Origin: Escherichia coli
GTDB taxonomy: Bacteria > Pseudomonadota > Gammaproteobacteria > Enterobacterales > Enterobacteriaceae
NCBI RefSeq assembly: GCF_044324875.1
Contig: NZ_CP172185.1
Length of the DNA: 64,000 nucleotides
Reading direction: 5' to 3' (one strand)
Shown here: one piece after another, positions 1-64,000 of the stretch
Numbering within the stretch: position 1 is the stretch's first letter
How the letters are laid out: every line of letters begins with the position of its first letter
Translations under genes and position numbers: made by a program
The notes under the pieces: model-generated
Databases searched by the model: none
Told to the model about the DNA's origin: nothing
Seen by the model: the letters and a program-made list of their open reading frames with translations, nothing else

Positions 1-10
1 GCAGATAGGC

Positions 11-48
11 TAATAAAAGAACCCGAAGCCAGAACGACTGGCTTCGGG
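11..48 (-). terminator. Rho-independent terminator downstream of dsbI
   Basis: Inverted repeat cccgaagccag/ctggcttcggg (about 22-48) followed on the minus strand by a T-rich tail (ttcttttatt), just past the dsbI stop. Confidence 0.55.
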
Positions 49-58
49 TGTTGCTGAG

Positions 59-730
59 TTAGCCTCTGACGATTTTAAGCGCCCATGCGCCACTCATAAT
101 GACCAGCAGCACCAGACACATACCAAAAGCCAGCATACAAGCCTGAGCCATATTCATAAAATGCCATGGTGGTAGCAGATACCAGCCTTCAGATTGCTGA
201 TACATTTCCACAAACCACTGTTGCGTGCTGCTCAGTGTGACGCCATCAGGAACGATTGGGGCGTCATAGCCGCAATCCCCGGTAGGCTTGAACCAATTTG
301 GTGCCCACTGTGCCAGTGGCAGGTTAAAGGGAAAAGTTGGATCGGTAGAGCAACCCTGTACGCCAAACAGTGAATCGGGATCCGGATTATGTACTGCATG
401 GTGGATATCGTTCAGTTTGAGCGAAAACTTCAGTCCCAAAATGCTGCCGTAAAATGCCATCACGCAGCCAATTAGCTTTAGGATGATGTTCTTTGGGTTG
501 ATCGCTGCAACCAATCCTCCAATAACCATCACAAACATGGCGTAGCGAATGTATACACATTGCTCACAGGGTGCCATGTAGAGATAGATCTGGAAGAAAG
601 AGTGCGCCAGGATAATTAACGCGCCCATCGCAATGGCCATTAACAACCACAAAAAACGTTGTTCTTGCCATCTTACCAGCGTATCCACCGGTGAAGTGCG
701 AAGGTCTTTCCACATTCCCTTAATACCCAT
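59..730 (-). CDS. dsbI: DsbB-like disulfide oxidoreductase DsbI (membrane protein)
   Basis: 223-aa ORF with multiple hydrophobic segments and paired cysteines (CEQC); last gene after assT and dsbL. Family assignment from recall. Confidence 0.8.
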
Positions 731-744
731 AGCCTGTTTCCCTG

Positions 745-1413
745 TTATTTGCTTGCTAACTCGCGGATAAGGTCTGCCATTGAGTCAATAGATTTAATAC
801 TCTTGGTGTAGATCAGGTATTTACCATTGACGACATACGCCGGAACGCCCTGGATTTTTGCAACTTCATAAGAGGCTTTCCATTTTTCCAGTGTTTCTTG
901 AACCGCTGGTTCTTTCAGTGCCGCTTCAAAATCCGCCTGACTCATACCTGCGGCATCCAGACCGGTTTTGATAAAAGCAGCCGGATCTTTACCATCAGAC
1001 CAGCGTTCTTTTTTGTCATGATAAGCCGCGTAATAAGCAAACTTGGCTTTCTTAAACTGAGAGTTAGCATCAAATAAGGAAATGCCTGCTGCTTTATCTT
1101 TATTGATCAAGACCGCAAAGACTTCGCTTGCTTGTTTGCCGTATTCACCTTTTGTTTCCAGATGGAATGGAGTAAAAGCAACGATATCTTTCACTTTTTC
1201 CGATACCGGACCGGTAACCGCTTTGTCGTACTTGTAACAGAACGGGCAGGCGTAGCTAAATACCTTAATCAGCGTTTTGTCGGCATTCGGAATAGGTTTT
1301 TCCAGAACCATGTAATCCGTGCCTTCGGTAAATGCAGAAGCGGTAAATGAAACAGCCAAAGCTGCGGTAAGCAGTATGGTTTTAAATAGTGATGAGATCC
1401 CTAATTTCGACAT
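745..1413 (-). CDS. dsbL: Periplasmic thiol:disulfide oxidoreductase DsbL (DsbA-like)
   Basis: 222-aa ORF with N-terminal signal peptide and CPFC thioredoxin-type active site ([10 protein letters not shown]); sits between assT and dsbI. Confidence 0.8.
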
Positions 1414-1430
1414 TTTTATTCCCTTCTTAA

Positions 1431-3227
1431 TTATTTGAACATCTGTTGTGGACGGACTAACAGTGCACGATAGTGAGTCTGATTGGGTTTATCTGACAGC
1501 ACGTCGATTTCCACTTTCACTTCTTTGGTTTTGTAATCGATTTCGTTCAACTTACCGACGGTTGGCTGCCCGACATCGAACAAATGAATAGAACCACCGA
1601 AGCCAAACATGGTGTTACGGTCGGCTTGATATTCAATGATGGAGGTAATCGGGCTATAGAAATCGTAGCCACGTTCTTTACCGTATTCCCACACTTGCTG
1701 AACGGTGCCTTTCTTCTCATCAATCTTATATTCCACAAAGCGGGAGTATTTCATGGTTGGTAAGGCAGGTTGTTCCAGATGACGCCCATCGCCATTATCA
1801 AAAATGGTGAGCGTTCCTTTGCTGGAAATCCAGGCGGTATGCTGGGTGTAGGTAAAGTCGAAGTCTGAGTTTTCGCACAGGCCATTTTCGTTACAGGTAA
1901 TTGGCTTCCCGTTAGCATCAACCGGTTTCAGCAGCTTGCTGGCCAGCGGTTTTTCCCAACCTTTAGAGGGCGCAAGGATCCATTTCACTTGCTTATCACG
2001 ACCAATTTTCACAACACCCTGGTGGCGAGAGGAGAGGATGATTGAGTCATCTTTTGCGTCATAGGCGATTGAGTTAACGTGCGCCCAGTTACGACCTGGC
2101 CCTACACCCAGCGCGTCGCCGAACGGTGTATCTGGTTCCAGTTTTGCCTGTTGTCCTGCATGGGCAAGGTCAACGTTAACGCAAACTGCACCTGCATCCA
2201 GCGCGCCGAGCAGTGCATCGCGTTTCGGATCGAGGATCTTGGTCAGATCCCATACATCGACAACGCGACCAGATTTATCGACTTCGAGGATATGGTCACG
2301 AATGGTGGTGACGTGTACGCCGTCATCGCGACGGTAATTGCTCTTACCTACGCGCAACAATACTGTGCCATTAGGCGTCTCAATGGACTCATGAGTGGCG
2401 TCAGCAAATCCGCGCGGTAGTTTGTGATCTTCGAGCACCTGCCCCATCATGTCGAACTCGTACCAGTGCTGACCTTGTACAGCGGTAAAGGTGCCGCGTG
2501 GTGTTTCGCGGATACCCATCAGATAACCACGCTTGTTGATATCGCGGTCACGACCATCGTAGAAGGTGTTTTGATCCAACCACCAGCGGTATTCGCCTTC
2601 GGTATCGACGATAAAGGTGAATGGCGCGATATCAAAAGGGAGTGCGCCAGTTGCCGGACCCGCATCAAGGATACCGGCATTTTTATCTTTCTCACCATGC
2701 CAGTGGAGATCGGAACCTTGGGCGGTAAAGGTGTGGGTATTAACCAGATAGAGGCGATCTTCAAAACCCGGTGCGACTTTAATAACTTTGGTCTGTTGTA
2801 AATCGGAGATAGAGCGGTTATCCATGTAATTATTGACGATGGCCGAAGTGTGCACCACATAATCATCTTTCATGACCTTGCCGTTTTCTTTCCACTCAAC
2901 GGTCACTTTGTTAGCAAATTTCTGATAAAGACCAAAAATCGGTACACCATCATAAGTTTTTAGTGATTCCTGACCCACGGGATAGCTGATTTCTACGCCT
3001 TTTTCGCCCTTCCCATGGACGGTAACTTTGACATCAGAAATGACATGGCTATCTAAGTCAACCAAAGCGGTCAGTGGTGCATTGCCGTAGGGATCGACAA
3101 TGACCGCACCCAGTTGCCCGGCAGGTGGTGCGGGTTTAAAACCTGCTGCCATCACCCCCGGTGCTGACAAACCCAGAGTTATCGCCACAGCTCCGGCTAC
3201 CAGAGTTTTTCTATATTTATCAAACAT
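1431..3227 (-). CDS. assT: Periplasmic arylsulfate sulfotransferase AssT
   Basis: 598-aa ORF with signal peptide (MFDKYRKTLVAGAVAITLGLSAPGVMAAG); size and sequence fit the AssT family; first gene of an assT-dsbL-dsbI arrangement. Confidence 0.8.
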   Translation of the reverse strand: MFDKYRKTLVAGAVAITLGLSAPGVMAAGFKPAPPAGQLGAVIVDPYGNAPLTALVDLDSHVISDVKVTVHGKGEKGVEISYPVGQESLKTYDGVPIFGLYQKFANKVTVEWKENGKVMKDDYVVHTSAIVNNYMDNRSISDLQQTKVIKVAPGFEDRLYLVNTHTFTAQGSDLHWHGEKDKNAGILDAGPATGALPFDIAPFTFIVDTEGEYRWWLDQNTFYDGRDRDINKRGYLMGIRETPRGTFTAVQGQHWYEFDMMGQVLEDHKLPRGFADATHESIETPNGTVLLRVGKSNYRRDDGVHVTTIRDHILEVDKSGRVVDVWDLTKILDPKRDALLGALDAGAVCVNVDLAHAGQQAKLEPDTPFGDALGVGPGRNWAHVNSIAYDAKDDSIILSSRHQGVVKIGRDKQVKWILAPSKGWEKPLASKLLKPVDANGKPITCNENGLCENSDFDFTYTQHTAWISSKGTLTIFDNGDGRHLEQPALPTMKYSRFVEYKIDEKKGTVQQVWEYGKERGYDFYSPITSIIEYQADRNTMFGFGGSIHLFDVGQPTVGKLNEIDYKTKEVKVEIDVLSDKPNQTHYRALLVRPQQMFK

Positions 3228-3670
3228 GGATATATCTCCTTATATAACGCAAATATATAATAATGATGAATATCGACTGTTGAGGTGGTGCTAATAAATT
3301 TGTTTTGTGAATTAAAATGTATTAATAATAATCGTTATGAATATTTTTACTGGTTTTAGATTTTTTGTATTTCTCTGTAACAAATATTTTCTTTTGGTCG
3401 ATACTAGGTGGGCAATATATCAATAACAATATTCAATATTGTGTAGTGTGATCCCAGCGACATTGTTTTTTAATTATTAAATCTATTTTTGATGCGGTGT
3501 TTGATATAAATAAACTTATAAAACAATAGGTTACAAAGTGATTTTATTGATTAATTTAATTACAGTATCGCTTACATATGACGATTTAATATTAAATTAG
3601 GAATTAATGTTAAATAAAAGTGATGGATGTGATTGATTATATATAGATGGGGGTGATGATTTGCGAAGTA
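3228..3670. promoter_or_regulatory. AT-rich noncoding region upstream of assT (promoter region)
   Basis: About 440 bp with no convincing ORF, visibly far more AT-rich than flanking genes; directly upstream of the assT start. Confidence 0.4.
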
Positions 3671-3700
3671 TAATAAATTGCCCCGGTAAACGGGGCAATA
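3671..3700 (-). terminator. Terminator hairpin downstream of ygiC
   Basis: ttgccccg-gtaaa-cggggcaa stem-loop (about 3678-3698) followed by tttattata on the minus strand, just past the ygiC stop. Confidence 0.5.
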
Positions 3701-3710
3701 TTGAACAGTA

Positions 3711-4871
3711 TTACTCAACAAAAATATGCGGATAAAACCGAGACATATCCTGGGTGATCAACGCACGGTCTTCACGAATGCCAATTCCGGCAGGTTGATC
3801 GTTCACCAGCCAGCTACCAATCAGCATATAGCTGTCGCCGAATTTCGGTAACGGGTGGAATTGCTGAACAATCATCCCTTCTTCGCCATACGGACCTTCC
3901 GCTGCTTCAATGGTTTTGCCGTTCTCAATGATCGACACGTTTGCGCCTTCACGGGAGAAGAGCGGTTTAACCACATATTTTTCCATTTGCGGATGATCAT
4001 CTTCCGCAAAATAAGCGGGCAGCAGGTTCGGGTGATTCGGGAACATCTCCCACAACAGCGGTAGAAGCGCTTTGTTGGAGATAATGCTCTTCCACGCCGG
4101 TTCCAGCCAGCGTACGCCTGCATCCTCCAGCTTGGTGGAGAACATCTCACGCAGCATAAATTCCCACGGATACAGCTTGAACAGGTTAGAAATCACCTGA
4201 TCTTGTAAATCCGTGAACTGACCTTTTTCGCCTAAACCGATATCGTCGATGTAGAGGAATTCAGTAGCGATTTCAGCTTCTGTCGCGCAGTCCTGCAAAT
4301 ACTGGATGGTTCCGCGATCTTCCACCGTGTCGCGACAGCAGGTGAGATGCAGCAACTGGAAGCCATACTGTTCACGCAACTCGACAAAGCGATCGATTAG
4401 CTTTTCTTGCAGACTGTTAAACTGGTCGCTGCCTTCCGGCAGGTTACCGGCGTTAAGCTGATCTTCCAGCCAGATCCACTGAAAGAATGCGGCTTCATAC
4501 AGTGACGTTGGCGTATCGGCGTTATTTTCCAGAAGTTTAGGTTCGCCAGTACCATCCCACGCCAGATCAAGACGCGAATAAAGCGATGGCTGGTGAGTCA
4601 GCCATGACTGGCGCACAAAACTCCAGGTGTGTTTTGGAATGCGGAATTTGGTCATCAGCTCATCGCTGGCGATCACTTTTTCAACCACTTTCAGGCACAT
4701 CTGGTGCAGTTCGGCGGTGACTTCTTCCAGCTTTTCAACCTGGGCGAGGGTCAACTTGTAGTAAGCATCTTCACACCAGTACGGTTCGCCGTACATGGTG
4801 TGAAAATTGAAACCGTATTCGTGGGCTTTTTCGCGCCAGTCCGGGCGCTCGGTAATACTGACTCTTTCCAT
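3711..4871 (-). CDS. ygiC: Glutathionylspermidine synthase-like ATP-grasp protein YgiC
   Basis: 386-aa ORF matching E. coli YgiC in length and sequence as recalled; follows ygiB. Confidence 0.85.
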
Positions 4872-4876
4872 CGGTA

Positions 4877-5548
4877 TCAGCCACCCATTGAACGAGAAGA
4901 GGTGCCGGTTGCGCTACGCTGCATAGTGCTTTGTTTGGCAACAGATTCACCAAAACCGCCACGAGTAACGGTGGTGGTGGTTGCCGGTTTTGGTGCCATT
5001 GCCGTCTTCGGTACGGTCATGGTGCGGCCTGGCTGGGCTGCGCCATAGTTTTTACCGGTCGCGTCGGTATATTTACCGTAAGCCGGGCTGGCCGGGTTTT
5101 TCGAGGAGAACAGCGGCTGCTGTGCAAATCCCGCGCCGCCGCCCATCAGACGACCCATCATGTAACCGGCCATCAGCGGCATCCAGAAACTCCCGCTGGA
5201 TTGCTGGGCCTGCGCCTGGTTTTCTGGTGCCATGCCAGCCTGGGCTGGTGCCTGCTGGCACTGACCTTCACCAAATTCAGCAACACAGTCTTCACGGGTG
5301 GCGTATTTCGGCGCAGTACGTTCGGCTTCTTTCAGCGCATTGTTGTACGCGGTGGTACATTCGGCGCTTTTGCCTGGGTTTGCAGCTGAACAGTCGTCAG
5401 CATTTTGATAGAGAGACACTGTTTCATCACTCTTTTCACAGCCAGCCAGCATAAAAACAGTGGCAACCGCGAGAGCGACTGGTGTCAGATGGCGTGCGCT
5501 CCAGTTTTTGCGGAACGATGCGTGGCGTATGGATTTTGTCCGTTTCAT
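4877..5548 (-). CDS. ygiB: DUF1190 lipoprotein YgiB
   Basis: ORF 4877..5581 trimmed to the internal start [12 protein letters not shown] (223 aa); lipobox LAGC; Gly/Met-rich middle region. Confidence 0.8.
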
Positions 5549-5667
5549 TTTTGTCTTCCGGGACCAGTGGTAAATACCCATCAGAATAGAGGATGGCTGG
5601 TCGAAATTGAAGCGAGAAGGGGGAAGAATGCGGCAGATAACCCGTATCTTTACGTTGCCTTACGTTT

Positions 5668-5690
5668 AGACGGGGCCGAAGCCCCGTCGT
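5668..5690 (-). terminator. Stem-loop downstream of tolC
   Basis: gacggggc-cgaa-gccccgtc hairpin just past the tolC stop, followed on the minus strand by an A/T-rich stretch. Confidence 0.45.
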
Positions 5691-5695
5691 AGTCA

Positions 5696-7177
5696 TCAGT
5701 TACGGAAAGGGTTATGACCGTTACTGGTGGTAGTGCGTGCGGATGTTTGCTGAACGACGGGTGCCGGGCTATCAGGCGCATAACCATCAGCAATAGCATT
5801 CTGTTCCGGCGTTTGCGGGGCAACGTTTTCCGGATTAGTGGAAACCGGTTTGCTCAGCGCATTGTTCAGTGCCAGCAGATCCTGCTCGTTCAACGTACCC
5901 AGGGCTGACTTAATATTCAGCTGATTAATCAGGTAGTTATAACGCGCATTCGCCAGCTCTTGCTTGGCGTTGTACAGCGTGGTGGTCGCATCCAACACAT
6001 CAACAATGGTACGCGTACCGACCGAGTAGCCCGCTTCCATCGCATCTAATGAGCTTTGAGCGGAAACTACGGCTTGTTTGTAGGCGTTAATGCTACTGAT
6101 AGAAGCATTAATGTTGTTGAAGGAGGAACGTACGGTTTGCACGACGCTACGATGGGCGCTTTCCAGTTGCTCACTGGCACCAACAAAGTTGTACTGGGCC
6201 TGTTTCACCTGCGAGTTAACCATTCCGCCCTGATAAATCGGCAGCGAGAAGCTCAGGCCAACTTTGTTCTGGCCCATATTGCTATCGTCATACTGGGTAC
6301 CAGCGGCACCTCGGGTTTTCGAACCGCTATATGAGGTGTCAGAAATCCCGGTAGAAGCCGTTAAATCCAGAGTCGGTAAGTGACCATCCTGCGCCTGGCG
6401 AATTTGCTCGCGCGCCAGGTCCTGGCTCAAGCGCGCCTGTAACAACGACAGGTTGCGTTTTTCGGCTTCTTTCAGCAGCGCGTTAACCGGCTGTGGTTTG
6501 TCGGTTTTAAAGTTTTCGACATTCAGCGCCGCCAGTTCCGGATAGTAGTTACCGGTGATCTGGCGCAGCTGCTCTACCGCGTTATCAAGGTTATTACGTG
6601 CGGTCACTTCGTTCGCCAGCACGGTATCGTACTGTGCGCGGGCGTTCTGCACGTCAGTGATCGCTACCAGGCCCACGTTAAAACGTTGGGTGGTTTGATC
6701 TAATTGACGGTAGATCGCTTCTTTTTGCGCCTGTGTATAGGAAAGAACGTCAATAGCATTCAACACGTTGAAATAAGCGGTCGCGGTGTTGAGGATCAAG
6801 GTTTGTTGATCGGTCTGATACGTGACGTCCTGAATCCCAGCTGCTTTTTCCTGCAGCGTTAACGCACGCCATTTCGACATATCAAAAATGGATTGAGTTA
6901 ACTGCAGGGACGCACTGGTCGCGTTAGAGTTGATGCCGTTCGCGTCGCGGTAGCCGTTGCTATAGGTGTAATCTGCACCTAAACCTAGCTGTGGCAGTAA
7001 TGGACTGCGCGCTTCATTAATTTTTTCAAAGGCAGCATCACGATCGGCGGCAGACTTACGCAATTCCGGGTTACTAAGGCGTGCTTGCTGATAAACTTGC
7101 ATCAGGTTCTCGGCCTGGCTCAACGAACTGAACCCAGAGAGGCTCAGGCCGATAAGAATGGGGAGCAATTTCTTCAT
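5696..7177 (-). CDS. tolC: Outer membrane efflux channel TolC
   Basis: ORF 5696..7216 trimmed to MKKLLPILIGLSLSGFSSLSQAENLMQVYQQA (493 aa); sequence is TolC along its whole length. Confidence 0.95.
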   Translation of the reverse strand: MKKLLPILIGLSLSGFSSLSQAENLMQVYQQARLSNPELRKSAADRDAAFEKINEARSPLLPQLGLGADYTYSNGYRDANGINSNATSASLQLTQSIFDMSKWRALTLQEKAAGIQDVTYQTDQQTLILNTATAYFNVLNAIDVLSYTQAQKEAIYRQLDQTTQRFNVGLVAITDVQNARAQYDTVLANEVTARNNLDNAVEQLRQITGNYYPELAALNVENFKTDKPQPVNALLKEAEKRNLSLLQARLSQDLAREQIRQAQDGHLPTLDLTASTGISDTSYSGSKTRGAAGTQYDDSNMGQNKVGLSFSLPIYQGGMVNSQVKQAQYNFVGASEQLESAHRSVVQTVRSSFNNINASISSINAYKQAVVSAQSSLDAMEAGYSVGTRTIVDVLDATTTLYNAKQELANARYNYLINQLNIKSALGTLNEQDLLALNNALSKPVSTNPENVAPQTPEQNAIADGYAPDSPAPVVQQTSARTTTSNGHNPFRN

Positions 7178-7381
7178 TTGCATTCCTTGTGGTGAAGCAG
7201 TATTTAGCGCGATCAAACTGTAAAATTATTGCGGATTCTAGCAGAAGCCGCTACCGCAAAAGGTTGGCGTTACGTGCCATAGGGCGTTAATGTGCCTCAA
7301 TTTAACACATGACTGCTCAAACGGCAGTCAAACGTCGCTGAAATTCACATTTAATTCACTATTAGTGCCAGGACATTAACA

Positions 7382-8011
7382 ATGCTTAAGCCAGACAACC
7401 TGCCCGTTACATTTGGCAAAAACGATGTAGAAATTATTGCACGAGAAACACTTTATCGCGGCTTTTTTTCATTAGATCTTTATAGATTTCGTCATCGTCT
7501 ATTCAACGGGCAAATGAGTCATGAGGTACGGCGGGAAATTTTTGAGCGCGGTCACGCCGCAGTCTTGCTACCCTTTGACCCAGTGCGTGATGAAGTTGTG
7601 CTGATTGAGCAGATTCGGATTGCCGCGTACGACACCAGCGAAACCCCCTGGCTACTGGAGATGGTTGCCGGGATGATTGAAGAGGGTGAAAGTGTGGAAG
7701 ATGTTGCCCGTCGCGAAGCGATTGAAGAGGCGGGACTGATAGTCAAACGGACCAAACCGGTGTTAAGTTTCCTGGCAAGCCCGGGGGGCACCAGTGAGCG
7801 TTCGTCAATTATGGTGGGCGAAGTGGACGCCACGACCGCAAGCGGTATTCACGGTCTGGCTGATGAAAACGAAGATATTCGCGTTCATGTGGTAAGCCGG
7901 GAACAGGCATACCAGTGGGTAGAAGAGGGGAAAATCGACAACGCAGCGTCGGTCATCGCTTTGCAATGGCTGCAGCTGCATCATCAAGCGTTAAAAAATG
8001 AGTGGGCATAA
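7382..8011 (+). CDS. nudF: ADP-ribose pyrophosphatase (Nudix hydrolase)
   Basis: 209-aa ORF with Nudix motif ([22 protein letters not shown]); divergent from tolC as in E. coli. Confidence 0.9.
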
Positions 8012-8434
8012 ATGAAGCGTTACACACCTGACTTTCCTGAAATGATGCGCCTGTGCGAGATGAACTTTTCGCAATTGCGCCGTTTGTTGCCGCGCAATGA
8101 CGCACCCGGCGAAACTGTAAGCTATCAGGTGGCAAACGCACAATATCGGCTAACGATTGTGGAATCGACCCGATACACTACCCTGGTGACAATAGAACAG
8201 ACTGCGCCCGCGATCAGTTACTGGAGCCTTCCGTCAATGACGGTGCGTCTGTATCATGACGCGATGGTGGCTGAAGTGTGTTCAAGCCAGCAGATTTTTC
8301 GCTTCAAAGCGCGGTATGATTATCCTAATAAAAAGTTGCATCAACGCGACGAAAAGCATCAAATTAATCAGTTTCTAGCGGACTGGTTGCGATACTGTTT
8401 AGCACATGGAGCGATGGCGATTCCGGTTTACTAG
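8012..8434 (+). CDS. yqiB: DUF1249 protein YqiB
   Basis: 140-aa ORF starting immediately at the nudF stop; conserved position between nudF and cpdA. Confidence 0.8.
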
Positions 8435-8458
8435 CGTCGTGAAACCTAAGGACACCAT

Positions 8459-9286
8459 TTGGAAAGCCTGTTAACCCTTCCTCTGGCTGGTGAGGCCAGA
8501 GTCAGGATTTTACAAATTACCGACACTCACCTGTTTGCGCAAAAGCACGAAGCCCTGTTAGGGGTAAACACCTGGGAAAGCTACCAGGCGGTGCTGGAGG
8601 CGATTCGGCCACACCAGCACGAATTCGACCTGATTGTCGCGACAGGTGATTTAGCGCAGGATCAATCCTCTGCGGCCTATCAGCATTTCGCTGAAGGCAT
8701 CGCAAGTTTTCGTGCGCCCTGCGTCTGGCTGCCGGGCAACCACGATTTCCAGCCCGCGATGTACAGCGCGTTACAGGATGCGGGTATCTCCCCGGCGAAG
8801 CGGGTGTTTATTGGTGAGCAATGGCAAATCCTGTTGCTGGATAGCCAGGTGTTTGGCGTGCCGCACGGTGAGCTGAGCGAGTTTCAGCTTGAGTGGCTGG
8901 AACGTAAACTGGCCGATGCGCCAGAACGCCATACGTTGCTGCTGCTGCATCATCATCCGCTACCTGCGGGTTGTAGTTGGCTTGATCAACACAGCCTGCG
9001 TAACGCGGGCGAACTGGATACCGTGCTGGCGAAGTTTCCGCACGTCAAATACTTGCTGTGCGGTCATATTCATCAGGAGCTGGATCTCGACTGGAACGGT
9101 CGCCGCCTGCTGGCAACGCCGTCGACCTGTGTGCAGTTTAAGCCGCACTGTTCCAACTTTACGCTGGACACCATCGCGCCCGGCTGGCGTACTCTCGAGT
9201 TACATGCTGATGGCACGCTGACCACCGAGGTGCATCGCCTGGCGGACACACGTTTCCAACCTGATACCGCTTCAGAAGGCTACTGA
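8459..9286 (+). CDS. cpdA: 3',5'-cyclic AMP phosphodiesterase CpdA
   Basis: 275-aa ORF with metallophosphoesterase motifs (GDLAQD, GNHD, CGHIH). Confidence 0.9.
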
Positions 9287-9867
9287 TGTCTACGCTTCTT
9301 TATTTACACGGTTTCAACAGCTCGCCGCGCTCTGCAAAAGCGAGCTTGTTAAAAAACTGGTTGGCGGAACATCACCCTGACGTAGAGATGATCATTCCGC
9401 AGTTGCCGCCGTATCCTTCCGATGCGGCAGAACTGCTGGAATCCATTGTCCTGGAACATGGCGGCGATTCGCTGGGTATTGTCGGTTCGTCACTGGGGGG
9501 ATATTACGCCACCTGGTTGTCGCAATGTTTTATGCTGCCCGCAGTGGTGGTCAACCCGGCGGTGCGCCCGTTTGAACTGCTGACGGACTATCTCGGTCAG
9601 AACGAGAACCCCTACACCGGGCAGCAATATGTGCTAGAGTCACGCCATATTTACGATCTCAAAGTCATGCAGATTGACCCGCTGGAAGCGCCGGATTTGA
9701 TCTGGCTGCTGCAACAGACGGGAGATGAAGTGCTGGATTACCGCCAGGCGGTGGCGTACTACGCTTCCTGCCGCCAGACTGTCATAGAAGGCGGCAACCA
9801 CGCATTCACGGGCTTCGAAGATTATTTCAACCCGATCGTCGATTTTCTTGGTCTGCACCATCTCTGA
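9286..9867 (+). CDS. yqiA: Esterase YqiA (alpha/beta hydrolase)
   Basis: 193-aa ORF overlapping the cpdA stop by 1 nt; GSSLGG nucleophile-elbow motif. Confidence 0.85.
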
Positions 9868-9892
9868 CGATCAACTCGAATTGCTAACTTAA

Positions 9893-11788
<1,896 letters not shown>

Positions 11789-11816
11789 TAATCCTCCCGC
11801 CAGAAGAATAAAACAT

Positions 11817-11851
11817 AGCCCGGTATACAAGTGTATACCGGGCTTTTTTGA
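11817..11851. terminator. Bidirectional terminator between parE and the receptor gene
   Basis: agcccggtatac-aagt-gtataccgggct perfect hairpin followed by tttttt; the receptor stop codon (11852-11854) abuts it. Confidence 0.6.
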
Positions 11852-13993
11852 TCAAAATTCCATTTTCACCGTGAATTGCACTTCACGCGGATCGCCAATC
11901 TGATTCCCCAGATTATTTGTGGCGATGGAAGAGGTGTAATACGTTTTATCAAACAGTTTTTTGACGTTTAATTGCAGTGTGACCGGATACTGCAATTTCA
12001 TTTTGTATGCGGCGAAGGCATCGGCAACGAAATAGCCTGGCAGATAATAGTCAGCCCCATTGGTTGCCGAACGACGGCTTACGCCATGTCCACCACCGCC
12101 AAACGTCAGTGTGTTATTGCCTGGCATGTTATGAATGTCATAGGTCAGGAATAGCGAACCGGTATGACGAGGAACATTCGGCAATGGTTTCCCTGCATAA
12201 TCAGGATCTTCCAGAACCTTAGCATCGGTATAGCCGTAGCTGGCAATGATATTAATGTTTTCAGTTAATGCTCCCGCAAGGTCGACTTCTACCCCTCTTG
12301 AACGAACGCGGCCTGCCGTTTTGGCGATGGTTTCATCACCAATACTTTCGGTATACAACACGTTACGTTTATGGATATCAAACAGCGCAATATCTGCGGT
12401 TATACCATCGAACAGCTCGAATTTTGCCCCGACTTCGTAAGCATTAGATGATTCCGGTGGAAGATCTCCGATGTAGCTGGCAATTGACGATTGCGGCATA
12501 AATGTTTGCGAATAATTAGCAAATAAGGATACCGATGGCGTCAGTTTGTAGACTAACCCCAGTTTGGGCGTCCATTGTTCATCGCGGCTGTCAGTATTGA
12601 CATTAAAAGGACGGCCTTTACCCGCATACTGCGTGTAATACTGATAGCGGATCCCGGCGACGGCAATCCAGTTATCGGTCAGATAGAGCGCGTCCTGTGC
12701 ATACGCTGAGTAGCTCTCCTGTTTGATCGTCTGATCGCTGTCCGACGCCGAGACAGTTGTGCATTTGCTGGTATTGCCGTAAACAGGGTTGTAGATATTG
12801 AAATCTTTAGCGTTTTTACAGCGAATCATATCTGTGCGCAGAAGATCATAATATTCATATGACACCCCACCCAGAATCTCATTATAGAACCCAGCAATAT
12901 CAACATTCCCTTGCAGATCCGCACGAGTAGCATGCATACGCTGGGTAGATCCCTGAGTTGCATCAACACGCCGTGTCAGCGTTCCTGTCGTTGCATCATA
13001 CGCGGTAACACGAGCCTGATTATCGCCGTATTTATCCTGGCTGTAGCTGTAATCAAAGCGCGCTGTCCACTGGCTATTGAGATGATATTCTGCGTTGAGT
13101 TGCGCCAGATCGGACTGACCATCTGTAATATTAAACGGTTCGTCAAAACGTATTTTTCGATCAACGTTTACGGGCTGTTTCGTCGTAAGGTCGAAAATCG
13201 TTCCACGATCGAACGGAGTTTTATAATCCCGATGGGAATAGAGCATGGTTACTGTTGCATTATCACCAAACCAGGTGAGTGATGGGGCAATAAATGTACT
13301 GCGCTCTTTACCAAAGTTTCGCCAGTAATCTTCATCCTGCACTTCCCCGGTAAGGCGATACGCCAGTTGAGTGCCTTCAATGGGGCCAGTGATATCAAGT
13401 TGCCCGGTGCCACCACCGAAACTGGAGGACGTGGCTGAGACAGAACCATGGAATGTTTTTTCCGGGCGTTTGGTCACGACGTTAATCAATCCACCAGGAT
13501 CGAGAATGCCATACAGCGTGGAGGCCGGGCCTTTTAGCACTTCCACACGTTCTGTGGCGGCGTTGAAACTGCGAGGAAGTACAGTTCGCAGGCCGTTGGT
13601 CATGATGGAGCCATCCCGGTTAGCACCAAACCCACGACGTACAAAGGCGTCCTGAGTTCCGCCTAATGTATTGGTCTGTACCACGTTACTGACGTTATAA
13701 AGCGCTTCATCCAGCGTCGTTGCATTCTGATTTTCCAGAACCTGATCGCTAACCGTATTGACCACCTGCGGGATATCCAGCATCGGCATATCGGTTAATG
13801 TCGCCGTGGAGGTGCTCAGAGGTTGATAACCATCGGTTGCTTCAGTTGCGGTATTTGCATCTGCTGTAACAGTGATTGTTTCGCCATCTTTGGTCGTTAC
13901 AGAGTCTGTTGCATGAATCATCGGTGCCGCAAAAAGCAGTGAAAAGAGCGCCCGACCTTTGAGTCCTGAGAATGAAGGTGTGAACATAGCCAT
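11852..13993 (-). CDS. TonB-dependent outer membrane siderophore-type receptor
   Basis: 713-aa ORF with signal peptide, TonB-box-like ETITVTA near the N-terminus, plug-domain motifs and a C-terminal aromatic residue (..TVKMEF). Resembles the fit system receptor (tentative). Confidence 0.85.
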   Translation of the reverse strand: MAMFTPSFSGLKGRALFSLLFAAPMIHATDSVTTKDGETITVTADANTATEATDGYQPLSTSTATLTDMPMLDIPQVVNTVSDQVLENQNATTLDEALYNVSNVVQTNTLGGTQDAFVRRGFGANRDGSIMTNGLRTVLPRSFNAATERVEVLKGPASTLYGILDPGGLINVVTKRPEKTFHGSVSATSSSFGGGTGQLDITGPIEGTQLAYRLTGEVQDEDYWRNFGKERSTFIAPSLTWFGDNATVTMLYSHRDYKTPFDRGTIFDLTTKQPVNVDRKIRFDEPFNITDGQSDLAQLNAEYHLNSQWTARFDYSYSQDKYGDNQARVTAYDATTGTLTRRVDATQGSTQRMHATRADLQGNVDIAGFYNEILGGVSYEYYDLLRTDMIRCKNAKDFNIYNPVYGNTSKCTTVSASDSDQTIKQESYSAYAQDALYLTDNWIAVAGIRYQYYTQYAGKGRPFNVNTDSRDEQWTPKLGLVYKLTPSVSLFANYSQTFMPQSSIASYIGDLPPESSNAYEVGAKFELFDGITADIALFDIHKRNVLYTESIGDETIAKTAGRVRSRGVEVDLAGALTENINIIASYGYTDAKVLEDPDYAGKPLPNVPRHTGSLFLTYDIHNMPGNNTLTFGGGGHGVSRRSATNGADYYLPGYFVADAFAAYKMKLQYPVTLQLNVKKLFDKTYYTSSIATNNLGNQIGDPREVQFTVKMEF

Positions 13994-14093
13994 TTAGTCT
14001 GTTATCCCAAAAACTCGCGGATTGTCGCGAGTGAAAATTGTTTCTTATTGCTCACTAAGCACTATCCGTTTGTTATTTCGCCATCGGATATGT

Positions 14094-14114
14094 AATTGAG
14101 AATCATTCAATCAT
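14094..14114. promoter_or_regulatory. Candidate Fur box in the divergent receptor/ABC promoter region
   Basis: aattgagaatcattcaatcat partially matches the Fur consensus GATAATGATAATCATTATC; lies in the AT-rich 13994-14366 intergenic region. Match judged by eye only. Confidence 0.3.
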
Positions 14115-14366
14115 GCGGTAATGTAGTAGTAAATGAGAAATAACAAAAAATTGCTACATGTGTTTTTATGAGAGGTTAATGCAATTCAATTGATGGTAAT
14201 TTATTAATATTTAATGATTTTATTTTTATCTTTAAAAAAATTTCACCTGTTATTTACCTTGTTTTTGTATGGCTTTTAACTTCTTGACTACTACATTTTG
14301 TGGCGTCAAACTCTCAAAGGAGAATGAGTTTTATTTTTGTTTGTCTTTGATTAAGTTGGCGTACAC

Positions 14367-15176
14367 GTGGCACATAACGCAAAAGGGCAGGGGCTGATCC
14401 TCGACAATGTTTCTGCCGGGTATCACAAGAAAATCATTGTTGATGGTGTTTCTTTCTCCGTTCCCACAGAAAAAATGACCGTTCTGGTTGGGGCAAACGG
14501 CTGTGGAAAGTCGACGTTGCTCAGCACCATTGCACGTATCTTGCAACCTATGGGCGGCTCGATATTGCTGGATGGTAAAGCGATTCACGAGCAACCAACG
14601 AAAGCGTTATCCCGTAGACTTGGGATCTTGCCGCAGTCGCCATTATTGCCGGAGGGCTTAACCGTTTATGAACTGGTGTCGCGTGGGCGTTTTCCCTGGC
14701 AGAATTTCATTCGTCAATGGAGCGACGCCGACGAGCAGGCGGTAGAAGAGGCCCTGAAATTAACCGGTACGCAGGAGTTTGCACATTTACCTGTTGAAAA
14801 ACTTTCTGGTGGGCAGCGCCAGCGTTGCTGGATTGCGATGGTGTTGGCGCAAAAGACGCCTTATATCCTACTGGATGAACCCACAACCTGGCTTGATTTA
14901 CGTTATCAGGTTGAAATTCTTGAGTTATTACATGATTTAACGCGTCATCACGGGCGTACAGTCGTCGTGGTGTTGCATGATCTGAATTTTGCCGTCAATT
15001 ATGGTGATACGTTGATATTTTTACGCCAGGGGAAAGTGGTGCGTGTGTTGAATGAGGGGGAGCATTGCACGCCTGAGCTGGTAAAAGCTGTCTTTGACGT
15101 TGATGTTCACGCATCAATAAATCCTCTGACGGGAAAGCCGTTCTTCATGCCGTTTCGTGGTGTAGAAAAAGTATGA
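14367..15176 (+). CDS. Iron-siderophore-type ABC transporter ATP-binding protein
   Basis: 269-aa ORF (GTG start) with Walker A GANGCGKST, signature LSGGQRQR and Walker B ILLDEPTTWLD. Confidence 0.9.
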   Translation: MAHNAKGQGLILDNVSAGYHKKIIVDGVSFSVPTEKMTVLVGANGCGKSTLLSTIARILQPMGGSILLDGKAIHEQPTKALSRRLGILPQSPLLPEGLTVYELVSRGRFPWQNFIRQWSDADEQAVEEALKLTGTQEFAHLPVEKLSGGQRQRCWIAMVLAQKTPYILLDEPTTWLDLRYQVEILELLHDLTRHHGRTVVVVLHDLNFAVNYGDTLIFLRQGKVVRVLNEGEHCTPELVKAVFDVDVHASINPLTGKPFFMPFRGVEKV

Positions 15177-16156
15177 TGCGCACAGGGCTGGTTACTGTAA
15201 TTTTCCTCGCCTTACTGCTGGTGGGATGCGTGGTATATCCAGGGATTGGTGCCCGATTTATTGCACCACAAACGGTGTTGCAGGCATTTCTTCATTTTGA
15301 TCCGCAAAACTTCGATCACAACGTAATTGTAAGACTCCGTTTGCCGCGTTTAGCGGCAGCATTGCTTACCGGTGCTTCTCTTGGAGTTGCTGGTGCTTTG
15401 TTGCAGGCTGTCATTCGTAACCCATTGGGGGAGCCACATATTTTAGGCTTAAATGCCGGAGCCGCTCTTGCTGTCGTTGCTGCCAGTGCGCTTGGGCTGG
15501 CCTTTCCGGTTGGACGCCCACTGCTGGCATCTACGGGCGGCGCGTTATTGTTCCTGTTGATATTGCTGCTTTCCTCCGCAGGGCGTTCAGGGTTAACGCC
15601 AATGAAAGTTACTTTATGCGGCGTGGCGCTATCGGCGTTCGTGTCCTCAATAACGGCTGCAATCCTGATTCTTGACGAACAAACACTGCTGGCGATGCGG
15701 ACATGGCTAGCAGGTGATTTAGCGGGGCAGGATTGGGCGACGCTGGGTACGTCCGCCTGGTTTTCTCTGGGGGGATTTGTGTTAGCCCTTTACCTTGCAC
15801 CCTCCCTTAACATGTTGGCACTGGGCGATCGCATGGCGCAGGGGCTGGGCGTCTCTGTACTCCGCACGCGAACATTCACCCTGCTTGCGATCGCGTTGCT
15901 CTGTGGCGCAGCCGTATCGATTGCTGGCCCCATTGGTTTTGTCGGCCTGCTAGTACCGCAGATTGTCCGGCGTCTGGTATCAGCGGATCTGCGCGTTCTG
16001 CTCCCTCTTTCAGCTTGTGTCGGCGCGCTTTTGTTATTACTGGCAGATATTATTGCCCGGACGCTTTTCACGCCCCATGAGTTAGCGACCGGTGTCATGA
16101 CGGCGTTAGTTGGTGCGCCTGTTTTTGTCATTATGGCGACGAGGATGTTCAAATGA
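15173..16156 (+). CDS. ABC transporter permease (FecCD family)
   Basis: 327-aa polytopic membrane ORF; start overlaps the ATPase stop by 4 nt. Confidence 0.85.
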   Translation: MMRTGLVTVIFLALLLVGCVVYPGIGARFIAPQTVLQAFLHFDPQNFDHNVIVRLRLPRLAAALLTGASLGVAGALLQAVIRNPLGEPHILGLNAGAALAVVAASALGLAFPVGRPLLASTGGALLFLLILLLSSAGRSGLTPMKVTLCGVALSAFVSSITAAILILDEQTLLAMRTWLAGDLAGQDWATLGTSAWFSLGGFVLALYLAPSLNMLALGDRMAQGLGVSVLRTRTFTLLAIALLCGAAVSIAGPIGFVGLLVPQIVRRLVSADLRVLLPLSACVGALLLLLADIIARTLFTPHELATGVMTALVGAPVFVIMATRMFK

Positions 16157-17202
16157 GTCGGATAATGAACGTCGGGCTACGCCCACTACGTGTTGGTAAG
16201 TTTTCGACACTGGTACGCCCTAAAAATCTGGTGTTGCTTGGTGGGTTGTTTCTGTTTGCGGTTGGAATACTGATATTCGGTCTGATGCAGGGTTCTTTCT
16301 CCGTCCCGGCATCGGAAGTAGGACGAGCATTGTTCTCTCCAGAAAACGTAAGCACAGACGCACGTTATATTGTGCAGGATATTCGCTTGCCGAGAGTCAT
16401 CATGGCATTGCTATGCGGGGCCATGTTAGGTATGGCGGGGGCCGCGATGCAATCCATTGCGCGTAACGGCCTTGCCGATCCTGGTTTAATCGGCGTCAAA
16501 GAAGGATGTAGCGTGGCGGTGCTGTGGCTGATTTTCCAGTTTCCAATGCTGGGAATGTTCTGGCGTCCAGTGGCTGGTCTTGCTGGTGGCTTGTTGGTGG
16601 CTTTAATCGTGATTTTTTGTGCGCGCGATATTTCCCGCCCGCGATTTGTTCTGATTGGTATTGGTGTTTCCTGGTTTTTCGCCGCCGGTATCGGTGTATT
16701 TATGACCACTGCAGATGTTCGAGATGTACAAACTGCATTGATGTGGTTATCGGGAAGCCTGCATGCAGCTAACTGGATGTTAGTCGGTATTTCAGCCTGT
16801 TGGATGTTGCCAGCCGCTCTTTTATTGCTGTTCACCGCCAGGGCGGCGGATATCGCTCTGCTTGGTCATCAGGTTGCAACCGGGTTAGGGGTGAATAGTT
16901 CTCGTCTGGCGTTGTTACGTGTCGCCGCACCCATAATCCTGACAGCCGTCTGCGTTTCGTGTGTTGGTAACATCGGTTTTGTCGGATTGATAGCACCCCA
17001 TATATCACGTTTTATTCTACGTGGCGGGCAGACGACATTACTGCTGGGGAGCGCCGTATCGGGGGCGTTGTTAGTCATCCTGGCGGATAGCATTGGTCGT
17101 TTGGCTTTTTTGCCTTTGCAACTGCCTGCCGGAATCATTATTTCATTGATTGGTGGACCATTCTTTTTGCTACTGCTCTGGCAGCGCAGGAACAGTTTTT
17201 AA
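16153..17202 (+). CDS. ABC transporter permease (FecCD family), second subunit
   Basis: 349-aa polytopic membrane ORF overlapping the previous permease stop by 4 nt; paralogous to it. Confidence 0.85.
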   Translation: MSRIMNVGLRPLRVGKFSTLVRPKNLVLLGGLFLFAVGILIFGLMQGSFSVPASEVGRALFSPENVSTDARYIVQDIRLPRVIMALLCGAMLGMAGAAMQSIARNGLADPGLIGVKEGCSVAVLWLIFQFPMLGMFWRPVAGLAGGLLVALIVIFCARDISRPRFVLIGIGVSWFFAAGIGVFMTTADVRDVQTALMWLSGSLHAANWMLVGISACWMLPAALLLLFTARAADIALLGHQVATGLGVNSSRLALLRVAAPIILTAVCVSCVGNIGFVGLIAPHISRFILRGGQTTLLLGSAVSGALLVILADSIGRLAFLPLQLPAGIIISLIGGPFFLLLLWQRRNSF

Positions 17203-17212
17203 TGGGAGTTAT

Positions 17213-18160
17213 ATGCGTTTATTTTTTTCTCTGCTGATACTGTTGTCATTCTTTGCCCGCGCGACAGAACCTGTTCAGGTCTTTACTGATGATTTAGGGC
17301 GCAAAGTCACTGTTCCTGCTCATCCAAAGAGAATTGTCTCTTTACACGATCTTGATATCACTATTCCTCTGATTGAGCTCGGTGTACCTCCTGTCGCCAG
17401 CCACGGGCGAACCCGGCCTGACGGTAGCCATTTCATTCGATCAGGCGCGTTATTGACAGGTGTCGACTTTGATAATTCATCGATCGCTTTTATTGGCACC
17501 GCTGATATTGATATTGAAGCGATTGTGGCGGCAAAACCTGACCTGATCATCACAGAACCGACCCGTAATACGCCCATTGAACAACTGGAAAAAATTGCGC
17601 CCACGGTGAGCATTGATCATCTCAAAGGAGGCGCGCCAGAAATCTACCGCAAGCTGGCAGAACTTACAGGAACGCAGTCGCAGCTGGCGATACTTGAACG
17701 CCGCTATCAGGCACAAATCAATGCGCTGAAGGCGACGCTGGACAGCCAAAAAATAACGGTATCGGTGATTCAGGCAAATCAGGGAAAAATTAATGTGATG
17801 CATAGCTATCATTCGCTGGGGCGGGTATTACGCGATGCTGGTTTTCGCTTTCCGCCGCTGATTGAGAGCATTCCTGAAGGTGGGCGAATGGATGTGAGCG
17901 CAGAGCGTTTACCTGAACTGGATGCCGATTTTGTTTTTGCAACCTGGCGCGGTGACACCGGTGGTAAACCTCAGGATGAGCTGGCAGCAATGGAAAAAGT
18001 CATGCCGGGATGGTGTCAGTTTCTGACGGCCTGTCGTTCCGGGCGCTATGTGCTGATTTCTCGTGAAGAGGCGATTTCTAACTCCTTTGCATCTCTGGGG
18101 CTGATGGCTGCGCAGATACAATCACAAATTGCGGGACGACCTCTACCGGAGGCTAAATGA
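17213..18160 (+). CDS. Periplasmic substrate-binding protein (siderophore/cobalamin-type)
   Basis: ORF 17150..18160 trimmed to MRLFFSLLILLSFFARA, which has a signal peptide and an upstream gggag RBS; class III binding-protein-like sequence. Confidence 0.8.
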   Translation: MRLFFSLLILLSFFARATEPVQVFTDDLGRKVTVPAHPKRIVSLHDLDITIPLIELGVPPVASHGRTRPDGSHFIRSGALLTGVDFDNSSIAFIGTADIDIEAIVAAKPDLIITEPTRNTPIEQLEKIAPTVSIDHLKGGAPEIYRKLAELTGTQSQLAILERRYQAQINALKATLDSQKITVSVIQANQGKINVMHSYHSLGRVLRDAGFRFPPLIESIPEGGRMDVSAERLPELDADFVFATWRGDTGGKPQDELAAMEKVMPGWCQFLTACRSGRYVLISREEAISNSFASLGLMAAQIQSQIAGRPLPEAK

Positions 18161-19044
18161 TCCAGAAAGACAAAACGCGGGTTGATATTTATGGTGAGCG
18201 TTTTCGCACTCGCGCGAGTCAGTTAACGCCTGGGTTAAGAACTGTCGCAAGCTACATTAATGAGCATCGTGAAGTGGTACTCGAGCAAACGGCGATGGAA
18301 ATTGCGGCCACGTTGAACACTTCCGATGCCACAGTTATCAGGGCTATACAGGCTCTGGGGTTTGCCGGGCTGCGTGATCTGAAACGCACTCTGGAACAGT
18401 GGCTTGGTCCAGCCCTTAGTTCCAGCGAAAAGATGTCTACGACGGTGAGTAACTTGACGAGCGATGTTAACACCGCAATCGACTTTGTTCTTGAAGGGCA
18501 TTTGTATACTTGTAATGTCCTGTCAGAGCCTGAAAACCGCCACGCGCTTGCGCAAGCTGTAGCGTTGTTGGTGCAGGCACGGCAAGTCGCTATTTTTGGC
18601 ATTGGCGCTTCGGGTATCCTGGCGGACTATACCGCACGACTATTCAACCGCATAGGTTTGCCTGCCACGGCACTAAACCGTACGGGTATTGGCCTTGCCG
18701 AGCAACTGATCGCGCTTCAACGTGGCGATGTTCTGATCATGATGGCGCAAAAATCTGCGCACCGGGAAGGGCTGACAACGCTTCGTGAGGCGAGGCGGCT
18801 GGGGATCCCTGTTATTTTGCTGACAAACGCGCTGGATTCACGTTTTAGCAAAGACGCCAGTATCGTGATTCATGTTCCGCGCGGGGATGAAAAGGGGAAA
18901 ACGCCACTACATGGTACGGTATTGTTGTGCCTGGAAATGATTGTTTGGTCGGTGGCTTCCGCGATGCCGCAGCGTGCGGTTAAAACCATTAAGCGAATTA
19001 ACGATTTCCATCGGGGTTTGAAAACGGGAAGAAAGAATGGCTAA
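18157..19044 (+). CDS. RpiR/MurR-family transcriptional regulator (HTH plus SIS domain)
   Basis: 295-aa ORF overlapping the binding-protein stop by 4 nt; N-terminal helix-turn-helix region and C-terminal SIS-like Rossmann segment (VAIFGIGASGILADY). Confidence 0.75.
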   Translation: MIQKDKTRVDIYGERFRTRASQLTPGLRTVASYINEHREVVLEQTAMEIAATLNTSDATVIRAIQALGFAGLRDLKRTLEQWLGPALSSSEKMSTTVSNLTSDVNTAIDFVLEGHLYTCNVLSEPENRHALAQAVALLVQARQVAIFGIGASGILADYTARLFNRIGLPATALNRTGIGLAEQLIALQRGDVLIMMAQKSAHREGLTTLREARRLGIPVILLTNALDSRFSKDASIVIHVPRGDEKGKTPLHGTVLLCLEMIVWSVASAMPQRAVKTIKRINDFHRGLKTGRKNG

Positions 19045-19052
19045 TCTGACCT

Positions 19053-19084
19053 GAGGCCGGTAGCAACACCGGCCTCTTTTCAGG
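19053..19084 (+). terminator. Rho-independent terminator after the ABC/regulator operon
   Basis: gaggccgg-tagcaaca-ccggcctc hairpin followed by tttt; lies between the regulator stop and the ygiN stop. Confidence 0.55.
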
Positions 19085-19088
19085 AATG

Positions 19089-19403
19089 TTAAATCCCCGG
19101 TTGCAGAATACGGATATTCATCTCCAGCACGTCGCCTTTTACGGCTTCGCTGTACGCCTTCATGTGCGGGGTTTGCAGATGCGCTTCAAGATGCGCGATG
19201 CTTTCCCACTGCTCAATCATCACGATAGAATCCGGTGCCATAGACTGGAAACTCACGCCAGCAGCGCAATCCACCATTGGCGCATAGCCGTGGCAACCTT
19301 CTTCTTTCAGTACGGTTGGAACGATTTTAGCAAACTGATCCAATACCGCCTGACGGTGATGTTGACCAGGACGAGTACGGATTTCTGCGATTACGGTAAG
19401 CAT
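19089..19403 (-). CDS. ygiN: Quinol monooxygenase YgiN
   Basis: 104-aa ORF; antibiotic-biosynthesis-monooxygenase-like sequence; conserved partner downstream of mdaB. Confidence 0.9.
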   Translation of the reverse strand: MLTVIAEIRTRPGQHHRQAVLDQFAKIVPTVLKEEGCHGYAPMVDCAAGVSFQSMAPDSIVMIEQWESIAHLEAHLQTPHMKAYSEAVKGDVLEMNIRILQPGI

Positions 19404-19433
19404 GGTTAACTCCTTCTAAAGCCTAAGCTCTAG

Positions 19434-20015
19434 TTAACCAAAAATTTCCACAAGATGCTTGCGATATTCTTCAGTATAGCGGGGAACATCAGGCATTTTT
19501 ATCACGTCATTAGCGATAAATGTCGGCAGCGGTTCCATGCCAAGGAATTGGTTTGCTTTATGGAACGGCAGATACACACCGTCAACGCCAACGCCGTGGA
19601 AGAACTGATCTTTTTCGGTGAAGGCTTCCATTGGTGCGTTCCAGGTCAGAGAAAGCATATATTTTTTGCCCTGTACCAGGCCGCCGGAACCGTATTTTTT
19701 CGACGGATCTTTGCGGGTACGACCATCGCTGGCATACAGCGTCCCGTGACCTTCGGTGAATACATCATCAATGTATTTTTTCACTGTCCACGGCGCGCCC
19801 ATCCACCAGCCTGGCATCTGCCAAATCACCACATCAGCCCAGAGAAAGTTTTGTACTTCCGCTTTGACATCGTAGTCGCTGTCGGCGCGAACGATGCGGA
19901 CATCATGCCCGAGGTCGCGCAGTGTGCCATCCGCGACTTCGGTCAGGGTGTCGTTCAGTTGACCATTGGAGTGGGCGAATTTTTTCGCGCCGTTGATAAT
20001 TAGGATGTTGCTCAT
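19434..20015 (-). CDS. mdaB: NADPH:quinone oxidoreductase MdaB
   Basis: 193-aa ORF beginning MSNILIINGAKKFAHSNGQLN; flavodoxin-like fold protein. Confidence 0.9.
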   Translation of the reverse strand: MSNILIINGAKKFAHSNGQLNDTLTEVADGTLRDLGHDVRIVRADSDYDVKAEVQNFLWADVVIWQMPGWWMGAPWTVKKYIDDVFTEGHGTLYASDGRTRKDPSKKYGSGGLVQGKKYMLSLTWNAPMEAFTEKDQFFHGVGVDGVYLPFHKANQFLGMEPLPTFIANDVIKMPDVPRYTEEYRKHLVEIFG

Positions 20016-20075
20016 TTTTTAACCTCAAGGTGAGACGTTTGTCGACTATAGTACGTCACAGAGCGGTACGGTGAA

Positions 20076-20118
20076 ATTAGCAAAATGTGCAAAGTCTTTT
20101 GCTAATTTAGCAAAAGTC
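20076..20118. promoter_or_regulatory. Inverted/direct repeat element in the mdaB upstream / qseC downstream spacer
   Basis: attagcaaaa ... ttttgctaat inverted repeat with an additional ttagcaaaagtc copy; may be an mdaB operator and/or qseC terminator. Confidence 0.3.
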
Positions 20119-20124
20119 TTACCC

Positions 20125-21474
20125 TTACCAGCTCACCTTCGCCTCAAATCCACGTTGTTCCGCATTCCCAAACTCAACATTCATGCCATGCAATTTGGCG
20201 ATTCGCTGGACAATCGATAGCCCAAGTCCACTGCCGGTAGCGGTTTGTCCGGGTGGGCGATAGAAGCGTTCGCCAATTCTCGCCAGTGCCTCTGGCGTCA
20301 CACCGGGGCCGTTATCCCTCACGATGAAACTATCGGCATTCAGCGTGACGTCCACCACGCTGCCCTGTGGACTGTAGCGCACGGCGTTATCCAGAAGGTT
20401 TCGTACCAACAAACTTAGCAACAGCGGTTGTCCGGTGCGTTTGATGCCGTGGGCATTGAGTGTCAGTCGCACGTCAATTTTCGCCTGCTGCGCCGTGTGG
20501 TAAATATCCATCACCGATGATTGCAGGAGATCTTCAAGCGGGATCTCCGCGACGTCCTGAAGGTTATCCAGTGAGTCCAGCCGCGATAGCGTGAGCAGTT
20601 GATCAACCAGACGAGTAGCACGATCGATTCCGGAATGTAATTGAAGCAGCGCTTTTTTCCGCGCCTGCGGATCATCGTCAGAGAGCTGCGCAACTTCGGT
20701 TTGCACTTTCAGCGCCGTTAACGGGCTACGAAGTTCGTGAGCTGCGTCGGAGGTAAAGCGTCGTTCTCGAACCATCATCGCATGTGTGCGGGCGAACAGT
20801 TGATTCAACGACTCAACCAGTGGACGCACTTCGCTGGGTACGCCCGTCGCGTTTAGTGGTTTTTCCGAGTCAGGGTCACGCATACGTAGTGCCAGCGCCA
20901 GTTTGTTCAGCGGCGCGAGTTCACGACCCAGTAGTACCATCATGATGATTAACATAATCGGCAGTGCGACAAGCCACGGGATCAATTGCCCTGCAACAAT
21001 CGCCAGCGCCATGTCTTCGCGGTATTCCCATTCCTGACCAACAACGATGCGATATTTGCCATCAGGTGAGGTCATCCAGACAAAACGCCAGGGATCGTCT
21101 TCACCGACCAGTTGCCCGTCAGCAAAACCTTCCCGTTGATAGCTATAGGGAATATCTTCTCCGTTATCGCCATCGTTAAGGACCATTCTGCCGTCGTGGG
21201 TAAAGATGGCAAAGGTTAGCGCATCGTCATCAACATGACCGTGTTTTAATTTATTTGGCGTCTGTGCCATGCGATCTGCCGCGTTGATTTCGTTGAGATC
21301 GAGCGTACTTAACCGCTTGGCAAACAGCATCAGTTGGGTGTCGAACAACTCATCGACGTTATCCGTTGTTTGTTTCCAGGCGACAAAGCTGGAAAGCAGC
21401 CAGGTCACTGAGGCCAGAATTAAAAAGATTAGCGTCAGCCTGACTCGCAGACTAAGACGTTGGGTAAATTTCAT
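20125..21474 (-). CDS. qseC: Sensor histidine kinase QseC
   Basis: 449-aa ORF with two transmembrane segments, H-box ([12 protein letters not shown]) and ATPase motifs; overlaps the qseB stop. Confidence 0.95.
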
Positions 21475-22130
21475 TTCTCACCTAATGTGTAGCCAATACC
21501 ATGAACGGTACGAATAAAATCACTGCCGAGTTTGCGTCGCAGATGATGCACATGCACTTCAACGGCATTACTGGTGACCTCTTCGTCCCAGGTATACAGT
21601 TTCTCTTCAATCAGTTTGCGCGGCAGTACCCGACCAGCGTTACGCATCAGTAATTCCAGCAGGGCAAATTCTTTTGGTTTCAGAGTTAAGGGTTCGCCAG
21701 CCAGCGTGGCGATACGTTTGCCGGGGTCGAGCATGACGTTACCGTGGCGCAGTTCGTTGCTGGCCTGGCCGTTGGTTCGGCGCATCAGAGCTTCCAGCCT
21801 GGCGGCGACTTCTATCAACGCAAAAGGTTTACACAGATAATCGTCAGCTCCCAGACGCAGCCCCTCTACACGTTCCGCTAACGCATCGCGCGCGGTCAGG
21901 ATCAGTACCGGCTCACGCTGACCTTTTTCTCGCCATTCGCGCAAAATATCGCGACCATCCATGCCTGGTAAGGTTAAATCCAGGATCACCGCATCATAAG
22001 GCGCACTATATAGCGCCTCTTTTCCCTGACGACCTTGTGTAAACCAGTCGACGCTAAAACCCATTTTACTAAGGCCCGTTTTGATGCCGTCGCCAATCAG
22101 CATGTCATCTTCTATCAGTAAAATTCGCAT
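21471..22130 (-). CDS. qseB: Response regulator QseB (OmpR family)
   Basis: 219-aa ORF with receiver domain (MRILLIEDD...) and winged-helix C-terminus. Confidence 0.95.
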
Positions 22131-22281
22131 TTTTTCATCCCTGCGATAACCGTATTTGCTGCCAGTAAACCGTGTTGTAACGAGCTCTGTACAGCATTAA
22201 ATTTTATTTTTTTCCCTTAAGAAGTTGTTAAGGACTATCTTGTTAAATGCTCGGAAACAGACATTAAAGGGAGTAATAAAC

Positions 22282-22674
22282 ATGAAAAAATTCGCAGCAG
22301 TAATCGCAGTAATGGCCCTGTGCAGCGCACCGGTGATGGCAGCAGAGCAGGGCGGTTTTTCTGGCCCATCGGCAACGCAAAGTCAGGCCGGAGGATTCCA
22401 GGGGCCGAACGGCAGCGTAACGACCGTAGAAAGCGCAAAATCCCTGCGTGACGACACCTGGGTAACCCTGCGCGGCAATATCGTTGAACGCATCTCTGAC
22501 GATCTCTACGTGTTCAAAGATGCCAGCGGTACTATCAATGTTGATATCGACCACAAACGCTGGAACGGCGTGACGGTGACGCCGAAAGATACGGTTGAGA
22601 TTCAGGGTGAAGTCGATAAAGACTGGAATTCTGTTGAAATTGACGTCAAACAGATCCGCAAAGTAAATCCGTAA
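22282..22674 (+). CDS. ygiW: Periplasmic OB-fold stress protein YgiW
   Basis: ORF 22225..22674 trimmed to MKKFAAVIAVMALCSAPVMA (signal peptide, RBS aaggga); 130 aa. Confidence 0.9.
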   Translation: MKKFAAVIAVMALCSAPVMAAEQGGFSGPSATQSQAGGFQGPNGSVTTVESAKSLRDDTWVTLRGNIVERISDDLYVFKDASGTINVDIDHKRWNGVTVTPKDTVEIQGEVDKDWNSVEIDVKQIRKVNP

Positions 22675-22726
22675 TTGTTACCGCTCCCGGGACACATTCC
22701 CGGGAATAATTTCGCAGGGAGGCAAA

Positions 22727-23209
22727 ATGACAAACCTGACACTGGATGTAAATATTATCGATTTCCCATCAATCCCTGTGGCGATGTTGCCGCACCGCTG
22801 TAGCCCTGAGTTGCTCAACTACAGCGTGGCGAAATTTATCATGTGGCGTAAAGAGACGGGGCTTTCTCCTGTTAACCAAAGCCAGACTTTTGGCGTCGCC
22901 TGGGATGACCCTGCCACCACCGCACCGGAAGCGTTTCGCTTTGATATCTGCGGCAGCGTTAGCGAACCGATCCCCGATAATCGTTATGGTGTGAGTAATG
23001 GTGAACTTACCGGTGGACGTTATGCTGTGGCCCGCCATGTTGGCGAGCTGGACGATATTTCACACACGATATGGGGCATCATTCGCCACTGGCTACCTGC
23101 AAGCGGCGAGAAAATGCGTAAAGCACCGATTCTGTTTCACTACACCAATCTTGCCGAAGGGATGACAGAGCAGCGACTGGAAACAGATGTTTATGTGCCG
23201 TTGGCGTGA
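22727..23209 (+). CDS. ygiV: GyrI-like small-molecule-binding protein YgiV
   Basis: 160-aa ORF following ygiW after a short palindromic spacer. Confidence 0.8.
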   Translation: MTNLTLDVNIIDFPSIPVAMLPHRCSPELLNYSVAKFIMWRKETGLSPVNQSQTFGVAWDDPATTAPEAFRFDICGSVSEPIPDNRYGVSNGELTGGRYAVARHVGELDDISHTIWGIIRHWLPASGEKMRKAPILFHYTNLAEGMTEQRLETDVYVPLA

Positions 23210-23754
23210 TGAAGAATCTTTACCGGAGTGTGAGCCAAATCACTCGCGATAAGTTTGAGCGAATAATGCCACAGGCGTATTGTTGTTGGGCTTATAATTT
23301 CTCCGGTAAGGAATACCATGTATACGCGAAATTTATTATCCGGTGCGCCGTAAGCCGTCTCGAGGGTACCCATGAGCAGGCCGCACTTATGGCAGGAGGC
23401 GCGGGGCACAGGTGGAGACACTGCTAAGCTGGGCTGAACCGTATACTTACAGACGACTACTTTGATGCTTTAGGCTTCCCTGGACTCGCATAACCTCAAC
23501 TTCTCGAATCGCCCGGTGCGGACCCGCATGCCGAGTGGTGTGGCATGGGCGCAACCTTGTGTTGCCCCCTATGCCGATCAAGTCTACAGCAAAGAGTTGT
23601 ATATCAAGACACATTGATGTCTTTATCGCCGTCGGAGCACGTCCGGCGGCGCTATTCACGCTGATCTCCTGTGACTCGACGCGGCAGATAATGTAGTATC
23701 TCCGGCAATATTGCCCCTTTGAAGGCTGGCGAATAAGTTGAGGAATCAGAATTA

Positions 23755-26013
23755 ATGAGCGATATGGCAGAGCGCCTTGCGCTACATGAATTTACGGAAA
23801 ACGCCTACTTAAACTACTCCATGTACGTGATCATGGACCGCGCGTTGCCGTTTATTGGTGATGGTCTGAAACCTGTTCAGCGCCGCATTGTGTATGCGAT
23901 GTCTGAGCTGGGCCTGAATGCCAGCGCCAAATTTAAAAAATCGGCCCGTACCGTCGGTGACGTACTGGGTAAATACCATCCGCACGGCGATAGCGCTTGT
24001 TATGAAGCGATGGTCCTGATGGCGCAGCCGTTCTCTTACCGTTATCCGCTGGTTGATGGTCAGGGGAACTGGGGCGCGCCGGACGATCCGAAATCGTTCG
24101 CAGCAATGCGTTACACCGAATCCCGGTTGTCGAAATATTCCGAGCTGCTATTGAGCGAGCTGGGGCAGGGGACGGCTGACTGGGTGCCAAACTTCGACGG
24201 CACTTTGCAGGAGCCGAAAATGCTACCTGCCCGTCTGCCAAACATTTTGCTTAACGGCACCACCGGTATTGCCGTCGGCATGGCGACCGATATTCCACCG
24301 CATAACCTGCGTGAAGTGGCTCAGGCGGCAATCGCATTAATCGACCAGCCGAAAACCACGCTCGACCAGCTGCTGGATATCGTGCAGGGGCCGGATTATC
24401 CGACTGAAGCGGAAATTATCACTTCGCGCGCCGAGATCCGTAAAATCTACGAGAACGGACGTGGTTCAGTGCGTATGCGCGCGGTTTGGAAGAAAGAAGA
24501 TGGCGCGGTGGTTATCAGCGCATTGCCGCATCAGGTTTCAGGTGCGCGCGTACTGGAGCAAATTGCTGCGCAAATGCGCAACAAAAAGCTGCCGATGGTT
24601 GACGATCTGCGCGATGAATCTGACCACGAGAACCCGACCCGTCTGGTGATTGTGCCGCGTTCCAACCGCGTGGATATGGATCAGGTGATGAACCACCTCT
24701 TCGCAACCACCGATCTGGAAAAGAGCTATCGTATTAACCTCAATATGATCGGTCTGGATGGTCGTCCGGCGGTGAAAAACCTGCTGGAAATCCTCTCCGA
24801 ATGGCTGGTGTTCCGCCGCGATACCGTGCGCCGCCGACTGAACTATCGTCTGGAGAAAGTCCTCAAGCGCCTGCATATCCTCGAAGGTTTGCTGGTGGCG
24901 TTTCTCAATATCGACGAAGTGATTGAGATCATTCGTAATGAAGATGAACCGAAACCGGCGCTGATGTCGCGGTTTGGCCTTACGGAAACCCAGGCGGAAG
25001 CGATCCTCGAACTGAAACTGCGTCATCTTGCCAAACTGGAAGAGATGAAGATTCGCGGTGAGCAGAGTGAGCTGGAAAAAGAGCGCGACCAGTTGCAGGG
25101 CATTTTGGCTTCCGAGCGTAAAATGAATAACCTGCTGAAGAAAGAACTGCAGGCAGACGCGCAAGCCTACGGTGACGAACGTCGTTCGCCGTTGCAGGAA
25201 CGCGAAGAAGCGAAAGCGATGAGCGAGCACGACATGCTGCCGTCTGAACCTGTCACCATTGTGCTGTCGCAGATGGGCTGGGTACGCAGCGCTAAAGGCC
25301 ATGATATCGACGCGCCGGGCCTGAATTATAAAGCGGGCGATAGCTTCAAAGCGGCGGTGAAAGGTAAGAGCAACCAACCGGTAGTGTTTGTTGATTCCAC
25401 CGGTCGTAGCTATGCCATCGACCCGATTACGCTGCCGTCGGCGCGTGGTCAGGGCGAGCCGCTCACCGGCAAATTAACGTTGCCGCCTGGAGCGACCGTT
25501 GACCATATGCTGATGGAAAGCGACGATCAGAAACTGCTGATGGCTTCCGATGCGGGTTACGGTTTCGTCTGCACCTTTAACGATCTGGTAGCGCGTAACC
25601 GTGCAGGTAAGGCTTTGATCACCTTACCGGAAAATGCCCATGTTATGCCGCCGGTGGTGATTGAAGATGCTTCCGATATGCTGCTGGCAATCACTCAGGT
25701 AGGCCGTATGTTGATGTTCCCGGTAAGCGATCTGCCGCAGCTGTCGAAGGGCAAAGGCAACAAGATTATCAACATTCCATCGGCAGAAGCCGCGCGTGGA
25801 GAAGATGGTCTGGCGCAACTGTACGTTCTGCCGCCGCAAAGCACGCTGACCATTCATGTTGGGAAACGCAAAATTAAACTGCGTCCGGAAGAGCTACAGA
25901 AAGTCACTGGCGAACGTGGACGCCGCGGTACGTTGATGCGCGGTTTGCAGCGTATCGATCGTGTTGAGATCGACTCTCCTCGCCGTGCCAGCAGCGGTGA
26001 TAGCGAAGAGTAA
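23755..26013 (+). CDS. parC: DNA topoisomerase IV subunit A
   Basis: 752-aa ORF; GyrA/ParC N-terminal catalytic region (active-site AAMRYTE region) and C-terminal beta-pinwheel. Confidence 0.95.
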
Positions 26014-26054
26014 TATGCCGGGGAGGGCGCTGTTTCCTCCCGCTTGCAAGGAAC

Positions 26055-26084
26055 GCCGGATGAAACGTTAAGTCGTCATCCGGC
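26055..26084 (+). terminator. REP-like stem-loop downstream of parC
   Basis: gccggatga ... tcatccggc inverted repeat about 40 nt after the parC stop. Confidence 0.35.
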
Positions 26085-26246
26085 AGCGTATTCAACCCCC
26101 GGAAACGATAAAAATTCCCTTGAAACCGTTGTTTATTCATGCGTTGCGATTAACAATACGCTTTTCCAGAGAGCGGCTTTTAACAATGCCCTAACCTGAT
26201 TTCAGGTGACGTACAATGCCAGTCTCTCAGACCTTCAGAGGGTGTT

Positions 26247-26984
26247 ATGCTATATATCTTTCGTCTTATTATTACCGTGATTTACAGCATCTTAGTCTGT
26301 GTATTCGGCTCCATTTACTGCCTTTTCAGCCCGCGTAACCCGAAACATGTGGCCACCTTTGGGCATATGTTTGGCCGTCTTGCGCCGCTTTTCGGCCTGA
26401 AAGTGGAGTGCCGCAAACCTGCAGACGCTGAAAGCTACGGCAATGCTATCTATATCGCTAACCACCAGAACAACTATGACATGGTGACAGCATCGAACAT
26501 TGTGCAACCGCCGACGGTGACGGTGGGGAAAAAGAGCTTGCTGTGGATCCCCTTCTTCGGGCAGTTGTACTGGTTAACCGGCAACCTATTGATCGACAGA
26601 AACAATCGCACTAAAGCTCACGGCACTATTGCGGAAGTCGTGAATCACTTCAAAAAACGCCGTATTTCCATCTGGATGTTCCCGGAAGGTACCCGCAGCC
26701 GTGGTCGCGGCCTGCTACCGTTCAAGACCGGGGCATTTCACGCGGCAATTGCGGCGGGCGTCCCGATTATTCCCGTGTGCGTCTCTACAACTTCGAATAA
26801 GATTAATCTTAATCGACTGCACAACGGTCTGGTGATTGTCGAAATGTTGCCGCCAATTGACGTCAGTCAGTATGGCAAAGATCAGGTTCGCGAGTTGGCT
26901 GCCCATTGTCGTTCGATAATGGAACAAAAAATCGCTGAGCTCGATAAAGAAGTCGCAGAGCGCGAAGCCGCCGGAAAAGTTTAA
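26247..26984 (+). CDS. plsC: 1-acyl-sn-glycerol-3-phosphate acyltransferase
   Basis: 245-aa ORF with acyltransferase HX4D motif (NHQNNYD) and PEGTR motif. Confidence 0.9.
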   Translation: MLYIFRLIITVIYSILVCVFGSIYCLFSPRNPKHVATFGHMFGRLAPLFGLKVECRKPADAESYGNAIYIANHQNNYDMVTASNIVQPPTVTVGKKSLLWIPFFGQLYWLTGNLLIDRNNRTKAHGTIAEVVNHFKKRRISIWMFPEGTRSRGRGLLPFKTGAFHAAIAAGVPIIPVCVSTTSNKINLNRLHNGLVIVEMLPPIDVSQYGKDQVRELAAHCRSIMEQKIAELDKEVAEREAAGKV

Positions 26985-27058
26985 GTCGGCAATCTGTATT
27001 TTTGCGGGGAACACTTTCCTGCACGGTATTACTTTAGCCAGTTTTACATGGAGCAAAT

Positions 27059-28471
27059 ATGTCACTCAGTCGGCGTCAGTTCATTCAGGCATCGGGGATT
27101 GCACTTTGTGCAGGCGCTGTTCCCCTGAAGGCCAGCGCAGCCGGGCAACAGCAACCGCTACCCGTTCCGCCGCTGCTTGAATCTCGCCGTGGGCAACCGC
27201 TGTTTATGACTGTACAACGTGCGCACTGGTCATTTACGCCAGGGACACGCGCGTCGGTTTGGGGAATCAATGGTCGTTACCTGGGGCCGACTATCCGCGT
27301 CTGGAAGGGCGACGATGTTAAGCTTATTTACAGCAACCGCCTGACAGAAAATGTCTCAATGACGGTGGCCGGGCTACAGGTACCTGGCCCGCTGATGGGC
27401 GGTCCGGCACGGATGATGTCGCCAAACGCTGACTGGGCACCCGTACTGCCTATTCGCCAGAACGCAGCTACTCTGTGGTATCACGCCAATACTCCCAACC
27501 GCACGGCTCAGCAGGTCTATAACGGCCTTGCCGGAATGTGGCTGGTGGAAGATGAAGTCAGCAAGTCGCTGCCTATCCCCAACCATTATGGTGTGGATGA
27601 TTTTCCGGTCATTATTCAGGATAAACGGCTGGATAACTTTGGTACGCCAGAATACAACGAACCGGGAAGCGGCGGCTTTGTTGGTGATACGCTGCTGGTT
27701 AACGGTGTACAAAGCCCGTACGTTGAAGTCTCGCGTGGCTGGGTGCGCTTGCGTCTGTTGAACGCGTCGAACTCTCGTCGCTATCAACTACAGATGAGCG
27801 ATGGTCGCCCGTTACATGTGATTTCTGGCGATCAGGGATTCCTGCCCGCTCCTGTATCGGTGAAGCAACTTTCGCTGGCACCGGGCGAGCGTCGTGAGAT
27901 TCTGGTGGATATGAGCAACGGTGATGAAGTGTCGATCACCTGTGGCGAAGCGGCGAGCATTGTTGATCGTATTCGTGGCTTCTTTGAGCCATCCAGCATT
28001 CTGGTTTCTACGCTGGTGCTAACGCTGCGCCCAACCGGCCTTCTGCCGCTGGTCACAGACAGTCTTCCGATGCGCTTGCTGCCAACTGAAATCATGGCTG
28101 GTTCGCCGATTCGCAGTCGTGATATCAGTCTGGGTGATGACCCGGGTATTAATGGACAACTGTGGGACGTTAACCGTATTGATGTCACCGCGCAGCAAGG
28201 AACGTGGGAACGCTGGACGGTACGCGCGGACGAGCCGCAAGCGTTCCATATTGAAGGTGTGATGTTCCAGATCCGTAACGTGAATGGCGCGATGCCGTTC
28301 CCGGAAGACAGAGGCTGGAAAGATACCGTTTGGGTTGACGGACAAGTGGAGCTGCTTGTTTATTTCGGTCAGCCTTCCTGGGCGCACTTCCCGTTCTACT
28401 TCAACAGTCAGACGCTGGAAATGGCGGACCGTGGCTCGATAGGGCAACTGTTGGTCAATCCGGTACCGTAA
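27059..28471 (+). CDS. ftsP: Cell division multicopper-oxidase-like protein FtsP (SufI)
   Basis: 470-aa ORF with twin-arginine signal (SRRQFIQASGIALCAGA); cupredoxin-like sequence. Confidence 0.9.
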   Translation: MSLSRRQFIQASGIALCAGAVPLKASAAGQQQPLPVPPLLESRRGQPLFMTVQRAHWSFTPGTRASVWGINGRYLGPTIRVWKGDDVKLIYSNRLTENVSMTVAGLQVPGPLMGGPARMMSPNADWAPVLPIRQNAATLWYHANTPNRTAQQVYNGLAGMWLVEDEVSKSLPIPNHYGVDDFPVIIQDKRLDNFGTPEYNEPGSGGFVGDTLLVNGVQSPYVEVSRGWVRLRLLNASNSRRYQLQMSDGRPLHVISGDQGFLPAPVSVKQLSLAPGERREILVDMSNGDEVSITCGEAASIVDRIRGFFEPSSILVSTLVLTLRPTGLLPLVTDSLPMRLLPTEIMAGSPIRSRDISLGDDPGINGQLWDVNRIDVTAQQGTWERWTVRADEPQAFHIEGVMFQIRNVNGAMPFPEDRGWKDTVWVDGQVELLVYFGQPSWAHFPFYFNSQTLEMADRGSIGQLLVNPVP

Positions 28472-28581
28472 TCTTCATACTCGCCCGAGGAGGGCGAGTA
28501 TGGAATACCTTTCGATTTCTCTTTCGTTCCGGCTTATAATCCCCGGCCTTTGATTATTTTTTTATCATTTCTGGAAGCAAA

Positions 28582-30801
28582 ATGAGCTCTATCTCCCTGA
28601 TCCAACCGGATCGCGACCTGTTCTCCTGGCCGCAGTACTGGGCCGCCTGTTTTGGACCGGCACCGTTTTTGCCGATGTCTCGTGAAGAGATGGATCAACT
28701 TGGCTGGGATAGCTGCGACATCATTTTGGTTACTGGCGACGCGTATGTCGATCACCCAAGCTTCGGGATGGCGATTTGCGGTCGTATGCTGGAAGCGCAG
28801 GGCTTTCGTGTCGGGATCATTGCCCAACCGGACTGGAGCAGCAAAGACGACTTTATGCGTCTGGGTAAACCGAATCTGTTTTTCGGTGTTACTGCTGGCA
28901 ACATGGACTCGATGATCAACCGCTATACCGCCGATCGCCGTTTACGTCATGACGATGCCTACACACCGGATAACGTCGCGGGTAAGCGCCCGGATCGCGC
29001 CACGCTAGTTTATACCCAGCGTTGTAAAGAGGCGTGGAAAGATGTGCCGGTGATCCTCGGCGGTATTGAGGCTAGTCTGCGCCGTACCGCGCATTATGAT
29101 TACTGGTCCGATACCGTGCGCCGTTCCGTGCTGGTGGATTCGAAAGCCGACATGCTGATGTTCGGTAACGGTGAGCGTCCGCTGGTGGAAGTGGCGCATC
29201 GTCTGGCGATGGGCGAGCCGATTAGTGAAATCCGCGATGTGCGTAATACCGCGATTATCGTAAAAGAGGCGTTGCCAGGCTGGAGCGGTGTGGATTCCAC
29301 CCGTCTTGATACCCCAGGGAAAATCGACCCAATCCCGCATCCGTATGGCGAAGATTTGCCCTGTGCGGATAACAAACCGGTGGCCCCGAAAAAGCAGGAA
29401 GCCAAAGCCGTAACCGTGCAGCCGCCGCGCCCGAAACCGTGGGAAAAAACCTACGTATTGCTGCCTTCTTTCGAGAAAGTGAAGGGCGATAAAGTGCTGT
29501 ACGCCCATGCTTCGCGTATTCTGCACCACGAAACCAACCCTGGCTGCGCCCGCGCATTGATGCAAAAACACGGCGACCGCTATGTGTGGATCAACCCGCC
29601 TGCTATCCCGCTTTCTACCGAAGAGATGGACAGCGTTTTTGCGCTGCCGTACAAGCGCGTGCCGCATCCGGCCTATGGCAATGCTCGTATTCCGGCTTAC
29701 GAAATGATCCGTTTCTCGGTCAACATTATGCGTGGCTGCTTTGGTGGCTGTTCTTTCTGTTCTATTACCGAGCATGAAGGGCGCATTATTCAGAGCCGTT
29801 CGGAAGATTCGATCATCAATGAGATCGAAGCGATCCGCGACACCGTTCCAGGTTTTACGGGCGTAATTTCCGATCTCGGTGGGCCAACTGCCAACATGTA
29901 TATGTTGCGCTGCAAATCGCCACGCGCTGAGCAAACCTGCCGTCGTTTGTCGTGCGTTTATCCGGATATTTGTCCGCACATGGACACGAACCACGAACCA
30001 ACGATCAACCTCTATCGCCGTGCGCGTGATCTGAAAGGCATTAAAAAGATCCTGATTGCCTCTGGTGTGCGTTATGACATCGCCGTGGAAGATCCGCGCT
30101 ATATCAAAGAACTGGCGACCCATCACGTCGGCGGTTATCTGAAGATTGCCCCGGAACATACCGAAGAAGGGCCGTTATCGAAGATGATGAAGCCGGGCAT
30201 GGGCAGCTATGATCGCTTTAAAGAGCTGTTCGATACCTACTCGAAACAGGCAGGTAAAGAGCAGTATTTGATCCCGTATTTCATCTCGGCACACCCCGGT
30301 ACGCGCGATGAAGATATGGTGAATCTGGCGCTGTGGCTGAAAAAGCACCGCTTCCGCCTCGACCAGGTACAGAACTTCTACCCGTCGCCGCTGGCTAACT
30401 CGACCACTATGTATTACACCGGCAAAAACCCGCTGGCGAAGATTGGTTATAAAAGTGAAGACGTCTTTGTACCGAAGGGCGACAAGCAGCGTCGCCTGCA
30501 TAAAGCGTTGTTGCGTTACCACGATCCGGCAAACTGGCCGTTAATCCGCCAGGCGCTAGAAGCGATGGGCAAAAAGCATCTGATTGGCAGCCGTCGCGAT
30601 TGCTTAGTGCCTGCGCCAACCATTGAAGAGATGCGTGAGGCTCGTCGCCAGAACCGCAATACCCGTCCGGCGTTGACTAAACATACGCCGATGGCGACCC
30701 AGCGTCAGACGCCTGCTACGGCAAAAAAAGCGTCGTCTACGCAATCTCGTCCGGTGAATGCTGGTGTGAAGAAACGCCCTAAAGCGGCGGTTGGACGTTA
30801 A
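28582..30801 (+). CDS. ygiQ: Radical SAM protein YgiQ (UPF0313)
   Basis: 739-aa ORF with a Cys-rich radical-SAM-type motif (CFGGCSFCS) and a Lys/Arg-rich C-terminal tail. Confidence 0.9.
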
Positions 30802-30809
30802 AAAATATC

Positions 30810-30841
30810 CCCGGTAACAGAATGCTACCGGGAATTTTTTT
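30810..30841. terminator. Bidirectional terminator between ygiQ and yqhH
   Basis: cccggta-acagaatgc-taccggg hairpin followed by aattttttta. Confidence 0.55.
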
Positions 30842-30842
30842 A

Positions 30843-31100
30843 TCATTCTGCGTACATACGCAAGCAGCGCAGGCAATCAAAATAGTCCTGAGCATCAAGA
30901 CGCGTATTGGCTCTGTTAGCGTCGGATTTGGCAGCATAGATTTGTGGGCGTAATGCTTTCATATCCTGCTCAAGCCGGGCGATTTTGGCATTTAATGTTT
31001 GCACATTGCTCGCCAGCTGATTGACCTTTTGCTCATTGACGCAGCCACTGAGCAAGCAGGTTGCCAGAACAACAGCTCCCACGGTGAAAATCGTTTTCAT
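30843..31100 (-). CDS. yqhH: Lpp-like outer membrane lipoprotein YqhH
   Basis: 85-aa ORF with lipobox (LLSGC) and coiled-coil heptads resembling Braun lipoprotein. Confidence 0.75.
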
Positions 31101-31150
31101 ATAGTGTTCCCTTTTATTTATTGTTCCGGCTAATTGTTATTTAATTCAGC

Positions 31151-32077
31151 TCATTGCTTTAATCTGGCGGCGGTTTTTGCCTCAATTTGCTTAAGTAGGC
31201 TGCCGCTGTTCGGGCGGATAAAATCAGCGATTTCCCACTTACCTTCGCGCCGCTGTAAAATCAGTTCTTGCTCTTCGTTGTTGCCATTGGTCAGCGTAAA
31301 ACGAACATGAATGCGGGCGGAATCGGCGGTTTTCTCCAGGACACGGATTTCATCAACGCGTGAAAATAGCGACTCTTCGCCAAAACAGATCGGATTGTCG
31401 TAAATAAATTGCCGTTCTATTTGCATATCTTCATCGGGATTGTTGGCAGTCTTGAAGGTGGTTTTATAGAAGGCATTGACCGCCTGGCGGTAAGAGTCGG
31501 AAACCACCCACGTCCACGGCCAGCTATAATCAGCAATATGTTCAAAGAGTTCGGCAACAAAGGCTTCCGGCTGTTCTTTTTGCAACGAAGCTATAGCGGC
31601 CAGCGTTTTTTCATTCTCGCTATTAACTGCTTGTAAGACGCTGCCATGATTGCTGACAATATCGTCAATGACCCAACGACCATTTTCCGCCACCATTTTC
31701 AGTGTCTGTGTGGTCTTTTCTTTATCGTCTTTAAAGATACGAAAGCGCACAACGGCATCGGCATGATCGGCGTCAGGTTGGGTTATCGCTACGCTTTCTA
31801 ACACCAGATCGCCAAAATCCTGACAATCACAAACCGGATCATAATCCAGCCAGCCAATATTGCCCGGTAGTGTAAGATTATCGTTCAGGGTAAGCGCCTG
31901 TTGAATACGCGCTGAAGTTATCGCCCGCTCTCCGGTTTCACCGAAATAAGGCGTACTGGCATCTGATTTATAGTTCTGATAAATCTGCCGGACTGTTTGT
32001 TCTACGGTCTGTGAAGGAGGCTGCGCGTGTACGGTAAAACTTGCCAGGGCTGCTAAAAACAGAAGTATTATTTTCAT
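31151..32077 (-). CDS. yqhG: DUF3828 periplasmic protein YqhG
   Basis: 308-aa ORF with signal peptide; conserved position between dkgA and yqhH. Confidence 0.8.
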   Translation of the reverse strand: MKIILLFLAALASFTVHAQPPSQTVEQTVRQIYQNYKSDASTPYFGETGERAITSARIQQALTLNDNLTLPGNIGWLDYDPVCDCQDFGDLVLESVAITQPDADHADAVVRFRIFKDDKEKTTQTLKMVAENGRWVIDDIVSNHGSVLQAVNSENEKTLAAIASLQKEQPEAFVAELFEHIADYSWPWTWVVSDSYRQAVNAFYKTTFKTANNPDEDMQIERQFIYDNPICFGEESLFSRVDEIRVLEKTADSARIHVRFTLTNGNNEEQELILQRREGKWEIADFIRPNSGSLLKQIEAKTAARLKQ

Positions 32078-32276
32078 CTGTTTTTCACCTCTCCGTTGCG
32101 TTTATCCCGGGTGTAGATGAGTTGTTCCTTTAAGAGCTTCCGGCTCTGCATGATGATGTCCTTATATTTGGCATTCCTGAACAAGGAAGAGTAACAATGG
32201 GCAGGACGCGAGGGGAATAAATGATTTCTGAAAAGTCCGGTAGCGGAACAATACCGCCACCGGGAGAATTTGCACG

Positions 32277-33104
32277 TTAGCCGCCAAACTGGTCAGGATC
32301 GGGACCGAGACGCTTGCCCTGATCGAGTTTTGCAATTTCGCCGAGTTCGTCTTTGTCGAGACGGAAATCCCAGACATCAAAGTTTTCGACAATGCGTGAA
32401 GGTGTGACCGATTTCGGGATCACCACCAGGCCGCTATCCAGATGCCAGCGGATAACAATCTGCGCCGGGGTTTTGCCGTATTTATCTGCCAGATCGCGAA
32501 TGACTTTCTGATCGAAAACGCCTTTCCCTCCTTGCGCTAATGGGCTCCAGGATTCGGTCTGGATTTTGTGTGTCGCGTTCCAGGCATGTAGCTGGCGTTG
32601 TTGCATCAGCGGGTGAAGTTCGATCTGATTAATAACAGGCGTCACGCCAGTTTCATCAATCAGGCGTTGCAGGTGATGGATCTGGAAGTTGCACACGCCG
32701 ATGCTTTTGATTAATCCCTCTTTTTGCAATTCGATCATGCCTTTCCATGCTTCGACATAATGGTCGATAGCGGGAACGGGCCAGTGCATTAAGTAGAGGT
32801 CGATATAATCAAGCTGGAGTTTTTTCAGGCTGTCGAGCAGGGCTTCGCGGGGGCGCTTGTGGTCGTCGTTCCACAGTTTAGTGGTGATGAACAGTTCTTC
32901 TCTGTTGACTGAGGCATTTTTCAGGGCTTTGCCGACACCTTCTTCGTTCTTATAGGCCGCGGCGGTATCAATCGAGCGATAACCCACGTCTAACGCTTTT
33001 TGAATGGCGGTGATTACTTCCTCATTACTTGCTTGCCAGACGCCCAGTCCCAGCTGGGGCATGACATTGCCATCCTGTAGCTTAATAACGGTTGGATTAG
33101 CCAT
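32277..33104 (-). CDS. dkgA: 2,5-diketo-D-gluconate reductase A (aldo-keto reductase)
   Basis: 275-aa ORF; aldo-keto reductase motifs; matches DkgA from recall. Confidence 0.9.
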   Translation of the reverse strand: MANPTVIKLQDGNVMPQLGLGVWQASNEEVITAIQKALDVGYRSIDTAAAYKNEEGVGKALKNASVNREELFITTKLWNDDHKRPREALLDSLKKLQLDYIDLYLMHWPVPAIDHYVEAWKGMIELQKEGLIKSIGVCNFQIHHLQRLIDETGVTPVINQIELHPLMQQRQLHAWNATHKIQTESWSPLAQGGKGVFDQKVIRDLADKYGKTPAQIVIRWHLDSGLVVIPKSVTPSRIVENFDVWDFRLDKDELGEIAKLDQGKRLGPDPDQFGG

Positions 33105-33208
33105 ACGTTCCTCCTTTATATGAACTCACCGGAGCAGGCTCCGGTGAGGTGTTGTGAACTTAAGTCTGGACGAAATGCCCGAAAACGAAAGTTTGAGGCG
33201 TAAAAAGC

Positions 33209-34372
33209 TTAGCGGGCGGCTTCGTATATACGGCGGCTGACATCCAGCGTAATGTCATGATTTTCGCCCAGTTGGGTCATGCCGTGCTCTTCCAGTTTTT
33301 TCAGCAAAGCCGGGATGGAGCTGCCGTCCAGACCGTAGTCGGAGAGGTGGGTAGGCACGCCTAATTGCTCAAAGAAATTGCGGGTTGCGGCAATCGCGGC
33401 GTCAATACGCTCATCGTCGGAACCTTCAGTGATGTTCCAGACGCGTTCAGCATATTGCAGCAGCTTAGCGCGCTTGGTATCGCGTTTTTCATTCCACAGT
33501 GCAGGCAGGACGATAGCCAGTGTTTGCGCGTGATCCAGACCGTGCATCGCAGTCAGTTCGTGGCCCAGCATATGCGTTGCCCAGTCCTGCGGTACGCCAG
33601 CGCCAATCAAACCGTTCAGCGCCTGCGTCGCCGCCCACATAACGTTGGCGCGCACATCGTAGTTTTCTGGCTCTTTCAGGGCTTTCGGACCATCTTCGAT
33701 CAGCGTCAACAAAATGCCTTCTGCGAAACGGTCCTGAATTTTGGCATCAACCGGTTTGGTAACATACTGTTCCACGGTGTGTACAAAGGCGTCCACTACA
33801 CCGTTAGCCACCTGACGCGGCGGCAGGGTGTAGGTATAAACCGGATCGAGCACGGCAAATACGGGCTGAACATGGGCAGAATGGAACGCCTGCTTGTCGC
33901 CTGTGGTTTTACGGGAGATCACCGCACCTGCGTTGGATTCTGAACCGGTTGCTGGCAGCGTCAGCACACAGCCCATCGGGATGGCGCTTTTAATCTCTTT
34001 ACCGCCCGTTTGCAGAATGTGCCACGGATCGATATTTTCCGGATAGTTAGCCGCTGCGGCGATAAATTTGGTGCCGTCCAGTACAGAACCGCCGCCAACT
34101 GCCAGCAGGAAAGTCACTTTTTGTTCGCGAACCAGTTTCACGGCGTTCATCAGCGTTTCATAAGCCGGGTTTGGCTCAATACCGCCAAATTCCAGCACGT
34201 CCATGCCTTTCAGGGCATCCAGAACTTGATCGAGAACGCCGGTTTTTTTCACGCTGCCGCCACCGTAGGTAATCAATACGCGAGCATCGTGAGGAATTTG
34301 TTCGCGTAAACCAGCGATTGCGCCTTTACCAAACAGAATGCGGGTTGGGGTGTGCAGATTAAAGTTGTTCAT
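33209..34372 (-). CDS. yqhD: NADPH-dependent aldehyde reductase YqhD (iron-containing alcohol dehydrogenase family)
   Basis: ORF 33209..34396 trimmed to [17 protein letters not shown] (387 aa); iron-containing alcohol dehydrogenase motifs. Confidence 0.9.
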
Positions 34373-34508
34373 TACTTGCTCCCTTTGCTGGGCCAATATG
34401 AGGGCAGAGAACGATCTGCCTGATGTTTTTCATTGTGATCGCCAGCGCCCTGGCTCTCAATGCTCATTTCTGCCAATGTCTTGCCTATTTCTCCAGAGTG
34501 CTGGAGAA

Positions 34509-35465
34509 ATGCTACAAAATTGCGCACAATCAAATTGCCGCATTATTCCTAAGAAATTACGCGATATGAAACGTGAAGAGATTTGCCGCTTGCTGGCGGA
34601 TAAAGTTAATAAACTGAAAAATAAAGAAAATAGTTTGTCAGAACTGTTGCCCGATGTGCGTTTGTTGTATGGCGAGACGCCTTTCGCACGTACACCGGTG
34701 ATGTACGAGCCTGGCATCATAATTCTCTTTTCCGGACATAAAATCGGTTATATCAATGAACGCGTGTTTCGTTATGATGCCAATGAATACCTGCTGCTGA
34801 CGGTGCCGTTGCCGTTTGAGTGCGAAACCTATGCCACGTCAGAGGTGCCGCTGGCAGGGTTGCGTCTCAATGTCGATATTTTGCAGTTACAGGAACTGTT
34901 GATGGACATTGGCGAAGATGAGCATTTCCAGCCGTCGATGGCAGCCAGCGGGATTAACTCCGCCACGTTATCAGAAGAGATTTTATGCGCGGCGGAGCGG
35001 TTACTCGACGTGATGGAGCGACCACTGGATGCGCGTATTCTCGGCAAACAGATCATCCGCGAAATTCTGTACTACGTGCTGACCGGACCTTGCGGCGGCG
35101 CGTTACTGGCGCTGGTCAGTCGCCAGACTCACTTCAGCCTGATTAGCCGCGTGCTGAAACGGATTGAGAATAAATACACCGAAAACCTGAGCGTCGAGCA
35201 ACTGGCGGCAGAAGCCAACATGAGCGTATCGGCGTTCCACCATAATTTTAAGTCTGTCACCAGCACCTCGCCGTTGCAGTATTTGAAGAATTACCGTCTG
35301 CATAAGGCGCGGATGATGATCATCCACGACGGCATGAAAGCCAGTGCGGCAGCGATGCGCGTCGGTTACGAAAGCGCATCGCAATTTAGCCGTGAGTTTA
35401 AACGTTACTTTGGTGTGACGCCGGGGGAAGATGCGGCAAGAATGCGGGCGATGCAGGGGAATTAA
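34509..35465 (+). CDS. yqhC: AraC-family transcriptional activator YqhC
   Basis: ORF 34338..35465 trimmed to [13 protein letters not shown] (318 aa); C-terminal AraC-type helix-turn-helix; divergent from yqhD. Confidence 0.8.
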
Positions 35466-35504
35466 ATACGTTCCCGGTACAGCAACCGGGAACGGGGAAA
35501 ATCG

Positions 35505-36164
35505 TCAGGCGTTACAGTATTTTTTTTTAATCACCACAAACAGCGTGCCTAACAAGCCAGCGGTTAACAAGGCAATTGGCAGGATCATCAGGATCGTCAT
35601 TACCTGATCTTCATGGCGTTTAACGAACGGAATCATACTTAATGCATAGCCGAAACTGGTTACCACGCTGACCCACAGCAATCCACTTAACCAGTTGAAA
35701 AACTGGAAGCGGCGGTTTGGCAGACCGGAAATTCCCGCCATGGTTGGCAGCAACGTACGGACAAATGCAAGAAAACGTCCAGCCAGCAGCGCCAGCAGAC
35801 CGTGGCGGTCAAACATGCAGGTGGCGCGCTGGTGATATTTAGCGGGAAGCTGTGCCAGCCAGCCTTTCACCGTTTTGGTATTCCCTAACCAGCGCCCCTG
35901 AATATAACTTAACCAGCAGCCCAGACTTGCTGCGGCGGTCAGAATCGCAATCGTAGGCAGAAAATCCATAACCCCCTGGGCAATCAATGCGCCAGCCAAT
36001 ATCAACAAGCTGTCGCCTGGCAAAAATGAGGCGGGCAGCAGGCCGTTTTCTAAAAACAGCGTGGCAAACATGACAAAGTAAACAACGCTAACAATATGAG
36101 GATCCGCCAGCGCGGCAAAGTCGTGTTGCCAGAGCGCAGCGATGATATCTTGAATAACAGCCAT
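35505..36164 (-). CDS. yghB: DedA-family inner membrane protein YghB
   Basis: 219-aa polytopic membrane ORF with DedA/SNARE-associated signature. Confidence 0.85.
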
Positions 36165-36303
36165 GGACTTTCCTGTGGAACAGCGTTTAAGCCTTTATCT
36201 GCCTATTGTACTCCTGAATCGTCCGGGACGCCTTGATCCCGGACGCAACAATTTAAGACTTTTCACAATAAAATGTCTGCAAAATTGTCCAAAAGTGGCA
36301 ATG

Positions 36304-37491
36304 TTATACAATTCGCGCAAAACCGGCGTCCAGATCGGCAATCAGATCGTCGACATCTTCCAGACCAATATGCAGGCGAATCAAGGTCCCGCTAAAATCG
36401 ATCTCGCCTTGCGGGCGAATGGCGGCGATATGTTCTGGTTGATTTGCCAGGATCAACGATTCATAACCGCCCCACGAGTAGGCCATGCTGAATAAACTGA
36501 AGTTATCCAGATAGTTCGCCAGCTCTTCATCATTGAGTTTTTTCTTAAGCACAAAGGAAAATAGCCCGCTGCTACCTGTAAAGTCTCGTTTCCAGAATTC
36601 GTGGCCTTTACTGCCAGGCAGAGCAGGGTGGTTAACTCGCGCTACTTGCGGATGTTCTGCCAGCCATTCAGCCACTTTCAGACTGCTTTCATGATGTTGA
36701 CGCAGGCGAACACCCAAAGTGCGCAGGCCACGGCTGGTTATATAGGCGGTATCGGCATCGACCATCTGGCCCATCAGATAGGCATTCTCCCGCAGCTGCT
36801 CCCAGCAACGGGCATTGCACACGGCAGTGCCAATCATCGCATCTGAATGCCCCACCAGATATTTGGTAGCGGCCTGAATGGAAACATCGATGCCAAAATC
36901 CAGCGCCTTAAACAGCACACCGGCCGCCCAGGTGTTATCGATCATAATGATGGCATCTGGCACCACATTGCGCACGGCGGCAACAATCGCCGGAACGTCG
37001 TGGACTTCCATGGTGATGGAGCCTGGGGATTCCAGAAACACGATTTTAGTGTTTGGCTGCACATGTTTAACGATATCTGCGCCAATCAGCGGATCAAACC
37101 ACGATGTCGTTACGCCCAGTTTGCTGAGGATTTTGCTACAGAAATCCTGACTCGGTTCATAGGCAGTGTTGGTCATTAACACATGATCGCCCTGTTCGAC
37201 AAAAGCAAGAATAGAATTAGCAACCGCCGCTGCCCCGCAGGGGAACAGCACGCAGCCTGCGCCACCTTCCAGTTCACACATCGCTTGTTGTAAGGAAAAA
37301 TGGGTTAACGTTCCGCGCCGCCCATAGAACAACTCGCCATTGGCGCGATTGCGTGTCGCGTGCTTTTTGGCTTCCACACTGTCAAAGACCAGCGAAGAAG
37401 CGCGCTGAATCACGCTATTTACCGCGCCGAGAGTGTATTTTTTGCTGCGTCCTGCATTCACCAGTTGAGTATCAAGCTTTTTGTCCGCCAT
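36304..37491 (-). CDS. metC: Cystathionine beta-lyase
   Basis: ORF 36304..37626 trimmed to [19 protein letters not shown] (395 aa); PLP-dependent Cys/Met-metabolism family. Confidence 0.95.
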
Positions 37492-37509
37492 GTCGGGATT
37501 CCTGTTTTT

Positions 37510-37533
37510 ATACGTCTGGATGTCTAAACTAGC
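37510..37533 (-). promoter_or_regulatory. Candidate MetJ operator (tandem met boxes) upstream of metC
   Basis: Three tandem 8-bp units atacgtct-ggatgtct-aaactagc resembling the AGACGTCT met-box consensus, about 20 bp upstream of the metC start. Confidence 0.35.
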
Positions 37534-37654
37534 ATGAATATTCTCGGGCGCATCCTGAAGAATTGGCATAAAGCAGAAAATTTTCGCAAATGGCGTGCTG
37601 GTGACTTTTTTACTGCGTAAACGCAAGGAAAAGAAAGCAAAGGTACGGCAGTAT

Positions 37655-37710
37655 GCAAATAGTAATGAGAACGACTATCAATTCGACGTCGTTTTGATAT
37701 TATTATGCGC
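37655..37710 (+). promoter_or_regulatory. Fur-box-like AT-rich region upstream of exbB
   Basis: caaatagtaatgagaacgactatcaattc and ttttgatattattatgc show partial matches to the Fur consensus; exbB is iron-regulated in E. coli. Confidence 0.3.
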
Positions 37711-37742
37711 AGATTTTGTGACTTGCGTCCTGGAGATACACA

Positions 37743-38477
37743 GTGGGTAATAATTTAATGCAGACGGACCTTTCCGTCTGGGGTATGTATCAGCACGCCG
37801 ATATTGTCGTTAAGTGCGTGATGATTGGGCTTATTTTGGCCTCCGTAGTCACCTGGGCAATCTTCTTCAGTAAGAGCGTAGAGTTCTTCACTCAGAAGCG
37901 TCGCCTTAAGCGCGAGCAGCAACTGCTGGCTGAAGCGCGTTCCTTAAACCAGGCCAACGATATCGCCGCTGATTTTGGTAGCAAAAGCTTAAGCCTGCAT
38001 TTGCTCAATGAAGCGCAGAATGAGCTGGAACTGTCAGAAGGCAGCGACGATAACGAAGGTATTAAAGAACGTACCAGCTTCCGTCTGGAGCGTCGGGTCG
38101 CCGCAGTAGGTCGTCAAATGGGCCGCGGTAACGGTTATCTGGCAACCATCGGCGCGATTTCGCCGTTCGTTGGTCTGTTTGGTACGGTCTGGGGCATCAT
38201 GAACAGCTTTATTGGTATCGCGCAAACGCAGACCACTAACCTGGCAGTCGTTGCGCCGGGTATTGCAGAAGCTCTGTTAGCAACGGCAATCGGCCTCGTG
38301 GCAGCGATTCCGGCGGTCGTTATCTATAACGTATTTGCACGTCAGATTGGCGGCTTTAAAGCGATGCTGGGTGATGTCGCAGCGCAGGTATTGTTGCTGC
38401 AAAGCCGTGACCTGGATCTGGAAGCCAGCGCCGCTGCGCATCCGGTTCGTGTCGCACAAAAATTACGCGCAGGATAA
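37743..38477 (+). CDS. exbB: TonB-system proton channel ExbB
   Basis: 244-aa ORF (GTG start) matching ExbB from recall. Confidence 0.95.
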   Translation: MGNNLMQTDLSVWGMYQHADIVVKCVMIGLILASVVTWAIFFSKSVEFFTQKRRLKREQQLLAEARSLNQANDIAADFGSKSLSLHLLNEAQNELELSEGSDDNEGIKERTSFRLERRVAAVGRQMGRGNGYLATIGAISPFVGLFGTVWGIMNSFIGIAQTQTTNLAVVAPGIAEALLATAIGLVAAIPAVVIYNVFARQIGGFKAMLGDVAAQVLLLQSRDLDLEASAAAHPVRVAQKLRAG

Positions 38478-38483
38478 TGTCCG

Positions 38484-38909
38484 ATGGCAATGCATCTTAA
38501 CGAAAACCTCGACGATAACGGCGAAATGCATGATATCAACGTGACGCCGTTTATCGACGTGATGTTGGTTTTGCTGATTATCTTTATGGTGGCGGCACCG
38601 TTAGCGACGGTAGATGTGAAGGTGAATTTGCCTGCTTCTACCAGCACGCCGCAGCCGCGCCCGGAAAAACCGGTTTATCTGTCGGTGAAAGCAGACAACT
38701 CGATGTTTATTGGTAACGATCCGGTCACCGATGAAACAATGATTACGGCGTTGAATGCGTTAACCGAAGGCAAGAAAGACACCACCATCTTCTTCCGAGC
38801 GGACAAAACCGTCGATTACGAGACGTTGATGAAGGTAATGGATACGCTGCATCAGGCGGGTTACCTGAAAATAGGTCTGGTCGGCGAAGAAACTGCGAAA
38901 GCGAAATAA
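38484..38909 (+). CDS. exbD: TonB-system protein ExbD
   Basis: 141-aa ORF with a single N-terminal transmembrane segment; follows exbB by 6 nt. Confidence 0.95.
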   Translation: MAMHLNENLDDNGEMHDINVTPFIDVMLVLLIIFMVAAPLATVDVKVNLPASTSTPQPRPEKPVYLSVKADNSMFIGNDPVTDETMITALNALTEGKKDTTIFFRADKTVDYETLMKVMDTLHQAGYLKIGLVGEETAKAK

Positions 38910-38914
38910 AAATG

Positions 38915-38949
38915 ATGCCCGGTTGCTTTTCACAACCGGGCATTTTTTT
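38915..38949. terminator. Bidirectional terminator between exbD and yghA
   Basis: atgcccggttg-cttttca-caaccgggcat hairpin followed by ttttttt. Confidence 0.6.
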
Positions 38950-39832
38950 AACCTAAATGCTCGCCGCCGCAGACACCGTGCACTTCTGCGGTGACGTAGC
39001 TCGACTCCTGACTTGCCAGGTAAACATATACAGGGGCCAGTTCCGCCGGTTGCCCCGCACGCTTCATCGGCGTTTTCTGACCAAACTGCGGGATCTTATC
39101 CTGCGTCTGTCCGCCGGAAATTTGCAGTGCTGTCCAGATCGGGCCAGGTGCAACAATATTCACACGAATACCTTTCTCCGCGACCTGTTTTGCCAGGCCT
39201 CGGCTGTAGTTCAGAATCGCCGCCTTCGTAGCCGCATAGTCCAGTAAATGCGGGCTTGGCTGGTATGCCTGGATTGACGAAGTGGTGATGATACTAGCAC
39301 CTTTCGGTAGCAGGGGGAGCGCTTCCTGGGTTAGCCAGAACAGCGCGAAAACGTTAATGGTAAAGGTCTTTTGAAACTGTTCGCTGGTGAGGTCTGCAAT
39401 ATCAGGAATGGCAACCTGTTTCCCGGCGACCAGCGCCATAATATCCAGCCCGCCTAACGCCTTGTGCGCTTCGTGAACCAGCGAACGGGCGAATTTCTCA
39501 TCGCTTAAATCGCCTGGCAGCAGGACGGCTTTGCGTCCGCATTCTTCAATGATCTTTTTCACATCCTGAGCGTCTTGTTCTTCTACGGGAAGATAACTAA
39601 TCGCCACGTCAGCCCCTTCACGCGCGTAAGCAATGGCGGCAGCGCGACCGATTCCGGAATCGCCCCCTGTCACCAGTGCTTTACGATCTTTCAGGCGACC
39701 GCTACCAACATAGGTTTTCTCGCCGCAATCCGGTACCGGTGTCATCTTCGCCTGGATGCCTGGCGTCGGTTGTTTCTGTTTGGGATATTCACCAGTGTAA
39801 TACTGCGTGGTCGGGTCTTTTAAATGAGACAT
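38948..39832 (-). CDS. yghA: NADP-dependent short-chain dehydrogenase/reductase YghA
   Basis: 294-aa ORF with Rossmann motif [10 protein letters not shown] and the SDR catalytic region. Confidence 0.85.
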
Positions 39833-39953
39833 CGTTTTTCTCCCTTCAGGTTCAACGTCCTTTAAGGGTAGACGCTCTCGATGCGTTGATAAGGGAACCA
39901 GGAAGATCCCTAAACCTCGGATTTATGCGACAAAGGTTTAACGGATATGTTGA

Positions 39954-40517
<564 letters not shown>

Positions 40518-40524
40518 TCTGATT

Positions 40525-40550
40525 CGGGCGCGGTTCTCGCGCCCGTTATT
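40525..40550. terminator. Terminator hairpin between yqhA and gpr
   Basis: cgggcgcg-gttct-cgcgcccg hairpin followed by ttatt. Confidence 0.5.
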
Positions 40551-40556
40551 AACAGG

Positions 40557-41597
40557 TCATTTATCGGAAGACGCCTGCCACAGATTCAGCTCGCCATCGG
40601 CGATATGCTGATCAATCTGCGCCAGCTCCTCGGCACTGAATGCCAGGTTGTTTAACGCCTGCACGTTCTCTTCCAGTTGTTCCGGACGGCTGGCACCAAT
40701 CAACACCGAGGTGACGCGTTCATCTTTCAGCAACCAGCTTAACGCCATTTGCGCCATTGATTGTCCACGCTGCTGTGCCATTTCATTCAATAACCGCAGG
40801 CTGTTGAGGTTGGCTTCGGTGAGCATTTTCGGCGTCAGACCACGAACTTTATTCCCTTCACGATGCATCCGTGAATCTTGCGGAATACCGTTGAGATATT
40901 TTCCGGTCAGCAATCCCTGAGCCAGAGGAGTAAAGGCAATGCAGCCCACGCCGTTATGTTGCAGGGTATCCAGCAGGCCGCTTTTATCCACCCAGCGGTT
41001 CAGTAAATTGTACGAAGGTTGATGAATTAACAGCGGAATTTTCCACTCGCGCAGCAACTCGACCATTTTTTGCGTCCGCTCTGGCGAGTAAGAGGAGATC
41101 CCGACATAAAGCGCCTTACCGCTTTGTACCGCATGAGCCAGCGCAGAGGCGGTTTCTTCCATCGGCGTATTTTCATCGACGCGATGAGAGTAAAAGATAT
41201 CGACATACTCAAGCCCCATACGCTTCAGGCTTTGGTCGAGGCTGGCGAGCAGGTATTTACGTGAACCGCCAGAGCCGTAAGGGCCGGGCCACATATCGTA
41301 GCCAGCCTTGGTAGAGATAATCAGTTCATCGCGATAAGCGGCAAAATCCTCCCGCAGCAGGCGACCAAAGTTCTCTTCTGCGCTTCCTGGAGGCGGCCCG
41401 TAATTGTTGGCTAAATCAAAGTGCGTAATGCCTAAATCAAACGCTTTACGCAGGATCGCACGCTGTGATTCCAGCGCGTTAACGTGACCGAAATTGTGCC
41501 ATAAACCGAGCGATAACGCGGGCAGGCGTAAACCGCTTTTTCCGCAATAACGGTACTGCATCTGCCCGTAACGCTCGGGATTCGCTAACCAGACCAT
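40557..41597 (-). CDS. gpr: L-glyceraldehyde 3-phosphate reductase (aldo-keto reductase YghZ)
   Basis: 346-aa ORF; aldo-keto reductase family (Kv-beta-like). Confidence 0.9.
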   Translation of the reverse strand: MVWLANPERYGQMQYRYCGKSGLRLPALSLGLWHNFGHVNALESQRAILRKAFDLGITHFDLANNYGPPPGSAEENFGRLLREDFAAYRDELIISTKAGYDMWPGPYGSGGSRKYLLASLDQSLKRMGLEYVDIFYSHRVDENTPMEETASALAHAVQSGKALYVGISSYSPERTQKMVELLREWKIPLLIHQPSYNLLNRWVDKSGLLDTLQHNGVGCIAFTPLAQGLLTGKYLNGIPQDSRMHREGNKVRGLTPKMLTEANLNSLRLLNEMAQQRGQSMAQMALSWLLKDERVTSVLIGASRPEQLEENVQALNNLAFSAEELAQIDQHIADGELNLWQASSDK

Positions 41598-41753
41598 GAC
41601 CTCTCCTTTCCACCATTCAATTTCGAAACAATGTTTCTAGTTTAGCGATTCATCAGCGCGTATCCCGTAGTCTGGCTCACAGAGTGACGAAAAACTGGGC
41701 AAAAACACGCGCTTATGCTTTGCTTAAAAAAACACCAGTTGAGGAGTGCAACG

Positions 41754-42637
41754 ATGCCGCGTTTAACCGCCAAAGATTTCCCACAAGAGTTGCTGGATTA
41801 CTACGACTATTACGCTCACGGGAAAATCTCGAAACGTGAGTTCCTCAACCTTGCGGCGAAGTATGCGGTAGGCGGGATGACGGCATTAGCGTTGTTTGAT
41901 TTGCTCAAGCCAAATTATGCGCTGGCGACTCAGGTAGAGTTTACCGACCCGGAGATTGTTGCTGAGTACATCACGTATCCTTCACCAAATGGTCACGGCG
42001 AGGTACGGGGTTATCTGGTGAAGCCCGCAAAGATGAGCGGCAAAACGCCAGCCGTGGTGGTGGTGCATGAGAATCGTGGACTGAATCCGTATATCGAAGA
42101 TGTGGCACGGCGAGTGGCGAAGGCGGGGTATATCGCCCTGGCACCTGACGGCTTAAGTTCCGTTGGAGGTTATCCGGGTAATGATGATAAAGGTCGTGAG
42201 CTGCAACAGCAGGTTGATCCAACCAAACTGATGAATGATTTCTTTGCCGCAATTGAGTTTATGCAACGCTATCCGCTAGCGACAGGCAAAGTGGGTATTA
42301 CCGGATTTTGCTATGGCGGTGGCGTATCGAACGCGGCGGCTCGTATCCGGAACTGGCCTGCGCGGTGCCGTTTTATGGTCGACAGGCACCCACCGCCGAT
42401 GTGGCGAAGATTGAAGCGCCTTTACTACTCCACTACGCGGAACTGGACACCCGAATCAACGAGGGCTGGCCTGCTTACGAGGCGGCGTTGAAAGCCAATA
42501 ATAAGGTCTATGAGGCGTATATCTATCCGGGGGTTAATCACGGATTCCATAATGATTCCACGCCCCGTTATGACAAATCTGCCGCCGATCTTGCCTGGCA
42601 AAGGACGCTGAAATGGTTCGATAAATATCTCTCCTGA
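41754..42637 (+). pseudogene. yghX: Dienelactone hydrolase family gene yghX, frameshifted
   Basis: Two overlapping ORFs in different frames (41715..42491 and 42308..42637) together cover one dienelactone-hydrolase-like protein; the frame switches near 42336-42345 (..GGGVSNAAA then continuing as [12 protein letters not shown] in the other frame). Confidence 0.7.
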
Positions 42638-42755
42638 TAGGTTTATCTCTTACGGGATTACGTCTTAAACAAGCATGAAAAAATAGCGTGCGCAAAAGTC
42701 GTTCTTTGCCTAAAATATCGCTATATATGGCAATATATAGCGAATGAGGTGAACG

Positions 42756-43043
42756 ATGAATAACCATTTTGGTAAAGGCTTAATGGCGGGATTAAAAGCA
42801 ACGCATGCCGACAGTGCGGTTAATGTGACAAAATACTGTGCCGATTATAAACGCGGTTTTGTATTAGGCTACTCACACCGGATGTACGAAAAGACCGGAG
42901 ATCGCCAGCTTAGCGCCTGGGAAGCGGGTATTCTGACGCGCCGCTATGGACTGGATAAAGAGATGGTAATGGATTTCTTTCGTGAGAATAATTCCTGTTC
43001 TACGTTGCGCTTTTTTATGGCCGGTTATCGCCTCGAAAATTGA
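42756..43043 (+). CDS. yghW: DUF2623 protein YghW
   Basis: 95-aa ORF with a good RBS context, upstream of the hyb operon. Confidence 0.7.
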
Positions 43044-43231
43044 TCAAACATACGTATTATCTTGCTTTAATTAATTACACTAATGCTTCTTCCCTTCGTT
43101 TTAGCGCCCCGCCGCAGTATCATGATATCGATAACCATAATAAATGTGTGGTAAATGGCGCATCGATCGCATTATTGATTTTGCGATTGAGGCAAAATAT
43201 ATGCCAGGTCTTCGCAACGGAATAACTATAA

Positions 43232-44350
43232 ATGACTGGAGATAACACCCTCATCCATTCTCACGGCATTAACCGTCGTGATTTCATGAAGCTTTGTGCA
43301 GCATTAGCCGCCACCATGGGGTTAAGTAGCAAAGCCGCTGCAGAGATGGCCGAATCGGTTACTAACCCGCAGCGTCCGCCAGTTATCTGGATTGGCGCGC
43401 AGGAGTGCACCGGTTGTACGGAATCTCTGCTTCGTGCAACGCATCCAACGGTAGAAAACCTCGTGCTGGAGACTATCTCTCTGGAATATCACGAAGTGCT
43501 TTCCGCCGCCTTCGGTCATCAGGTCGAAGAGAACAAACATAACGCTCTCGAGAAGTACAAAGGGCAGTATGTGTTAGTGGTGGATGGTTCCATCCCATTA
43601 AAAGATAATGGTATTTATTGCATGGTTGCCGGTGAGCCGATTGTGGATCACATCCGCAAAGCGGCGGAAGGCGCAGCAGCCATTATCGCTATCGGTTCCT
43701 GCTCTGCGTGGGGCGGTGTTGCCGCGGCTGGGGTTAACCCAACTGGCGCGGTCAGTCTGCAAGAAGTTCTGCCAGGCAAAACTGTAATCAACATTCCTGG
43801 CTGCCCGCCGAACCCGCACAACTTCCTCGCGACCGTTGCGCACATCATCACTTACGGCAAACCACCGAAGCTGGATGATAAAAACCGTCCGACTTTCGCC
43901 TACGGTCGTCTGATTCACGAACACTGTGAACGTCGCCCGCACTTCGATGCTGGTCGCTTTGCGAAAGAGTTCGGCGACGAAGGCCACCGTGAAGGCTGGT
44001 GCCTGTACCACCTCGGCTGTAAAGGGCCAGAAACTTACGGCAACTGCTCAACGCTGCAATTCTGCGACGTTGGCGGCGTGTGGCCGGTGGCGATTGGTCA
44101 CCCGTGCTATGGCTGTAACGAAGAAGGTATCGGCTTCCATAAAGGCATCCATCAGCTTGCCAACGTCGAAAACCAGACTCCGCGTTCACAGAAACCGGAC
44201 GTTAACGCTAAAGAAGGCGGCAACGTCTCTGCAGGCGCTATTGGTTTGCTCGGCGGTGTGGTTGGGCTGGTTGCCGGTGTCAGCGTGATGGCGGTGCGTG
44301 AACTGGGTCGTCAGCAAAAGAAAGATAACGCTGACTCACGGGGAGAATAA
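43232..44350 (+). CDS. hybO: Hydrogenase 2 small subunit
   Basis: 372-aa ORF with Tat signal ([16 protein letters not shown]) and Fe-S cluster cysteine motifs. Confidence 0.95.
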
Positions 44351-44352
44351 CC

Positions 44353-45339
44353 GTGAACAGACGTAATTTTATCAAAGCAGCCTCCTGCGGGGCATTGCTG
44401 ACGGGCGCGTTGCCGTCTGTCAGTCATGCGGCTGCTGAAAACCGCCCGCCAATTCCGGGATCGCTGGGGATGTTGTACGACTCGACCTTGTGCGTTGGCT
44501 GCCAGGCTTGCGTCACCAAGTGTCAGGATATCAATTTCCCTGAACGTAACCCGCAAGGGGAACAGACCTGGTCGAACAACGACAAACTGTCGCCGTATAC
44601 CAATAACATCATTCAGGTGTGGACCAGCGGCACAGGGGTCAACAAAGACCAGGAAGAGAACGGCTACGCGTACATTAAGAAACAGTGTATGCACTGCGTC
44701 GATCCGAACTGTGTCTCCGTGTGTCCGGTCTCTGCGCTGAAAAAAGATCCGAAAACCGGCATTGTCCATTACGACAAAGATGTGTGCACTGGCTGCCGTT
44801 ACTGCATGGTCGCCTGCCCATACAACGTGCCGAAGTACGACTACAACAACCCATTTGGTGCGCTGCATAAGTGTGAACTGTGCAACCAGAAAGGTGTGGA
44901 ACGTCTTGATAAAGGCGGTCTGCCTGGCTGCGTAGAAGTGTGCCCGGCGGGCGCGGTGATTTTTGGTACGCGTGAAGAGCTGATGGCTGAGGCGAAAAAA
45001 CGTCTGGCGCTGAAGCCAGGCAGCGAATACCACTATCCGCGTCAGACGCTGAAATCTGGCGACACTTACCTGCATACGGTGCCGAAATATTATCCGCATC
45101 TGTACGGCGAGAAAGAGGGCGGCGGTACTCAGGTTCTGGTACTGACGGGTGTGCCTTATGAAAATCTCGACCTGCCGAAACTGGACGATCTTTCTACCGG
45201 TGCGCGTTCCGAAAATATTCAACACACCCTGTATAAAGGCATGATGCTACCACTGGCTGTGCTGGCGGGCTTAACCGTGCTGGTTCGTCGCAACACCAAA
45301 AACGACCATCACGACGGAGGAGACGATCATGAGTCATGA
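44353..45339 (+). CDS. hybA: Hydrogenase 2 ferredoxin-type 4Fe-4S subunit
   Basis: 328-aa ORF (GTG start) with several CxxCxxCxxxCP ferredoxin motifs and a twin-arginine N-terminus. Confidence 0.95.
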
Positions 45340-46507
45340 TCCACAACCGCTGGGCGGCAAAATCATCAGTAAACCGGTCATGATTTTTGGACCGTTAATC
45401 GTCATCTGTATGCTCCTGATTGTGAAGCGTCTGGTGTTCGGTCTGGGCTCTGTCTCTGACCTGAACGGCGGCTTCCCGTGGGGCGTGTGGATCGCGTTTG
45501 ACCTGCTGATTGGCACCGGCTTTGCCTGTGGCGGCTGGGCGCTGGCGTGGGCGGTATACGTCTTTAACCGTGGGCAATACCATCCGCTGGTGCGTCCGGC
45601 GCTGTTGGCGAGTCTGTTTGGTTACTCACTGGGTGGCTTGTCGATCACTATCGACGTGGGTCGCTACTGGAACCTGCCGTACTTCTACATTCCGGGTCAC
45701 TTCAACGTGAACTCGGTACTGTTCGAGACGGCGGTCTGTATGACCATCTATATCGGCGTGATGGCACTGGAGTTTGCTCCGGCACTGTTTGAACGTCTGG
45801 GCTGGAAGGTGTCGCTACAGCGTCTGAACAAGGTGATGTTCTTCATCATTGCACTTGGCGCGCTGCTGCCGACTATGCACCAGTCTTCAATGGGGTCGCT
45901 GATGATCTCGGCGGGCTACAAGGTGCATCCGTTGTGGCAGAGCTATGAAATGTTGCCGTTGTTCTCGCTGCTGACGGCGTTCATCATGGGCTTCTCGATT
46001 GTCATCTTTGAAGGTTCGCTGGTGCAGGCGGGTCTGCGTGGCAACGGTCCGGATGAAAAGAGTCTGTTCGTTAAGCTGACCAACACCATCAGTGTGTTGC
46101 TGGCGATTTTCATCGTGCTGCGCTTTGGCGAGCTTATCTATCGCGACAAGCTGTCGTTAGCGTTTGCCGGTGACTTCTATTCCGTGATGTTCTGGATTGA
46201 AGTCCTGCTGATGCTCTTCCCGCTGGTCGTTCTGCGTGTGGCGAAGCTGCGTAATGATTCCCGCATGCTGTTCCTGTCAGCACTGAGCGCGCTGTTAGGT
46301 TGTGCAACCTGGCGTCTGACCTATTCGCTGGTGGCATTCAACCCGGGCGGCGGTTACGCCTACTTCCCGACCTGGGAAGAACTGTTGATTTCTATTGGTT
46401 TTGTGGCTATTGAGATTTGCGCTTACATCGTACTCATTCGTCTACTGCCGATACTTCCTCCTTTAAAACAAAACGATCATAATCGTCATGAGGCGAGCAA
46501 AGCATGA
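45329..46507 (+). CDS. hybB: Hydrogenase 2 integral membrane subunit
   Basis: 392-aa polytopic membrane ORF overlapping hybA and hybC. Confidence 0.95.
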
Positions 46508-48207
46508 GCCAGAGAATTACTATTGATCCGGTAACCCGTATTGAGGGGCATTTACGCATCGATTGCGAAATCGAAAATGGCGTCGTTTCGAAAGCATGGG
46601 CTTCCGGTACCATGTGGCGCGGCATGGAAGAGATCGTGAAAAACCGCGATCCGCGCGATGCATGGATGATTGTGCAACGTATCTGTGGCGTATGTACTAC
46701 CACTCACGCGCTGTCTTCCGTTCGTGCGGCAGAAAGTGCGCTGAATATCGACGTTCCGGTTAACGCGCAATACATCCGTAACATCATTCTGGCTGCGCAC
46801 ACCACGCATGACCATATCGTTCATTTCTATCAACTTTCGGCGCTGGACTGGGTGGATATCACTTCTGCACTGCAAGCTGACCCAACCAAAGCCTCCGAAA
46901 TGCTGAAAGGCGTTTCGACCTGGCATCTGAACAGTCCGGAAGAGTTCACTAAAGTTCAGAACAAGATCAAAGATCTGGTTGCCAGCGGTCAGTTGGGAAT
47001 TTTCGCCAATGGCTACTGGGGTCACCCGGCGATGAAACTGCCGCCGGAAGTGAACCTGATTGCGGTAGCGCACTACCTGCAGGCGCTGGAGTGCCAGCGT
47101 GACGCTAACCGCGTCGTGGCGCTGCTGGGCGGTAAAACGCCGCACATTCAGAACCTGGCAGTAGGTGGGGTCGCTAACCCGATCAACCTCGACGGTCTGG
47201 GCGTGCTGAATCTTGAGCGTCTGATGTACATCAAGTCCTTCATCGACAAGCTGAGCGACTTTGTTGAGCAGGTTTATAAGGTTGATACCGCGGTTATCGC
47301 CGCGTTCTACCCGGAATGGCTGACGCGCGGTAAAGGTGCGGTGAACTACCTGAGCGTGCCGGAATTCCCGACCGACAGTAAAAACGGCAGCTTCCTGTTC
47401 CCGGGCGGCTACATTGAGAATGCGGATCTGTCCTCGTATCGTCCGATCACTTCTCATTCCGATGAATACCTGATCAAAGGCATTCAGGAAAGCGCGAAGC
47501 ACTCCTGGTATAAAGACGAAGCGCCGCAGGCACCGTGGGAAGGTACCACCATTCCGGCTTATGATGGTTGGTCTGACGACGGTAAATACTCCTGGGTGAA
47601 ATCACCGACTTTCTACGGCAAAACGGTAGAAGTGGGGCCGCTGGCTAACATGCTGGTGAAACTGGCGGCAGGTCGCGAATCTACCCAGAATAAACTGAAT
47701 GAAATCGTTGCGATTTATCAGAAACTGACTGGCAACACGCTGGAAGTGGCGCAGCTGCACTCCACGCTGGGCCGTATTATTGGTCGTACCGTTCACTGCT
47801 GCGAATTGCAGGATATCCTGCAAAATCAATACAGTGCACTGATCACCAATATCGGCAAAGGCGATCACACCACCTTCGTGAAACCGAACATTCCGGCAAC
47901 GGGTGAGTTCAAAGGTGTTGGCTTCCTCGAAGCGCCGCGCGGTATGCTCTCTCACTGGATGGTGATCAAAGACGGTATCATCAGCAACTACCAGGCAGTT
48001 GTTCCATCAACCTGGAACTCTGGCCCGCGTAACTTCAATGATGACGTCGGTCCTTACGAGCAGTCGTTGGTGGGTACACCGGTTGCTGATCCGAATAAAC
48101 CGCTGGAAGTGGTGCGTACCATTCACTCCTTCGATCCGTGCATGGCCTGTGCGGTACACGTAGTGGATGCCGACGGCAACGAAGTGGTTTCAGTGAAGGT
48201 TCTGTAA
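46504..48207 (+). CDS. hybC: Hydrogenase 2 [NiFe] large subunit
   Basis: 567-aa ORF with N-terminal RICGVCTTTH and C-terminal DPCMACAVH nickel-binding motifs. Confidence 0.95.
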   Translation: MSQRITIDPVTRIEGHLRIDCEIENGVVSKAWASGTMWRGMEEIVKNRDPRDAWMIVQRICGVCTTTHALSSVRAAESALNIDVPVNAQYIRNIILAAHTTHDHIVHFYQLSALDWVDITSALQADPTKASEMLKGVSTWHLNSPEEFTKVQNKIKDLVASGQLGIFANGYWGHPAMKLPPEVNLIAVAHYLQALECQRDANRVVALLGGKTPHIQNLAVGGVANPINLDGLGVLNLERLMYIKSFIDKLSDFVEQVYKVDTAVIAAFYPEWLTRGKGAVNYLSVPEFPTDSKNGSFLFPGGYIENADLSSYRPITSHSDEYLIKGIQESAKHSWYKDEAPQAPWEGTTIPAYDGWSDDGKYSWVKSPTFYGKTVEVGPLANMLVKLAAGRESTQNKLNEIVAIYQKLTGNTLEVAQLHSTLGRIIGRTVHCCELQDILQNQYSALITNIGKGDHTTFVKPNIPATGEFKGVGFLEAPRGMLSHWMVIKDGIISNYQAVVPSTWNSGPRNFNDDVGPYEQSLVGTPVADPNKPLEVVRTIHSFDPCMACAVHVVDADGNEVVSVKVL

Positions 48208-48701
48208 TGCGTATTTTAGTCTTAGGGGTTGGCAATATTTTGCTGACCGATGAAGCCATCGGTGTGCGGATTGTCGAAGCGTTAGAGCAACGATATATTC
48301 TGCCGGATTATGTTGAGATCCTCGATGGCGGCACGGCGGGAATGGAGCTGCTTGGCGACATGGCAAATCGCGATCATCTGATCATTGCGGATGCCATTGT
48401 GTCGAAGAAGAGCGCGCCGGGAACGATGATGATCCTGCGGGATGAAGAAGTTCCGGCGTTGTTTACCAACAAAATCTCTCCGCATCAGCTTGGCCTGGCC
48501 GACGTATTGTCGGCCCTGCGCTTCACCGGTGAGTTTCCGAAAAAGCTGACCCTGGTCGGCGTGATCCCGGAATCGCTGGAGCCACACATCGGCTTAACGC
48601 CGACGGTTGAAGCAATGATTGAACCTGCGCTTGAGCAGGTTCTGGCTGCGCTGCGCGAATCAGGCGTGGAAGCCATCCCACGGGAGGCGACTCATGACTG
48701 A
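48207..48701 (+). CDS. hybD: Hydrogenase 2 maturation endopeptidase
   Basis: ORF 48138..48701 trimmed to MRILVLGVGNILLTDE (164 aa); start overlaps the hybC stop (TAATG). Confidence 0.9.
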   Translation: MRILVLGVGNILLTDEAIGVRIVEALEQRYILPDYVEILDGGTAGMELLGDMANRDHLIIADAIVSKKSAPGTMMILRDEEVPALFTNKISPHQLGLADVLSALRFTGEFPKKLTLVGVIPESLEPHIGLTPTVEAMIEPALEQVLAALRESGVEAIPREATHD

Positions 48702-49182
48702 AGAGATAGCAGGTTTCCAGACCTCCCCGAAGGCGCAAGTACAGGCAGCTTTTGAAGAAATTGCCCGGCGTTCGATGCATGATCTCTCTTTTCTGCATCC
48801 TTCAATGCCGGTGTATGTTTCTGACTTTACGCTGTTCGAAGGTCAGTGGACGGGGTGTGTGATCACCCCGTGGATGCTGAGTGCAGTTATCTTCCCCGGC
48901 CCGGATCAACTCTGGCCGCTGCGCAAAGTGAGTGAAAAAATTGGTCTGCAACTGCCGTATGGCACCATGACCTTTACCGTTGGCGAACTGGACGGTGTTT
49001 CGCAATACCTCTCCTGCTCGCTGATGTCGCCGCTTTCGCACAGCATGTCGATTGAAGAGGGCCAACGCCTGACGGATGACTGCGCACGAATGATCCTTTC
49101 GCTGCCAGTCACGAATCCGGATGTACCACACGCAGGGCGTCGCGCCCTGCTGTTTGGCCGCAGGAGTGGCGAAAATGCATGA
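48694..49182 (+). CDS. hybE: Hydrogenase 2-specific chaperone
   Basis: ORF 48619..49182 trimmed to MTEEIAGFQTSPKAQ (162 aa). Confidence 0.85.
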   Translation: MTEEIAGFQTSPKAQVQAAFEEIARRSMHDLSFLHPSMPVYVSDFTLFEGQWTGCVITPWMLSAVIFPGPDQLWPLRKVSEKIGLQLPYGTMTFTVGELDGVSQYLSCSLMSPLSHSMSIEEGQRLTDDCARMILSLPVTNPDVPHAGRRALLFGRRSGENA

Positions 49183-49516
49183 GTTGTCGCTTTGCCAGAG
49201 CGCCGTTGAAATTATCCAACGGCAGGCGGAGCAGCACGATGTTAAGCGCGTCACCGCCGTGTGGCTGGAAATTGGCGCGCTCTCCTGCGTTGAGGAGAGC
49301 GCCGTCCGTTTTAGTTTTGAAATTGTCTGCCACGGAACGGTGGCGCAAGGGTGCGATTTACATATCGTCTATAAACCCGCCCAGGCCTGGTGCTGGGATT
49401 GCAGCCAGGTGGTGGAGATTCATCAGCACGATGCGCAGTGTCCGCTCTGTCATGGCGAGCGGTTGCGTGTCGATACCGGCGATTCGCTGATCGTCAAAAG
49501 TATTGAAGTTGAATAA
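49175..49516 (+). CDS. hybF: Hydrogenase nickel-incorporation protein (HypA-like)
   Basis: ORF 49121..49516 trimmed to MHELSLCQSAVEI (113 aa); zinc-finger CxxC pairs. Confidence 0.9.
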   Translation: MHELSLCQSAVEIIQRQAEQHDVKRVTAVWLEIGALSCVEESAVRFSFEIVCHGTVAQGCDLHIVYKPAQAWCWDCSQVVEIHQHDAQCPLCHGERLRVDTGDSLIVKSIEVE

Positions 49517-49528
49517 CCGGAGTTAACA

Positions 49529-49777
49529 ATGTGTATTGGCGTTCCAGGCCAGGTGCTGGCTGTCGGTGAGGATATTCACCAGCTTGCGCAGGTTGAAGTA
49601 TGTGGTATCAAGCGCGACGTGAATATCGCCCTGATTTGTGAAGGTAACCCTGCCGATCTGCTGGGCCAGTGGGTGCTGGTACACGTCGGATTTGCCATGA
49701 GCATCATCGACGAAGATGAAGCCAAAGCCACATTAGACGCGCTGCGCCAAATGGATTACGACATTACCAGCGCGTGA
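49529..49777 (+). CDS. hybG: Hydrogenase maturation chaperone (HypC-like)
   Basis: 82-aa ORF beginning MCIGVPGQV, the characteristic HypC/HybG N-terminus. Confidence 0.9.
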
Positions 49778-49785
49778 TGATTAAA

Positions 49786-49819
49786 GCCGGATGCGGCGTA
49801 AATGCTTTATCCGGCTACA
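49786..49819. repeat. REP (repetitive extragenic palindromic) element
   Basis: gccggatgcggcgtaaatgctttatccggctaca matches the canonical E. coli REP unit; lies between the hybG and yghU stops. Confidence 0.6.
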
Positions 49820-49846
49820 TAGCGATAAGCCTGCCAATGTTGCGAC

Positions 49847-50713
49847 TTACCCCTGACGCTTATCTTCCGTATTCGTCTCAAAATCACTGGCGTCATGGCG
49901 CTCATGCAACTGCTCGTTCAGCGGCCCGTTGGTGCGGTTAACAATACGCCCACGCTTCACCGCCGGACGTTCGCCCACTTCTTTCGCCCAGCGTTGTACG
50001 TGTTTATAACTTCCCGCATCCAGAAACTCTGCGGCATCATACACGCCGCCTAACACCACGTTGCCAAACCACGGCCAAATCGCCATATCCGCAATGGTGT
50101 ACTCATCGCCCGCAACAAACTTATGCTGCGCCAGTTGCTTATCCAGCACGTCGAGCAGGCGCTTGGCTTCCATGGTAAAGCGATTGATGGCGTACTCAAT
50201 TTTCACCGGCGCGTAATGGTAAAAGTGACCAAAACCACCGCCGAGAAACGGCGCAGCACCCTGTAACCAGAACAACCAGTTCATTGCTTCAGTACGCTTT
50301 GCCAGATCCTGCGGCAGGAAGTAGCCAAATTTCTCCGCCAGATAAAGCAGAATCGATCCAGACTCAAACACGCGGATCGGCGGATTATGCGTATGATCGC
50401 GCAGCGCCGGGATCTTCGAGTTTGGGTTTACTTCGACAAAACCGCTGGAGAATTGATCGCCATCGCCTATGCGTATCAGCCAGGCATCGTACTCTGCGCC
50501 AGTAACGCCCAGCTCCAGCAGCTCCTCAAGCATAATCGTTACTTTCTGACCGTTCGGCGTTCCCAGCGAATAGAGTTGCAGCGGATGTTTGCCCACCGGC
50601 AGCGTTTTTTCATGCGTCGGACCAGAAACCGGGCGATTGATATTGGCGAACGCGCCGCCAGCGGATTTATCCCACGTCCAGACTTTCGCGGGCTGATAAG
50701 TATTGTCTGTCAT
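49847..50713 (-). CDS. yghU: Glutathione S-transferase-like disulfide reductase YghU
   Basis: ORF 49847..50761 trimmed to MTDNTYQPAKVWTWD (288 aa); Nu-class GST-like. Confidence 0.9.
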   Translation of the reverse strand: MTDNTYQPAKVWTWDKSAGGAFANINRPVSGPTHEKTLPVGKHPLQLYSLGTPNGQKVTIMLEELLELGVTGAEYDAWLIRIGDGDQFSSGFVEVNPNSKIPALRDHTHNPPIRVFESGSILLYLAEKFGYFLPQDLAKRTEAMNWLFWLQGAAPFLGGGFGHFYHYAPVKIEYAINRFTMEAKRLLDVLDKQLAQHKFVAGDEYTIADMAIWPWFGNVVLGGVYDAAEFLDAGSYKHVQRWAKEVGERPAVKRGRIVNRTNGPLNEQLHERHDASDFETNTEDKRQG

Positions 50714-50917
50714 AGTGAGTTGCCTTCTCAGTGGTAGTGTTGAAGCAGTGTAGCAGGTCACTTGCTGTACAGAATGTGAATTTTTTAACCCTTTGCGCCA
50801 GCCGCTGCGATGAGGTGTATGATTAGTCTGACCTCTGTCCGGTTAATGTCGCTGAGCAGGTAATCAGAGCACAACAATTACGCCAACTGCTTAGGTTGTA
50901 TTGTTAAAGGTAAAGTG

Positions 50918-52777
50918 ATGAGCAAAGGAACGACCAGCCAGGATGCCCCGTTCGGGACATTATTGGGCTACGCCCCAGGTGGGGTAGCAATCTACTCTTC
51001 AGATTACAGTTCTCTCGATCCGCAGGAATACGAAGATGACGCCGTATTCCGTAGCTATATCGACGACGAATATATGGGCCACAAATGGCAATGCGTTGAA
51101 TTTGCTCGCCGTTTTCTCTTTCTGAATTACGGTGTGGTCTTTACTGACGTGGGTATGGCGTGGGAGATTTTCTCGCTGCGCTTCCTGCGTGAAGTGGTTA
51201 ATGACAACATCCTGCCATTGCAGGCATTTCCTAATGGCTCGCCGCGTGCACCGGTCGCGGGCGCGCTTCTTATCTGGGATAAAGGCGGTGAATTTAAAGA
51301 CACTGGCCATGTCGCCATCATTACCCAATTGCATGGCAACAAAGTCCGTATTGCGGAACAGAACGTGATTCATTCCCCGTTACCGCAAGGGCAACAGTGG
51401 ACACGCGAGCTGGAGATGGTGGTCGAAAACGGCTGCTATACCCTTAAAGACACGTTTGATGACACCACCATTCTGGGCTGGATGATCCAGACGGAAGATA
51501 CTGAATACAGCTTACCGCAGCCGGAAATTGCAGGCGAGCTGCTGAAAATCAGCGGAGCGCGCCTGGAAAACAAAGGTCAGTTTGACGGTAAATGGCTGGA
51601 TGAAAAAGATCCGCTACAAAACGCCTATGTGCAGGCCAACGGTCAGGTGATCAATCAGGATCCGTATCATTACTACACCATTACCGAGAGTGCCGAGCAG
51701 GAGCTGATTAAAGCCACCAACGAACTGCACCTGATGTATCTTCACGCCACCGACAAGGTGCTGAAAGATGACAACCTGCTGGCGCTGTTCGACATTCCGA
51801 AAATCCTTTGGCCACGTTTGCGTCTCTCCTGGCAGCGTCGCCGTCACCATATGATCACCGGTCGTATGGATTTCTGTATGGACGAACGTGGCCTGAAGGT
51901 CTACGAATACAACGCCGATTCCGCCTCCTGTCATACCGAAGCGGGCTTGATCCTCGAACGTTGGGCGGAGCAGGGCTATAAAGGCAACGGCTTCAATCCG
52001 GCGGAAGGGCTGATTAACGAACTGGCCGGTGCCTGGAAACACAGTCGTGCACGTCCGTTTGTCCATATCATGCAGGACAAAGATATCGAGGAAAACTATC
52101 ACGCGCAGTTTATGGAGCAGGCGCTGCACCAGGCGGGCTTTGAAACGCGTATCTTGCGCGGGCTGGATGAACTGGGCTGGGATGCTGCCGGGCAACTGAT
52201 TGATGGGGAAGGGCGACTGGTTAACTGCGTGTGGAAAACCTGGGCGTGGGAAACCGCGTTTGATCAGATTCGTGAAGTTAGCGACCGTGAGTTTGCTGCG
52301 GTGCCGATCCGTACCGGTCATCCGCAAAATGAAGTGCGTCTTATCGACGTATTGCTGCGCCCGGAAGTGCTGGTCTTTGAACCTCTGTGGACAGTGATCC
52401 CCGGCAACAAAGCGATTCTGCCGATCCTCTGGTCGCTGTTCCCGCACCATCGTTACCTGCTGGATACTGATTTCACTGTTAATGATGAACTGGTAAAAAC
52501 AGGTTACGCAGTGAAACCGATCGCCGGTCGCTGTGGCAGTAACATCGACCTCGTCAGCCATCATGAAGAGGTGCTGGACAAAACCAGCGGTAAATTTGCC
52601 GAGCAGAAAAACATCTATCAGCAACTGTGGTGTTTGCCGAAAGTGGACGGTAAATACATTCAGGTATGTACCTTCACCGTTGGCGGCAACTACGGTGGGA
52701 CGTGTTTGCGCGGTGATGAATCACTGGTCATTAAAAAAGAGAGTGATATTGAACCGTTAATTGTGGTGAAAGAGTAA
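50918..52777 (+). CDS. gss: Bifunctional glutathionylspermidine synthetase/amidase
   Basis: ORF 50915..52777 with start taken at MSKGTTSQDAPFG (619 aa); N-terminal CHAP amidase and C-terminal ATP-grasp synthetase. Confidence 0.95.
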   Translation: MSKGTTSQDAPFGTLLGYAPGGVAIYSSDYSSLDPQEYEDDAVFRSYIDDEYMGHKWQCVEFARRFLFLNYGVVFTDVGMAWEIFSLRFLREVVNDNILPLQAFPNGSPRAPVAGALLIWDKGGEFKDTGHVAIITQLHGNKVRIAEQNVIHSPLPQGQQWTRELEMVVENGCYTLKDTFDDTTILGWMIQTEDTEYSLPQPEIAGELLKISGARLENKGQFDGKWLDEKDPLQNAYVQANGQVINQDPYHYYTITESAEQELIKATNELHLMYLHATDKVLKDDNLLALFDIPKILWPRLRLSWQRRRHHMITGRMDFCMDERGLKVYEYNADSASCHTEAGLILERWAEQGYKGNGFNPAEGLINELAGAWKHSRARPFVHIMQDKDIEENYHAQFMEQALHQAGFETRILRGLDELGWDAAGQLIDGEGRLVNCVWKTWAWETAFDQIREVSDREFAAVPIRTGHPQNEVRLIDVLLRPEVLVFEPLWTVIPGNKAILPILWSLFPHHRYLLDTDFTVNDELVKTGYAVKPIAGRCGSNIDLVSHHEEVLDKTSGKFAEQKNIYQQLWCLPKVDGKYIQVCTFTVGGNYGGTCLRGDESLVIKKESDIEPLIVVKE

Positions 52778-52792
52778 TACATGTTGTAGCAA

Positions 52793-52826
52793 CCCTGCAC
52801 TGATTATGAAGAATAATCAGTGCAGG
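52793..52826 (+). terminator. Perfect 15-bp inverted repeat immediately downstream of gss
   Basis: ccctgcactgattat-gaag-ataatcagtgcaggg; the T-tract after it is weak (attaatcaaaat), so terminator function is uncertain. Confidence 0.45.
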
Positions 52827-53068
52827 GATTAATCAAAATATTCAATATTTATATATTCCAATATTTATTCATTTCATATGTGAATGTATTAACCAGTGGA
52901 ATACCTGTGTTTTGATTATTTCTAAAGGTTTTGAATGAATGCTTATTATCTGATACACAAGAAATAACACGCTTTTTATCGTTAAAAAATGATATTTCAC
53001 TTTGCCCACGCCGTTAAAGTCACTGATAATGCGTCCGTTCGTAAATTCAAAATGGCGTAATCTAATAT

Positions 53069-54568
53069 ATGCTAAATTTATTTGTTGGCCTTGATATATA
53101 CACGGGGCTTTTGTTATTACTTGCTCTGGCATTTGTGTTGTTCTACGAAGCAATCAATGGTTTTCATGATACGGCGAATGCGGTGGCAACCGTTATTTAT
53201 ACTCGTGCCATGCAACCACAACTTGCTGTGGTGATGGCGGCATTTTTTAACTTTTTTGGCGTATTGCTAGGCGGACTTAGCGTTGCCTATGCCATTGTCC
53301 ATATGTTGCCAACCGATTTGTTGCTGAATATGGGGTCAACTCACGGCCTGGCGATGGTCTTTTCCATGCTGCTGGCGGCGATTATCTGGAACCTGGGAAC
53401 GTGGTTCTTTGGTTTACCGGCCTCCAGTTCGCATACCTTGATTGGTGCGATTATCGGCATCGGTTTAACCAACGCGCTGTTAACCGGCTCATCGGTGATG
53501 GATGCGTTAAACCTGCGTGAAGTGACCAAAATTTTCTCCTCGCTGATTGTTTCCCCTATCGTCGGCCTGGTCATTGCGGGAGGTCTGATATTCCTGCTGC
53601 GCCGCTACTGGAGCGGGACGAAAAAGCGTGACCGTATTCACCGCATTCCGGAAGATCGCAAAAAGAAAAAAGGCAAACGTAAGCCACCATTCTGGACGCG
53701 TATTGCGCTGATTGTTTCCGCTGCGGGCGTGGCGTTTTCGCACGGCGCGAACGACGGGCAGAAAGGGATCGGCCTGGTGATGCTGGTACTGGTGGGGATT
53801 GCTCCTGCTGGTTTCGTCGTCAATATGAATGCGTCCGGCTATGAAATTACCCGTACCCGCGATGCCGTCACCAACTTTGAACACTATCTGCAACAGCATC
53901 CTGAACTGCCGCAGAAGTTAATTGCGATGGAACCTCCATTGCCTGCGGCATCGACTGATGGCACGCAAGTAACGGAGTTTCATTGTCATCCGGCAAATAC
54001 CTTTGATGCGATTGCGCGCGTTAAAACGATGTTGCCAGGTAATATGGAAAGCTACGAGCCGTTAAGCGTGAGTCAGCGCAGCCAGCTGCGCCGCATTATG
54101 CTGTGCATCTCTGATACCTCTGCGAAGCTGGCGAAACTGCCAGGCGTCAGTAAAGAAGATCAGAACCTGCTGAAAAAACTGCGCAGCGATATGTTAAGCA
54201 CCATTGAGTACGCTCCGGTGTGGATCATCATGGCGGTAGCACTGGCGCTCGGCATTGGTACCATGATTGGCTGGCGTCGTGTAGCGATGACCATCGGTGA
54301 GAAGATTGGTAAGCGCGGCATGACGTATGCGCAAGGGATGGCGGCGCAGATGACGGCGGCGGTATCTATCGGCCTTGCCAGTTATATTGGGATGCCTGTT
54401 TCCACAACACACGTCCTCTCGTCTGCGGTAGCAGGGACGATGGTGGTGGACGGCGGTGGGTTACAGCGTAAAACGGTAACCAGCATCCTGATGGCGTGGG
54501 TGTTTACTTTACCGGCGGCGATTTTTCTGTCTGGTGGGTTGTACTGGATAGCATTGCAGTTGATTTAA
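53069..54568 (+). CDS. pitB: Low-affinity inorganic phosphate transporter (PiT family)
   Basis: 499-aa polytopic membrane ORF with PiT-family motifs (GANDGQKG); preceded by an AT-rich upstream region. Confidence 0.9.
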
Positions 54569-54577
54569 CCTTCCTGA

Positions 54578-54615
54578 AAATGCCCGGTCCTGGCGATCGG
54601 GCATTTCCATTTTTG
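54578..54615. terminator. Bidirectional terminator between pitB and yghT
   Basis: atgcccg ... cgggcat hairpin followed by ttccattttt. Confidence 0.5.
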
Positions 54616-54616
54616 G

Positions 54617-55309
54617 CTAGTGATAACCACGCGCGGTCATAAAATCCGTAATCGCTTTTTCTGCATCAACCAGCACCTTTTCCAGTGGCTGATTGGCATC
54701 GATATCAACCAGTTGTGCACCACCAAAGGTTAACTGTGGCGTTATTGCAATCTTCCTCGCCAGCGATTCCCGTTTATGGTCGGGTTTACGCGCGCAGGCA
54801 ACTTCAAGGTCAACATTGAGTTTGATGACCAGATCAGGTTTATGGCTCGCCATCCAGTGAAACGCTTTACGTTCCTGGCTTGCCAGCCATGAGACAAACC
54901 GGCCGCCTTCAACGTTAGGCGGGAACACTGTACCATCGTAAGCGCCAGGAATTTGGTCCTGAGGATAACGGTCGGTTAGAACAATTAACCCGCGACGACG
55001 ACAGGCAAGCATATGACGAAAGCGCAGTAAGCGACGGGCGACAAACGCTGTAATTACCAGCGCCGGAACAGGGCCAGGCAATTTTTTTGCTGTTTTCACC
55101 TGATTTCGTTCAATTGTTTTATGTAAGGATTTTCCCATCAACGGTAATTTTGTCACTGCACGACCGACATTTCCGGCCTGTTTTCCTAAATGAACTCTTT
55201 CGGCTGCACCATATTTTTCGACAACGGTAATGAGATGTTCACACACCGTTGACTTGCCTGAACCATCGCTACCAATAACGGCAATTAATGGAGGTGTTAT
55301 TGACTGCAT
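54617..55309 (-). CDS. yghT: P-loop NTPase of unknown function YghT
   Basis: 230-aa ORF with Walker A (GSDGSGKST) and hydrophobic-Asp Walker-B-like LTDRYPQ; paralog of the next two genes. Confidence 0.8.
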
Positions 55310-55389
55310 GAATATATCCTTTAATTTAAATATCCATTAAAAATATTTATTTGGTTAATATGTTTTTATGAAAGCGTAATTCAGGTCAA

Positions 55390-55414
55390 TGTCACAATTA
55401 ACCATTGTCACAAT
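55390..55414. promoter_or_regulatory. Direct repeat TGTCACAAT x2 in the yghT/yghS divergent promoter region
   Basis: tgtcacaat at about 55390-55398 and 55406-55414 within an AT-rich divergent intergenic region; candidate operator. Confidence 0.3.
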
Positions 55415-55482
55415 AAGGTTGAACGGATATTCTGAGCACGGACCACGTAATATTCAATACATTATTTGCTGCCGGGTTTTTC

Positions 55483-56196
55483 GTGAATCAACGTAATATG
55501 TCAATAATTAATTCCACGCCAGTGCGTGTTATTGCCATTGTAGGATGTGATGGTTCAGGTAAATCGACCCTCACGGCAAGCCTGGTAAATGAACTGGCAG
55601 CAAGAATGCCAACAGAACACATTTATCTCGGGCAATCGTCCGGGCGAATTGGCGAATGGATTTCACAGCTCCCTGTTATTGGCGCACCTTTTGGGCGTTA
55701 TCTGCGAAGTAAAGCGGCACATGTGCACGAAAAGCCCTCAACACCGCCTGGCAATATTACTGCGCTGGTTATCTATCTGCTTTCCTGCTGGCGGGCGTAT
55801 AAGTTTCGCAAAATGTTGTGTAAAAGCCAGCAAGGCTATCTGCTCATCACCGACCGCTACCCGCAGGTTGAAGTGCCGGGTTTTCGCTTTGATGGCCCGC
55901 AATTGGCAAAAACCACGGGCGGTAACGGTTGGATAAAAATGTTAAGGCAGCGCGAGCTGAAGCTGTACCAATGGATGGCGTCTTATTTGCCCGTATTGTT
56001 GATTCGTCTTGGCATTGATGAACAAACGGCGTTTGCGCGTAAACCTGACCACCAACTGGCGGCGTTACAGGAAAAAATCGCCGTTACGCCGCAACTGACA
56101 TTCAATGGCGCAAAGATCCTTGAACTGGATGGTCGGCAACCAGCCGATGAAATTATGCAAGCGTCACTACGCGCAATTCACGCCGCGCTTTCCTGA
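55483..56196 (+). CDS. yghS: P-loop NTPase of unknown function YghS
   Basis: 237-aa ORF with Walker A (GCDGSGKST) and ITDRYPQ; paralog of yghT and yghR. Confidence 0.8.
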   Translation: MNQRNMSIINSTPVRVIAIVGCDGSGKSTLTASLVNELAARMPTEHIYLGQSSGRIGEWISQLPVIGAPFGRYLRSKAAHVHEKPSTPPGNITALVIYLLSCWRAYKFRKMLCKSQQGYLLITDRYPQVEVPGFRFDGPQLAKTTGGNGWIKMLRQRELKLYQWMASYLPVLLIRLGIDEQTAFARKPDHQLAALQEKIAVTPQLTFNGAKILELDGRQPADEIMQASLRAIHAALS

Positions 56197-56227
56197 TCAC
56201 CAAAATGGATAGGGGATGATTTAACGA

Positions 56228-56986
56228 ATGGATGCACTACAAACACAAACTGTTAATAGTACAACCGCGCCGCAGCCCAACTACATTCCGGGGCTGATTG
56301 CGGTGGTCGGGTGTGATGGCACCGGTAAATCCACGCTGACCACCGACCTGGTGAAATCGCTGCAACAACACTGGCAAACCGAGCGCCGCTATCTGGGGCT
56401 GCTCTCCGGCGAAGACGGCGACAAAATCAAACGATTGCCGTTGGTTGGCGTCTGGCTGGAACGGCGACTGGCGGCCAAATCCTCGAAAACCCAAAGCATG
56501 AAAACCAAATCTCCAGCGCTATGGGCGGCGGTGATTATGTACTGCTTCTCGCTGCGAAGAATGGCGAATCTACGCAAGGTTCAGCGACTGGCGCAAAGTG
56601 GCGTTCTGGTGGTCAGCGATCGCTTCCCGCAGGCTGAAATTTCGGGCTTTTATTATGACGGACCGGGGATCGGCGTCGAACGTGCGACCGGGAAAATCAG
56701 CATGTTTCTGGCGCAGCGCGAACGGCGTTTATACCAAAAAATGGCGCAATACCGTCCTGAATTAATCATTCGTTTGGGGATTGATATTGATACTGCCATC
56801 TCCCGCAAGCCTGACCATGACTATGCCGAGCTGCAGGACAAAATCGGCGTCATGTCGACGATTGGCTATAACGGCACAAAAATTCTTGAGATTGATTCCA
56901 GAGCGCCCTACAGCGAAGTGCTGGAACAGGCACAGAAGGCGGTTTCTCTGGTTGCCATCGTTTCTGACCGCCGAAGTTTAACTTAA
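56228..56986 (+). CDS. yghR: P-loop NTPase of unknown function YghR
   Basis: 252-aa ORF with Walker A (GCDGTGKST) and VSDRFPQ; third paralog. Confidence 0.8.
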   Translation: MDALQTQTVNSTTAPQPNYIPGLIAVVGCDGTGKSTLTTDLVKSLQQHWQTERRYLGLLSGEDGDKIKRLPLVGVWLERRLAAKSSKTQSMKTKSPALWAAVIMYCFSLRRMANLRKVQRLAQSGVLVVSDRFPQAEISGFYYDGPGIGVERATGKISMFLAQRERRLYQKMAQYRPELIIRLGIDIDTAISRKPDHDYAELQDKIGVMSTIGYNGTKILEIDSRAPYSEVLEQAQKAVSLVAIVSDRRSLT

Positions 56987-57031
56987 GGCTGGCGGGATAC
57001 TTTTTACTATCAACGATAAGGTCAGGCTGAA

Positions 57032-58381
57032 TTGGCGGGTTTTAACATCAAACATTGGTTTGCAGATGGCGCGTTTCGCACCATTATTCGCAATAGCGCC
57101 TGGTTAGGCTCCAGTAATGTCGTGAGCGCCTTGCTGGGTCTGTTGGCGCTCTCGTGTGCCGGTAAAGGGATGACGCCCGCCATGTTTGGCGTACTGGTGA
57201 TTGTGCAATCGTACGCCAAGTCGATCAGCGATTTTATTAAGTTTCAGACATGGCAGTTGGTGGTGCAGTACGGAACACCAGCATTAACCAACAATAATCC
57301 ACAGCAATTCCGCAATGTCGTCTCATTTTCCTTCTCGCTGGATATCGTCAGCGGCGCGGTGGCGATTGTCGGCGGCATTGCCTTACTCCCTTTTCTTTCC
57401 CATTCATTAGGTCTGGATGACCAAAGCTTTTGGCTGGCAGCGCTGTATTGCACGCTCATTCCTTCAATGGCTTCCTCCACGCCGACCGGCATTCTGCGTG
57501 CGGTAGATCGCTTCGACTTAATTGCTGTACAGCAGGCGACGAAACCTTTTCTGCGCGCAGCGGGGAGCGTCGTTGCCTGGTATTTTGACTTTGGTTTTGC
57601 GGGTTTTGTTATTGCCTGGTACGCCTCGAATCTTGTTGGCGGCACCATGTACTGGTGGTTTGCCGCACGTGAATTACGCCGCAGAAATATCCATAACGCG
57701 TTCAAATTGAATCTGTTTGAGTCTGCCCGACACATCAAAGGCGCGTGGAGTTTTGTCTGGTCAACCAACATTGCCCATTCCATCTGGTCGGCGCGTAATT
57801 CGTGCAGCACAGTGTTGGTGGGGATCGTGTTAGGACCCGCTGCCGCCGGGTTATTTAAAATCGCCATGACATTCTTCGACGCCGCCGGAACGCCAGCGGG
57901 TTTACTGGGCAAAAGTTTTTACCCAGAGGTGATGCGTTTAGATCCGCGTACCACCAGACCGTGGTTGTTAGGCGTGAAGTCAGGTTTACTGGCGGGCGGA
58001 ATCGGTATTCTGGTGGCGCTCGCGGTGTTGATCGTCGGCAAGCCGCTCATTTCGCTGGTGTTTGGCGTTAAGTATCTCGAAGCGTATGACCTGATTCAGG
58101 TGATGCTGGGCGCAATTGTGATCTCGATGCTGGGCTTCCCTCAGGAGTCATTGCTATTGATGGCGGGAAAACAGCGCGCTTTTCTCGTGGCGCAAACCAT
58201 CGCCTCAATCGGCTACATCGTATTGCTGTTCATGTTCTGTCATCTGTTTGGCGTGCTGGGGGCTGCATTTGCTTACTTCGGTGGGCAATGTCTGGATGTG
58301 GTGTTCTCGCTAATTCCGACCTTAAAGGCATTTTTTCAGCGCCATTCCTTGCTTTATAACTCAGCCGGAGAGAAATCCTGA
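57032..58381 (+). CDS. yghQ: Polytopic inner membrane protein, Wzx/MOP-flippase-like (YghQ)
   Basis: 449-aa ORF, hydrophobic throughout with many predicted transmembrane segments; the ORF-track start is a TTG, so the true start may be an internal ATG (for example about 57170). Confidence 0.7.
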   Translation: MAGFNIKHWFADGAFRTIIRNSAWLGSSNVVSALLGLLALSCAGKGMTPAMFGVLVIVQSYAKSISDFIKFQTWQLVVQYGTPALTNNNPQQFRNVVSFSFSLDIVSGAVAIVGGIALLPFLSHSLGLDDQSFWLAALYCTLIPSMASSTPTGILRAVDRFDLIAVQQATKPFLRAAGSVVAWYFDFGFAGFVIAWYASNLVGGTMYWWFAARELRRRNIHNAFKLNLFESARHIKGAWSFVWSTNIAHSIWSARNSCSTVLVGIVLGPAAAGLFKIAMTFFDAAGTPAGLLGKSFYPEVMRLDPRTTRPWLLGVKSGLLAGGIGILVALAVLIVGKPLISLVFGVKYLEAYDLIQVMLGAIVISMLGFPQESLLLMAGKQRAFLVAQTIASIGYIVLLFMFCHLFGVLGAAFAYFGGQCLDVVFSLIPTLKAFFQRHSLLYNSAGEKS

Positions 58382-59217
58382 TGATGAGAAAATATTTCCC
58401 GCTTGAGGCGAGCGAGCGTCTATTTGTTGCGATTGAAGAAGATGATGTTGTTGATGCACAGGTCAGTTTGCCGCCGACTATCGCACTAAGTTGTACCACC
58501 GAAATCATCCATGATAATTACGCGTTATGCCTGCAATTCTGGCTCAATGGCGTCAATCGCCAGGAGTTACTGCGTTTAATATGCAAACAGGCCAAAGGCG
58601 ATGAGCTGACTGCTGATGAGCGCAAACAATTTAAATACATGCGAGCGCGCTACAAGCACCTGCGTTTTGCGCAACGGCTGTATTTAAAAAAGCATCAGGC
58701 CGGATTTTTATTCGGCAAAACGACCGTTTTTTTGGGGCGTTTTCAGGACGGCTTTCGTAACGGTAAGAAAAATATTGTGTCGTATTACGGCAACCTGTTA
58801 CGGGTTTATTTAAGCTCTCCGGTCTGGTCGTTGGTGAACTATTCATTACGCCATAGCCAGTTAGAAAGCGTAAGCGGTTTTATTGCCTATCGGCAAAAGC
58901 AAATGCATACCCTGAAAGAGATAATTGCCAAACCGCGACTAACTGGCAGGGAATTTCATGATGTGCGAAAAATCATCAGCCAGCAGGTTTCTTATTACGA
59001 CACCTTAAGATCGCTTGATCCTGAAAATAAAGAGGCGTTACTGATTTCCCGTTTTCTCGCCGCCATTAATGGTCTGATGGGGGATAAGCACGACGACATG
59101 GTGGCGGATGATATGGAAAACCGCCAGTCGTATGATGCACCGGTGGCGCTGGATAGCGATATTCGCCAGCGTTTAGAACTGCTGATTTCGCGTTTCCCAC
59201 TCTATCCGGAGCAATAA
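58381..59217 (+). CDS. Hypothetical soluble protein (no recognised domain)
   Basis: 278-aa ORF whose ATG overlaps the yghQ stop (ATGA) and whose stop overlaps the next start (TAATG); no transmembrane segment or signal peptide seen. Confidence 0.6.
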   Translation: MMRKYFPLEASERLFVAIEEDDVVDAQVSLPPTIALSCTTEIIHDNYALCLQFWLNGVNRQELLRLICKQAKGDELTADERKQFKYMRARYKHLRFAQRLYLKKHQAGFLFGKTTVFLGRFQDGFRNGKKNIVSYYGNLLRVYLSSPVWSLVNYSLRHSQLESVSGFIAYRQKQMHTLKEIIAKPRLTGREFHDVRKIISQQVSYYDTLRSLDPENKEALLISRFLAAINGLMGDKHDDMVADDMENRQSYDAPVALDSDIRQRLELLISRFPLYPEQ

Positions 59218-59777
59218 TGCCATCTCGTTGGATTTTCGCTCTGATCATCGCACTCTTAGCGCCAGGCGCGGTGGCACACAATTTCGTCACTGGCAAAACG
59301 GTTACCCCTGTTTATATCCAGGAAGGCGGTGAGTTGCTTCTGAAAAGCGACGACGAAATTCACTACCAAAAGTGGAACAGCACACAGCTGGCGGGAAAAG
59401 TTCGCATTATTCAGTATATCGCCGGGCGTAAGTCGGCGAAGAAAAAGAACTCACTGTTAATTAAAGCGGTTGAAGCGGCAAACTTTCCGCAGGATCGTTT
59501 TCAGCCCACCACCATTGTGAACACCGATGATGCCATTTTTGGTACTGGCTATTTTGTCGTTGGCAAAATCGAAAAAAATAAACGCCGCTATCCGTGGGCG
59601 CAATTCGTTATTGACGGCAATGGACAGGGACGCGTTGCCTGGCGGTTGCCGGAGCAGAGTTCAACCATTCTGGTGCTGAATAAAGACGGGCAAATTCAGT
59701 GGGCAAAGGACGGCAGCCTGACGCCGGAAGAGGTAGATCATGTCATTGCGCTGGCGCAGAAACTGATCAATGAATAA
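59217..59777 (+). CDS. Secreted/periplasmic protein with signal peptide (possibly YtfJ-like)
   Basis: 186-aa ORF with N-terminal signal peptide (MPSRWIFALIIALLAPGAVA); family assignment tentative. Confidence 0.55.
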   Translation: MPSRWIFALIIALLAPGAVAHNFVTGKTVTPVYIQEGGELLLKSDDEIHYQKWNSTQLAGKVRIIQYIAGRKSAKKKNSLLIKAVEAANFPQDRFQPTTIVNTDDAIFGTGYFVVGKIEKNKRRYPWAQFVIDGNGQGRVAWRLPEQSSTILVLNKDGQIQWAKDGSLTPEEVDHVIALAQKLINE

Positions 59778-59807
59778 AAAATTCAAAGGATTGAGGGCGT
59801 TAGCGAG

Positions 59808-60878
59808 ATGAAGCTGGTTGAACACTACATCATGCGTGGTACGCGCCGTCTGGTGTTGATTATCGTCGGTTTTCTGATCTTTATTTTCGCCAGCTACTCC
59901 GCACAGCGTTATCTGACCGAAGCGGCAAATGGGACATTAGCTCTTGATGTTGTGCTGGATATCGTTTTCTACAAAGTGCTGATTGCACTGGAGATGTTGT
60001 TACCTGTTGGACTGTATGTGTCAGTTGGCGTGACGCTAGGGCAGATGTATACCGATTCGGAAATTACCGCTATCTCTGCGGCGGGGGGCAGTCCGGGACG
60101 CTTGTACAAAGCCGTTCTTTATCTGGCGATACCGCTAAGTATTTTTGTCACCCTTCTGTCGATGTATGGTCGTCCGTGGGCTTATGCGCAGATTTATCAA
60201 CTGGAGCAACAGTCACAGTCGGAGCTGGATGTTCGCCAGTTGCGGGCAAAGAAATTTAACACTAACGATAACGGACGAATGATCCTTTCCCAGACGGTTG
60301 ATCAGGATAATAATCGCCTGACTGACGCGCTGATTTATACTTCTACTGCCAATCGAACCCGCATTTTCCGCGCCCGTTCGGTTGATGTGGTTGACCCATC
60401 TCCCGAGAAACCGACCGTTATGTTGCACAACGGGACAGCCTATCTTCTCGATCATCAGGGGCGTGACGACAACGAACAGATCTACCGTCATCTGCAATTA
60501 CATCTGAATCCGCTGGATCAAAGCCCTAACGTCAAACGCAAAGCGAAATCGGTCACGGAGCTGGCGCGCTCCGTCTTTCCAGCCGATCATGCCGAACTGC
60601 AATGGCGACAAAGCCGTGGCCTGACAGCATTGTTGATGGCGCTGCTGGCCATTTCATTAAGTCGGGTAAAACCGCGGCAAGGGCGATTTTCAACATTATT
60701 GCCACTGACGTTGCTGTTTATTGCCATTTTTTATGGCGGCGACGTCTGCCGTACGCTGGTGGCTAACGGCGCGATTCCCCTCATTCCTGGTTTGTGGTTA
60801 GTACCCGGACTCATGCTAATGGGCCTGCTGATGCTGGTCGCACGCGACTTCTCTTTGCTGCAGAAATTTTCCCGATGA
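59808..60878 (+). CDS. YjgP/YjgQ-family permease, LptF paralog
   Basis: 356-aa ORF with the N-terminal helix pair, LG..Y.DSEITA motif, a large periplasmic insert and the RQGRF motif typical of LptF/LptG; location shows it is not the canonical lptF. Confidence 0.8.
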   Translation: MKLVEHYIMRGTRRLVLIIVGFLIFIFASYSAQRYLTEAANGTLALDVVLDIVFYKVLIALEMLLPVGLYVSVGVTLGQMYTDSEITAISAAGGSPGRLYKAVLYLAIPLSIFVTLLSMYGRPWAYAQIYQLEQQSQSELDVRQLRAKKFNTNDNGRMILSQTVDQDNNRLTDALIYTSTANRTRIFRARSVDVVDPSPEKPTVMLHNGTAYLLDHQGRDDNEQIYRHLQLHLNPLDQSPNVKRKAKSVTELARSVFPADHAELQWRQSRGLTALLMALLAISLSRVKPRQGRFSTLLPLTLLFIAIFYGGDVCRTLVANGAIPLIPGLWLVPGLMLMGLLMLVARDFSLLQKFSR

Positions 60879-61954
60879 ATGTTTTCAGTCGCTATTTAAT
60901 CCGTCATCTCTTTCTCGGTTTTGCCGCCGCCGCAGGGCTATTGCTGCCGCTTTTTACCACCTTCAACCTGATTAACGAACTGGATGATGTCAGCCCGGGT
61001 GGTTATCGCTGGACTCAGGCGGTGCTGGTGGTGCTGATGACCTTACCGCGCACACTGGTCGAACTTTCGCCGTTTATCGCATTATTGGGAGGGATTGTTG
61101 GCCTGGGGCAGTTATCGAAAAACAGTGAGCTTACCGCCATTCGCAGCACGGGGTTTTCTATCTTCCGTATTGCACTAGTGGCGCTGGTTGCCGGGATATT
61201 TTGGACTGTTTCGTTAGGCGCGATAGATGAGTGGGTGGCGTCGCCATTGCAGCAACAGGCGCTGCAAATCAAATCGACTGCCACCGCGTTGGGGGAGGAC
61301 GATGACATTACCGGCAATATGCTTTGGGCCAGGCGCGGTAATGAATTTGTGACGGTGAAATCGCTGAACGAGCAGGGCCAGCCTGTGGGCGTGGAGATAT
61401 TTCATTATCGCGACGATCTCTCGCTCGAATCCTACATTTTTGCACGCAGTGCCTCCATTGAAGACGACAAAACGTGGATCCTGCATGGTGTGAATCATAA
61501 AAAATGGTTGAATGGCAAAGAAACGCTGGAAACATCAGATAATCTTGCCTGGCAATCGGCCTTCACCAGTATGAATCTTGAAGAGTTATCGATGCCGGGA
61601 AATACTTTTTCTGTCCGTCAACTTAATCATTACATCCATTATTTGCAGGAAACTGGGCAACCCAGCAGCGAATACCGCCTTGCACTGTGGGAAAAACTGG
61701 GACAACCCATCCTGACCCTGGCGATGATTTTGCTGGCTGTGCCGTTTACCTTTAGTGCCCCGCGTTCGCCTGGGATGGGTAGCCGTCTCGCTGTAGGCGT
61801 CATCGTGGGCTTACTTACCTGGATCAGCTATCAAATCATGGTCAATCTGGGATTGCTATTTGCGTTGAACGCACCTGTTACCGCGCTCGGTTTACCGGTA
61901 GCGTTTGTGCTGGTGGCGTTGAGCCTGGTGTATTGGTATGACAGACAACATTAA
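60875..61954 (+). CDS. YjgP/YjgQ-family permease, LptG paralog
   Basis: ORF 60794..61954 trimmed to MNVFSRYLIRHLFLGF (359 aa), whose ATG overlaps the upstream stop (ATGA); LptG-like motifs (SEL.A..S.G, PRSPGMGSR). Confidence 0.8.
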   Translation: MNVFSRYLIRHLFLGFAAAAGLLLPLFTTFNLINELDDVSPGGYRWTQAVLVVLMTLPRTLVELSPFIALLGGIVGLGQLSKNSELTAIRSTGFSIFRIALVALVAGIFWTVSLGAIDEWVASPLQQQALQIKSTATALGEDDDITGNMLWARRGNEFVTVKSLNEQGQPVGVEIFHYRDDLSLESYIFARSASIEDDKTWILHGVNHKKWLNGKETLETSDNLAWQSAFTSMNLEELSMPGNTFSVRQLNHYIHYLQETGQPSSEYRLALWEKLGQPILTLAMILLAVPFTFSAPRSPGMGSRLAVGVIVGLLTWISYQIMVNLGLLFALNAPVTALGLPVAFVLVALSLVYWYDRQH

Positions 61955-61988
61955 ACCCGCCGTGGCGCAACACCACAGCGGGCTCACA

Positions 61989-63161
61989 TTACTGCTTCAG
62001 AGTAGCGAACGCTTGAATGATGGCATCAATTTGCTCACGACTGTGGGCAGCGTTTACGCTACAGCGCAGCAGCGTGATGCCTGCAGGCGCGGCAGGTGGC
62101 AGGATAAGATTCACATAAACGCCCAGCGAAATAAGCTCGCGCCAGATGCGTAAACCTTCCTCTTTCGAACCGATTATTACTGGCACTACCGGGCTAATAT
62201 GTGAACTTAACTCATAACCCAGTTTTTGCAGACCGTCATACAGATGGTTGGCATTATCCATCAGCTTTTGCCGCAACTCTGGTTGTGTAGCAATGGTTCT
62301 TAACGACGAGCGCACGGTCGCAATGCAGGACGGAGAAGGAGAGGCGGTAAAAATATACGGGCGGCTGCCGTAGCGCAGCACTTCCATCGCTTCCGAACCG
62401 ACAGCAAAACCGCCAATCGAGGCCAGACTTTTACTGAAAGTACCAACGATAATATCCACATCATCTTCAACGCCAACGGCTTCAGCCAGTCCGCGCCCCG
62501 TTGCGCCTAACACGCCAAACGAATGCGCTTCATCGACAATCAAATAACCACCGAGACGACGTTTGATATCAACAATTTCCGCCAGCGGCGCAACGTCACC
62601 GAGCATACTGTAGATGCCTTCAACGATGATAATCGCCTCTTTTGCCCGTTCACCGAGGCGAACCATGCGCCGTTCCAGATCTTTAGCATCGTTATGGCGG
62701 AAACGAATAATTTCCGCGCCACCGAGAGAACAGGCGTCATAAATACTGGCGTGGCTGTCGGCATCCAGTAACACCACGGCGTTATGGTCGGCAAGTGCGC
62801 TGATGACGCCTAAATTAGCGGTATAACCGGTTGAAAAAACGATAGCGGTAGGGCGATTAAAAAACTCGGCGATCTCTTTCTCTAACGCCAGATGCGGCGC
62901 ATAACTGCCGTTTGCCATACGAGAACCGGTGGTGCCGGTGCCTTGGGCCGCTAACGCTGCCTGACCTTCGGCGATGGCATCATGATTGAAGGTTAATCCG
63001 AGATAATTATTGGTCCCGGCCAGAATCACTTTTTTATTGCCGATCCGGCCTTCGGTGGCGGAATACACTTCATCAATACAGGTACCAAACGGCGTTAACC
63101 CGTTGTCACTAAATTGCAGTCGCTCGCCAGCAAGACGCGCATATTTATCGTATAGCCCCAT
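61989..63161 (-). CDS. Serine palmitoyltransferase-like PLP-dependent alpha-oxoamine synthase
   Basis: 390-aa ORF with the PLP-lysine motif GTFSKS (Spt-type; BioF has TFGKG, KBL has GTLGKA) and further blocks recalled from Sphingomonas Spt (AIVFSTGY.ANLG, LDADSHASIYD, VDEAHS, RPYIFTAS, PPA.PAG, LLRCS). Confidence 0.8.
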   Translation of the reverse strand: MGLYDKYARLAGERLQFSDNGLTPFGTCIDEVYSATEGRIGNKKVILAGTNNYLGLTFNHDAIAEGQAALAAQGTGTTGSRMANGSYAPHLALEKEIAEFFNRPTAIVFSTGYTANLGVISALADHNAVVLLDADSHASIYDACSLGGAEIIRFRHNDAKDLERRMVRLGERAKEAIIIVEGIYSMLGDVAPLAEIVDIKRRLGGYLIVDEAHSFGVLGATGRGLAEAVGVEDDVDIIVGTFSKSLASIGGFAVGSEAMEVLRYGSRPYIFTASPSPSCIATVRSSLRTIATQPELRQKLMDNANHLYDGLQKLGYELSSHISPVVPVIIGSKEEGLRIWRELISLGVYVNLILPPAAPAGITLLRCSVNAAHSREQIDAIIQAFATLKQ

Positions 63162-63409
63162 TATTTATTCTCCAGCCATGGAAGTAGTGTTTCCATTAAT
63201 TGCGCAGGGGTTTTGACATCCAGCAGAATATTAATAGGAATGGAAATATCGAATCTGTCTTCCAGCATCATTAAGAGATCCATCACTTTGATCGACTCCA
63301 GGCCAAGATCGTTGACGAGATCGCTGTCGGGCTTAATTTCCACACCGTTTTCGACCAAATCCTGTAAACAGGAAAGGATGTAATCCATTACTATTTCACG
63401 ATTTACCAT
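63161..63409 (-). CDS. Acyl carrier protein (dedicated ACP)
   Basis: 82-aa acidic ORF with the phosphopantetheine-attachment context DLGLESIKVMDL; stop overlaps the Spt-like start (TAATG). True start may be the internal Met at about 63388. Confidence 0.7.
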   Translation of the reverse strand: MVNREIVMDYILSCLQDLVENGVEIKPDSDLVNDLGLESIKVMDLLMMLEDRFDISIPINILLDVKTPAQLMETLLPWLENK

Positions 63410-63440
63410 AGAAACGTTAACACACCTTTAAACAAGACAA

Positions 63441-64000
63441 TCAAAATAGCCCGTTGCGTAATGCGTGTTCCAGGCTAATCCCGGGAAACCAATTAATATC
63501 TTCAGAAATACGGTTATTACTTGCTGACCAGTCGGCGTGGGTTAATTCACGGATTTTCGAGCGGGTCAGCATAGGTTCTTTACCTGCCAGGCGACTCAAC
63601 GTGGTACTGATATCCGCAAGGCAGGTGAGTACCGACAGAGGAATACCAACCATTCGAACGGAACCACAACGGGCGTCGGCGGCAAGCTGTCTTACGCGTT
63701 GCCAGTCATAGCCGCCGGCGACGCCATCGCATAATTCATAGGTTTGCGTCTGTACAGTTTCGGCGCTTAACCACTGCCCCACGGCTTGCGCGAAATCGGT
63801 GACGTGCAGGAAAGAGAGCTGTGTATCTGGCGCACCAAGTCGTGGCAGTAGGCCGCGCAGCATCCAGTCAAACAGCGGTTTTAACTCTTTATCGCCGGGA
63901 CCATACACGGCTGTCGGGCGAAAAATGCCCAGCGTAATTTCGTCAGCCATTGCGGTCAGTCGTTGTTCGGCGACGTGTTTGGAATTTGCGTACCAGGAGA
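63441..64000 (-). CDS. NAD(P)-dependent epimerase/dehydratase-family reductase, 3' portion (gene runs off the window)
   Basis: Frame is open to the window edge; only the C-terminal part is present, resembling extended-SDR epimerase/reductase proteins. N-terminal Rossmann region lies beyond 64000. Confidence 0.55.
   Translation of the reverse strand, partial: SWYANSKHVAEQRLTAMADEITLGIFRPTAVYGPGDKELKPLFDWMLRGLLPRLGAPDTQLSFLHVTDFAQAVGQWLSAETVQTQTYELCDGVAGGYDWQRVRQLAADARCGSVRMVGIPLSVLTCLADISTTLSRLAGKEPMLTRSKIRELTHADWSASNNRISEDINWFPGISLEHALRNGLF

Follow-up and report, generated by a model that had tools for sequence, protein, structure and literature searches.

The operon assT-dsbL-dsbI is a textbook case for specialised disulfide-bond systems and for how gut bacteria sulfate phenolic compounds and drugs, and its presence beside ygiC in a 64,000-nucleotide stretch of Escherichia coli DNA (the window) raises the question of whether it is a foreign, pathogen-associated insertion or an established resident of the genus. 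An earlier note on this DNA had taken the former view, reading the AT-rich DNA upstream of the operon as horizontally acquired and H-NS-silenced. Our analysis suggests that the locus is very probably the known assT-dsbL-dsbI operon in the form of a self-contained ~3.7-kb cassette, old in Escherichia and lost by many strains.

The gene identities proposed earlier were confirmed by matches to PDB structures and to NCBIfam and Pfam models. AssT matches the crystallised protein of strain CFT073 over its full length (PDB 3ELQ/3ETS/3ETT; 570/571 identical, i.e. one mature residue differs), and comprises the two domains characteristic of its family, an Ig-like N-terminal beta-sandwich (PF17425, E 9e-29) and a six-bladed beta-propeller catalytic domain of cluster I (PF05935, Arylsulfotrans, E 1e-135). 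His436, His252, His356, Arg374, Tyr96 and the Cys418-Cys424 pair were all found at the expected mature positions, and the mature protein, as crystallised, is preceded by 27 residues, MFDKYRKTLVAGAVAITLGLSAPGVMA. Roles have been described for His436 as the catalytic residue forming a sulfo-histidine intermediate, together with His252, His356, Arg374 and the Cys418-Cys424 disulfide (PMC13426309). Judged from its sequence, AssT is a periplasmic, PAPS-independent arylsulfate sulfotransferase with a 27-aa signal peptide.

Directly downstream, dsbL encodes a protein with a Pfam DSBA domain and a CPFC active site at residues 56-59, which is identical to CFT073 DsbL (PDB 3C7M) at 193 of 195 residues and also matches Salmonella DsbL (3L9U, E 1e-121); DsbI carries the cysteine pairs C55-x-x-C58 (CEQC) and C127/C153. 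Both follow the logic of K-12 DsbA/DsbB, a thioredoxin-fold oxidase coupled to a membrane quinone-linked re-oxidase, with DsbL matching DsbA and DsbI matching DsbB models (including Pfam DsbB). Unlike the K-12 pair, however, DsbL falls under the DsbA equivalog cut-off (78 bits against 279), and DsbI belongs to an equivalog family of its own (NF003304, 418.8 bits against a cut-off of 212) while remaining under the DsbB cut-off (82.8 bits against 157). The pair has been described as dedicated to AssT and co-transcribed with assT, and the mechanism of AssT and its dependence on DsbL/DsbI have also been described (PMC6067686, PMC13426309). DsbL is accordingly annotated here as a predicted periplasmic DsbA-like dithiol oxidase, an AssT-dedicated DsbA paralogue, and DsbI as the predicted inner-membrane DsbB paralogue that re-oxidises it. 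The same genes, order and spacing are found in the CFT073 assT(astA)-dsbL-dsbI operon (Grimshaw et al. 2008 J Mol Biol; Malojcic et al. 2008/2014), whose proteins are identical in all catalytic and disulfide residues.

The three genes are co-oriented, with gaps of 17 nt (assT/dsbL) and 14 nt (dsbL/dsbI), and the open reading frame list contains no further ORFs in the module (Table 1). Terminator hairpins flanking the module, as noted earlier, were borne out by a terminator scan and by folding: the dsbI hairpin folds at -23.5 kcal/mol (z -7.9) and that of ygiC at -15.1 kcal/mol (z -4.2), and in both cases 0/200 shuffles folded as well. The former is common to dsbI and the convergent ygiD and belongs to the cassette, a CCGAAGCC...GGCTTCGG hairpin being found 3' of dsbI in both of the chromosomal slots described below, among Escherichia, Citrobacter, S. 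arizonae and Intestinirhabdus.

Table 1. Features of the assT-dsbL-dsbI locus and its borders (positions in the window)
Feature	Position	Strand	Basis and remarks
assT-dsbL-dsbI module with own leader and terminator (~3.7 kb)	14-3710	-	ORF list; profile and PDB matches
ygiD 3' end, last 13 nt including TAA stop; convergent core gene, right-hand border	1..13	+	Annotation of M00057 (99.9%-identical strain); K-12 junction comparison
Terminator hairpin 3' of dsbI	21..49	-	12-bp stem ACCCGAAGCCAG/CTGGCTTCGGGT, then T-run; terminator scan, folding
dsbI, 223 aa	59..730	-	NCBIfam DsbI equivalog, Pfam DsbB
dsbL, 222-aa precursor	745..1413	-	PDB 3C7M match, Pfam DSBA
assT (astA), 598-aa precursor	1431..3227	-	PDB 3ELQ/3ETS/3ETT match, Pfam
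AT-rich upstream region, 483 bp, 26.5% GC	3228..3710	-	Composition; dimorphic in E. coli
Proximal leader and ribosome-binding block	3228..3299	-	Alignments of haplotypes and across genera
Conserved regulatory core	3400..3482	-	AAAACAATGT at 3469..3460; GATCACA at 3453..3447
Candidate sigma-70 promoter in core	-35 TTGTTA 3429..3424; 17-nt spacer; -10 TAGTAT 3406..3401	-	Putative assignment
Distal AT-rich conserved block	3555..3618	-	TTTATTTAACATTAAT ... AATTTAATATTAAATCGTCATATG...; two alignments
Intrinsic terminator of ygiC, left-hand border	3677..3699	-	9-bp stem ATTGCCCCG/CGGGGCAAT; terminator scan, folding
ygiC, core flanking gene, outside module	3711..4871	-	ORF list; K-12 and M00057 comparison

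Between the assT start codon and the ygiC stop lie 483 bp of non-coding DNA (GC 0.265), somewhat longer than the 440 bp given earlier; the AT-richness itself stands, as GC over 483-bp stretches of the window (mean 0.510, sd 0.043) reaches its minimum here, at 0.248 or ~6 sd below the mean. Among 18 loci examined, the 450 bp upstream of the operon were AT-rich throughout (mostly 23-33% GC, with 38-40% for Intestinirhabdus and Edwardsiella), in each case ~14-27 GC points under the locus average. Given that the AT-rich leader and the terminator accompany the genes in every genus examined, this DNA is better viewed as a conserved regulatory region. Blocks of 60-85 bp within it are preserved between genera. 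In the proximal leader, the final ~60 nt are the same in both haplotypes found in E. coli (see below) and TATATAAGGAGATATATCCATG is kept across genera; the core block is likewise kept between the two haplotypes, and its GATCACA, TA.TAT and the first TT of the -35 element are invariant in an alignment of 10 sequences from five genera and both chromosomal slots. The distal block marks the upstream end of homology with the Salmonella/Citrobacter cassette. From this conservation we infer the position of a candidate promoter in the core, which scores 8/12, under the promoter-scan threshold, with a start predicted near 3395 and hence a leader of ~167 nt. For the S. Typhi orthologue, PMC4264507, with reference to Gallego-Hernandez 2012, describes an operon repressed by H-NS and activated by LeuO, and the chromosomal assT of CFT073 is silent under laboratory conditions (PMC7810732). 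The H-NS repression suggested earlier is thereby documented in Salmonella, the only genus for which H-NS/LeuO control is known, and by analogy the upstream region is likely an H-NS/LeuO-controlled promoter region in E. coli also.

Alignment of the upstream region among E. coli genomes revealed two deeply diverged haplotypes with ~77% identity (76.4%; K=0.255). The window type was found in 261 and the B2 type in 1,247 of the 1,508 genomes carrying the module, their distribution being discordant with the coding sequence; the coding DNA of the present operon differs from the B2 allele by ~2.5-3.5%, almost wholly at synonymous sites. The ygiC terminator has the same stem in both haplotypes, with a variable loop. 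The operon itself is already known; these dimorphic haplotypes are the one new detail of our analysis.

Of the 5,426 complete genomes of E. coli, 1,508 (28%) contain the module and 3,917 (72%) possess an empty, K-12-type junction; its state is strictly binary, present or empty. The ygiC-ygiD spacer of MG1655 measures only 37 bp, so that the module is absent there, in agreement with the earlier note. No deletion scar is carried by the junctions, and the entire 37-bp spacer is unrelated to either cassette end. The window operon occupies the same ygiC|ygiD site as in the B2 strain Nissle (EcN), and modules at this site were also identified in E. albertii, E. whittamii, Escherichia sp. MOD1-EC7003, the divergent ‘E. 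coli’ SCPM-O-B-8794 and Pseudocitrobacter; E. fergusonii, E. marmotae and E. ruysiae did not appear in our scan. Pseudocitrobacter AssT, DsbL and DsbI are slightly closer to E. coli than the core proteins of that genus predict, a sequence relationship that may point to a degree of transfer between genera. The module was instead found at zupT|ribB in S. arizonae, Intestinirhabdus and six representatives of Citrobacter species (a seventh Citrobacter contig shows the ribB side only), ~2 kb from the Escherichia slot and within the same tolC-ribB neighbourhood. The S. arizonae proteins are 86% (AssT), 88% (DsbL) and 85% (DsbI) identical to those of the window, and the Salmonella enterica cluster (S. 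Typhi IMSS-1; S. Typhimurium DsbL 3L9U) shares the AT-rich leader, core motifs, terminator hairpin and neighbourhood, differing from Escherichia, as does that of Citrobacter, in its place. The two slots require at least one relocation or independent acquisition.

How, then, did the module come to lie between ygiC and ygiD? A recent foreign pathogenicity island is not supported, given same-slot synteny in other Escherichia, native-like codon usage and a lack of mobility features, and it is very unlikely that the locus represents a small, horizontally acquired ExPEC-type islet with the AT-rich end as its foreign signature. Such an islet would agree with the patchy distribution, including the absence from K-12, with the very AT-rich 483-bp end, with a report that DsbL/DsbI are missing from commensal and enteric pathotypes (PMC6067686), and with the nearby iron-uptake (fit-like) locus, the genes of which are clear codon-usage outliers. 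By the same synonymous-codon likelihood test, however, the values for assT and dsbL coincide with the average over 42 core genes of the window, and dsbI, at -1.6 sd, stays within range; the comparison of the three genes with core genes proposed earlier thus returned native-like usage, with only the GC3 of dsbL being low (0.417 against 0.578 +/- 0.048), which counts on the side of the islet. Values of dS between lineages for assT, dsbL and dsbI (0.09-0.17; dN/dS ~0.02-0.06) equal those of the flanking ygiC, ygiD and zupT (0.09-0.15; tolC and ygiB 0.05-0.06). Searches revealed no integrase, transposase or flanking repeats at the module, no tRNA gene in 1-12000, and no Rfam match at the locus. 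Of the hallmarks of an island, patchiness within the species was observed, whereas atypical composition, mobility features and absence from close relatives were not. Occupation of the same slot in four other Escherichia lineages largely refutes the islet, and the AT-rich region is kept with the operon across Enterobacterales with invariant motifs inside it, so that the inference of horizontal acquisition from AT-rich DNA is not supported. The module is also carried by the probiotic Nissle, by faecal, animal and water isolates, and by the closest match, M00057, which is an ST69 Shiga-toxin-producing strain, leaving the module a weak indicator of the ExPEC-like background previously suggested.

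It is also unlikely, if conceivable, that the empty site is ancestral in E. coli and that some lineages (B2, D and others) regained the module from other Escherichia species through homologous recombination, possibly more than once. Such re-introduction would explain the two upstream haplotypes, of which the window type is nearer to E. whittamii (88.6%) than to the B2 type (76.4%), and the B2 type nearer to the divergent SCPM lineage (84%). In K-12 the spacer is a REP-like hairpin, similar to the sequence between ygiC and ygiD in Salmonella and Citrobacter, genera without the module at this slot, suggesting that the empty site could be the older state there. Recent recombination around the module is also clear: window positions 1-6000 differ from M00057 at 2 nt against 0.3-4.4% per 2-kb bin in the rest of the window, which shows recombinational exchange, and mosaic alleles occur within the module (LCP30S3_I5, AR_451). 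Against this, E. coli coding alleles group together (94.5-98% identity, versus 91-93% to E. whittamii and SCPM), the match of module dS to flanking genes implies that any import is old or confined to the intergenic region, and empty-site flanks differ by up to 4% among lineages, indicating that both states are old. Quite improbable, in turn, is a largely unconstrained upstream spacer whose two haplotypes arose as AT-rich DNA decayed fast and neutrally, and are not distinct regulatory alleles. Much of the region does vary between haplotypes and species, and it contains no Rfam family, conserved small ORF or stable leader structure (z +0.4). Yet its K is roughly twice the local dS and 4.5 times that of another promoter region (373-bp, 31% GC) in the same two strains, and it exceeds the values of 18 other intergenic regions (0-0.15; <=0.06 in 16/18, the maximum of 0.151 belonging to a 44-bp spacer). 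The 1,508 genomes also fall sharply into two groups, none of them showing 80-95% identity, and the blocks noted above persist across genera. We tentatively propose, as a possibility short of even, that the two upstream alleles are ancient, older than the coding sequences, and reflect either trans-species polymorphism or an introgressed promoter swap giving the same enzyme lineage-specific expression programmes, and that the whole cassette also moved between slots without a recognisable mobility function.

Under the preferred reading, AssT would be exported via its Sec signal peptide and receive its single essential disulfide, Cys418-Cys424, from DsbL, which DsbI would re-oxidise with transfer of electrons to quinones. 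In a PAPS-independent ping-pong reaction via sulfo-His436, the enzyme would then take sulfuryl groups from phenolic sulfate esters and pass them to phenolic acceptors. Within the AT-rich region, transcription most likely begins in the conserved core, downstream of the candidate -10 element, and, as in S. Typhi, H-NS probably keeps expression low until LeuO or specific conditions counteract it. With the cassette presumed old at ygiC|ygiD, we infer that the K-12 state is best read as loss and not as a pre-insertion ancestral state. Homologous recombination in the flanking core genes carries alleles from one E. coli lineage to another.

Alternative intergenic promoter variants are reportedly exchanged between E. 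coli strains in a process termed ‘horizontal regulatory switching’ (Oren et al. 2014 PNAS). The present locus resembles this process in having two sharply distinct intergenic variants between conserved genes, discordant with the coding sequence, and differs from it in that the assT locus is itself also a presence/absence polymorphism. These results correct a common inference, in that a module with an AT-rich end that K-12 lacks need not be a pathogen-specific island, and the dimorphic promoter region may offer a modest starting point for studying how regulatory alleles are exchanged at an H-NS-type promoter.

Matches in PDB, Pfam and NCBIfam corroborated the identities of assT, dsbL and dsbI, and the operon is an already known, well-characterised system. 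AssT has a 27-residue signal peptide followed by the Pfam domains for the Ig-like fold and the beta-propeller; it matches the crystallised CFT073 enzyme (PDB 3ELQ/3ETS/3ETT) at 570/571 mature residues and retains His436, His252, His356, Arg374, Tyr96 and the Cys418-Cys424 pair. DsbL is identical to PDB 3C7M at 193/195 positions, with a CPFC active site, and DsbI scores 419 bits against its NCBIfam equivalog (cut-off 212), with both cysteine pairs found. AssT is a PAPS-independent sulfotransferase with a ping-pong mechanism via sulfo-His436; it needs its single disulfide, for which DsbL/DsbI, co-expressed from the same operon, form the dedicated oxidation system (PMC13426309; PMC6067686), replaceable by DsbA/DsbB (PMC7810732).

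Coordinates of the assT-dsbL-dsbI module, its borders and the conserved elements of its upstream region
Feature	Position	Strand	Remarks
ygiD	window start		convergent; last 13 nt
Terminator hairpin, dsbI-ygiD interval	49..21		-23.5 kcal/mol, z -7.9
dsbI ORF	730..59	-	223 aa
dsbL ORF	1413..745	-	222 aa
assT ORF	3227..1431	-	598 aa
Conserved block, ribosome-binding region	3299..3228		last ~60 nt same in both E. coli haplotypes
Conserved block, central	3482..3400
TA.TAT, candidate -10	3406..3401		invariant
TTGTTA, candidate -35	3429..3424		17 nt upstream of TA.TAT; TT invariant
GATCACA	3453..3447		invariant
AAAACAATGT	3469..3460		most of motif invariant
Conserved block	3618..3555
Terminator hairpin directly past ygiC	3699..3677		-15.1 kcal/mol, z -4.2
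ygiC	3711-4871		stop codon bounds non-coding upstream region of module

The open reading frames (separated by 17 nt between assT and dsbL, and 14 nt between dsbL and dsbI), the AT-rich stretch and the terminators were all found, and the description in the earlier note was therefore correct save for one length: hairpin terminators do lie on both sides of the module, and the region upstream of assT is AT-rich, but measures 483 bp rather than 440 bp. This non-coding stretch (3228-3710), reaching the ygiC stop codon, has 26.5% GC, and the 483-bp GC minimum of the 64-kb window falls there (0.248 vs a mean of 0.510, sd 0.043). The window has two other AT-rich stretches (GC 0.35 or below): 13851-14518, the divergent promoter region of a fit-like iron-uptake locus, and 52600-53286, the gss-pitB spacer.

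As stated in the earlier note, the module is absent from K-12. In MG1655 the ygiC-ygiD spacer is a hairpin-forming 37 bp, the whole of which, from stop to stop, is replaced in the window by 3,697 bp; the window and MG1655 junctions have no common sequence at either end and no direct repeats. Of the 5,426 complete E. coli genomes, 1,508 have the whole module and 3,917 the K-12-type junction, with no third state and one genome matching neither query. Module matches in this set number 1,510; one of them lies on a plasmid-classed record, and one genome has two copies. In an E. coli ST2747 locus (L007:5382-6751) dsbL is broken by an IS150 element, an example of module inactivation.

B2 carriers include EcN (Nissle), IHE3034, ST131, Seattle 1946 (ATCC 25922) and APEC O1. 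Further carriers came from human faeces, cattle, poultry, gulls, milk and water, and the best match to the window, M00057, is an ST69 Shiga-toxin-producing strain (O77g:H18). Given this span of carriers, the module tracks lineage, not pathotype, and its proposed value as a marker of extraintestinal pathogens (ExPEC) was not upheld.

The AT-rich region had also been read as a sign of horizontally acquired DNA. Comparison of the window-like allele with EcN gives dS values of 0.09-0.17 for dsbI, dsbL and assT, and of 0.14, 0.15 and 0.09 for the flanking ygiC, ygiD and zupT, respectively (dN/dS ~0.02-0.06). In a test of synonymous-codon likelihood, with 42 core genes of the window as the usage reference, assT and dsbL do not depart from the core mean and dsbI falls 1.6 sd below it, GC3 being low in dsbL only; the fit-like iron-uptake genes are clear outliers in the same test. 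These genes, the codon-usage outliers of the window, occupy the parE-ygiN interval (11852-19044) and encode a TonB-dependent receptor, an ABC ATPase, two FecCD permeases, a binding protein and an RpiR-family regulator for iron-siderophore uptake; EcN and M00057 also have the locus at this position. The module lacks tRNA genes, mobility genes and repeats; scanning 1-4000 against Rfam gave no match at E<=1, and a search for insertion-scar repeats returned nothing beyond short chance matches. One palindrome, CAATATTG, is present in two copies but is conserved neither in other genera nor in the B2 haplotype. In all genera examined, the 450-bp upstream region is AT-rich: its GC is mostly 23-33%, rising to 38-40% in Intestinirhabdus and Edwardsiella, where the loci themselves have 56-60% GC, and these regions have conserved blocks in common. 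Since AT-rich leader, conserved blocks and terminator accompany the operon across genera, the AT-rich region is a conserved part of the cassette and not a mark of recent import. Together, synonymous divergence, codon usage, mobility, synteny and leader conservation run against a foreign origin, and there is no support for reading the module as a recently acquired ExPEC marker.

In a synteny scan of one genome per species, the cassette was found in the ygiC-ygiD interval of E. albertii, E. whittamii, Escherichia sp. MOD1-EC7003, Pseudocitrobacter and SCPM-O-B-8794, a divergent strain bearing an E. coli label. A zupT-ribB placement, within the same tolC-ribB neighbourhood, was found in six Citrobacter species representatives, S. 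arizonae and Intestinirhabdus; on a seventh Citrobacter contig the ribB side alone is visible. The terminator CCGAAGCC...GGCTTCGG comes after dsbI at both slots. The zupT-ribB site lies ~2 kb from the ygiC-ygiD site, without mobility genes, and its cassettes also have an AT-rich leader and terminator hairpin (L014, L016, L018 and L023, from Citrobacter, S. arizonae and Intestinirhabdus). A GC-rich insertion of ~100-170 bp, which may be a small repeat element, was observed in the assT leaders of C. amalonaticus (L018:~7790-7950), where it is longer, and Intestinirhabdus (L023), directly upstream of the ribosome-binding site (columns ~590-760 of A2, our cross-genus leader alignment).

Compared with Salmonella, the zupT-ribB spacer of E. 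coli resembles an empty site, and the ygiC-ygiD spacers of Salmonella and Citrobacter are REP-like hairpins, as in K-12; the cassette must therefore have relocated at least once. A search of the E. coli zupT-ribB spacer for a cassette remnant turned up homology to Salmonella and Citrobacter only in the yqiD region and over a short stretch next to ribB. Overall, residence of the cassette at the ygiC-ygiD slot goes back at least to the origin of the genus Escherichia. Loss is the simplest explanation of the K-12 state, a direction that we infer.

Within the central conserved block, where invariance was judged over ten sequences from five genera, we propose that TTGTTA and TA.TAT constitute the core promoter and that transcription begins near 3395. 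As these hexamers score 8/12, under the threshold of our promoter scan, it is their conservation that points to this candidate; a sigma-70 scan of the conserved core gave no strong promoter. Folding of the leader RNA (3397..3205) yielded nothing beyond shuffles (z +0.4), and no small ORF in the upstream region is longer than 49 aa. The H-NS high-affinity motif TCGATAAATT has three matches there with at most two mismatches, its whole-window count being barely above shuffles. In S. Typhi the operon is reported to be repressed by H-NS and activated by LeuO (PMC4264507), and the CFT073 chromosomal gene is silent in laboratory conditions and reported induced in infected-mouse urine (PMC7810732); assT goes unmentioned in a B2 transcriptome paper. 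Based on the S. Typhi data and the laboratory silence in CFT073, H-NS control is plausible in E. coli, and by orthology the operon may reasonably be viewed as an H-NS-controlled unit.

Relative to EcN, the coding regions of the window differ by 2.3-3.6%, and the upstream region at 103 of ~470 aligned positions, with 15 further gap columns (K=0.255). Upstream identity to the window among the 1,508 carriers is strictly bimodal (261 at >=95%, 1,247 at 76-78%), with no intermediate haplotypes. Across 18 other intergenic regions common to the window and EcN, K has a median of ~0.01, a maximum of 0.151 (a 44-bp spacer bordering the fit-like locus) and a second-highest value of 0.056, for a 373-bp promoter region of 31% GC; given these low values, AT-richness alone does not explain the upstream divergence. 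The window-type upstream region is 88.6% identical to that of E. whittamii vs 76.4% to the B2 type, which is closest to the SCPM-O-B-8794 lineage (84%); nevertheless, the assT coding sequences of all E. coli alleles group together.

In LCP30S3_I5 the upstream region and assT are of the window type, and dsbL and dsbI of the B2 type. AR_451 (L005) possesses a third, divergent assT allele (dS 0.16 and ~12 amino-acid changes vs EcN) beside dsbL, dsbI and ygiC nearly identical to those of EcN, which indicates recombination within the operon. The window differs from M00057 by 2 nt over 1-6000 (module, ygiC and ygiB) and by 0.3-4.4% per 2-kb bin over 6001-49770, and no complete E. coli genome exceeds 99.0% identity over 38-62 kb; on these grounds the source strain is a mosaic produced by recombination, and its lineage is poorly sampled. 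Promoter-variant switching has reportedly been described in E. coli by Oren et al. in 2014, and the upstream dimorphism and mosaics at assT resemble it. The upstream haplotype pattern is the sole mildly novel aspect of this locus, which, as the mosaic alleles show, recombination reshuffles.

Follow-up and report, generated by a model that had tools for sequence, protein, structure and literature searches.

The fit iron-uptake cluster of Escherichia coli is already known, having been described in 2006 (Ouyang & Isaacson, Infect Immun 2006; Open Microbiol J 2008, PMC2593036), and its six gene roles are listed in PMC2593036 as a receptor, an ATPase, two permeases, a binding protein, and a regulator. 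Among other known systems, Fhu (FhuA, FhuCDB) likewise pairs a receptor gated by TonB with an ABC importer of the FecCD/type II kind under Fur control, but it has a fused FhuB and a different gene order, whereas Fit has two separate permeases and its own repressor. Fec (FecIR-FecABCDE) is the other E. coli system for iron uptake that has, besides Fur, a regulator of its own; however, Fit has no ECF sigma/anti-sigma pair and uses a cytoplasmic MurR/RpiR repressor instead. The HTH_6 + SIS architecture of this repressor, FitR, is that of MurR, RpiR/AlsR, HexR, and NanR, but unlike these sugar-phosphate regulators, FitR controls a metal-chelate transporter and not sugar catabolism.

Identity and organization of the locus

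The window is the whole 64-kb stretch of E. coli DNA that was analyzed. At 11852-19044, it contains the gene for a TonB-dependent siderophore receptor and, in divergent orientation, a tightly packed operon for an ATPase, two FecCD permeases, a binding protein, and a MurR/RpiR regulator. The features of this region are as follows:

9896-11788, plus strand: parE, flanking gene
11817-11844: bidirectional terminator hairpin common to parE (plus) and fitA (minus); 12-bp stem with 7 GC pairs, T-runs on both strands
11852-13993, minus strand: fitA, TonB-dependent outer-membrane siderophore receptor, 713 aa
14367-15176, plus strand: fitB, ABC ATPase, GTG start, RefSeq start identical
15173-16156, plus strand: fitC, FecCD-family permease
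16153-17202, plus strand: fitD, FecCD-family permease, RefSeq start at 16165
17213-18160, plus strand: fitE, periplasmic siderophore-binding protein, longest ORF from 17150
18157-19044, plus strand: fitR, MurR/RpiR-family (HTH_6 + SIS) autorepressor
19053-19076: fitR-ygiN hairpin, GAGGCCGGU-AGCAAC-ACCGGCCUC followed by UUUU; 9-bp GC-rich stem
19089-19403, minus strand: ygiN, flanking gene

We are highly confident that this is the E. coli fit locus, with fitA divergent from fitB-fitC-fitD-fitE-fitR, and that it encodes a TonB-dependent ABC-type ferric-chelate importer. All 18 of the published fit primers (PMC2593036) map to the predicted genes or the promoter, 14 of them being exact matches, whereas three differ at one position and fitR2-F differs at three; no match in the window was obtained with the fepA, gst, and polA control primers. 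The fitA qPCR primers are exact at 13173-13249, as are those of fitB (14524-14610), fitD (16857-16916), and fitR (18214-18347 and 19024-19041), the fitC pair lies at 15792-15887 with at most one mismatch, and the fitE pair lies at 17760-17831 with one mismatch each. FitE is identical at 295 of 297 residues to the crystallized FitE (PDB 3BE5/3BE6), of which 3BE6 is named Ec-FitE in PMC10553834, and a 2026 genome paper (PMC12928451) gives its region GR22, the 7193 bp of ygiN..parE, as the fit operon. Compared with the other sampled E. coli fit alleles, from MEW (99.2% overall), O55:H7, and Nissle 1917, the allele in the window shows 97-99% identity. Relative to the published system, there is no difference of substance: gene set, order, divergent promoter, site, and sequence are the same. 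The original prediction had suspected a fit identity, and the primers, the FitE crystal sequence, and the literature bear it out; of the names proposed, FitA is correct for the receptor, but FitB is the published name of the ATPase, and the binding protein is called FitE.

The six genes and their promoter take up the 7.2 kb completely, and no siderophore biosynthesis genes lie beside the locus. Adjacent genes overlap by 4 bp at the fitB/fitC, fitC/fitD (longest ORF), and fitE/fitR junctions; using the RefSeq starts, gaps of 8-10 bp are found at fitC/fitD and fitD/fitE. The ORFs, family assignments, and coordinates thus confirm the predicted layout of a receptor divergent from a five-gene operon with overlapping or abutting junctions, and the two terminators said to enclose it were found. 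That shared by parE and fitA (-23.8/-22.7 kcal/mol, z = -7.2/-4.9) ends 7 nt from the fitA stop codon, in agreement with the claim that the receptor stop abuts the parE terminator. The second (-23.3 kcal/mol, z = -5.1) was not listed by the consensus terminator scan because only four T follow it. Also as predicted, parE and ygiN are directly convergent in K-12, with 47 bp between them, and fit is absent from that strain at this junction.

Transport functions and the nature of the substrate

In a profile search, FitA scored 363.5 bits against TIGR01783, the cut-off being 223.5, and the Plug (PF07715) and barrel (PF00593) domains were found on its 99%-identical cluster representative. The translation has a signal peptide followed by the TonB-box-like ETITVTA, similar to the DTITVTA box of FhuA, and FhuA is, with FoxA, FetA, and FptA, among the nearest solved receptors. 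Unlike in Fec, the receptor has no N-terminal signaling extension, its alignment to FoxA beginning at FoxA residue 94-146. The receptors of known specificity (FhuA, FhuE, FoxA, FecA, Fiu, CirA, FepA, IreA, BtuB, and heme) were rejected as matches, FitA falling far below all of the equivalog cut-offs, with 225 bits against 803 for FhuA, 158 against 666 for FhuE, and 100 against 1100 for FecA; specificity is therefore not transferable from any of them.

The set for a type II (FecCD/BtuCD-like) ABC importer is complete, comprising by NCBIfam relatives two FecCD permeases, one ATPase, and one Peripla_BP_2 protein, and the Enterobacter orthologues carry Pfam FecCD, ABC_tran, and Peripla_BP_2. The best NCBIfam matches to FitB are FecE, FepC, and FhuC-type ATPases, all below the equivalog cut-offs; a further likeness to Fec is that FecE is the nearest model for FitB and FecC the nearest for FitC. 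FitE, the periplasmic binding protein, reportedly has a single bridging helix, and after FitE itself its nearest solved relatives are the siderophore binders YfiY, FhuD, FepB, and SirA. FitA, a gated outer-membrane barrel with a TonB box, would thus take in an iron-siderophore using TonB-ExbBD energy, FitE would carry it to the inner membrane, and the two permeases FitC and FitD, with energy from the FitB ATPase, would bring it into the cytoplasm.

Import of something other than a ferric siderophore, e.g., a Ni/Co/Zn metallophore, heme, or a corrinoid, is improbable. FitA lies above the siderophore-receptor cut-off but, with 92.6 and 40.8 bits, below those of the heme (316.85) and B12 (599.7) receptor models, respectively, although FecCD/Peripla_BP_2 systems do carry heme and B12 as well, and CntO-labelled chains (the pseudopaline receptor) are among the top solved relatives of FitA. 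Fit has been described as related to Fe2+, Co2+, and Cd2+ uptake (PMC12928451), and no siderophore tested so far is reported to be its substrate; however, strong control of fit by Fur and iron is published, and the nearest solved relatives of FitE bind siderophores. TIGR01783 and the family assignments support the iron/siderophore-type TonB and ABC uptake originally proposed, and the distance of FitA from the heme and B12 models does not place it in a non-siderophore class. None of the literature found names a fit substrate, which the papers describe as unknown, and the label "siderophore" is based on family membership and Fur control; enterobactin is reportedly not the substrate. A siderophore from other organisms is most likely, and it may be anionic, as the FitE structure paper is said to give a hint of an anionic ligand. 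A foreign, possibly anionic siderophore would explain the failure of standard E. coli siderophores as substrates.

Regulatory sites and the FitR ligand loop

The published account has Fur-Fe2+ (iron) and FitR as two independent repressors of the two divergent promoters, which share a 373-bp spacer. In this account, mutation of fur derepresses fitA 23-fold, dipyridyl or iron deprivation induces the promoters, and the fit promoter is repressed by FitR, which also binds it in vitro, the gel-shift having been made with the fitA-fitB intergenic fragment. The spacer features are as follows:

14013-14032, minus strand: fitA leader hairpin with a U-run after it; ends 19 nt ahead of the ATG
14092-14110: candidate Fur-box-like site 1, GTAATTGAGAATCATTCAA, overlapping the predicted fitA -10; 12/19 Fur consensus
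14121-14130, minus strand: ACTACTACAT box on the fitA side, half of a candidate FitR operator, next to the -35-like TTTACT
14287-14296, plus strand: ACTACTACAT box, fitB side, candidate FitR operator half overlapping the -35-like TTGACT (14284-14289)
14320-14338: candidate Fur-box-like site 2, GAGAATGAGTTTTATTTTT, downstream of the predicted fitB promoter; 12-13/19 Fur consensus

No site matched the Fur consensus within three mismatches, and a score of 12/19 is not by itself significant, 133 such sites occurring in the 64 kb. The conservation footprint was taken from 21 aligned fit loci of five genera, in which the block of site 1 was invariant in 20, one locus having a 1-nt gap, and that of site 2 was nearly invariant. 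Fur may act at these two conserved GAGAAT-containing boxes. Exact copies of ACTACTACAT occur nowhere else in the window; the two are inverted with respect to each other, and the inverted pair is 93% complementary. The fitA-side box was invariant across the genera, and at the fitB-side box CTTGACTACTACA was invariant in 21/21 loci. From conservation only, we consider the pair a candidate FitR operator; note that the same bases also make up the -35 regions. FitR would then act at the inverted boxes over both -35 regions, and a small molecule, probably not a classical phosphosugar, would relieve its repression. The leader hairpin (z = -3.2 for folding of the window segment) was found 19-23 nt before the fitA ATG in all 21 loci, each with a different sequence, and its dG ranged from -6 to -12 kcal/mol.

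The NCBIfam and PDB relatives of FitR, which contains HTH_6 and SIS, are all of the MurR/RpiR family, whose serine-rich SIS loop, SxSGx(S/T), has a phosphate-binding role. This loop is not present in FitR when aligned to its solved relatives: where they have SxSGx(S/T)K(D/E), as in SQSGRSKD (8K3B) and SSSGSTKE (4IVN), FitR has AQKSAHRE, which was kept in all compared fit loci except for a K-to-N change in one Enterobacter MAG. On this alignment, FitR is by its fold a member of the family, and its effector is probably of a different kind. If that were an iron-chelate-related ligand, fit would be substrate-inducible as well as iron-repressed.

History of the parE-ygiN junction

Among 5426 complete E. 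coli genomes, fit is present in 1870, and the empty K-12-type junction in 3268. This polymorphism is in favor of the insertion originally predicted, in which the lineage of the window would have gained a genomic island at parE-ygiN by horizontal transfer, as is the base composition, with GC at 48% in fitA and 31% in the spacer against 54% in parE. GC3 also counts against an ancestral history, being 0.46-0.53 in the fit genes vs. 0.60-0.64 in parE, yqiA, and cpdA. Furthermore, the entire parE-ygiN spacer differs between alleles as far as the parE stop codon, and the site is exchangeable, with strain E47 having a third, unrelated cassette of 8.3 kb there; a homologue of the 19053-19076 hairpin, absent in K-12, lies at the ygiN side of this cassette. 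Nevertheless, we regard insertion as doubtful. There is no integrase or transposase among the genes of the locus, no tRNA in the 64-kb window, and no flanking repeat of at least 7 nt or 7-mer common to both borders; the marks of a mobile genomic island (mobility gene, attachment site, direct repeats, and discordance with the flanks) were not found.

The site comparison covered five genera, namely Escherichia, Enterobacter, Lelliottia, Silvania, and Huaxiibacter. Two non-coli Escherichia lineages have the same genes between parE and ygiN, and fitA adjoins parE in the same orientation in Enterobacter, Lelliottia, Silvania, and Huaxiibacter, with fitR adjoining ygiN in several Enterobacter and Lelliottia loci. 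At every phylogenetic depth sampled, fit gene divergence parallels that of the flanking core genes: nucleotide identity to non-coli Escherichia is 92-97% for both, and to Enterobacter kobei it is 68-78% for fit and 69-87% for the flanks. The window neighborhood, without ygiZ between mdaB and qseC, also resembles Enterobacter and not K-12. Because mobility genes, tRNA, and repeats are lacking, the site is the same in other lineages, and divergence is parallel to the flanks, loss in K-12-type strains is more likely than insertion: the common ancestor of Escherichia and the Enterobacter group, we think with fair confidence, had fit at parE-ygiN, and the E. coli lineages to which K-12 belongs then lost it by deletion. 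An ancient transfer, with later exchange of alleles by way of the flanks, may also lie behind this pattern.

Loss of fit from ~60% of complete E. coli genomes could also suggest that the locus is in decay, functionally silent, and no longer of any use, and in the 2006 work, fit mutants reportedly had no growth or virulence defect. This is very unlikely, as all six ORFs are intact in the window and in five genera, the promoter elements are invariant across loci, and FitA has 90% amino acid vs. 78% nucleotide identity to Enterobacter, protein identity well above nucleotide identity indicating purifying selection. Moreover, FitA is reported to have been detected among the outer-membrane proteins expressed by adherent-invasive E. 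coli (AIEC), and a K. pneumoniae gene annotated fitA is reported to be iron-induced.

Beyond the known system, the additions made here are small: candidate Fur boxes, a candidate FitR operator, the fitA leader hairpin, and the non-canonical ligand loop of FitR. Only tentatively, FitR may be the first MurR/RpiR repressor to sense an iron-chelate-related ligand in place of a phosphosugar, doing so via the remodelled, cationic SIS loop AQKSAHRE and acting at the inverted ACTACTACAT boxes; fit would then be both substrate-inducible and iron-repressed, its substrate would be the siderophore, possibly anionic, of other organisms, and the system would be an ancestral Enterobacteriaceae trait that K-12-type E. 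coli have shed.

Gene content and identity of the parE-ygiN locus

The genes between parE and ygiN are confirmed as the fit system described by Ouyang and Isaacson. The original prediction had suspected as much from a resemblance, and the published primers, the FitE crystal sequence, and a listing of a 7193-bp region all bear it out. The gene roles were assigned in 2008 (FitA, receptor; FitB, ATPase; FitC and FitD, permeases; FitE, binding protein; FitR, regulator), in a paper that also gives primers for every fit gene and the promoter (PMC2593036). All of these primers (18/18) map in the window, each to its predicted gene, 14 perfectly, three with one mismatch, and one with three; control primers for fepA, gst, and polA had no match in the window. 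The window FitE is identical to PDB 3BE5/3BE6 at 295 of 297 positions, and the 3BE6 entry is named Ec-FitE in PMC10553834. A 2026 comparative-genomics paper (PMC12928451) lists the fit operon as 'ygiN..parE' with a length of 7193 bp, which is the size of the interval noted in the window. The fit system is already known, having been named in 2006, with FitR characterized in 2008 and the FitE crystal structure deposited in the PDB, and there is no discovery here. The Y. pestis 'FitA-D' is a separately named system.

Genes and hairpins of the fit locus and its flanks (window coordinates)
9896-11788 (+): parE, flank of the locus
11817-11844: strong bidirectional terminator hairpin between parE and fitA, 7 nt from the fitA stop codon
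11852-13993 (-): FitA, TonB-dependent siderophore receptor, 713 aa
14367-15176 (+): FitB, ABC ATPase, GTG start
15173-16156 (+): FitC, FecCD permease
16153-17202 (+): FitD, FecCD permease
17150 or 17213-18160 (+): FitE, siderophore-binding protein
18157-19044 (+): FitR, MurR/RpiR regulator (HTH_6 and SIS)
19053-19076: GC-rich hairpin followed by UUUU, 3' of fitR
19089-19403 (-): ygiN, flank of the locus

The fit genes overlap by 4 bp at their junctions; with the RefSeq starts, there are gaps of 8-10 bp instead. In K-12, parE and ygiN are a convergent pair with a 47-bp spacer. The same ORFs, junctions, and hairpins were thus found as originally described, and the account of gene packing, terminators, and K-12 convergence was accurate.

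Residence of fit at the parE-ygiN site

The locus had also been called an inserted island, a reading that is probably wrong in direction. The six fit genes with their promoter take up the entire interval, so that it contains no mobility gene; a tRNA scan of the whole window found none, and no repeat of at least 7 nt is common to both borders of the locus. The site is also shared with related genera. Enterobacter is rich in FitA orthologues of ~90% identity, and the gene order in E. kobei is parE-fitA / fitBCDE-R-(BON/LysM gene)-ygiN-mdaB-qseCB. Scanning one genome per species gave 21 fit loci, in two non-coli Escherichia lineages, many Enterobacter species, Lelliottia, Silvania, and Huaxiibacter; because exact peptide patterns were used, these are close relatives only, and the fact that Klebsiella, Salmonella, and Citrobacter are missing from the list is uninformative on those genera. 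By tblastn, fitA adjoins parE in the same orientation as in the window in 14 of the 21 loci, parE lies 1-7 kb beyond fitA in four further loci, four loci stop at or shortly past fitA, and in Enterobacter sp. BIGb0383, parE was not found within 10 kb of fitA. Several of the 21 have fitR adjoining ygiN-mdaB-qseCB. Per-gene nucleotide identities to the window show that, at each depth, the fit genes and the core genes beside them diverge in parallel.

Nucleotide identity to the window
Other E. coli: fit genes 97-99%, flanking core genes 96-99%
Non-coli Escherichia: fit genes 92-97%, flanking core genes 88-98%
Other genera: fit genes 67-79%, flanking core genes 69-87%

We consider it reasonably likely that fit has long resided at parE-ygiN and was lost in K-12-type strains, although the GC3 of the fit genes is below that of parE, yqiA, and cpdA, and the parE-ygiN spacer is exchangeable, both of which argue against long residence; the comparison behind the ancestral reading also draws on the loci listed above rather than on the nearer outgroups E. 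albertii, E. fergusonii, Salmonella, and Citrobacter. The exchange is seen in E. coli E47 (NZ_CP121151.1, 705-9035), where a third allele, an 8.3-kb cassette unrelated to fit, occupies the equivalent of window 11789-19088; it encodes a DUF2608 protein, a porin, a phytase-like esterase, a carbohydrate (sugar) kinase, a SIS protein, an ADP-ribosylglycohydrolase, a GntR regulator, and an MFS transporter. The ygiN-side hairpin is homologous between the E47 and fit alleles and not to that of K-12. A deletion scar was sought in the 47-bp spacer of K-12; the K-12 hairpin is unrelated to those of the fit and E47 alleles, and there is therefore no scar that speaks for or against deletion.

Among 5426 complete E. 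coli genomes searched by megablast, the whole fit interval is present in 1870, including Nissle 1917 (B2) and O55:H7, the K-12-type empty junction is present in 3268, and ~290 have neither at parE-ygiN. Under long residence, the absence of fit from ~60% of complete E. coli genomes is probably due to loss. The mdaB-qseC gap is a second small variable spot beside the fit site: in the window (20016-20124), it is 109 bp without ygiZ, as in O55:H7 and Enterobacter, whereas K-12 has ygiZ there, and Nissle 1917 has hcp (Hcp, type VI secretion), a hypothetical gene, and ygiZ. The neighborhood of the locus in the window thus also looks ancestral.

Candidate regulatory elements

FitR represses both of the divergent fit promoters and binds the fragment between them in vitro, and fit expression is induced on iron chelation (PMC2593036). 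An alignment from the 21 loci shows that the fitA-fitB spacer contains invariant or nearly invariant blocks at 14089-14135, 14156-14160, 14281-14297, and 14319-14343; the remainder is AT-rich and unalignable. The blocks hold two inverted copies of ACTACTACAT (14121-14130 on the minus strand and 14287-14296 on the plus strand), which overlap the -35-like TTTACT and TTGACT and are the only exact copies in the 64-kb window; we propose them, from sequence, as candidate FitR operators. The blocks also hold two Fur-like boxes, GAGAATCATTC and GAGAATGAGTTTTAT (14092-14110 and 14320-14338), each directly downstream of one -35/-10-like pair. A search with the Fur consensus allowing up to three mismatches gave no match, and the two boxes score 12/19, a level that 133 other sites in the window also reach. 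By score they are weak, and the whole case for them as candidates is their invariance across genera together with the published Fur dependence.

The fitA leader contains a hairpin (14013-14032, minus strand) that ends 19 nt ahead of the ATG and is followed by UUUUU. Folding each sequence separately, we found it in 21/21 loci from five genera, with 21 different stem sequences, a distance of 19-23 nt to the fitA ATG, and a U-rich tail. The hairpin escaped RNAalifold when run on a MAFFT alignment of the leader, since its arms cannot be aligned by sequence. We conclude that it is a conserved structure, which could be an attenuator, a stabilizer, or a small-RNA/Hfq site.

The ligand loop in the SIS domain of FitR (residues ~197-204) reads AQKSAHRE, in place of the SxSGx(S/T)K(D/E) of solved MurR/RpiR relatives, and is kept in every fit locus compared, bar one K-to-N change. 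Judged by this loop, the effector of FitR is probably not a classical phosphosugar.

Elsewhere in the window, genes for DsbI and a DsbA-like protein and an unassigned 598-aa ORF (59-3227, minus strand), which we take to be the assT-dsbL-dsbI cluster of uropathogenic E. coli, lie downstream of a 480-bp AT-rich region (3228-3710). That region contains Fur-consensus matches of 14/19 at 3256-3274 and 3321-3339, the best in that part of the window. The sole Rfam match in the window is the ES173 sRNA (33143-33206, minus strand; 99 bits, gathering score 90), between dkgA and a yqhD-type alcohol dehydrogenase gene.

Transport and substrate

FitA scores 363.5 bits against TIGR01783 (cut-off 223.5) and has a signal peptide and the TonB box ETITVTA. 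Alignment to solved structures revealed no N-terminal signaling domain in FitA, in agreement with the absence of a FecIR-type pair. The nearest of these structures are FoxA, FetA, FhuA, and FptA (E ~1e-36 to 1e-48). We rejected FitA as an orthologue of a receptor of known specificity, as every equivalog score was far below its cut-off. Going by family membership, FitA would take up a ferric chelate, FitE would shuttle it through the periplasm, and FitCD/FitB would carry it into the cytoplasm.

The FitE structure of Shi et al. (Proteins, 2009) reportedly has an arginine-lined pocket, suggestive of an anionic siderophore. One search of protein representatives at 50% identity gave 102 distant FitE relatives at E<=1e-30; in the three contexts inspected, the ATPase-permease-permease-binding protein order is kept in all three, and a SIS regulator is also present in one. 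No biosynthesis cluster was found beside the relatives in these three contexts, and no substrate can therefore be inferred from them. Enterobactin is reported not to be the substrate. Another of the three contexts, in a metagenome-assembled genome (L028/L029, 10001-14798), is distantly fit-like and comprises an ATPase, two permeases, four tandem Peripla_BP_2 genes, and then a siderophore-interacting (FAD-binding) reductase.

The interest in fit is limited to its substrate, the FitR effector, and the regulatory elements proposed here. In practice, fitA is used to mark B2/adherent-invasive E. coli, and siderophore-conjugated antibiotics can enter by way of TonB receptors; with the candidate operator, the candidate Fur boxes, and the leader hairpin, questions of fit regulation become open to direct test.

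Follow-up and report, generated by a model that had tools for sequence, protein, structure and literature searches.

Positions 13994-14366 of the window, which is the whole 64-kb stretch of Escherichia coli DNA analysed here, form a 373-bp gap bounded by the start codon of fitA (13993, minus strand) and by the GTG with which fitB, the ATPase gene, begins (14367). The gap and the genes around it are as follows.

11852-13993, minus strand: fitA, a TonB-dependent siderophore receptor of 713 aa (TIGR01783, E=2e-108; named fitA in the Sakai RefSeq annotation)
13994-14366: the whole fitA/fitB intergenic region, a bidirectional fit control region (delimited by ORFs, the RefSeq annotation of a 99.9% identical genome and the Sakai annotation)
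14367-19044, plus strand: fitB (ATPase), fitC and fitD (FecCD-type permeases), fitE (periplasmic binding protein) and fitR (NCBIfam matches and RefSeq annotations; roles according to PMC2593036)
18157-19044, plus strand: fitR, an RpiR/MurR-type repressor gene (Pfam HTH_6 and SIS on FitR homologues)

NCBIfam matches of all six ORFs reveal the six-gene fit layout, i.e., a receptor gene divergent from the genes for an ATPase, two permeases, a binding protein and an RpiR-type regulator. The Sakai RefSeq annotation names five of these genes (fitA, fitC, fitD, fitE and fitR) and labels the ATPase gene fepC_2. The island is ~7.2 kb long (11852-19044) and occupies the space between parE and ygiN; in K-12 the ygiN-parE distance is only 47 bp and no island is present, indicating that fit is an accessory island. 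The set and order of the genes and the position between parE and ygiN identify this locus as the fit island for iron uptake described by Ouyang and Isaacson. Of 5426 complete E. coli genomes, 1870 contain the 1-kb segment 13700-14700, which includes the gap, at 95-100% identity; the matching places number 1873 in all, with one on a plasmid and one genome having two copies. The GC content of the gap is 30.6% and goes down to 24% at 14100-14299, compared with ~50% in the flanking genes, in agreement with an earlier note on this DNA that described a strongly AT-rich intergenic region of ~370 bp.

The fit promoter was reportedly first described by Ouyang and Isaacson in Infect Immun in 2006. The gap is a bidirectional promoter which is repressed independently by Fur and FitR (Ouyang and Isaacson, 2008; PMC2593036). 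When cloned in either orientation, it drives lacZ both ways; the fitB-direction fusion is elevated ~3-fold upon iron deprivation (168 to 525 units) and a similar iron response was reported for the fitA direction, and in a fur mutant fitA is increased 23-fold (PMC2593036). Purified FitR shifts a 347-bp fragment in EMSA and represses both directions equally (PMC2593036). In these data the effects of Fur and FitR roughly multiply, as separate sites would predict, and the authors noted in 2008 that the precise location of the Fur and FitR sites was still to be found (PMC2593036). In K. pneumoniae, fitA is iron-induced (PMC5907654).

ChIP-exo data on Fur binding cover nine strains, with fit present in three (Gao et al., 2023; PMC10164565). 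Under iron-replete conditions, Fur peaks are assigned to both fit transcription units in CFT073 (3607758-70 and 3607968-80), 042 (3539587-99, 3539695-707 and 3539800-12) and Sakai (3917060-72 and 3917271-83) (PMC10164565 and its supplement). Deletion of fur causes log2 changes of +8.1 (042), +3.5 (Sakai) and +3.9 (CFT073) for fitA, and of +5.9 (042), +1.8 (Sakai) and +3.3 (CFT073) for fitB (PMC10164565 supplement). Published experiments have demonstrated bidirectional activity, control by iron and Fur, binding of FitR to the fragment and in vivo occupancy by Fur at two places. The proposal in the earlier note of iron-responsive divergent promoters is borne out by the lacZ activity in both directions and the responses to iron and fur in these studies (PMC2593036, PMC10164565).

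When mapped onto the window, the ChIP-exo peaks of all three strains fall at 14103-14115 and 14313-14328, corresponding to the sites termed box A and box B below. The three strains and the window have collinear gaps of 373 bp, so that this mapping is exact for CFT073 and 042; for Sakai, a +128 shift between genome versions was deduced from the yqjH Fur-site anchor and from the agreement with the other two strains. The peak centres lie 7-10 bp off the centres of the matrix sites of boxes A and B, and hand calculation for the known fepA, entS, fepB and entC sites (W3110 peaks against K-12 matrix positions) gives a like offset of 6-11 bp. The ChIP-exo windows, which are 13 bp long and offset from the boxes, do not distinguish direct Fur binding from spreading. 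There is also an intragenic Fur peak in fitA (window 12499-12511, ~+1483), located at 3609572-84 in CFT073, 3541405-17 in 042 and 3918876-88 (v1) in Sakai (PMC10164565); the nearest matrix match to it in Sakai has only 6.8 bits (window equivalent 12508-12526).

A 19-bp match to the Fur consensus with three or fewer mismatches is found nowhere in the 64-kb window, and a matrix was therefore needed. The Fur matrix is symmetric, 19 bp long, has an information content of 15.7 bits and the consensus GATAATGATAATCATTATC, and was built from 18 footprinted and gel-shifted K-12 sites in 17 promoter regions (Chen et al., 2007; PMC2189734). Leave-one-out scores of these training sites range from 6.5 to 21.7 bits with a median of 17.4, and their matches to the consensus from 11 to 17 of 19; the proven weak Fur boxes of exbB, tonB and fhuE score 6.5-10.5 bits by leave-one-out. 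The window itself includes the exbB Fur box (37661-37679, 64-82 nt upstream of exbB at 37743), whose 11.6 bits provide an internal positive control. Elsewhere in the window, an AT-rich gap of 483 bp, upstream of a gene for an aryl-sulfate sulfotransferase (1431-3227, minus strand), contains four Fur-like matches (12-14 bits) at 3256-3490, and matches of 13.6 and 8.1 bits lie at 43124-43148, ~90-110 nt upstream of hybO (43232). The hyb operon also has a listed peak in the Sakai ChIP-exo table (PMC10164565).

In the fit gap, the scan yields two main sites.

14092-14110: Fur box A, GTAATTGAGAATCATTCAA, 10.6 bits, 12/19 matches to the consensus, rank 10 in 64 kb
14320-14338: Fur box B, GAGAATGAGTTTTATTTTT, 16.8 bits, 13/19 matches to the consensus, rank 1 in 64 kb

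Both boxes score within the range of experimentally proven Fur sites (6.5-21.7 bits by leave-one-out). In dinucleotide shuffles of the gap, 16.8 bits is reached at P=0.005 and 10.6 bits in 18% of cases, and both sites occur together at P=0.0008; the region as a whole is thus beyond chance, and box A taken by itself does not exceed what AT-rich DNA gives by chance (P=0.18). The partial Fur-box string given in the earlier note, aattgagaatcattcaatcat, is present at 14094-14114, with its best register being that of box A, under the ChIP-exo peaks; its description as weaker than a canonical site is accurate, as the window contains no site with three or fewer mismatches to the consensus. Of the second candidate of that note, at 14200-14230, the match itself exists (14210-14228, 7.5 bits, rank 27), and its role is doubtful because it is weak and not conserved and because two substitutions destroy the matrix match in 042, the one strain in which an extra peak maps there (14208-14220). 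The strongest box (14320-14338) and the second, locus-specific repressor acting at the gap, FitR, had not been listed. The check proposed at that time, matrix scanning together with iron regulation, is positive on both counts, with the scan performed here and the regulation taken from published data.

Conservation of the gap was analysed at two evolutionary distances. Scanning one genome per species with FitA yielded 21 loci, which share the gene order of the window, have 82-99% identity at the protein level and belong to Escherichia, Enterobacter, Lelliottia, Silvania and Huaxiibacter; together with the window they make up 22 closer sequences. A FitR search added five distant loci, in Kosakonia, Sodalis, Erwinia, Raoultella and Serratia (FitR identity 69-78%), which brings the total to 27 loci. 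Among the 22 closer sequences, 35 of 45 columns are invariant in block A (14091-14135) and 33 of 60 in block B (14283-14342), compared with 7 of 123 in the centre (14160-14282); the first 45 bases of the fitB coding region have just 3 invariant columns. The layout of the five distant loci is the same as that of the closer loci. The centre can be described as follows.

14160-14282: non-conserved AT-rich spacer with weak Fur-like matches at 14175-14193 (8.4 bits) and 14210-14228 (7.5 bits)

Fur-like matches in this spacer come and go between species, and substitutions among E. coli fall mostly within it. A palindrome of the form CCCTGG-N5-6-CAGGG is located ~10-25 nt upstream of the fitB -35 in the Enterobacter group and is degenerate in E. 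coli (equivalent to window 14257-14275).

The box A 19-mer is identical in 26 of the 27 loci, the exception being Huaxiibacter, where a 1-nt deletion results in a score of 13.2 bits. Box B keeps its place in every one of the 27 loci, with 10.8-18.8 bits (13-18.8 bits in the 22 closer loci); in the five distant genera, box A is identical and box B has 10.8-16.8 bits. These scores, ranks and degrees of conservation are direct observations. The identity extends to a 21-mer, ATGTAATTGAGAATCATTCAA (14090-14110), which is shared by 26 of 27 loci in about ten genera and is conserved far above the adjacent coding sequence. As this exceeds what a Fur box alone should need, the 21-mer is likely to be under overlapping constraints by the -10, the start site, Fur and perhaps FitR. 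A mini-ORF over box B (ATG at 14324, MSFIFVCL; 6-8 codons in other genera) was rejected as coding because it is not maintained in Enterobacter, the changes are non-synonymous (AGT/AGA, TTT/GTT, GTT/ATT), just 1 nt separates the SD-like AGGAG from the ATG, and a function at the DNA level explains the conservation.

The conserved blocks include two predicted promoter cores.

14105-14133, minus strand: predicted fitA core, with -35 TTTACT (14133 to 14128), 17-nt spacer, TG at 14113-14112 and -10 TTGAAT (14110 to 14105), read from the sequence
14284-14312, plus strand: predicted fitB core, with -35 TTGACT (14284-14289), 17-nt spacer and -10 CAAACT (14307-14312)

The hexamers, the TG and the 17-nt spacing of the fitA core are identical in 27 of 27 loci, and transcription of fitA would start near 14096-14098. 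For fitB, TTGACT is likewise invariant in all 27, and is always followed at exactly 17 nt by a hexamer whose second base is A and whose sixth is T, namely CAAACT in E. coli and Enterobacter and CAATAT, CATGAT or TAAGAT elsewhere; its predicted start is near 14319-14321. CAAACT matches the -10 consensus at just 3 of 6 positions, and a simple sigma-70 scan missed the fitB promoter for this reason. A minus-strand promoter proposed by that scan (14246 to 14217) lies in the non-conserved centre, is altered in CFT073 and was not adopted.

Boxes A and B, which are 228 bp apart, overlap the conserved -10/start regions of these predicted promoters, one box per promoter. Box A overlaps the -10 and the start of the predicted fitA promoter, with its edge at the first base of that -10. 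Box B is 29-47 nt upstream of the fitB GTG and begins 7 nt past the predicted fitB -10, covering ~+1 to +19; across the 27 loci it begins 5-7 nt past the -10. This arrangement suggests that the fitA and fitB promoters stand back to back, ~190 bp apart, each with a Fur box in a repressing position.

Each predicted -35 is in turn overlapped by a conserved element in mirror orientation.

14122-14133, plus strand: candidate FitR operator 1, TGTAGTAGTAAA, overlapping the fitA -35
14284-14295, minus strand: candidate FitR operator 2, TGTAGTAGTCAA (plus strand TTGACTACTACA), overlapping the fitB -35

An inverted repeat with 13 of 14 matches, AATGTAGTAGTAAA (14120-14133) and TTGACTACTACATT (14284-14297), puts the motif TGTAGTAGT(A/C)AA over each -35; the candidate operator stretch, ACTACTACA, reaches outside the -35 hexamer. 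The 9-mer TGTAGTAGT occurs at only two places in the 64 kb, with 0.15 expected. It is present exactly twice in each of the 22 closer loci and is also present in the five distant genera, accompanying fitR in 27 of 27 loci. Three classes of spacing between the copies are seen: 21 loci have 164-166 bp, Raoultella has 178 bp and another five loci have 187-188 bp. That such classes exist although the intervening DNA is unconstrained is a hint of helical phasing or of looping. Throughout the E. coli/Enterobacter group, operator 1 is accompanied at a distance of 32 nt by a third CTACA half-site; this half-site is absent in Sodalis, Raoultella and Serratia and was not included in the core.

Taken together, the gap is best explained, with a probability of roughly 0.85, as the shared control region of divergent sigma-70 promoters for fitA and for fitBCDE-fitR, each with its own Fur box, on which FitR acts in addition. 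The left promoter would drive fitA and the right promoter fitBCDE-fitR. When iron is plentiful, Fe2+-Fur would occupy boxes A and B and block RNA polymerase; when iron is scarce, Fur would leave and both the fitA and fitB transcripts would rise. FitR, encoded at the end of the operon, would act independently, most likely at the TGTAGTAGT elements over the -35 hexamers. The exact hexamers, the transcription starts and the FitR operator in this scheme are predictions from sequence. Separate sets of Fur and FitR operators would explain the multiplicative effect of the two repressors.

The assignment of the TGTAGTAGT pair as the FitR operator is likely. Binding of FitR, an HTH_6 and SIS domain protein, has been demonstrated solely for the whole 347-bp fragment (PMC2593036), and the two elements could instead be extended promoter elements or be bound by a different conserved factor, in which case FitR would bind another part of the fragment. 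This is a possible, though less probable, explanation, in line with which the -35 hexamer takes in the first three bases of each copy and the element forms no clear palindrome in our own reading of the sequence (5/7 and 3/7 self-complementary pairs). However, nine to twelve invariant bases run past the -35 well into the spacer. Sigma-70 makes no base contacts in the promoter spacer. The motif is also found nowhere else in the window and its copies accompany fitR without exception, and the presence of two mirror copies, one per promoter, matches the equal repression of both directions by FitR (PMC2593036).

The role of box A within the two-box arrangement can also be questioned. It is fairly improbable that box B is the one primary Fur site, with the signal at box A resulting from spreading or looping and box A being conserved as the -10, extended -10 or start of fitA or as a FitR site. 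Its score is modest and is reached in nearly a fifth of the shuffles, it overlaps the predicted TTGAAT, and the near-complete identity of ATGTAATTGAGAATCATTCAA exceeds the need of a degenerate Fur motif. Also, TGTAAT-N8-ATTCAA at box A presumably resembles the TGTAAT...ATTACA palindromes of HexR, an RpiR-family protein. These features are opposed by a separate ChIP-exo peak ~210 bp from that of box B, at the same position in all three strains, by the scores of the known exbB, tonB and fhuE boxes, which are no better than that of box A, and by the stronger derepression of fitA than of fitB in fur mutants (PMC10164565 supplement). An origin of the Fur-like matches as a mere by-product of AT-richness in a horizontally acquired island, with the low GC content (24-31%) due to promoter function or H-NS-type silencing, would accommodate the several 7-19-bit matches that come and go in the non-conserved centre and the lack of window sites within three mismatches of the consensus, but is highly improbable given that box B is the top match in 64 kb, that boxes A and B are fixed in position and sequence over about ten genera while the AT-rich centre drifts, and that Fur occupancy and fur-dependent expression are published (PMC2593036, PMC10164565).

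Downstream of the predicted fitA start, the leader contains three further features.

14064-14089, minus strand: hairpin 1, with arms 14085-14089 and 14064-14068 (RNAalifold; three pairs with compensatory double changes)
14009-14031, minus strand: hairpin 2, with arms 14026-14031 and 14014-14019 and the loop ACAAUC, followed by UUUUU (14013 to 14009)
14047-14055, minus strand: GUGAGCAAU, a complement of the RyhB seed (AUUGCUCAC) in the unpaired linker between the hairpins

For hairpin 1, 92.6% of cells are paired, compared with 18-40% when the partner is slid, and the covariation score is 0.41, compared with 0.24 in shuffles, none of 500 of which reach 0.41. Hairpin 2 is present at the same position in 22 of 22 orthologues with 22 different sequences; a compensatory change is seen even within E. 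coli (14017 G>A with 14028 C>T), and its G-U pairs appear on the minus-strand reading only. RNAalifold missed this hairpin because MAFFT misaligned it, and it was analysed per sequence instead. In E. coli it is terminator-like, with a stem of 6-7 bp and U5 ~15 nt before the start codon; a simple terminator scan did not list it. The tail after the stem is UAUUU(C/U) in Enterobacter, and in Erwinia there is no adjacent U-tract, so that attenuation is doubtful as a general role. At the gathering threshold, no Rfam 15 family matches within 13800-14600, where two sub-threshold chance hits only are seen.

Unrestricted folding of RyhB with the leader results in meaningless full-length duplexes and was replaced by seed and linker tests. 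GUGAGCAAU and the RyhB seed form a perfect 9-nt match (shuffle P=0.034), and the linker duplex tests are mixed; orthologues keep GGGCAAUG(A) or GGGCAAUGA in the linker, pairing with CAUUGCU(U/C). GUGAGCAAU as a RyhB site is thus a weak lead. The EHEC RNase E-CLASH tables, in the part available, include ECs3917 hybrids in the coding region only and no RyhB-leader chimera. Esr41, an iron-related EHEC sRNA considered as a possible product of the gap, is located on SpLE1 next to iha.

A more elaborate arrangement can be considered tentatively, and is on balance unlikely to hold in full. FitR might bind the mirror TGTAGTAGT operators, whose spacing classes differ by about one and two helical turns, as would suit a repression loop formed by an oligomeric SIS-domain protein, and the ~100-nt fitA leader might be a conserved cis-regulatory RNA with two covarying hairpins around GGGCAAUGA. 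If so, iron limitation would act twice, through release of Fur at the promoter and through RyhB pairing on the leader.

As all but the base-level assignment has been published, Fur control of the fit promoter is already known. What is added is the base-level map that the 2008 authors called missing, with two Fur boxes, two promoter cores and a candidate FitR operator. For adherent-invasive and extraintestinal E. coli, fitA has been put forward as a marker. Understanding the wiring of an RpiR-type, sugar-phosphate-sensing regulator into an iron promoter could assist the search for the ligand responsible for induction.

The region is the same as the fit promoter of Ouyang and Isaacson and of Gao et al. 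in its genes, chromosomal site and intergenic fragment, and nothing differs in kind. Like the enterobactin promoters fepA-fes, fepD-entS and fepB-entC, it is an AT-rich gap between divergent iron-uptake genes with Fur boxes over the promoter cores, which in fit are predicted ones. The footprinted enterobactin sites also have similar scores, 13-20 bits in-model and 11.5-19.6 bits by leave-one-out (Chen et al., 2007; PMC2189734). Unlike these promoters, fit has two boxes 228 bp apart and a second repressor encoded in the locus (PMC2593036). The fecIR-fecABCDE system similarly combines global Fur control with a regulator encoded in the locus; fec depends on an ECF sigma/anti-sigma activation cascade, whereas fit has an RpiR/MurR-type (HTH_6 and SIS) auto-repressor. 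The fitA leader resembles the cirA leader in being a siderophore-receptor mRNA leader complementary to the RyhB seed, which for fitA is a matter of complementarity alone. RyhB reportedly acts on the cirA 5' leader, as described by Salvail et al. in 2013. This action is also mentioned elsewhere (PMC5286369). FitR itself is similar to MurR, HexR and AlsR in its HTH_6 and SIS domains, and acts at a divergent intergenic region to repress the operon that encodes it. It differs from the family in that a SIS (phosphosugar-binding) regulator is unusual in a siderophore-uptake locus and in that its candidate operator, TGTAGTAGT(A/C)AA, is no clean palindrome.

Follow-up and report, generated by a model that had tools for sequence, protein, structure and literature searches.

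The window, i.e. the whole stretch of 64,000 nucleotides of Escherichia coli DNA analysed here, carries the six-gene fit iron-uptake locus, in which fitA is transcribed divergently from fitBCDE-fitR and which is inserted between parE and ygiN (Table 1). The gene at 18157-19044 is almost certainly fitR, encoding the dedicated auto-repressor of this locus, since the species, the content of six genes, their order, the HTH plus SIS architecture of the product and the position at the operon end all match the published gene. An earlier note on this DNA had placed a regulator gene at exactly these coordinates, within a siderophore-type ABC operon and translationally coupled to the gene of the binding protein. 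This is confirmed in every point: the ORF codes for 295 amino acids, it ends the operon of the ABC genes, with fitA divergent from it, and its start overlaps the fitE stop by 4 nt (ATGA), as it also does in the PGAP annotation of an E. coli genome of 99.2% identity. PGAP calls fitA of that genome a 'TonB-dependent siderophore receptor', and in E. coli genomes of 99% identity the six fit genes lie between parE and ygiN under matching PGAP names. Behind fitR, the region 19040-19095 with the terminator-like hairpin shows a fold energy of -23.3 kcal/mol (z -5.1 versus shuffles). The locus is accessory, being present in 1873 of 5426 complete E. coli genomes, and in K-12-type strains parE adjoins ygiN. 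According to the literature, fitA occurs mainly in B2 and pathogenic E. coli isolates.

Table 1. Genes and predicted regulatory features of the fit locus (positions in the window)
Feature	Position	Strand	Remarks
fitA, TonB-dependent siderophore receptor, 713 aa	11852..13993	-	TIGR01783, 363.5 bits vs cut-off 223.5; PGAP agrees
fitA-fitB spacer, 373 bp	13994-14366		between divergent fitA and fitB
Invariant island 1, TGTAATTGAGAATCATTCAAnCA, Fur-box-like	14091..14113		overlaps predicted PfitA -10 and extended TG; 12/19 Fur consensus
Predicted PfitA -10 TTGAAT with extended TG	14110-14105; TG 14113-14112	-
Predicted FitR operator site A, TGTAGTAGTAAATG	14122..14135	+	overlaps predicted PfitA -35 (TTTACT, 14133-14128, minus strand); invariant across genera
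TGTAGTAGT box in site A	14122-14130
GCTACA, degenerate partner half-site	14153..14158	+	25 nt after TGTAGT
Predicted FitR operator site B, TTGACTACTACA	14284..14295	+	predicted PfitB -35 fused to ACTACA; inverted copy of A; invariant across genera
Predicted PfitB -35 TTGACT	14284-14289	+
ACTACTACA box in site B	14287-14295
Predicted PfitB -10 CAAACT	14307..14312	+	17 nt after TTGACT; CAnnnT invariant in alignment
Invariant island 4, aGAGAATGAGtTTTATTTTTgTTT, Fur-box-like	14318..14341		over predicted PfitB start region; 12-13/19 Fur consensus
fitB, ABC ATPase, 269 aa	14367..15176	+	GTG start, identical in PGAP; FecE-/FepC-type NCBIfam matches
fitC, FecCD-family permease	15173..16156	+	ORF, family match, PGAP
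fitD, FecCD-family permease	16153..17202	+	ORF, family match; PGAP start 16165
fitE, Peripla_BP_2-type periplasmic siderophore-binding protein, 315 aa	17213..18160	+	ATG at 17213; signal peptide; PGAP
Coupling junction	18148..18160	+	read from sequence; Shine-Dalgarno GGAGG within fitE (18148-18152), then ATGA overlap of fitR ATG (18157-18159) and fitE TGA (18158-18160)
fitR, HTH_6 + SIS (MurR/RpiR-family) auto-repressor, 295 aa	18157..19044	+	ATG start; Pfam, PGAP, published function
Intrinsic-terminator-like hairpin, GAGGCCGGT, loop AGCAAC, ACCGGCCTC, then TTTT	19053..19080	+	closes operon before convergent ygiN

Reportedly, the fit system of E. coli was already the subject of a paper by Ouyang and Isaacson in Infect Immun 74:6949 in 2006. 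FitR was named and characterised by the same authors in 2008 (Ouyang & Isaacson, Open Microbiol J 2:94, PMC2593036), who described its HTH plus SIS architecture, its auto-repression, its binding to the fitA-fitB spacer and its independence of Fur. Over-expression of FitR repressed fitA and fitB reporters and knock-out de-repressed them; in EMSA the protein bound the fitA-fitB spacer, with unlabelled probe competing (PMC2593036). The effect on both divergent promoters was 2-5 fold and the same with and without iron, the small de-repression in the fitR mutant (2-5 fold) being assayed without a candidate inducer; repression of fit by Fur, acting independently of FitR, was published as well (PMC2593036). 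The earlier note had regarded this type of regulator as unusual for iron uptake and had assumed an effect on the operon. The same point about iron uptake is made in the 2008 paper, and the effect is repression (PMC2593036). A search for RpiR regulators together with siderophores yielded nothing apart from this paper, and the search for later FitR literature found only unrelated usages of 'Fitr' and 'Fite'. The finding is real but not new: publications of 2006-2008 had already reported this regulator and its unusual position, so that the genome scan adds nothing new in kind.

The domain search bore out the HTH_6 plus SIS call of the earlier note: FitR matches PF01418 (HTH_6) at residues 14-81 (E 3.6e-10) and PF01380 (SIS) at residues 138-247 (E 1.3e-13). 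PDB sequence matches comprise RccR, NanR and SIS isomerases, with RccR as the best (PDB 8K3B, E 2.3e-15). FitR R62 aligns with R53 of RccR, a residue indispensable for binding DNA, and Q65 with RccR R56. Among NCBIfam models only those of MurR/RpiR type were matched, the best with 79.7 and 72.8 bits versus cut-offs of 920 and 378, and neither FitR nor its nearest relatives reached the NCBIfam cut-off of a curated named subfamily (MurR, HexR, AlsR etc.). MurR, AlsR (RpiR) and HexR/YebK of E. coli K-12 have the same Pfam architecture and are 18-20% identical to FitR. These three adjoin sugar-catabolic genes, unlike fitR: the 80 loci inspected showed no sugar-metabolism gene linked to it, while a TonB-dependent receptor accompanies it constantly. 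Of the more distant relatives, P0128 is again last in a TonB-receptor/ABC operon, P0139 faces metal-transport genes, P0124 adjoins RND efflux genes, and the context of P0129 and P0132 is uninformative.

A non-conventional substrate, as considered in the earlier note, finds no support in the transport genes. With 363 bits (cut-off 223.5), FitA falls among the TonB-dependent siderophore receptors, FhuA- and FoxA-type models being next best, and the binding protein of a sister locus is of ferrichrome/ferrioxamine type. In PMC5907654, a paper citing the fit work, the Fit substrate is reported as not being enterobactin.

In RccR, the serines S139, S183, S185 and S188 hold the phosphate of KDPG, and equivalent Ser/Thr residues are conserved in NanR and MurR (PMC11014249). 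FitR retains one of these four, S152; the others are A197, K199 and H202, and the glycine of the loop is replaced by S200. Where HexR, MurR and AlsR of E. coli K-12 read [ST]-x-[ST]-G-x-[STK], FitR reads A-Q-K-S-A-H, the placement being the same in the pairwise alignments with RccR and NanR and in the MAFFT alignment with HexR, MurR and AlsR. The motif GxGxS of the first SIS loop is common to FitR and the three K-12 proteins. The replacement loop MM[AG]QKS[AP]HREG is nearly invariant in 13 FitR orthologues of 68-89% identity, with Q198, K199, S200, H202, R203, E204 and P250-L251-H252 invariant, and the canonical Ser/Thr loop is absent from the whole branch of nearest relatives, which offers no ligand as a precedent. 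FitR R161 and R165 correspond in the alignment to H148 and R152 of RccR, by which the sugar acid is held (PMC11014249). Judged from these alignments, the pocket appears unlike a classic phosphosugar site; S152 together with several basic residues could still hold a phosphate, so that a phosphosugar may yet be bound.

The earlier note had proposed that a sugar or phosphosugar signal tunes the operon. The SIS domain of FitR would then sense a cytoplasmic sugar phosphate and tie Fit iron uptake to the carbon or cell-wall sugar status of the cell. This SIS domain is clear, the characterised relatives RccR/HexR, NanR and MurR all use phosphorylated sugars, the first phosphate-binding serine (S152) is invariant, R161 and R165 are aligned with the residues of RccR in contact with the sugar acid, and K199, H202 and R203 could serve as phosphate ligands in place of the serines. 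However, inspection of the SIS ligand residues brought no evidence in favour of such tuning, as FitR has other residues in place of the loop glycine and of all but one of the four Ser/Thr; the gene neighbourhoods lack sugar metabolism in all 80 loci, and FitR stays far below the cut-off of every curated phosphosugar-regulator model, so that we consider sensing of a sugar phosphate improbable. With three phosphate-holding hydroxyls lost, a siderophore or its product appears more likely as effector than a phosphosugar. Tentatively, we regard it as possible that a small anionic molecule is bound in a remodelled SIS pocket, an imported siderophore or product coming into question before a phosphosugar of central metabolism. 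The extension to the whole Enterobacterales clade around FitR, as one-component sensors of an imported (xeno)siderophore or its product in which the serine phosphate cradle of the SIS domain was converted to a conserved basic Q-K-S-x-H-R-E loop, is rather unlikely. If siderophore sensing were true, FitR would be the first regulator of the RpiR/SIS type whose effector is not a phosphosugar, and would stand for a new class of siderophore-responsive repressors with AND logic together with Fur.

Iron or another metal as co-repressor was considered on account of invariant His and Cys residues and was rejected, the effect of FitR being the same with and without iron (PMC2593036); C119 is furthermore not conserved in the relative P0128.

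Alternatively, it might be that FitR has no effector at all and acts as a constitutive auto-repressor which does no more than damp and stabilise fit expression by negative feedback, with the SIS domain used for oligomerisation only. A direct feedback is given by the position of fitR at the end of the operon that its product represses, and the modest, iron-independent repression, the degenerate canonical ligand loop and about 18 years of literature without a reported inducer would all be in line with this view. Nevertheless, the invariance of loop and pocket at 68-89% identity exceeds what oligomerisation appears to need, and receptors for xenosiderophores are usually substrate-induced, as is known from FecIR, PchR and YbtA. 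A FitR free of any effector therefore seems doubtful to us.

The operator of FitR is quite probably formed by TGTAGTAGT boxes of the RccR/HexR type, as predicted from the conservation of the fitA-fitB spacer. In an alignment of 16 genus- or species-level representatives, four invariant islands stand out from a mean column identity of 49%; outside the boxes and two Fur-like islands the spacer was not conserved in these 16 sequences. TGTAGT and ACTACA occupy conserved positions in 51 of 51 fitA-fitB spacers, and of 70 related loci 69 have the site A box, among them those whose receptor is not orthologous. The boxes are kept at loci in which the receptor opposite the FitR-like gene shares only 35-39% identity with FitA, also without ABC genes, and they precede the fitR-like gene itself; no Fur-like box was seen there. 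In related spacers (30 kb) the 9-mer TGTAGTAGT was counted 120 times, in their flanking DNA (1.18 Mb) 8 times; in the 64-kb window it is present only twice, at sites A and B on opposite strands. The arrangement TGTAGT-N25/24-RCTACA was detected in 33 of 50 type-1 and 18 of 20 type-2 loci, compared to 1.6% expected from shuffles. At site B the partner half-site is not conserved.

RccR was footprinted on TGTAGT/ACTACA half-sites, the same boxes that are conserved in the fit spacer, and its aceA site reads TGTAGTAGT (PMC11014249). Like FitR, the KDPG-responsive RccR/HexR of Pseudomonas (RpiR family) are auto-regulated repressors of HTH_6 plus SIS architecture. RccR copes with a long spacer and with a second half-site that is weak; its half-sites are 3 or 16 nt apart, compared to 25 nt in the predicted FitR operator. 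The sequence similarity of the two proteins is low, and their targets differ, namely central carbon genes for RccR and an iron transporter for FitR. The overlap of the boxes with both predicted -35 elements, their invariance, their travelling with FitR-like genes and their match to the RccR half-site are new and derived in silico only, as is the position of Fur-like boxes over the predicted -10/+1 regions.

Another factor could bind the conserved boxes, and the boxes coincide with predicted -35 elements, which are themselves conserved for reasons of their own. A scan for consensus promoters flagged neither predicted PfitA nor PfitB; the one minus-strand site that it did propose (14246-14217) falls within a non-conserved part of the spacer. 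That the TGTAGTAGT/ACTACTACA boxes are extended -35 elements or are recognised by a different conserved factor, while FitR binds another part of the spacer, is the least probable alternative: the overlap with the TTGACT and TTTACT hexamers, the different promoter placed by the scan and the lack of a published FitR footprint would allow it, but the boxes follow FitR-like genes despite non-orthologous receptors and missing ABC genes, lie in front of the fitR-like gene without a Fur-like box, are identical to the half-site on which a homologous HTH_6 protein was footprinted and are, beyond the two Fur-like islands, all that is conserved in the spacer.

Searching with the 19-bp Fur consensus and up to 3 mismatches gave zero sites. 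Matches of 12-13/19 are common by chance in the window and not significant alone; the two in the spacer coincide exactly with islands 1 and 4.

The whole reading, namely the auto-repressor FitR acting on a TGTAGTAGT operator, locks by Fur and a second signal, and a non-phosphosugar effector, is rather likely in our opinion. According to it, fitR is transcribed last in fitBCDE-fitR and translationally coupled to fitE, and its product would occupy TGTAGTAGT over the PfitA -35 and the inverted copy over the PfitB -35, while the Fur-like boxes would lie over the predicted -10/+1 of both promoters. A FitR box at -35 and a Fur-like box at -10/+1 would give each promoter two independent locks, one for iron (Fur) and one for a second signal (FitR). 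More weakly, we infer that this signal may be a small anionic ligand in a pocket formed by S152, R161, R165, Q198, K199, S200, H202, R203 and H252. An imported siderophore or its product would then relieve repression by FitR, i.e. the system would be substrate-induced. DNA looping that joins sites A and B is no more than a possibility, since their distance of 168-192 bp across loci is without clear helical phasing.

Substrate-responsive regulators of siderophore uptake are known as activators, e.g. FecIR (sigma/anti-sigma) and PchR, YbtA and AlcR (AraC type). Their logic would be like that of FitR if substrate induction is right, Fur reporting the need for iron and the second regulator the availability of the cognate siderophore. 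They belong to protein families unrelated to FitR, which is a repressor with an SIS sensor.

Precise mutations could be designed from the predicted operator and the promoter layout with two locks. Given the odd SIS pocket, a search for the effector with standard phosphosugar panels may be misdirected. The identity of the effector would probably reveal the Fit substrate and would define a ligand class for a large branch of the RpiR family without a characterised member. The fit locus is enriched in extra-intestinal and adherent-invasive E. coli, and a use of fitA as marker gene for AIEC has been suggested. In ST258 Klebsiella, fitA is iron-induced.

The 7.3-kb segment is the fit locus and the ORF under study is FitR itself. 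Matches to it at 95-99% identity occur in 1873 of the 5426 complete E. coli genomes (over at least 80% of its length in 1870), and PGAP annotates the same six genes in the matching genomes, flanked by parE and ygiN-mdaB-qseCB. The genes are known as fitA, fitB (ATPase), fitC and fitD (permeases), fitE (binding protein) and fitR (Ouyang & Isaacson 2008, PMC2593036). Excess FitR lowers expression of fitA-lacZ and fitB-lacZ about 3-fold; both reporters are de-repressed in a fitR knock-out and repressed again upon complementation, and purified FitR shifts the fitA-fitB spacer with competition by cold probe; the effect of FitR is unchanged with iron present or absent (PMC2593036). The Fit substrate is not enterobactin according to a 2018 paper (PMC5907654). 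A literature search for FitR work after the 2008 paper found none. Since the gene is FitR itself, its action on the operon was already known, and because over-expression and knock-out effects have been reported (PMC2593036), the regulator experiment proposed in the earlier note has essentially been done. What is left is a testable predicted operator and a hint of an effector other than a classic phosphosugar.

The earlier note had described an RpiR/SIS regulator coupled to a siderophore-type operon, and this description was correct. Pfam detects both HTH_6 (residues 14-81, E 3.6e-10) and SIS (residues 138-247, E 1.3e-13), the fitR start codon (ATG, 18157) and the TGA stop of the binding-protein gene (18158-18160) overlap in an ATGA junction, and GGAGG is located 5 nt 5' of the ATG. 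By domain architecture FitR belongs to the MurR/RpiR family; it falls in no curated subfamily, all MurR/RpiR-type NCBIfam matches being sub-threshold (top 79.7 bits, cut-off 920).

Features of the fit locus (window coordinates)
Feature	Position	Strand	Sequence or size	Basis
fitA, TonB-dependent siderophore receptor	11852-13993	- (divergent)		TIGR01783, 363 bits (cut-off 223.5)
Island 1	14091-14113		TGTAATTGAGAATCATTCAAnCA	spacer alignment
Predicted PfitA -10	14110-14105	-	TTGAAT	spacing, invariant positions
Predicted PfitA extended TG	14113-14112	-	TG	spacing, invariant positions
Island 2	14122-14135		TGTAGTAGTAAAyG	spacer alignment
Predicted PfitA -35	14133-14128	-	TTTACT	spacing, invariant positions
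E. coli partner	14153-14158		GCTACA	
Island 3	14284-14295		TTGACTACTACA	spacer alignment
Predicted PfitB -35	14284-14289	+	TTGACT	spacing, invariant positions
Predicted PfitB -10	14307-14312	+	CAAACT	spacing, invariant positions
Island 4	14318-14341		aGAGAATGAGtTTTATTTTTaTTT	spacer alignment
fitB, ABC ATPase	14367-15176	+		ORF, family match
fitC, FecCD permease	15173-16156	+		ORF, family match
fitD, FecCD permease	16153-17202	+		ORF, family match
fitE, Peripla_BP_2-type binding protein	17213-18160	+		ORF, family match
fitR	18157-19044	+	295 aa	
Operon end, strong hairpin then TTTT	19053-19080			-23.3 kcal/mol, z -5.1

When the fitA-fitB spacers of 16 representatives, chosen at genus or species level, are aligned (mean column identity 49%), four islands are invariant. 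One box, TT(T/G)ACTACTACA, occurs in islands 2 and 3 in opposite orientations; at each promoter, read toward its own gene, it fuses a -35-like hexamer to ACTACA. The footprinted half-site of RccR, a Pseudomonas RpiR-family regulator, is TGTAGT/ACTACA, and its aceA site is TGTAGTAGT (PMC11014249). TGTAGT and ACTACA stand at conserved positions in all 51 spacers of type-1 loci, those with the complete fit layout. Type-2 loci, in which a FitR-like gene faces a non-orthologous receptor, carry the same Fur-like box and TGTAGTAGTAAA 5' of that receptor and ACTACA also 5' of the fitR-like gene, the spacer keeping TGTAGTAGT...ACTACA boxes beside the Fur-like box. The spacer DNA of 70 loci (30 kb) contains 120 copies of the box 9-mer vs 8 in 1.18 Mb elsewhere, and the 64-kb window has it solely at islands 2 and 3. 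Furthermore, an RCTACA partner lies 24-25 nt 3' of TGTAGT in 51 of 70 loci (1.6% expected from shuffles). The conserved box quite probably belongs with FitR, as an operator newly proposed here in silico, and FitR would thus resemble RccR and HexR in DNA recognition. That the boxes, part of which is -35-like, are something other than a FitR site, a matter separate from the effector, is improbable beside their recurrence at both types of locus.

For islands 1 and 4, agreement with the Fur consensus reaches 12-13 of 19 positions; this is a weak score alone, and no closer match was found in the fit spacer. The putative FitR boxes would lie over the -35 elements and the Fur-like boxes over the -10/+1 regions. 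Such a predicted layout fits the published finding that FitR and Fur repress both promoters independently and additively (PMC2593036). The best Fur-consensus matches of the window (14-15/19, at 3256-3345 and 20941-20959) lie outside fit, one group in a low-GC island and the other within the qseC coding region, possibly by chance. A consensus scan also detected a sigma-70-like site, GTGAAA-18-TAAAAT, directed toward fitA (14246-14217, minus strand) in the AT-rich mid-spacer, which is not conserved between genera.

The best PDB match of FitR was RccR (8K3B, E 2.3e-15) by single sequence and NanR (4IVN, E 7.1e-18) by orthologue profile. Four serines, S139, S183, S185 and S188, hold the phosphate in the structure of RccR with KDPG, and the authors assign this role to four conserved S/T in NanR, MurR and RccR (PMC11014249). 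Inspection of these ligand contacts, as suggested in the earlier note, showed that S139 is kept (FitR S152), but S183, S185 and S188 correspond to A197, K199 and H202, and G186 to S200. A MAFFT comparison with three E. coli K-12 paralogues agrees, the loop reading A-Q-K-S-A-H in FitR, S-H-T-G-R-T in HexR, S-Y-S-G-S-K in MurR and T-H-S-G-R-T in AlsR. FitR thus does not carry the phosphate-binding signature of the family. Because the loop MM[AG]QKS[AP]HREG, R161 and R165 (aligned with RccR H148 and R152) and P250-L251-H252 are nearly invariant in 13 orthologues (68-89% identity, a dozen genera), the predicted pocket is conserved but different, being more basic and without the serine cradle.

The canonical S-x-S-G-x-S/T loop is also absent from the closest full-length representatives (roughly 100, within P0124-P0269) in a library of 1.8 billion proteins; most of them read LAY-GRxYxE, with LHG and FGIGPS motifs, and none of these relatives reaches a curated NCBIfam cut-off. 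For these reasons FitR is placed, by sequence, in a large RpiR branch without a curated or characterised member. A 41%-identical relative (locus L087, 110-8798) keeps the loop as MMVQKSKHHEG and faces a metal-related operon (BOF, HupE/UreJ, MFS_3, a CsoR/RcnR-type repressor, NicO), which hints at a wider tie of the clade to metal homeostasis.

With one genome scanned for each species, a FitR relative is encoded in 274 species, and the best 80 loci are all from Enterobacterales. About 55 of these 80 are type 1 (fitA divergent from fitBCDE-fitR). About 20 loci (within L048-L080; Pantoea, some Serratia, some Erwinia) are type 2, with a FitR-like gene 66-69% identical and a TonB-dependent receptor only 35-39% identical to FitA. 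In Pantoea agglomerans (L058, 5271-9870), the single type-2 locus examined for downstream genes, a gene for a ferrichrome/ferrioxamine-type binding protein comes after that of the receptor, and ABC membrane genes are absent. A 45%-identical relative is again the last gene of a receptor-ABC operon. The siderophore receptor is hence the constant partner, and no sugar-metabolism gene was a constant neighbour among the examined loci.

The best-supported picture is a two-lock control of the fit promoters. Fur would signal iron sufficiency, and FitR, the product of an operon under its own repression, would form the second lock, probably relieved by a ligand. The interpretation in the earlier note, with its proposed sugar or phosphosugar signal, is supported in part. 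As the receptor is the constant partner, sugar genes are unlinked and the pocket is remodelled, we tentatively favour an anionic, substrate-related effector over a metabolic phosphosugar. FitR sensing a phosphosugar, as its SIS fold and retained S152 would allow with Lys/His/Arg standing in for Ser, is unlikely. Equally unlikely is a constitutive feedback repressor without effector, which would accommodate the iron-independent repression but less readily the near-invariant pocket. FecIR, PchR and YbtA are substrate-responsive siderophore regulators; a substrate-responsive FitR would be alike in regulatory logic but differs in protein family and sign of regulation.

Additional genes between fitE and fitR were present in Erwinia sp. 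JUb26 and in the operon of the 45%-identical relative, and spacing suggests the same for Pantoea coffeiphila (loci L038, 5926-8989; L040; L083, 6010-7946). The inserts include two tandem PstS-family (phosphate-binding-protein-like) proteins without an obvious signal peptide, and that of L038 also a 379-aa membrane protein without NCBIfam match. Near fit, positions 1-4000 of the window have a low GC content (44-46%) and in 99.8%-identical genomes hold an aryl-sulfate sulfotransferase gene and dsbI. Because at least 80% of positions 1-9900 is covered in just 1507 of the 5426 E. coli genomes, this region is regarded as a second accessory island.

Follow-up and report, generated by a model that had tools for sequence, protein, structure and literature searches.

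The short qseC-mdaB spacer of some Escherichia coli strains is probably the ancestral mdaB promoter region and not a product of ygiZ loss

Introduction

In Escherichia coli K-12 MG1655 the interval between qseC and mdaB measures 696 bp and contains ygiZ (b3027), which encodes a protein of 110 amino acids. In the stretch of E. coli DNA analyzed here (64,000 nt of contig NZ_CP172185.1, assembly GCF_044324875.1, referred to as the window) the same two genes are only 109 bp apart. Does this short spacer mark the loss of ygiZ, and what are the repeats that it carries? A sequence-only reading of the window had described ygiZ as absent from its K-12 position, and had offered the inverted repeat in the spacer as either an operator of mdaB or the terminator of qseC. 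The history of the locus and the anatomy of the spacer were analyzed by genome comparison.

Materials and methods

Allele counts were obtained from searches of 5,426 complete E. coli genomes. The polarity of the alleles was assessed in a scan for MdaB with one genome per species, comprising 80 Enterobacteriaceae loci. For phylogenetic footprinting, the last 115 nt before mdaB were aligned for the window and the 80 species (81 sequences). Repeats were evaluated against 5,000 dinucleotide-preserving shuffles of the 109-bp spacer.

Results and Discussion

Layout of the locus

The genes of interest are read from the minus strand of the window in the order qseB, qseC, spacer, mdaB and ygiN. qseB (21471-22130) was assigned from the ORF list and the sequence. 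qseC (20125-21474) is an ORF of 449 codons ending with TAA at 20127->20125 and is annotated as qseC in the closest complete genome. The spacer occupies 20016-20124. It is followed by mdaB (19434-20015, ATG at 20015), encoding an NADPH:quinone oxidoreductase, and by ygiN (19089-19403), both recognized as ORFs and by the annotation of the closest complete genome, which shows the same arrangement (99.9% identity over 751 bp). No relative of YgiZ, Hcp or the 236-aa protein described below was found by tblastn of the 64-kb window (all E > 0.01). The absence of ygiZ between mdaB and qseC was thus confirmed, as was its position in K-12, and K-12 does not share the short spacer.

Three-way alignment with K-12-type and ST131 alleles placed the difference in a 7-nt variable linker (20118-20124) between the qseC stop codon and a conserved palindrome. 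The sequence of the linker differs between genera in the 81-sequence alignment. It is the empty site at which other strains carry either an hcp-X-ygiZ cassette or a lone ygiZ, and ygiZ is missing in the window because this strain has the empty form of the insertion site. The spacer itself is ordinary, namely the normal, ancestral promoter region of mdaB.

A second variable region lies on the other side of ygiN. An iron-uptake block (11852-19044) is located between parE (9896-11788) and ygiN and encodes a TonB-dependent siderophore receptor, an ABC ATPase, two FecCD permeases, a substrate-binding protein and a MurR/RpiR regulator. The closest genome, O157:H7 and ST131 have this block; K-12 and IAI39 do not, and parE and ygiN are direct neighbors there. 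The block occurs irrespective of the allele found between mdaB and qseC.

Alleles and their polarity

Three alleles were distinguished among the complete E. coli genomes. The short allele, with the 109-bp spacer of the window, was present in 824 genomes, including every O157:H7 genome among the matches listed. The K-12-type allele has 587 extra bp with ygiZ and accounts for about 3,340 genomes (4,600 with ygiZ minus 1,262 with hcp). The long allele of about 1.83 kb carries hcp (tssD), a hypothetical gene of 236 codons and ygiZ, and was found in 1,262 genomes, including ST131 and IAI39; the same 1,262 genomes account for hcp and the 236-aa gene, and ygiZ as such is present in 4,600 of the 5,426 genomes (85%). 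Both ends of the K-12 allele match the long allele at 94% identity, and 131 unrelated nt stand in place of the central 1,261 nt of the long allele, the part with hcp and the 236-aa gene. The K-12 allele is therefore what remains of the cassette after decay.

In 76 of the 80 Enterobacteriaceae species, among them E. albertii, an Escherichia cryptic-clade genome, Citrobacter, Salmonella, Klebsiella, Enterobacter, Kluyvera and Leclercia, the distance from the end of qseC to mdaB is 102-110 bp. An interval of 106 bp between qseC (preB) and mdaB was reported for S. Typhimurium (PMC2653508). The four exceptions are the sister species E. whittamii with a ygiZ-only allele, Citrobacter werkmanii and one Pseudocitrobacter genome with the full trio of genes at the identical site, and one genome with a 144-bp spacer. 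Given this length in nearly all of the 80 species and the short form in 824 E. coli genomes, the short form is ancestral. Measured against the outgroups it does not behave as a derived allele, and it is the inserted DNA that is foreign in base composition (34-38% G+C vs 50-53% in the flanking genes).

The junctions of the island also carry a record of insertion. In E. coli the island begins directly after the qseC stop codon, and on the mdaB side it ends with GGTGAG-TCAGAGTAAGATCAGAC, a second, damaged copy of the 3' end of qseC and the linker. The corresponding sequence in Escherichia sp. MOD1-EC7003 is GGTGAGCTGGTCAGAGTAAGAC, and TCAGAGTAAGATCAGAC lacks the CTGG. This second copy indicates that the insertion duplicated about 13 bp of its target. 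Short E. coli alleles retain the undamaged ancestral linker and are therefore not excision products of the present-day islands. In MOD1-EC7003 (locus positions 3880-3900) the qseC stop codon TAA reads TCA, and the ORF would extend by two codons to the TAA of GAGTAAGAC. The damaged copy beside the K-12 island carries a MOD1-EC7003-like TCAGAGTAAGA version of the qseC end.

The absence of ygiZ had been worded in a way that implied a loss, and a precise deletion of ygiZ or of the full cassette from an ancestor, with the repeats left over, is the obvious alternative. It could draw on the large majority of complete E. coli genomes that carry ygiZ, on the ygiZ-only allele of E. whittamii, and on the imperfect direct repeat of the qseC 3' end that brackets the island and could in principle mediate excision. 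Recombination between these direct repeats would, however, leave TCAGAGTAAGATCAGAC without CTGG and disrupt the end of qseC, whereas the linker in the window is intact, and both the length and the layout of the spacer are those of 76 of the 80 species. Island-bearing strains also have all of the repeats: K-12-type and ST131 genomes carry the sequence from the mdaB ATG to about 20118 nearly unchanged ahead of mdaB. As K-12 shares this sequence, the repeats are no deletion scar, and the suggested pairwise comparison with K-12 did not support a tie between repeats, short spacer and ygiZ loss. An empty allele could have been re-acquired by homologous recombination, but its sequence would still be ancestral in type. 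Secondary loss is consequently a highly improbable reading, already largely refuted, and the direction of change implied by the word absent was the wrong one: ygiZ arrived with the inserted cassette. We conclude that the 109-bp spacer is very probably the intact ancestral qseC-mdaB region of the Enterobacteriaceae, including the mdaB promoter, which never received the ygiZ cassette.

The age of the insertion is a separate matter. Identity to the E. coli proteins is 76% for Hcp vs 77% for QseC in C. werkmanii, and 68.5% vs 68% in Pseudocitrobacter. Since the cassette occupies the same site in these two genomes and has diverged to a similar degree as qseC, an old insertion followed by repeated loss is a conceivable if less likely history. 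The occurrence of the cassette at one site in three genera may reflect either an old presence/absence polymorphism kept by recombination or repeated targeting of the site beside the palindrome. No conserved cassette ends or att-like repeats were found across six contexts.

The situation resembles the strain-specific islands known from comparisons of K-12 with O157:H7. The 587-bp K-12 segment with ygiZ is missing from both O157:H7 and the window, and the flanking backbone genes are identical. The difference is that a polarity can be assigned here, with the K-12 segment as a decayed insertion and the O157 type as the ancestral state.

The cassette

The AT-rich cassette of 1.7 kb directly follows the qseC stop codon and consists of hcp, the 236-aa gene and ygiZ (DUF2645). 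The gene at its head encodes an Hcp/TssD protein (PF05638, E = 3.5e-20; TIGR03344, 198.8 bits) and the next gene a putative enzyme of toxin type. The small DUF2645 gene is inherited together with the putative toxin gene, following it directly in six of six contexts. Searches of Pfam, NCBIfam and PDB gave no sequence match for the 236-aa protein. Fold comparison, the only informative search, showed a lysozyme-like protein of the GH23 fold. Homologues of the protein are confined to Enterobacterales, and their alignment contains invariant WIES, GS..Q and YNRG motifs.

The gene order Hcp, a protein of 236-240 aa and a DUF2645 protein recurs in a Chania island, on a conjugative plasmid of Serratia and, in Pectobacterium, between pagP and a transporter gene. 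The trio is a mobile unit. On the Serratia plasmid CP072744.1 the trio is located at locus positions 4507-6058, with a middle protein of 240 aa. The replicon carries traI and traX, and the cassette is therefore able to travel on conjugative plasmids.

YgiZ has hydrophobic segments compatible with about three membrane spans and is listed as an inner membrane protein (PMC3950696). The literature searched contained no paper on DUF2645 and none linking hcp with mdaB and qseC. Hcp is a tube protein; the lysozyme-like 236-aa protein, a putative peptidoglycan-cleaving enzyme, is probably an effector of type VI secretion, with YgiZ as the probable immunity partner. An orphan Hcp-effector-immunity cassette, of which K-12 would have kept only the immunity gene, is the most economical reading of these data. 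Orphan Hcp-effector-immunity islets and peptidoglycan glycoside hydrolase effectors such as Tse3/Tsi3 are the closest systems for comparison. Unlike these, the middle protein of the cassette lacks a Pfam or NCBIfam match. Tsi3 is a periplasmic/lipoprotein immunity protein, whereas the putative immunity protein YgiZ is a polytopic membrane protein.

Repeats in the spacer

The repeats had been reported as attagcaaaa (20076-20085), ttttgctaat (20097-20106) and a second ttagcaaaa (20107-20115). All three were located at these positions, and a repeat search extended them to a perfect 12-nt inverted repeat (20074-20085/20097-20108), a 14-nt inverted repeat of 93% (20092-20105/20107-20120) and a 12-nt direct repeat (20074-20085/20104-20115). 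These repeats exceed chance. In the shuffled spacers the frequency was 0.0004 for perfect inverted repeats of 12 nt or longer and 0.016 for direct repeats of 9 nt or longer.

The perfection of the 12-nt inverted repeat hinges on a single lineage-specific nucleotide. Position 20103 is T in the window and in its nearest relative, WP8-S18-ESBL-07, and G in K-12, O157:H7, IAI39 and E. albertii. The T takes the perfect palindrome from TTTTGC/GCAAAA to TTTTGCTAA/TTAGCAAAA and the hairpin from -7.9 to -10.0 kcal/mol. The repeated word TTTTGCTAA is found in the promoter-proximal half of a marbox-like site and in both arms of the palindrome, and within the Escherichia lineage this likeness is coincidental.

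Promoter anatomy

The footprint of the 81 sequences resolved the spacer into a series of constrained elements. An invariant block, ATTATTGC-N7-GCAAAAGACTTTGCACATTTTGC, is followed by a conserved TAnnAT 19-20 nt past the marbox-like site. In the direction of mdaB, the full order is a near-invariant ATTATTGC-N7-GCAAAAGACTTTGCACATTTTGCTnATTT, 19-20 variable nt, G-TAnnAT, CAAAC and GAGG. Information content in bits per column was 1.83 for the left arm of the palindrome, 0.37 for its 7-nt centre, 1.92 for its right arm, 1.79 for the 20-nt marbox block and 1.34 for the -10 hexamer. For comparison, the first and second codon positions of mdaB gave 1.82 and the third positions 1.14. With 1.8-1.9 bits for the arms and the marbox block against 1.82, the constraint on these elements therefore equals that on the protein-coding positions of mdaB.

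The predicted -10 hexamer is TACTAT (20053->20048, minus strand), in agreement with the family pattern G-TAnnAT, in which T78 of the alignment never varies and at least 90% of the sequences share A79, A82 and T83. Its spacing from the marbox-like site is constant at 19-20 nt. Transcription is predicted to start 7 nt after the -10 hexamer, at position 20040 on the minus strand, the A of the conserved CAAAC (A91, invariant). The Shine-Dalgarno sequence GAGG of mdaB is located at 20023-20026 of the same strand, and at least 90% of the sequences share its A106, G107 and G108. A simple sigma-70 promoter scan of 19900-20300 called nothing. The scan passed over TACTAT because the hexamer is not accompanied by a -35 match, as expected for a class II promoter. 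An Rfam search of 19800-20400 at a permissive threshold gave no RNA family. Primer extension on mdaB of Salmonella was attempted without success (PMC2653508). On inspection by eye, TTGCAC...TTGC has the wrong spacing for a sigma-54 promoter, and this reading was discarded.

The marbox-like site

The sequence TTTGCACATTTTGCTAATTT (20093->20074, minus strand, forward with respect to mdaB) overlaps the -35 region and is proposed as a MarA/SoxS/Rob site. Of the 14 positions specified in AYnGCACnnWnnRYYAAAYn, 12 match, and there is a single mismatch against GCAnnWWnTGnnAAA, the 15-mer consensus of PMC12052159. A consensus scan of the 64-kb window, of the kind the earlier reading had called for, did recover this site, but the 13 matches obtained vs 16.8 expected mean that a match alone is not significant. 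The scan also recovered ATGGCACGTAACGCCAACC at 7262-7280 (minus strand) with one mismatch, which served as a positive control and which we take to be the known tolC marbox. This site is located about 45 nt upstream of the tolC ORF (5696-7216, minus strand).

Conservation and geometry set the mdaB site apart from a chance match. The block 20074-20093, at its mean of 1.79 bits, is near-invariant over the 81 sequences. It reads forward and stops 20 nt short of the conserved TAnnAT, with its centre at about -43 from the predicted start. Class II promoters are defined by a forward marbox between -36 and -55 (PMC12052159). Assignment to this class rests, for the consensus match, on the near-invariance across the 81 sequences and, for orientation and position, on a start that is predicted and not mapped. 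The same 15-mer is listed as the predicted mdaB marbox of K-12 (PMC12052159, S2 Table). The K-12 starts beside it, about 56-59 and 104-107 nt upstream of the ATG, are approximate owing to conversion between genome-version coordinates. One of these listed starts places the K-12 marbox at -26. The listed starts do not coincide with position 20040, but as they are only those nearest each predicted marbox they are no test of a start at that position.

Membership of mdaB in the mar regulon, mentioned in the sequence-only reading, has been described for E. coli (PMC2989944, PMC6561319, bioRxiv 10.1101/2020.04.27.065417). In Salmonella, deletion of ramA lowered mdaB expression 3.2-fold and ygiN expression 2.3-fold (PMC3139621). 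mdaB is not mentioned in a MarA ChIP-seq study (PMC5684230) or in a Salmonella ChIP-seq supplement. From conservation, class II geometry and the literature, we infer that the marbox is functional and that an activator binds it and activates mdaB. Like the class II promoters fumC, micF, inaA and lpxC P2, the mdaB promoter has an asymmetric 20-bp forward marbox overlapping -35 and placed 19-20 nt from the -10, has no recognizable -35 hexamer and drives a gene that has been reported as part of the mar/sox/rob regulon (RamA in Salmonella). It differs from them in the strongly conserved palindrome directly upstream, and in that its start is only predicted. The proposal that the repeat is an mdaB operator is supported for one copy, 20074-20085, the promoter-proximal half of this conserved and class II-placed site; as a consensus match alone it does not stand.

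The three TTTTGCTAA copies could instead represent three Mar/Sox/Rob half-sites or extra marboxes, making the whole block a multi-site activator array. The left arm of the palindrome in Escherichia (CTTTTGCTAAATT) does equal the 3' half of the marbox (ATTTTGCTAATTT) at 11 of 13 positions, and GCTAAATTCGCAAAA is listed as a second predicted marbox at K-12 mdaB (PMC12052159, S2 Table). Against this, the GCAC element at the required distance is missing from both arms, and in Tenebrionibacter and Shimwellia the palindrome survives next to a decayed marbox. The centre of the palindrome is unconserved outside Escherichia, so the TAA part of the repeated word is lineage-specific. An activator array is thus very unlikely, and a single marbox-like site beside a separate palindrome is the preferred arrangement.

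The palindrome: operator or terminator

The palindrome (20094-20117, minus strand) has the core TTGC-N7-GCAA at 20099-20113, and its centre at 20106 is about -66 from the predicted start. The family consensus is ATTATTGC-N7-GCAAAAGAC and the version in the window GACTTTTGC-TAAATTA-GCAAAAGAC. As RNA, an extended form of the palindrome (20090-20122, minus strand) can fold into a hairpin, and the inverted repeat could accordingly be primarily an intrinsic terminator of qseBC, conserved to stop read-through into mdaB. The position of the hairpin, 3-35 nt past the qseC stop codon and before a U-rich stretch, fits such a role, as do its folding energy of -11.2 kcal/mol (z = -3.26) here and -11.1 kcal/mol in Salmonella, in which preB and mdaB are not co-transcribed (PMC2653508). 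The median over the 81 species is, however, -4.7 kcal/mol. The stem is AU-rich with only 2-3 G-C pairs instead of a G+C-rich stem, and the tail UGCACAUUUU is an interrupted U tract; a terminator scan of 19900-20300 gave no match, as expected for an AU-rich hairpin. The arms are conserved by sequence and not by pairing. The four core pairs are the same throughout, the inner ones form in 40-52% of the sequences, most genera have a mismatch in the stem, and covariation is scarce. Furthermore, in the K-12-type allele the palindrome is 590 bp away from qseC, which has its own hairpin of -18 kcal/mol there.

This K-12 hairpin (locus positions 2468-2512; -18.1 kcal/mol, z = -6.5) is located between the convergent stop codons of qseC and ygiZ and resembles a bidirectional terminator brought by the island. 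The C. werkmanii version of the cassette lacks it, and the stop codons of qseC and ygiZ are about 10 nt apart in that genome.

The palindrome is not tied to the 3' end of qseC either. Shimwellia, Tenebrionibacter and a related metagenome bin have no qseC ahead of mdaB and still retain TTGC-N7-GCAA there. The upstream neighbor of mdaB is a dehydrogenase gene in Shimwellia and a divergent parC in Tenebrionibacter and the metagenome bin. In these three taxa the palindrome sits at -99/-96 relative to the ATG, its distance to the -10 sequence TAAAAT is exactly 49 nt, and the marbox is decayed. The palindrome is the more conserved of the two elements. Since it stays with mdaB at a fixed spacing from the -10 when qseC is missing, the palindrome is therefore a regulatory site of mdaB, phase-locked to the core promoter, and we propose that it serves a dimeric regulator. 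A primary terminator function is unlikely, and the qseC terminator of the earlier reading was largely mistaken. At most, the hairpin may play a weak, secondary part in qseC termination in Escherichia and Salmonella, in which the left arm is extended.

In Tenebrionibacter and the related metagenome bin (2302-2500 of the loci), mdaB-ygiN is located directly between parC and parE. The ygiV-ygiW-qseBC block is missing there, and this block may therefore itself have been inserted upstream of the mdaB palindrome in the core Enterobacteriaceae.

Recognition sites of LysR-type regulators are interrupted dyads of the form T-N11-A centered near -65. The palindrome has a T-N11-A dyad with two 4-bp half-sites, the centres of which are 11 bp apart, and it is centered at nearly the same distance in a fixed phase with the core promoter. 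This likeness is geometric only, and other dimeric helix-turn-helix families fit equally well. The literature gave no regulator that could be assigned to the palindrome, and in Acinetobacter and a Neisseriaceae genome the region upstream of mdaB lacked it. The spacer contains no direct repeat of the QseB/PmrA type, such as CTTAAGaagttGTTAAG in the ygiW-qseB region. In the ygiW-qseB intergenic region the direct repeat CTTAAG-aagtt-GTTAAG (22216-22232) has, by eye, the form of a PmrA/QseB-type box.

Implications

The anatomy of the spacer suggests a simple arrangement in which mdaB-ygiN would have its own class II promoter of the Mar/Sox/Rob type. The proposed order is the qseC stop codon, the 7-nt linker, the palindrome at about -66, the marbox at about -43, TACTAT and a leader of about 25 nt with GAGG. 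MarA, SoxS or Rob bound to the marbox would stand in for the -35 element and recruit RNA polymerase, and a second, dimeric regulator would occupy the palindrome one step farther upstream.

For comparisons between E. coli strains, it is of importance that K-12 represents the derived state at this locus, and absence relative to K-12 should not be taken as loss. The absence of ygiZ is a common polymorphism, seen in 15% of the complete E. coli genomes, with O157:H7 genomes among the matches listed. What needs explaining is the presence of ygiZ in K-12 and not its absence in the strain of the window.

Two modest leads follow, partly from outside the window: the palindrome, and ygiZ as an orphan immunity gene. 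The joint reading, in which ATTATTGC-N7-GCAAAAG is a family-wide operator of mdaB-ygiN and ygiZ of K-12 is an orphan immunity gene against a GH23-like type VI effector not classified before, is put forward tentatively, as a real possibility more than as an expectation. If true, the regulator acting at the palindrome would be a possible route by which QseB/PreA overexpression or quinone stress reaches mdaB. In any case mdaB-ygiN has a second family-conserved cis-element, a small but clean target, and ygiZ, a gene of unknown function in K-12, gains a testable immunity hypothesis that predicts differences in inter-strain killing between the three alleles. For strains with the short allele, such as that of the window and O157:H7, the prediction would then be sensitivity to attack by cassette-bearing strains of B2 and F.
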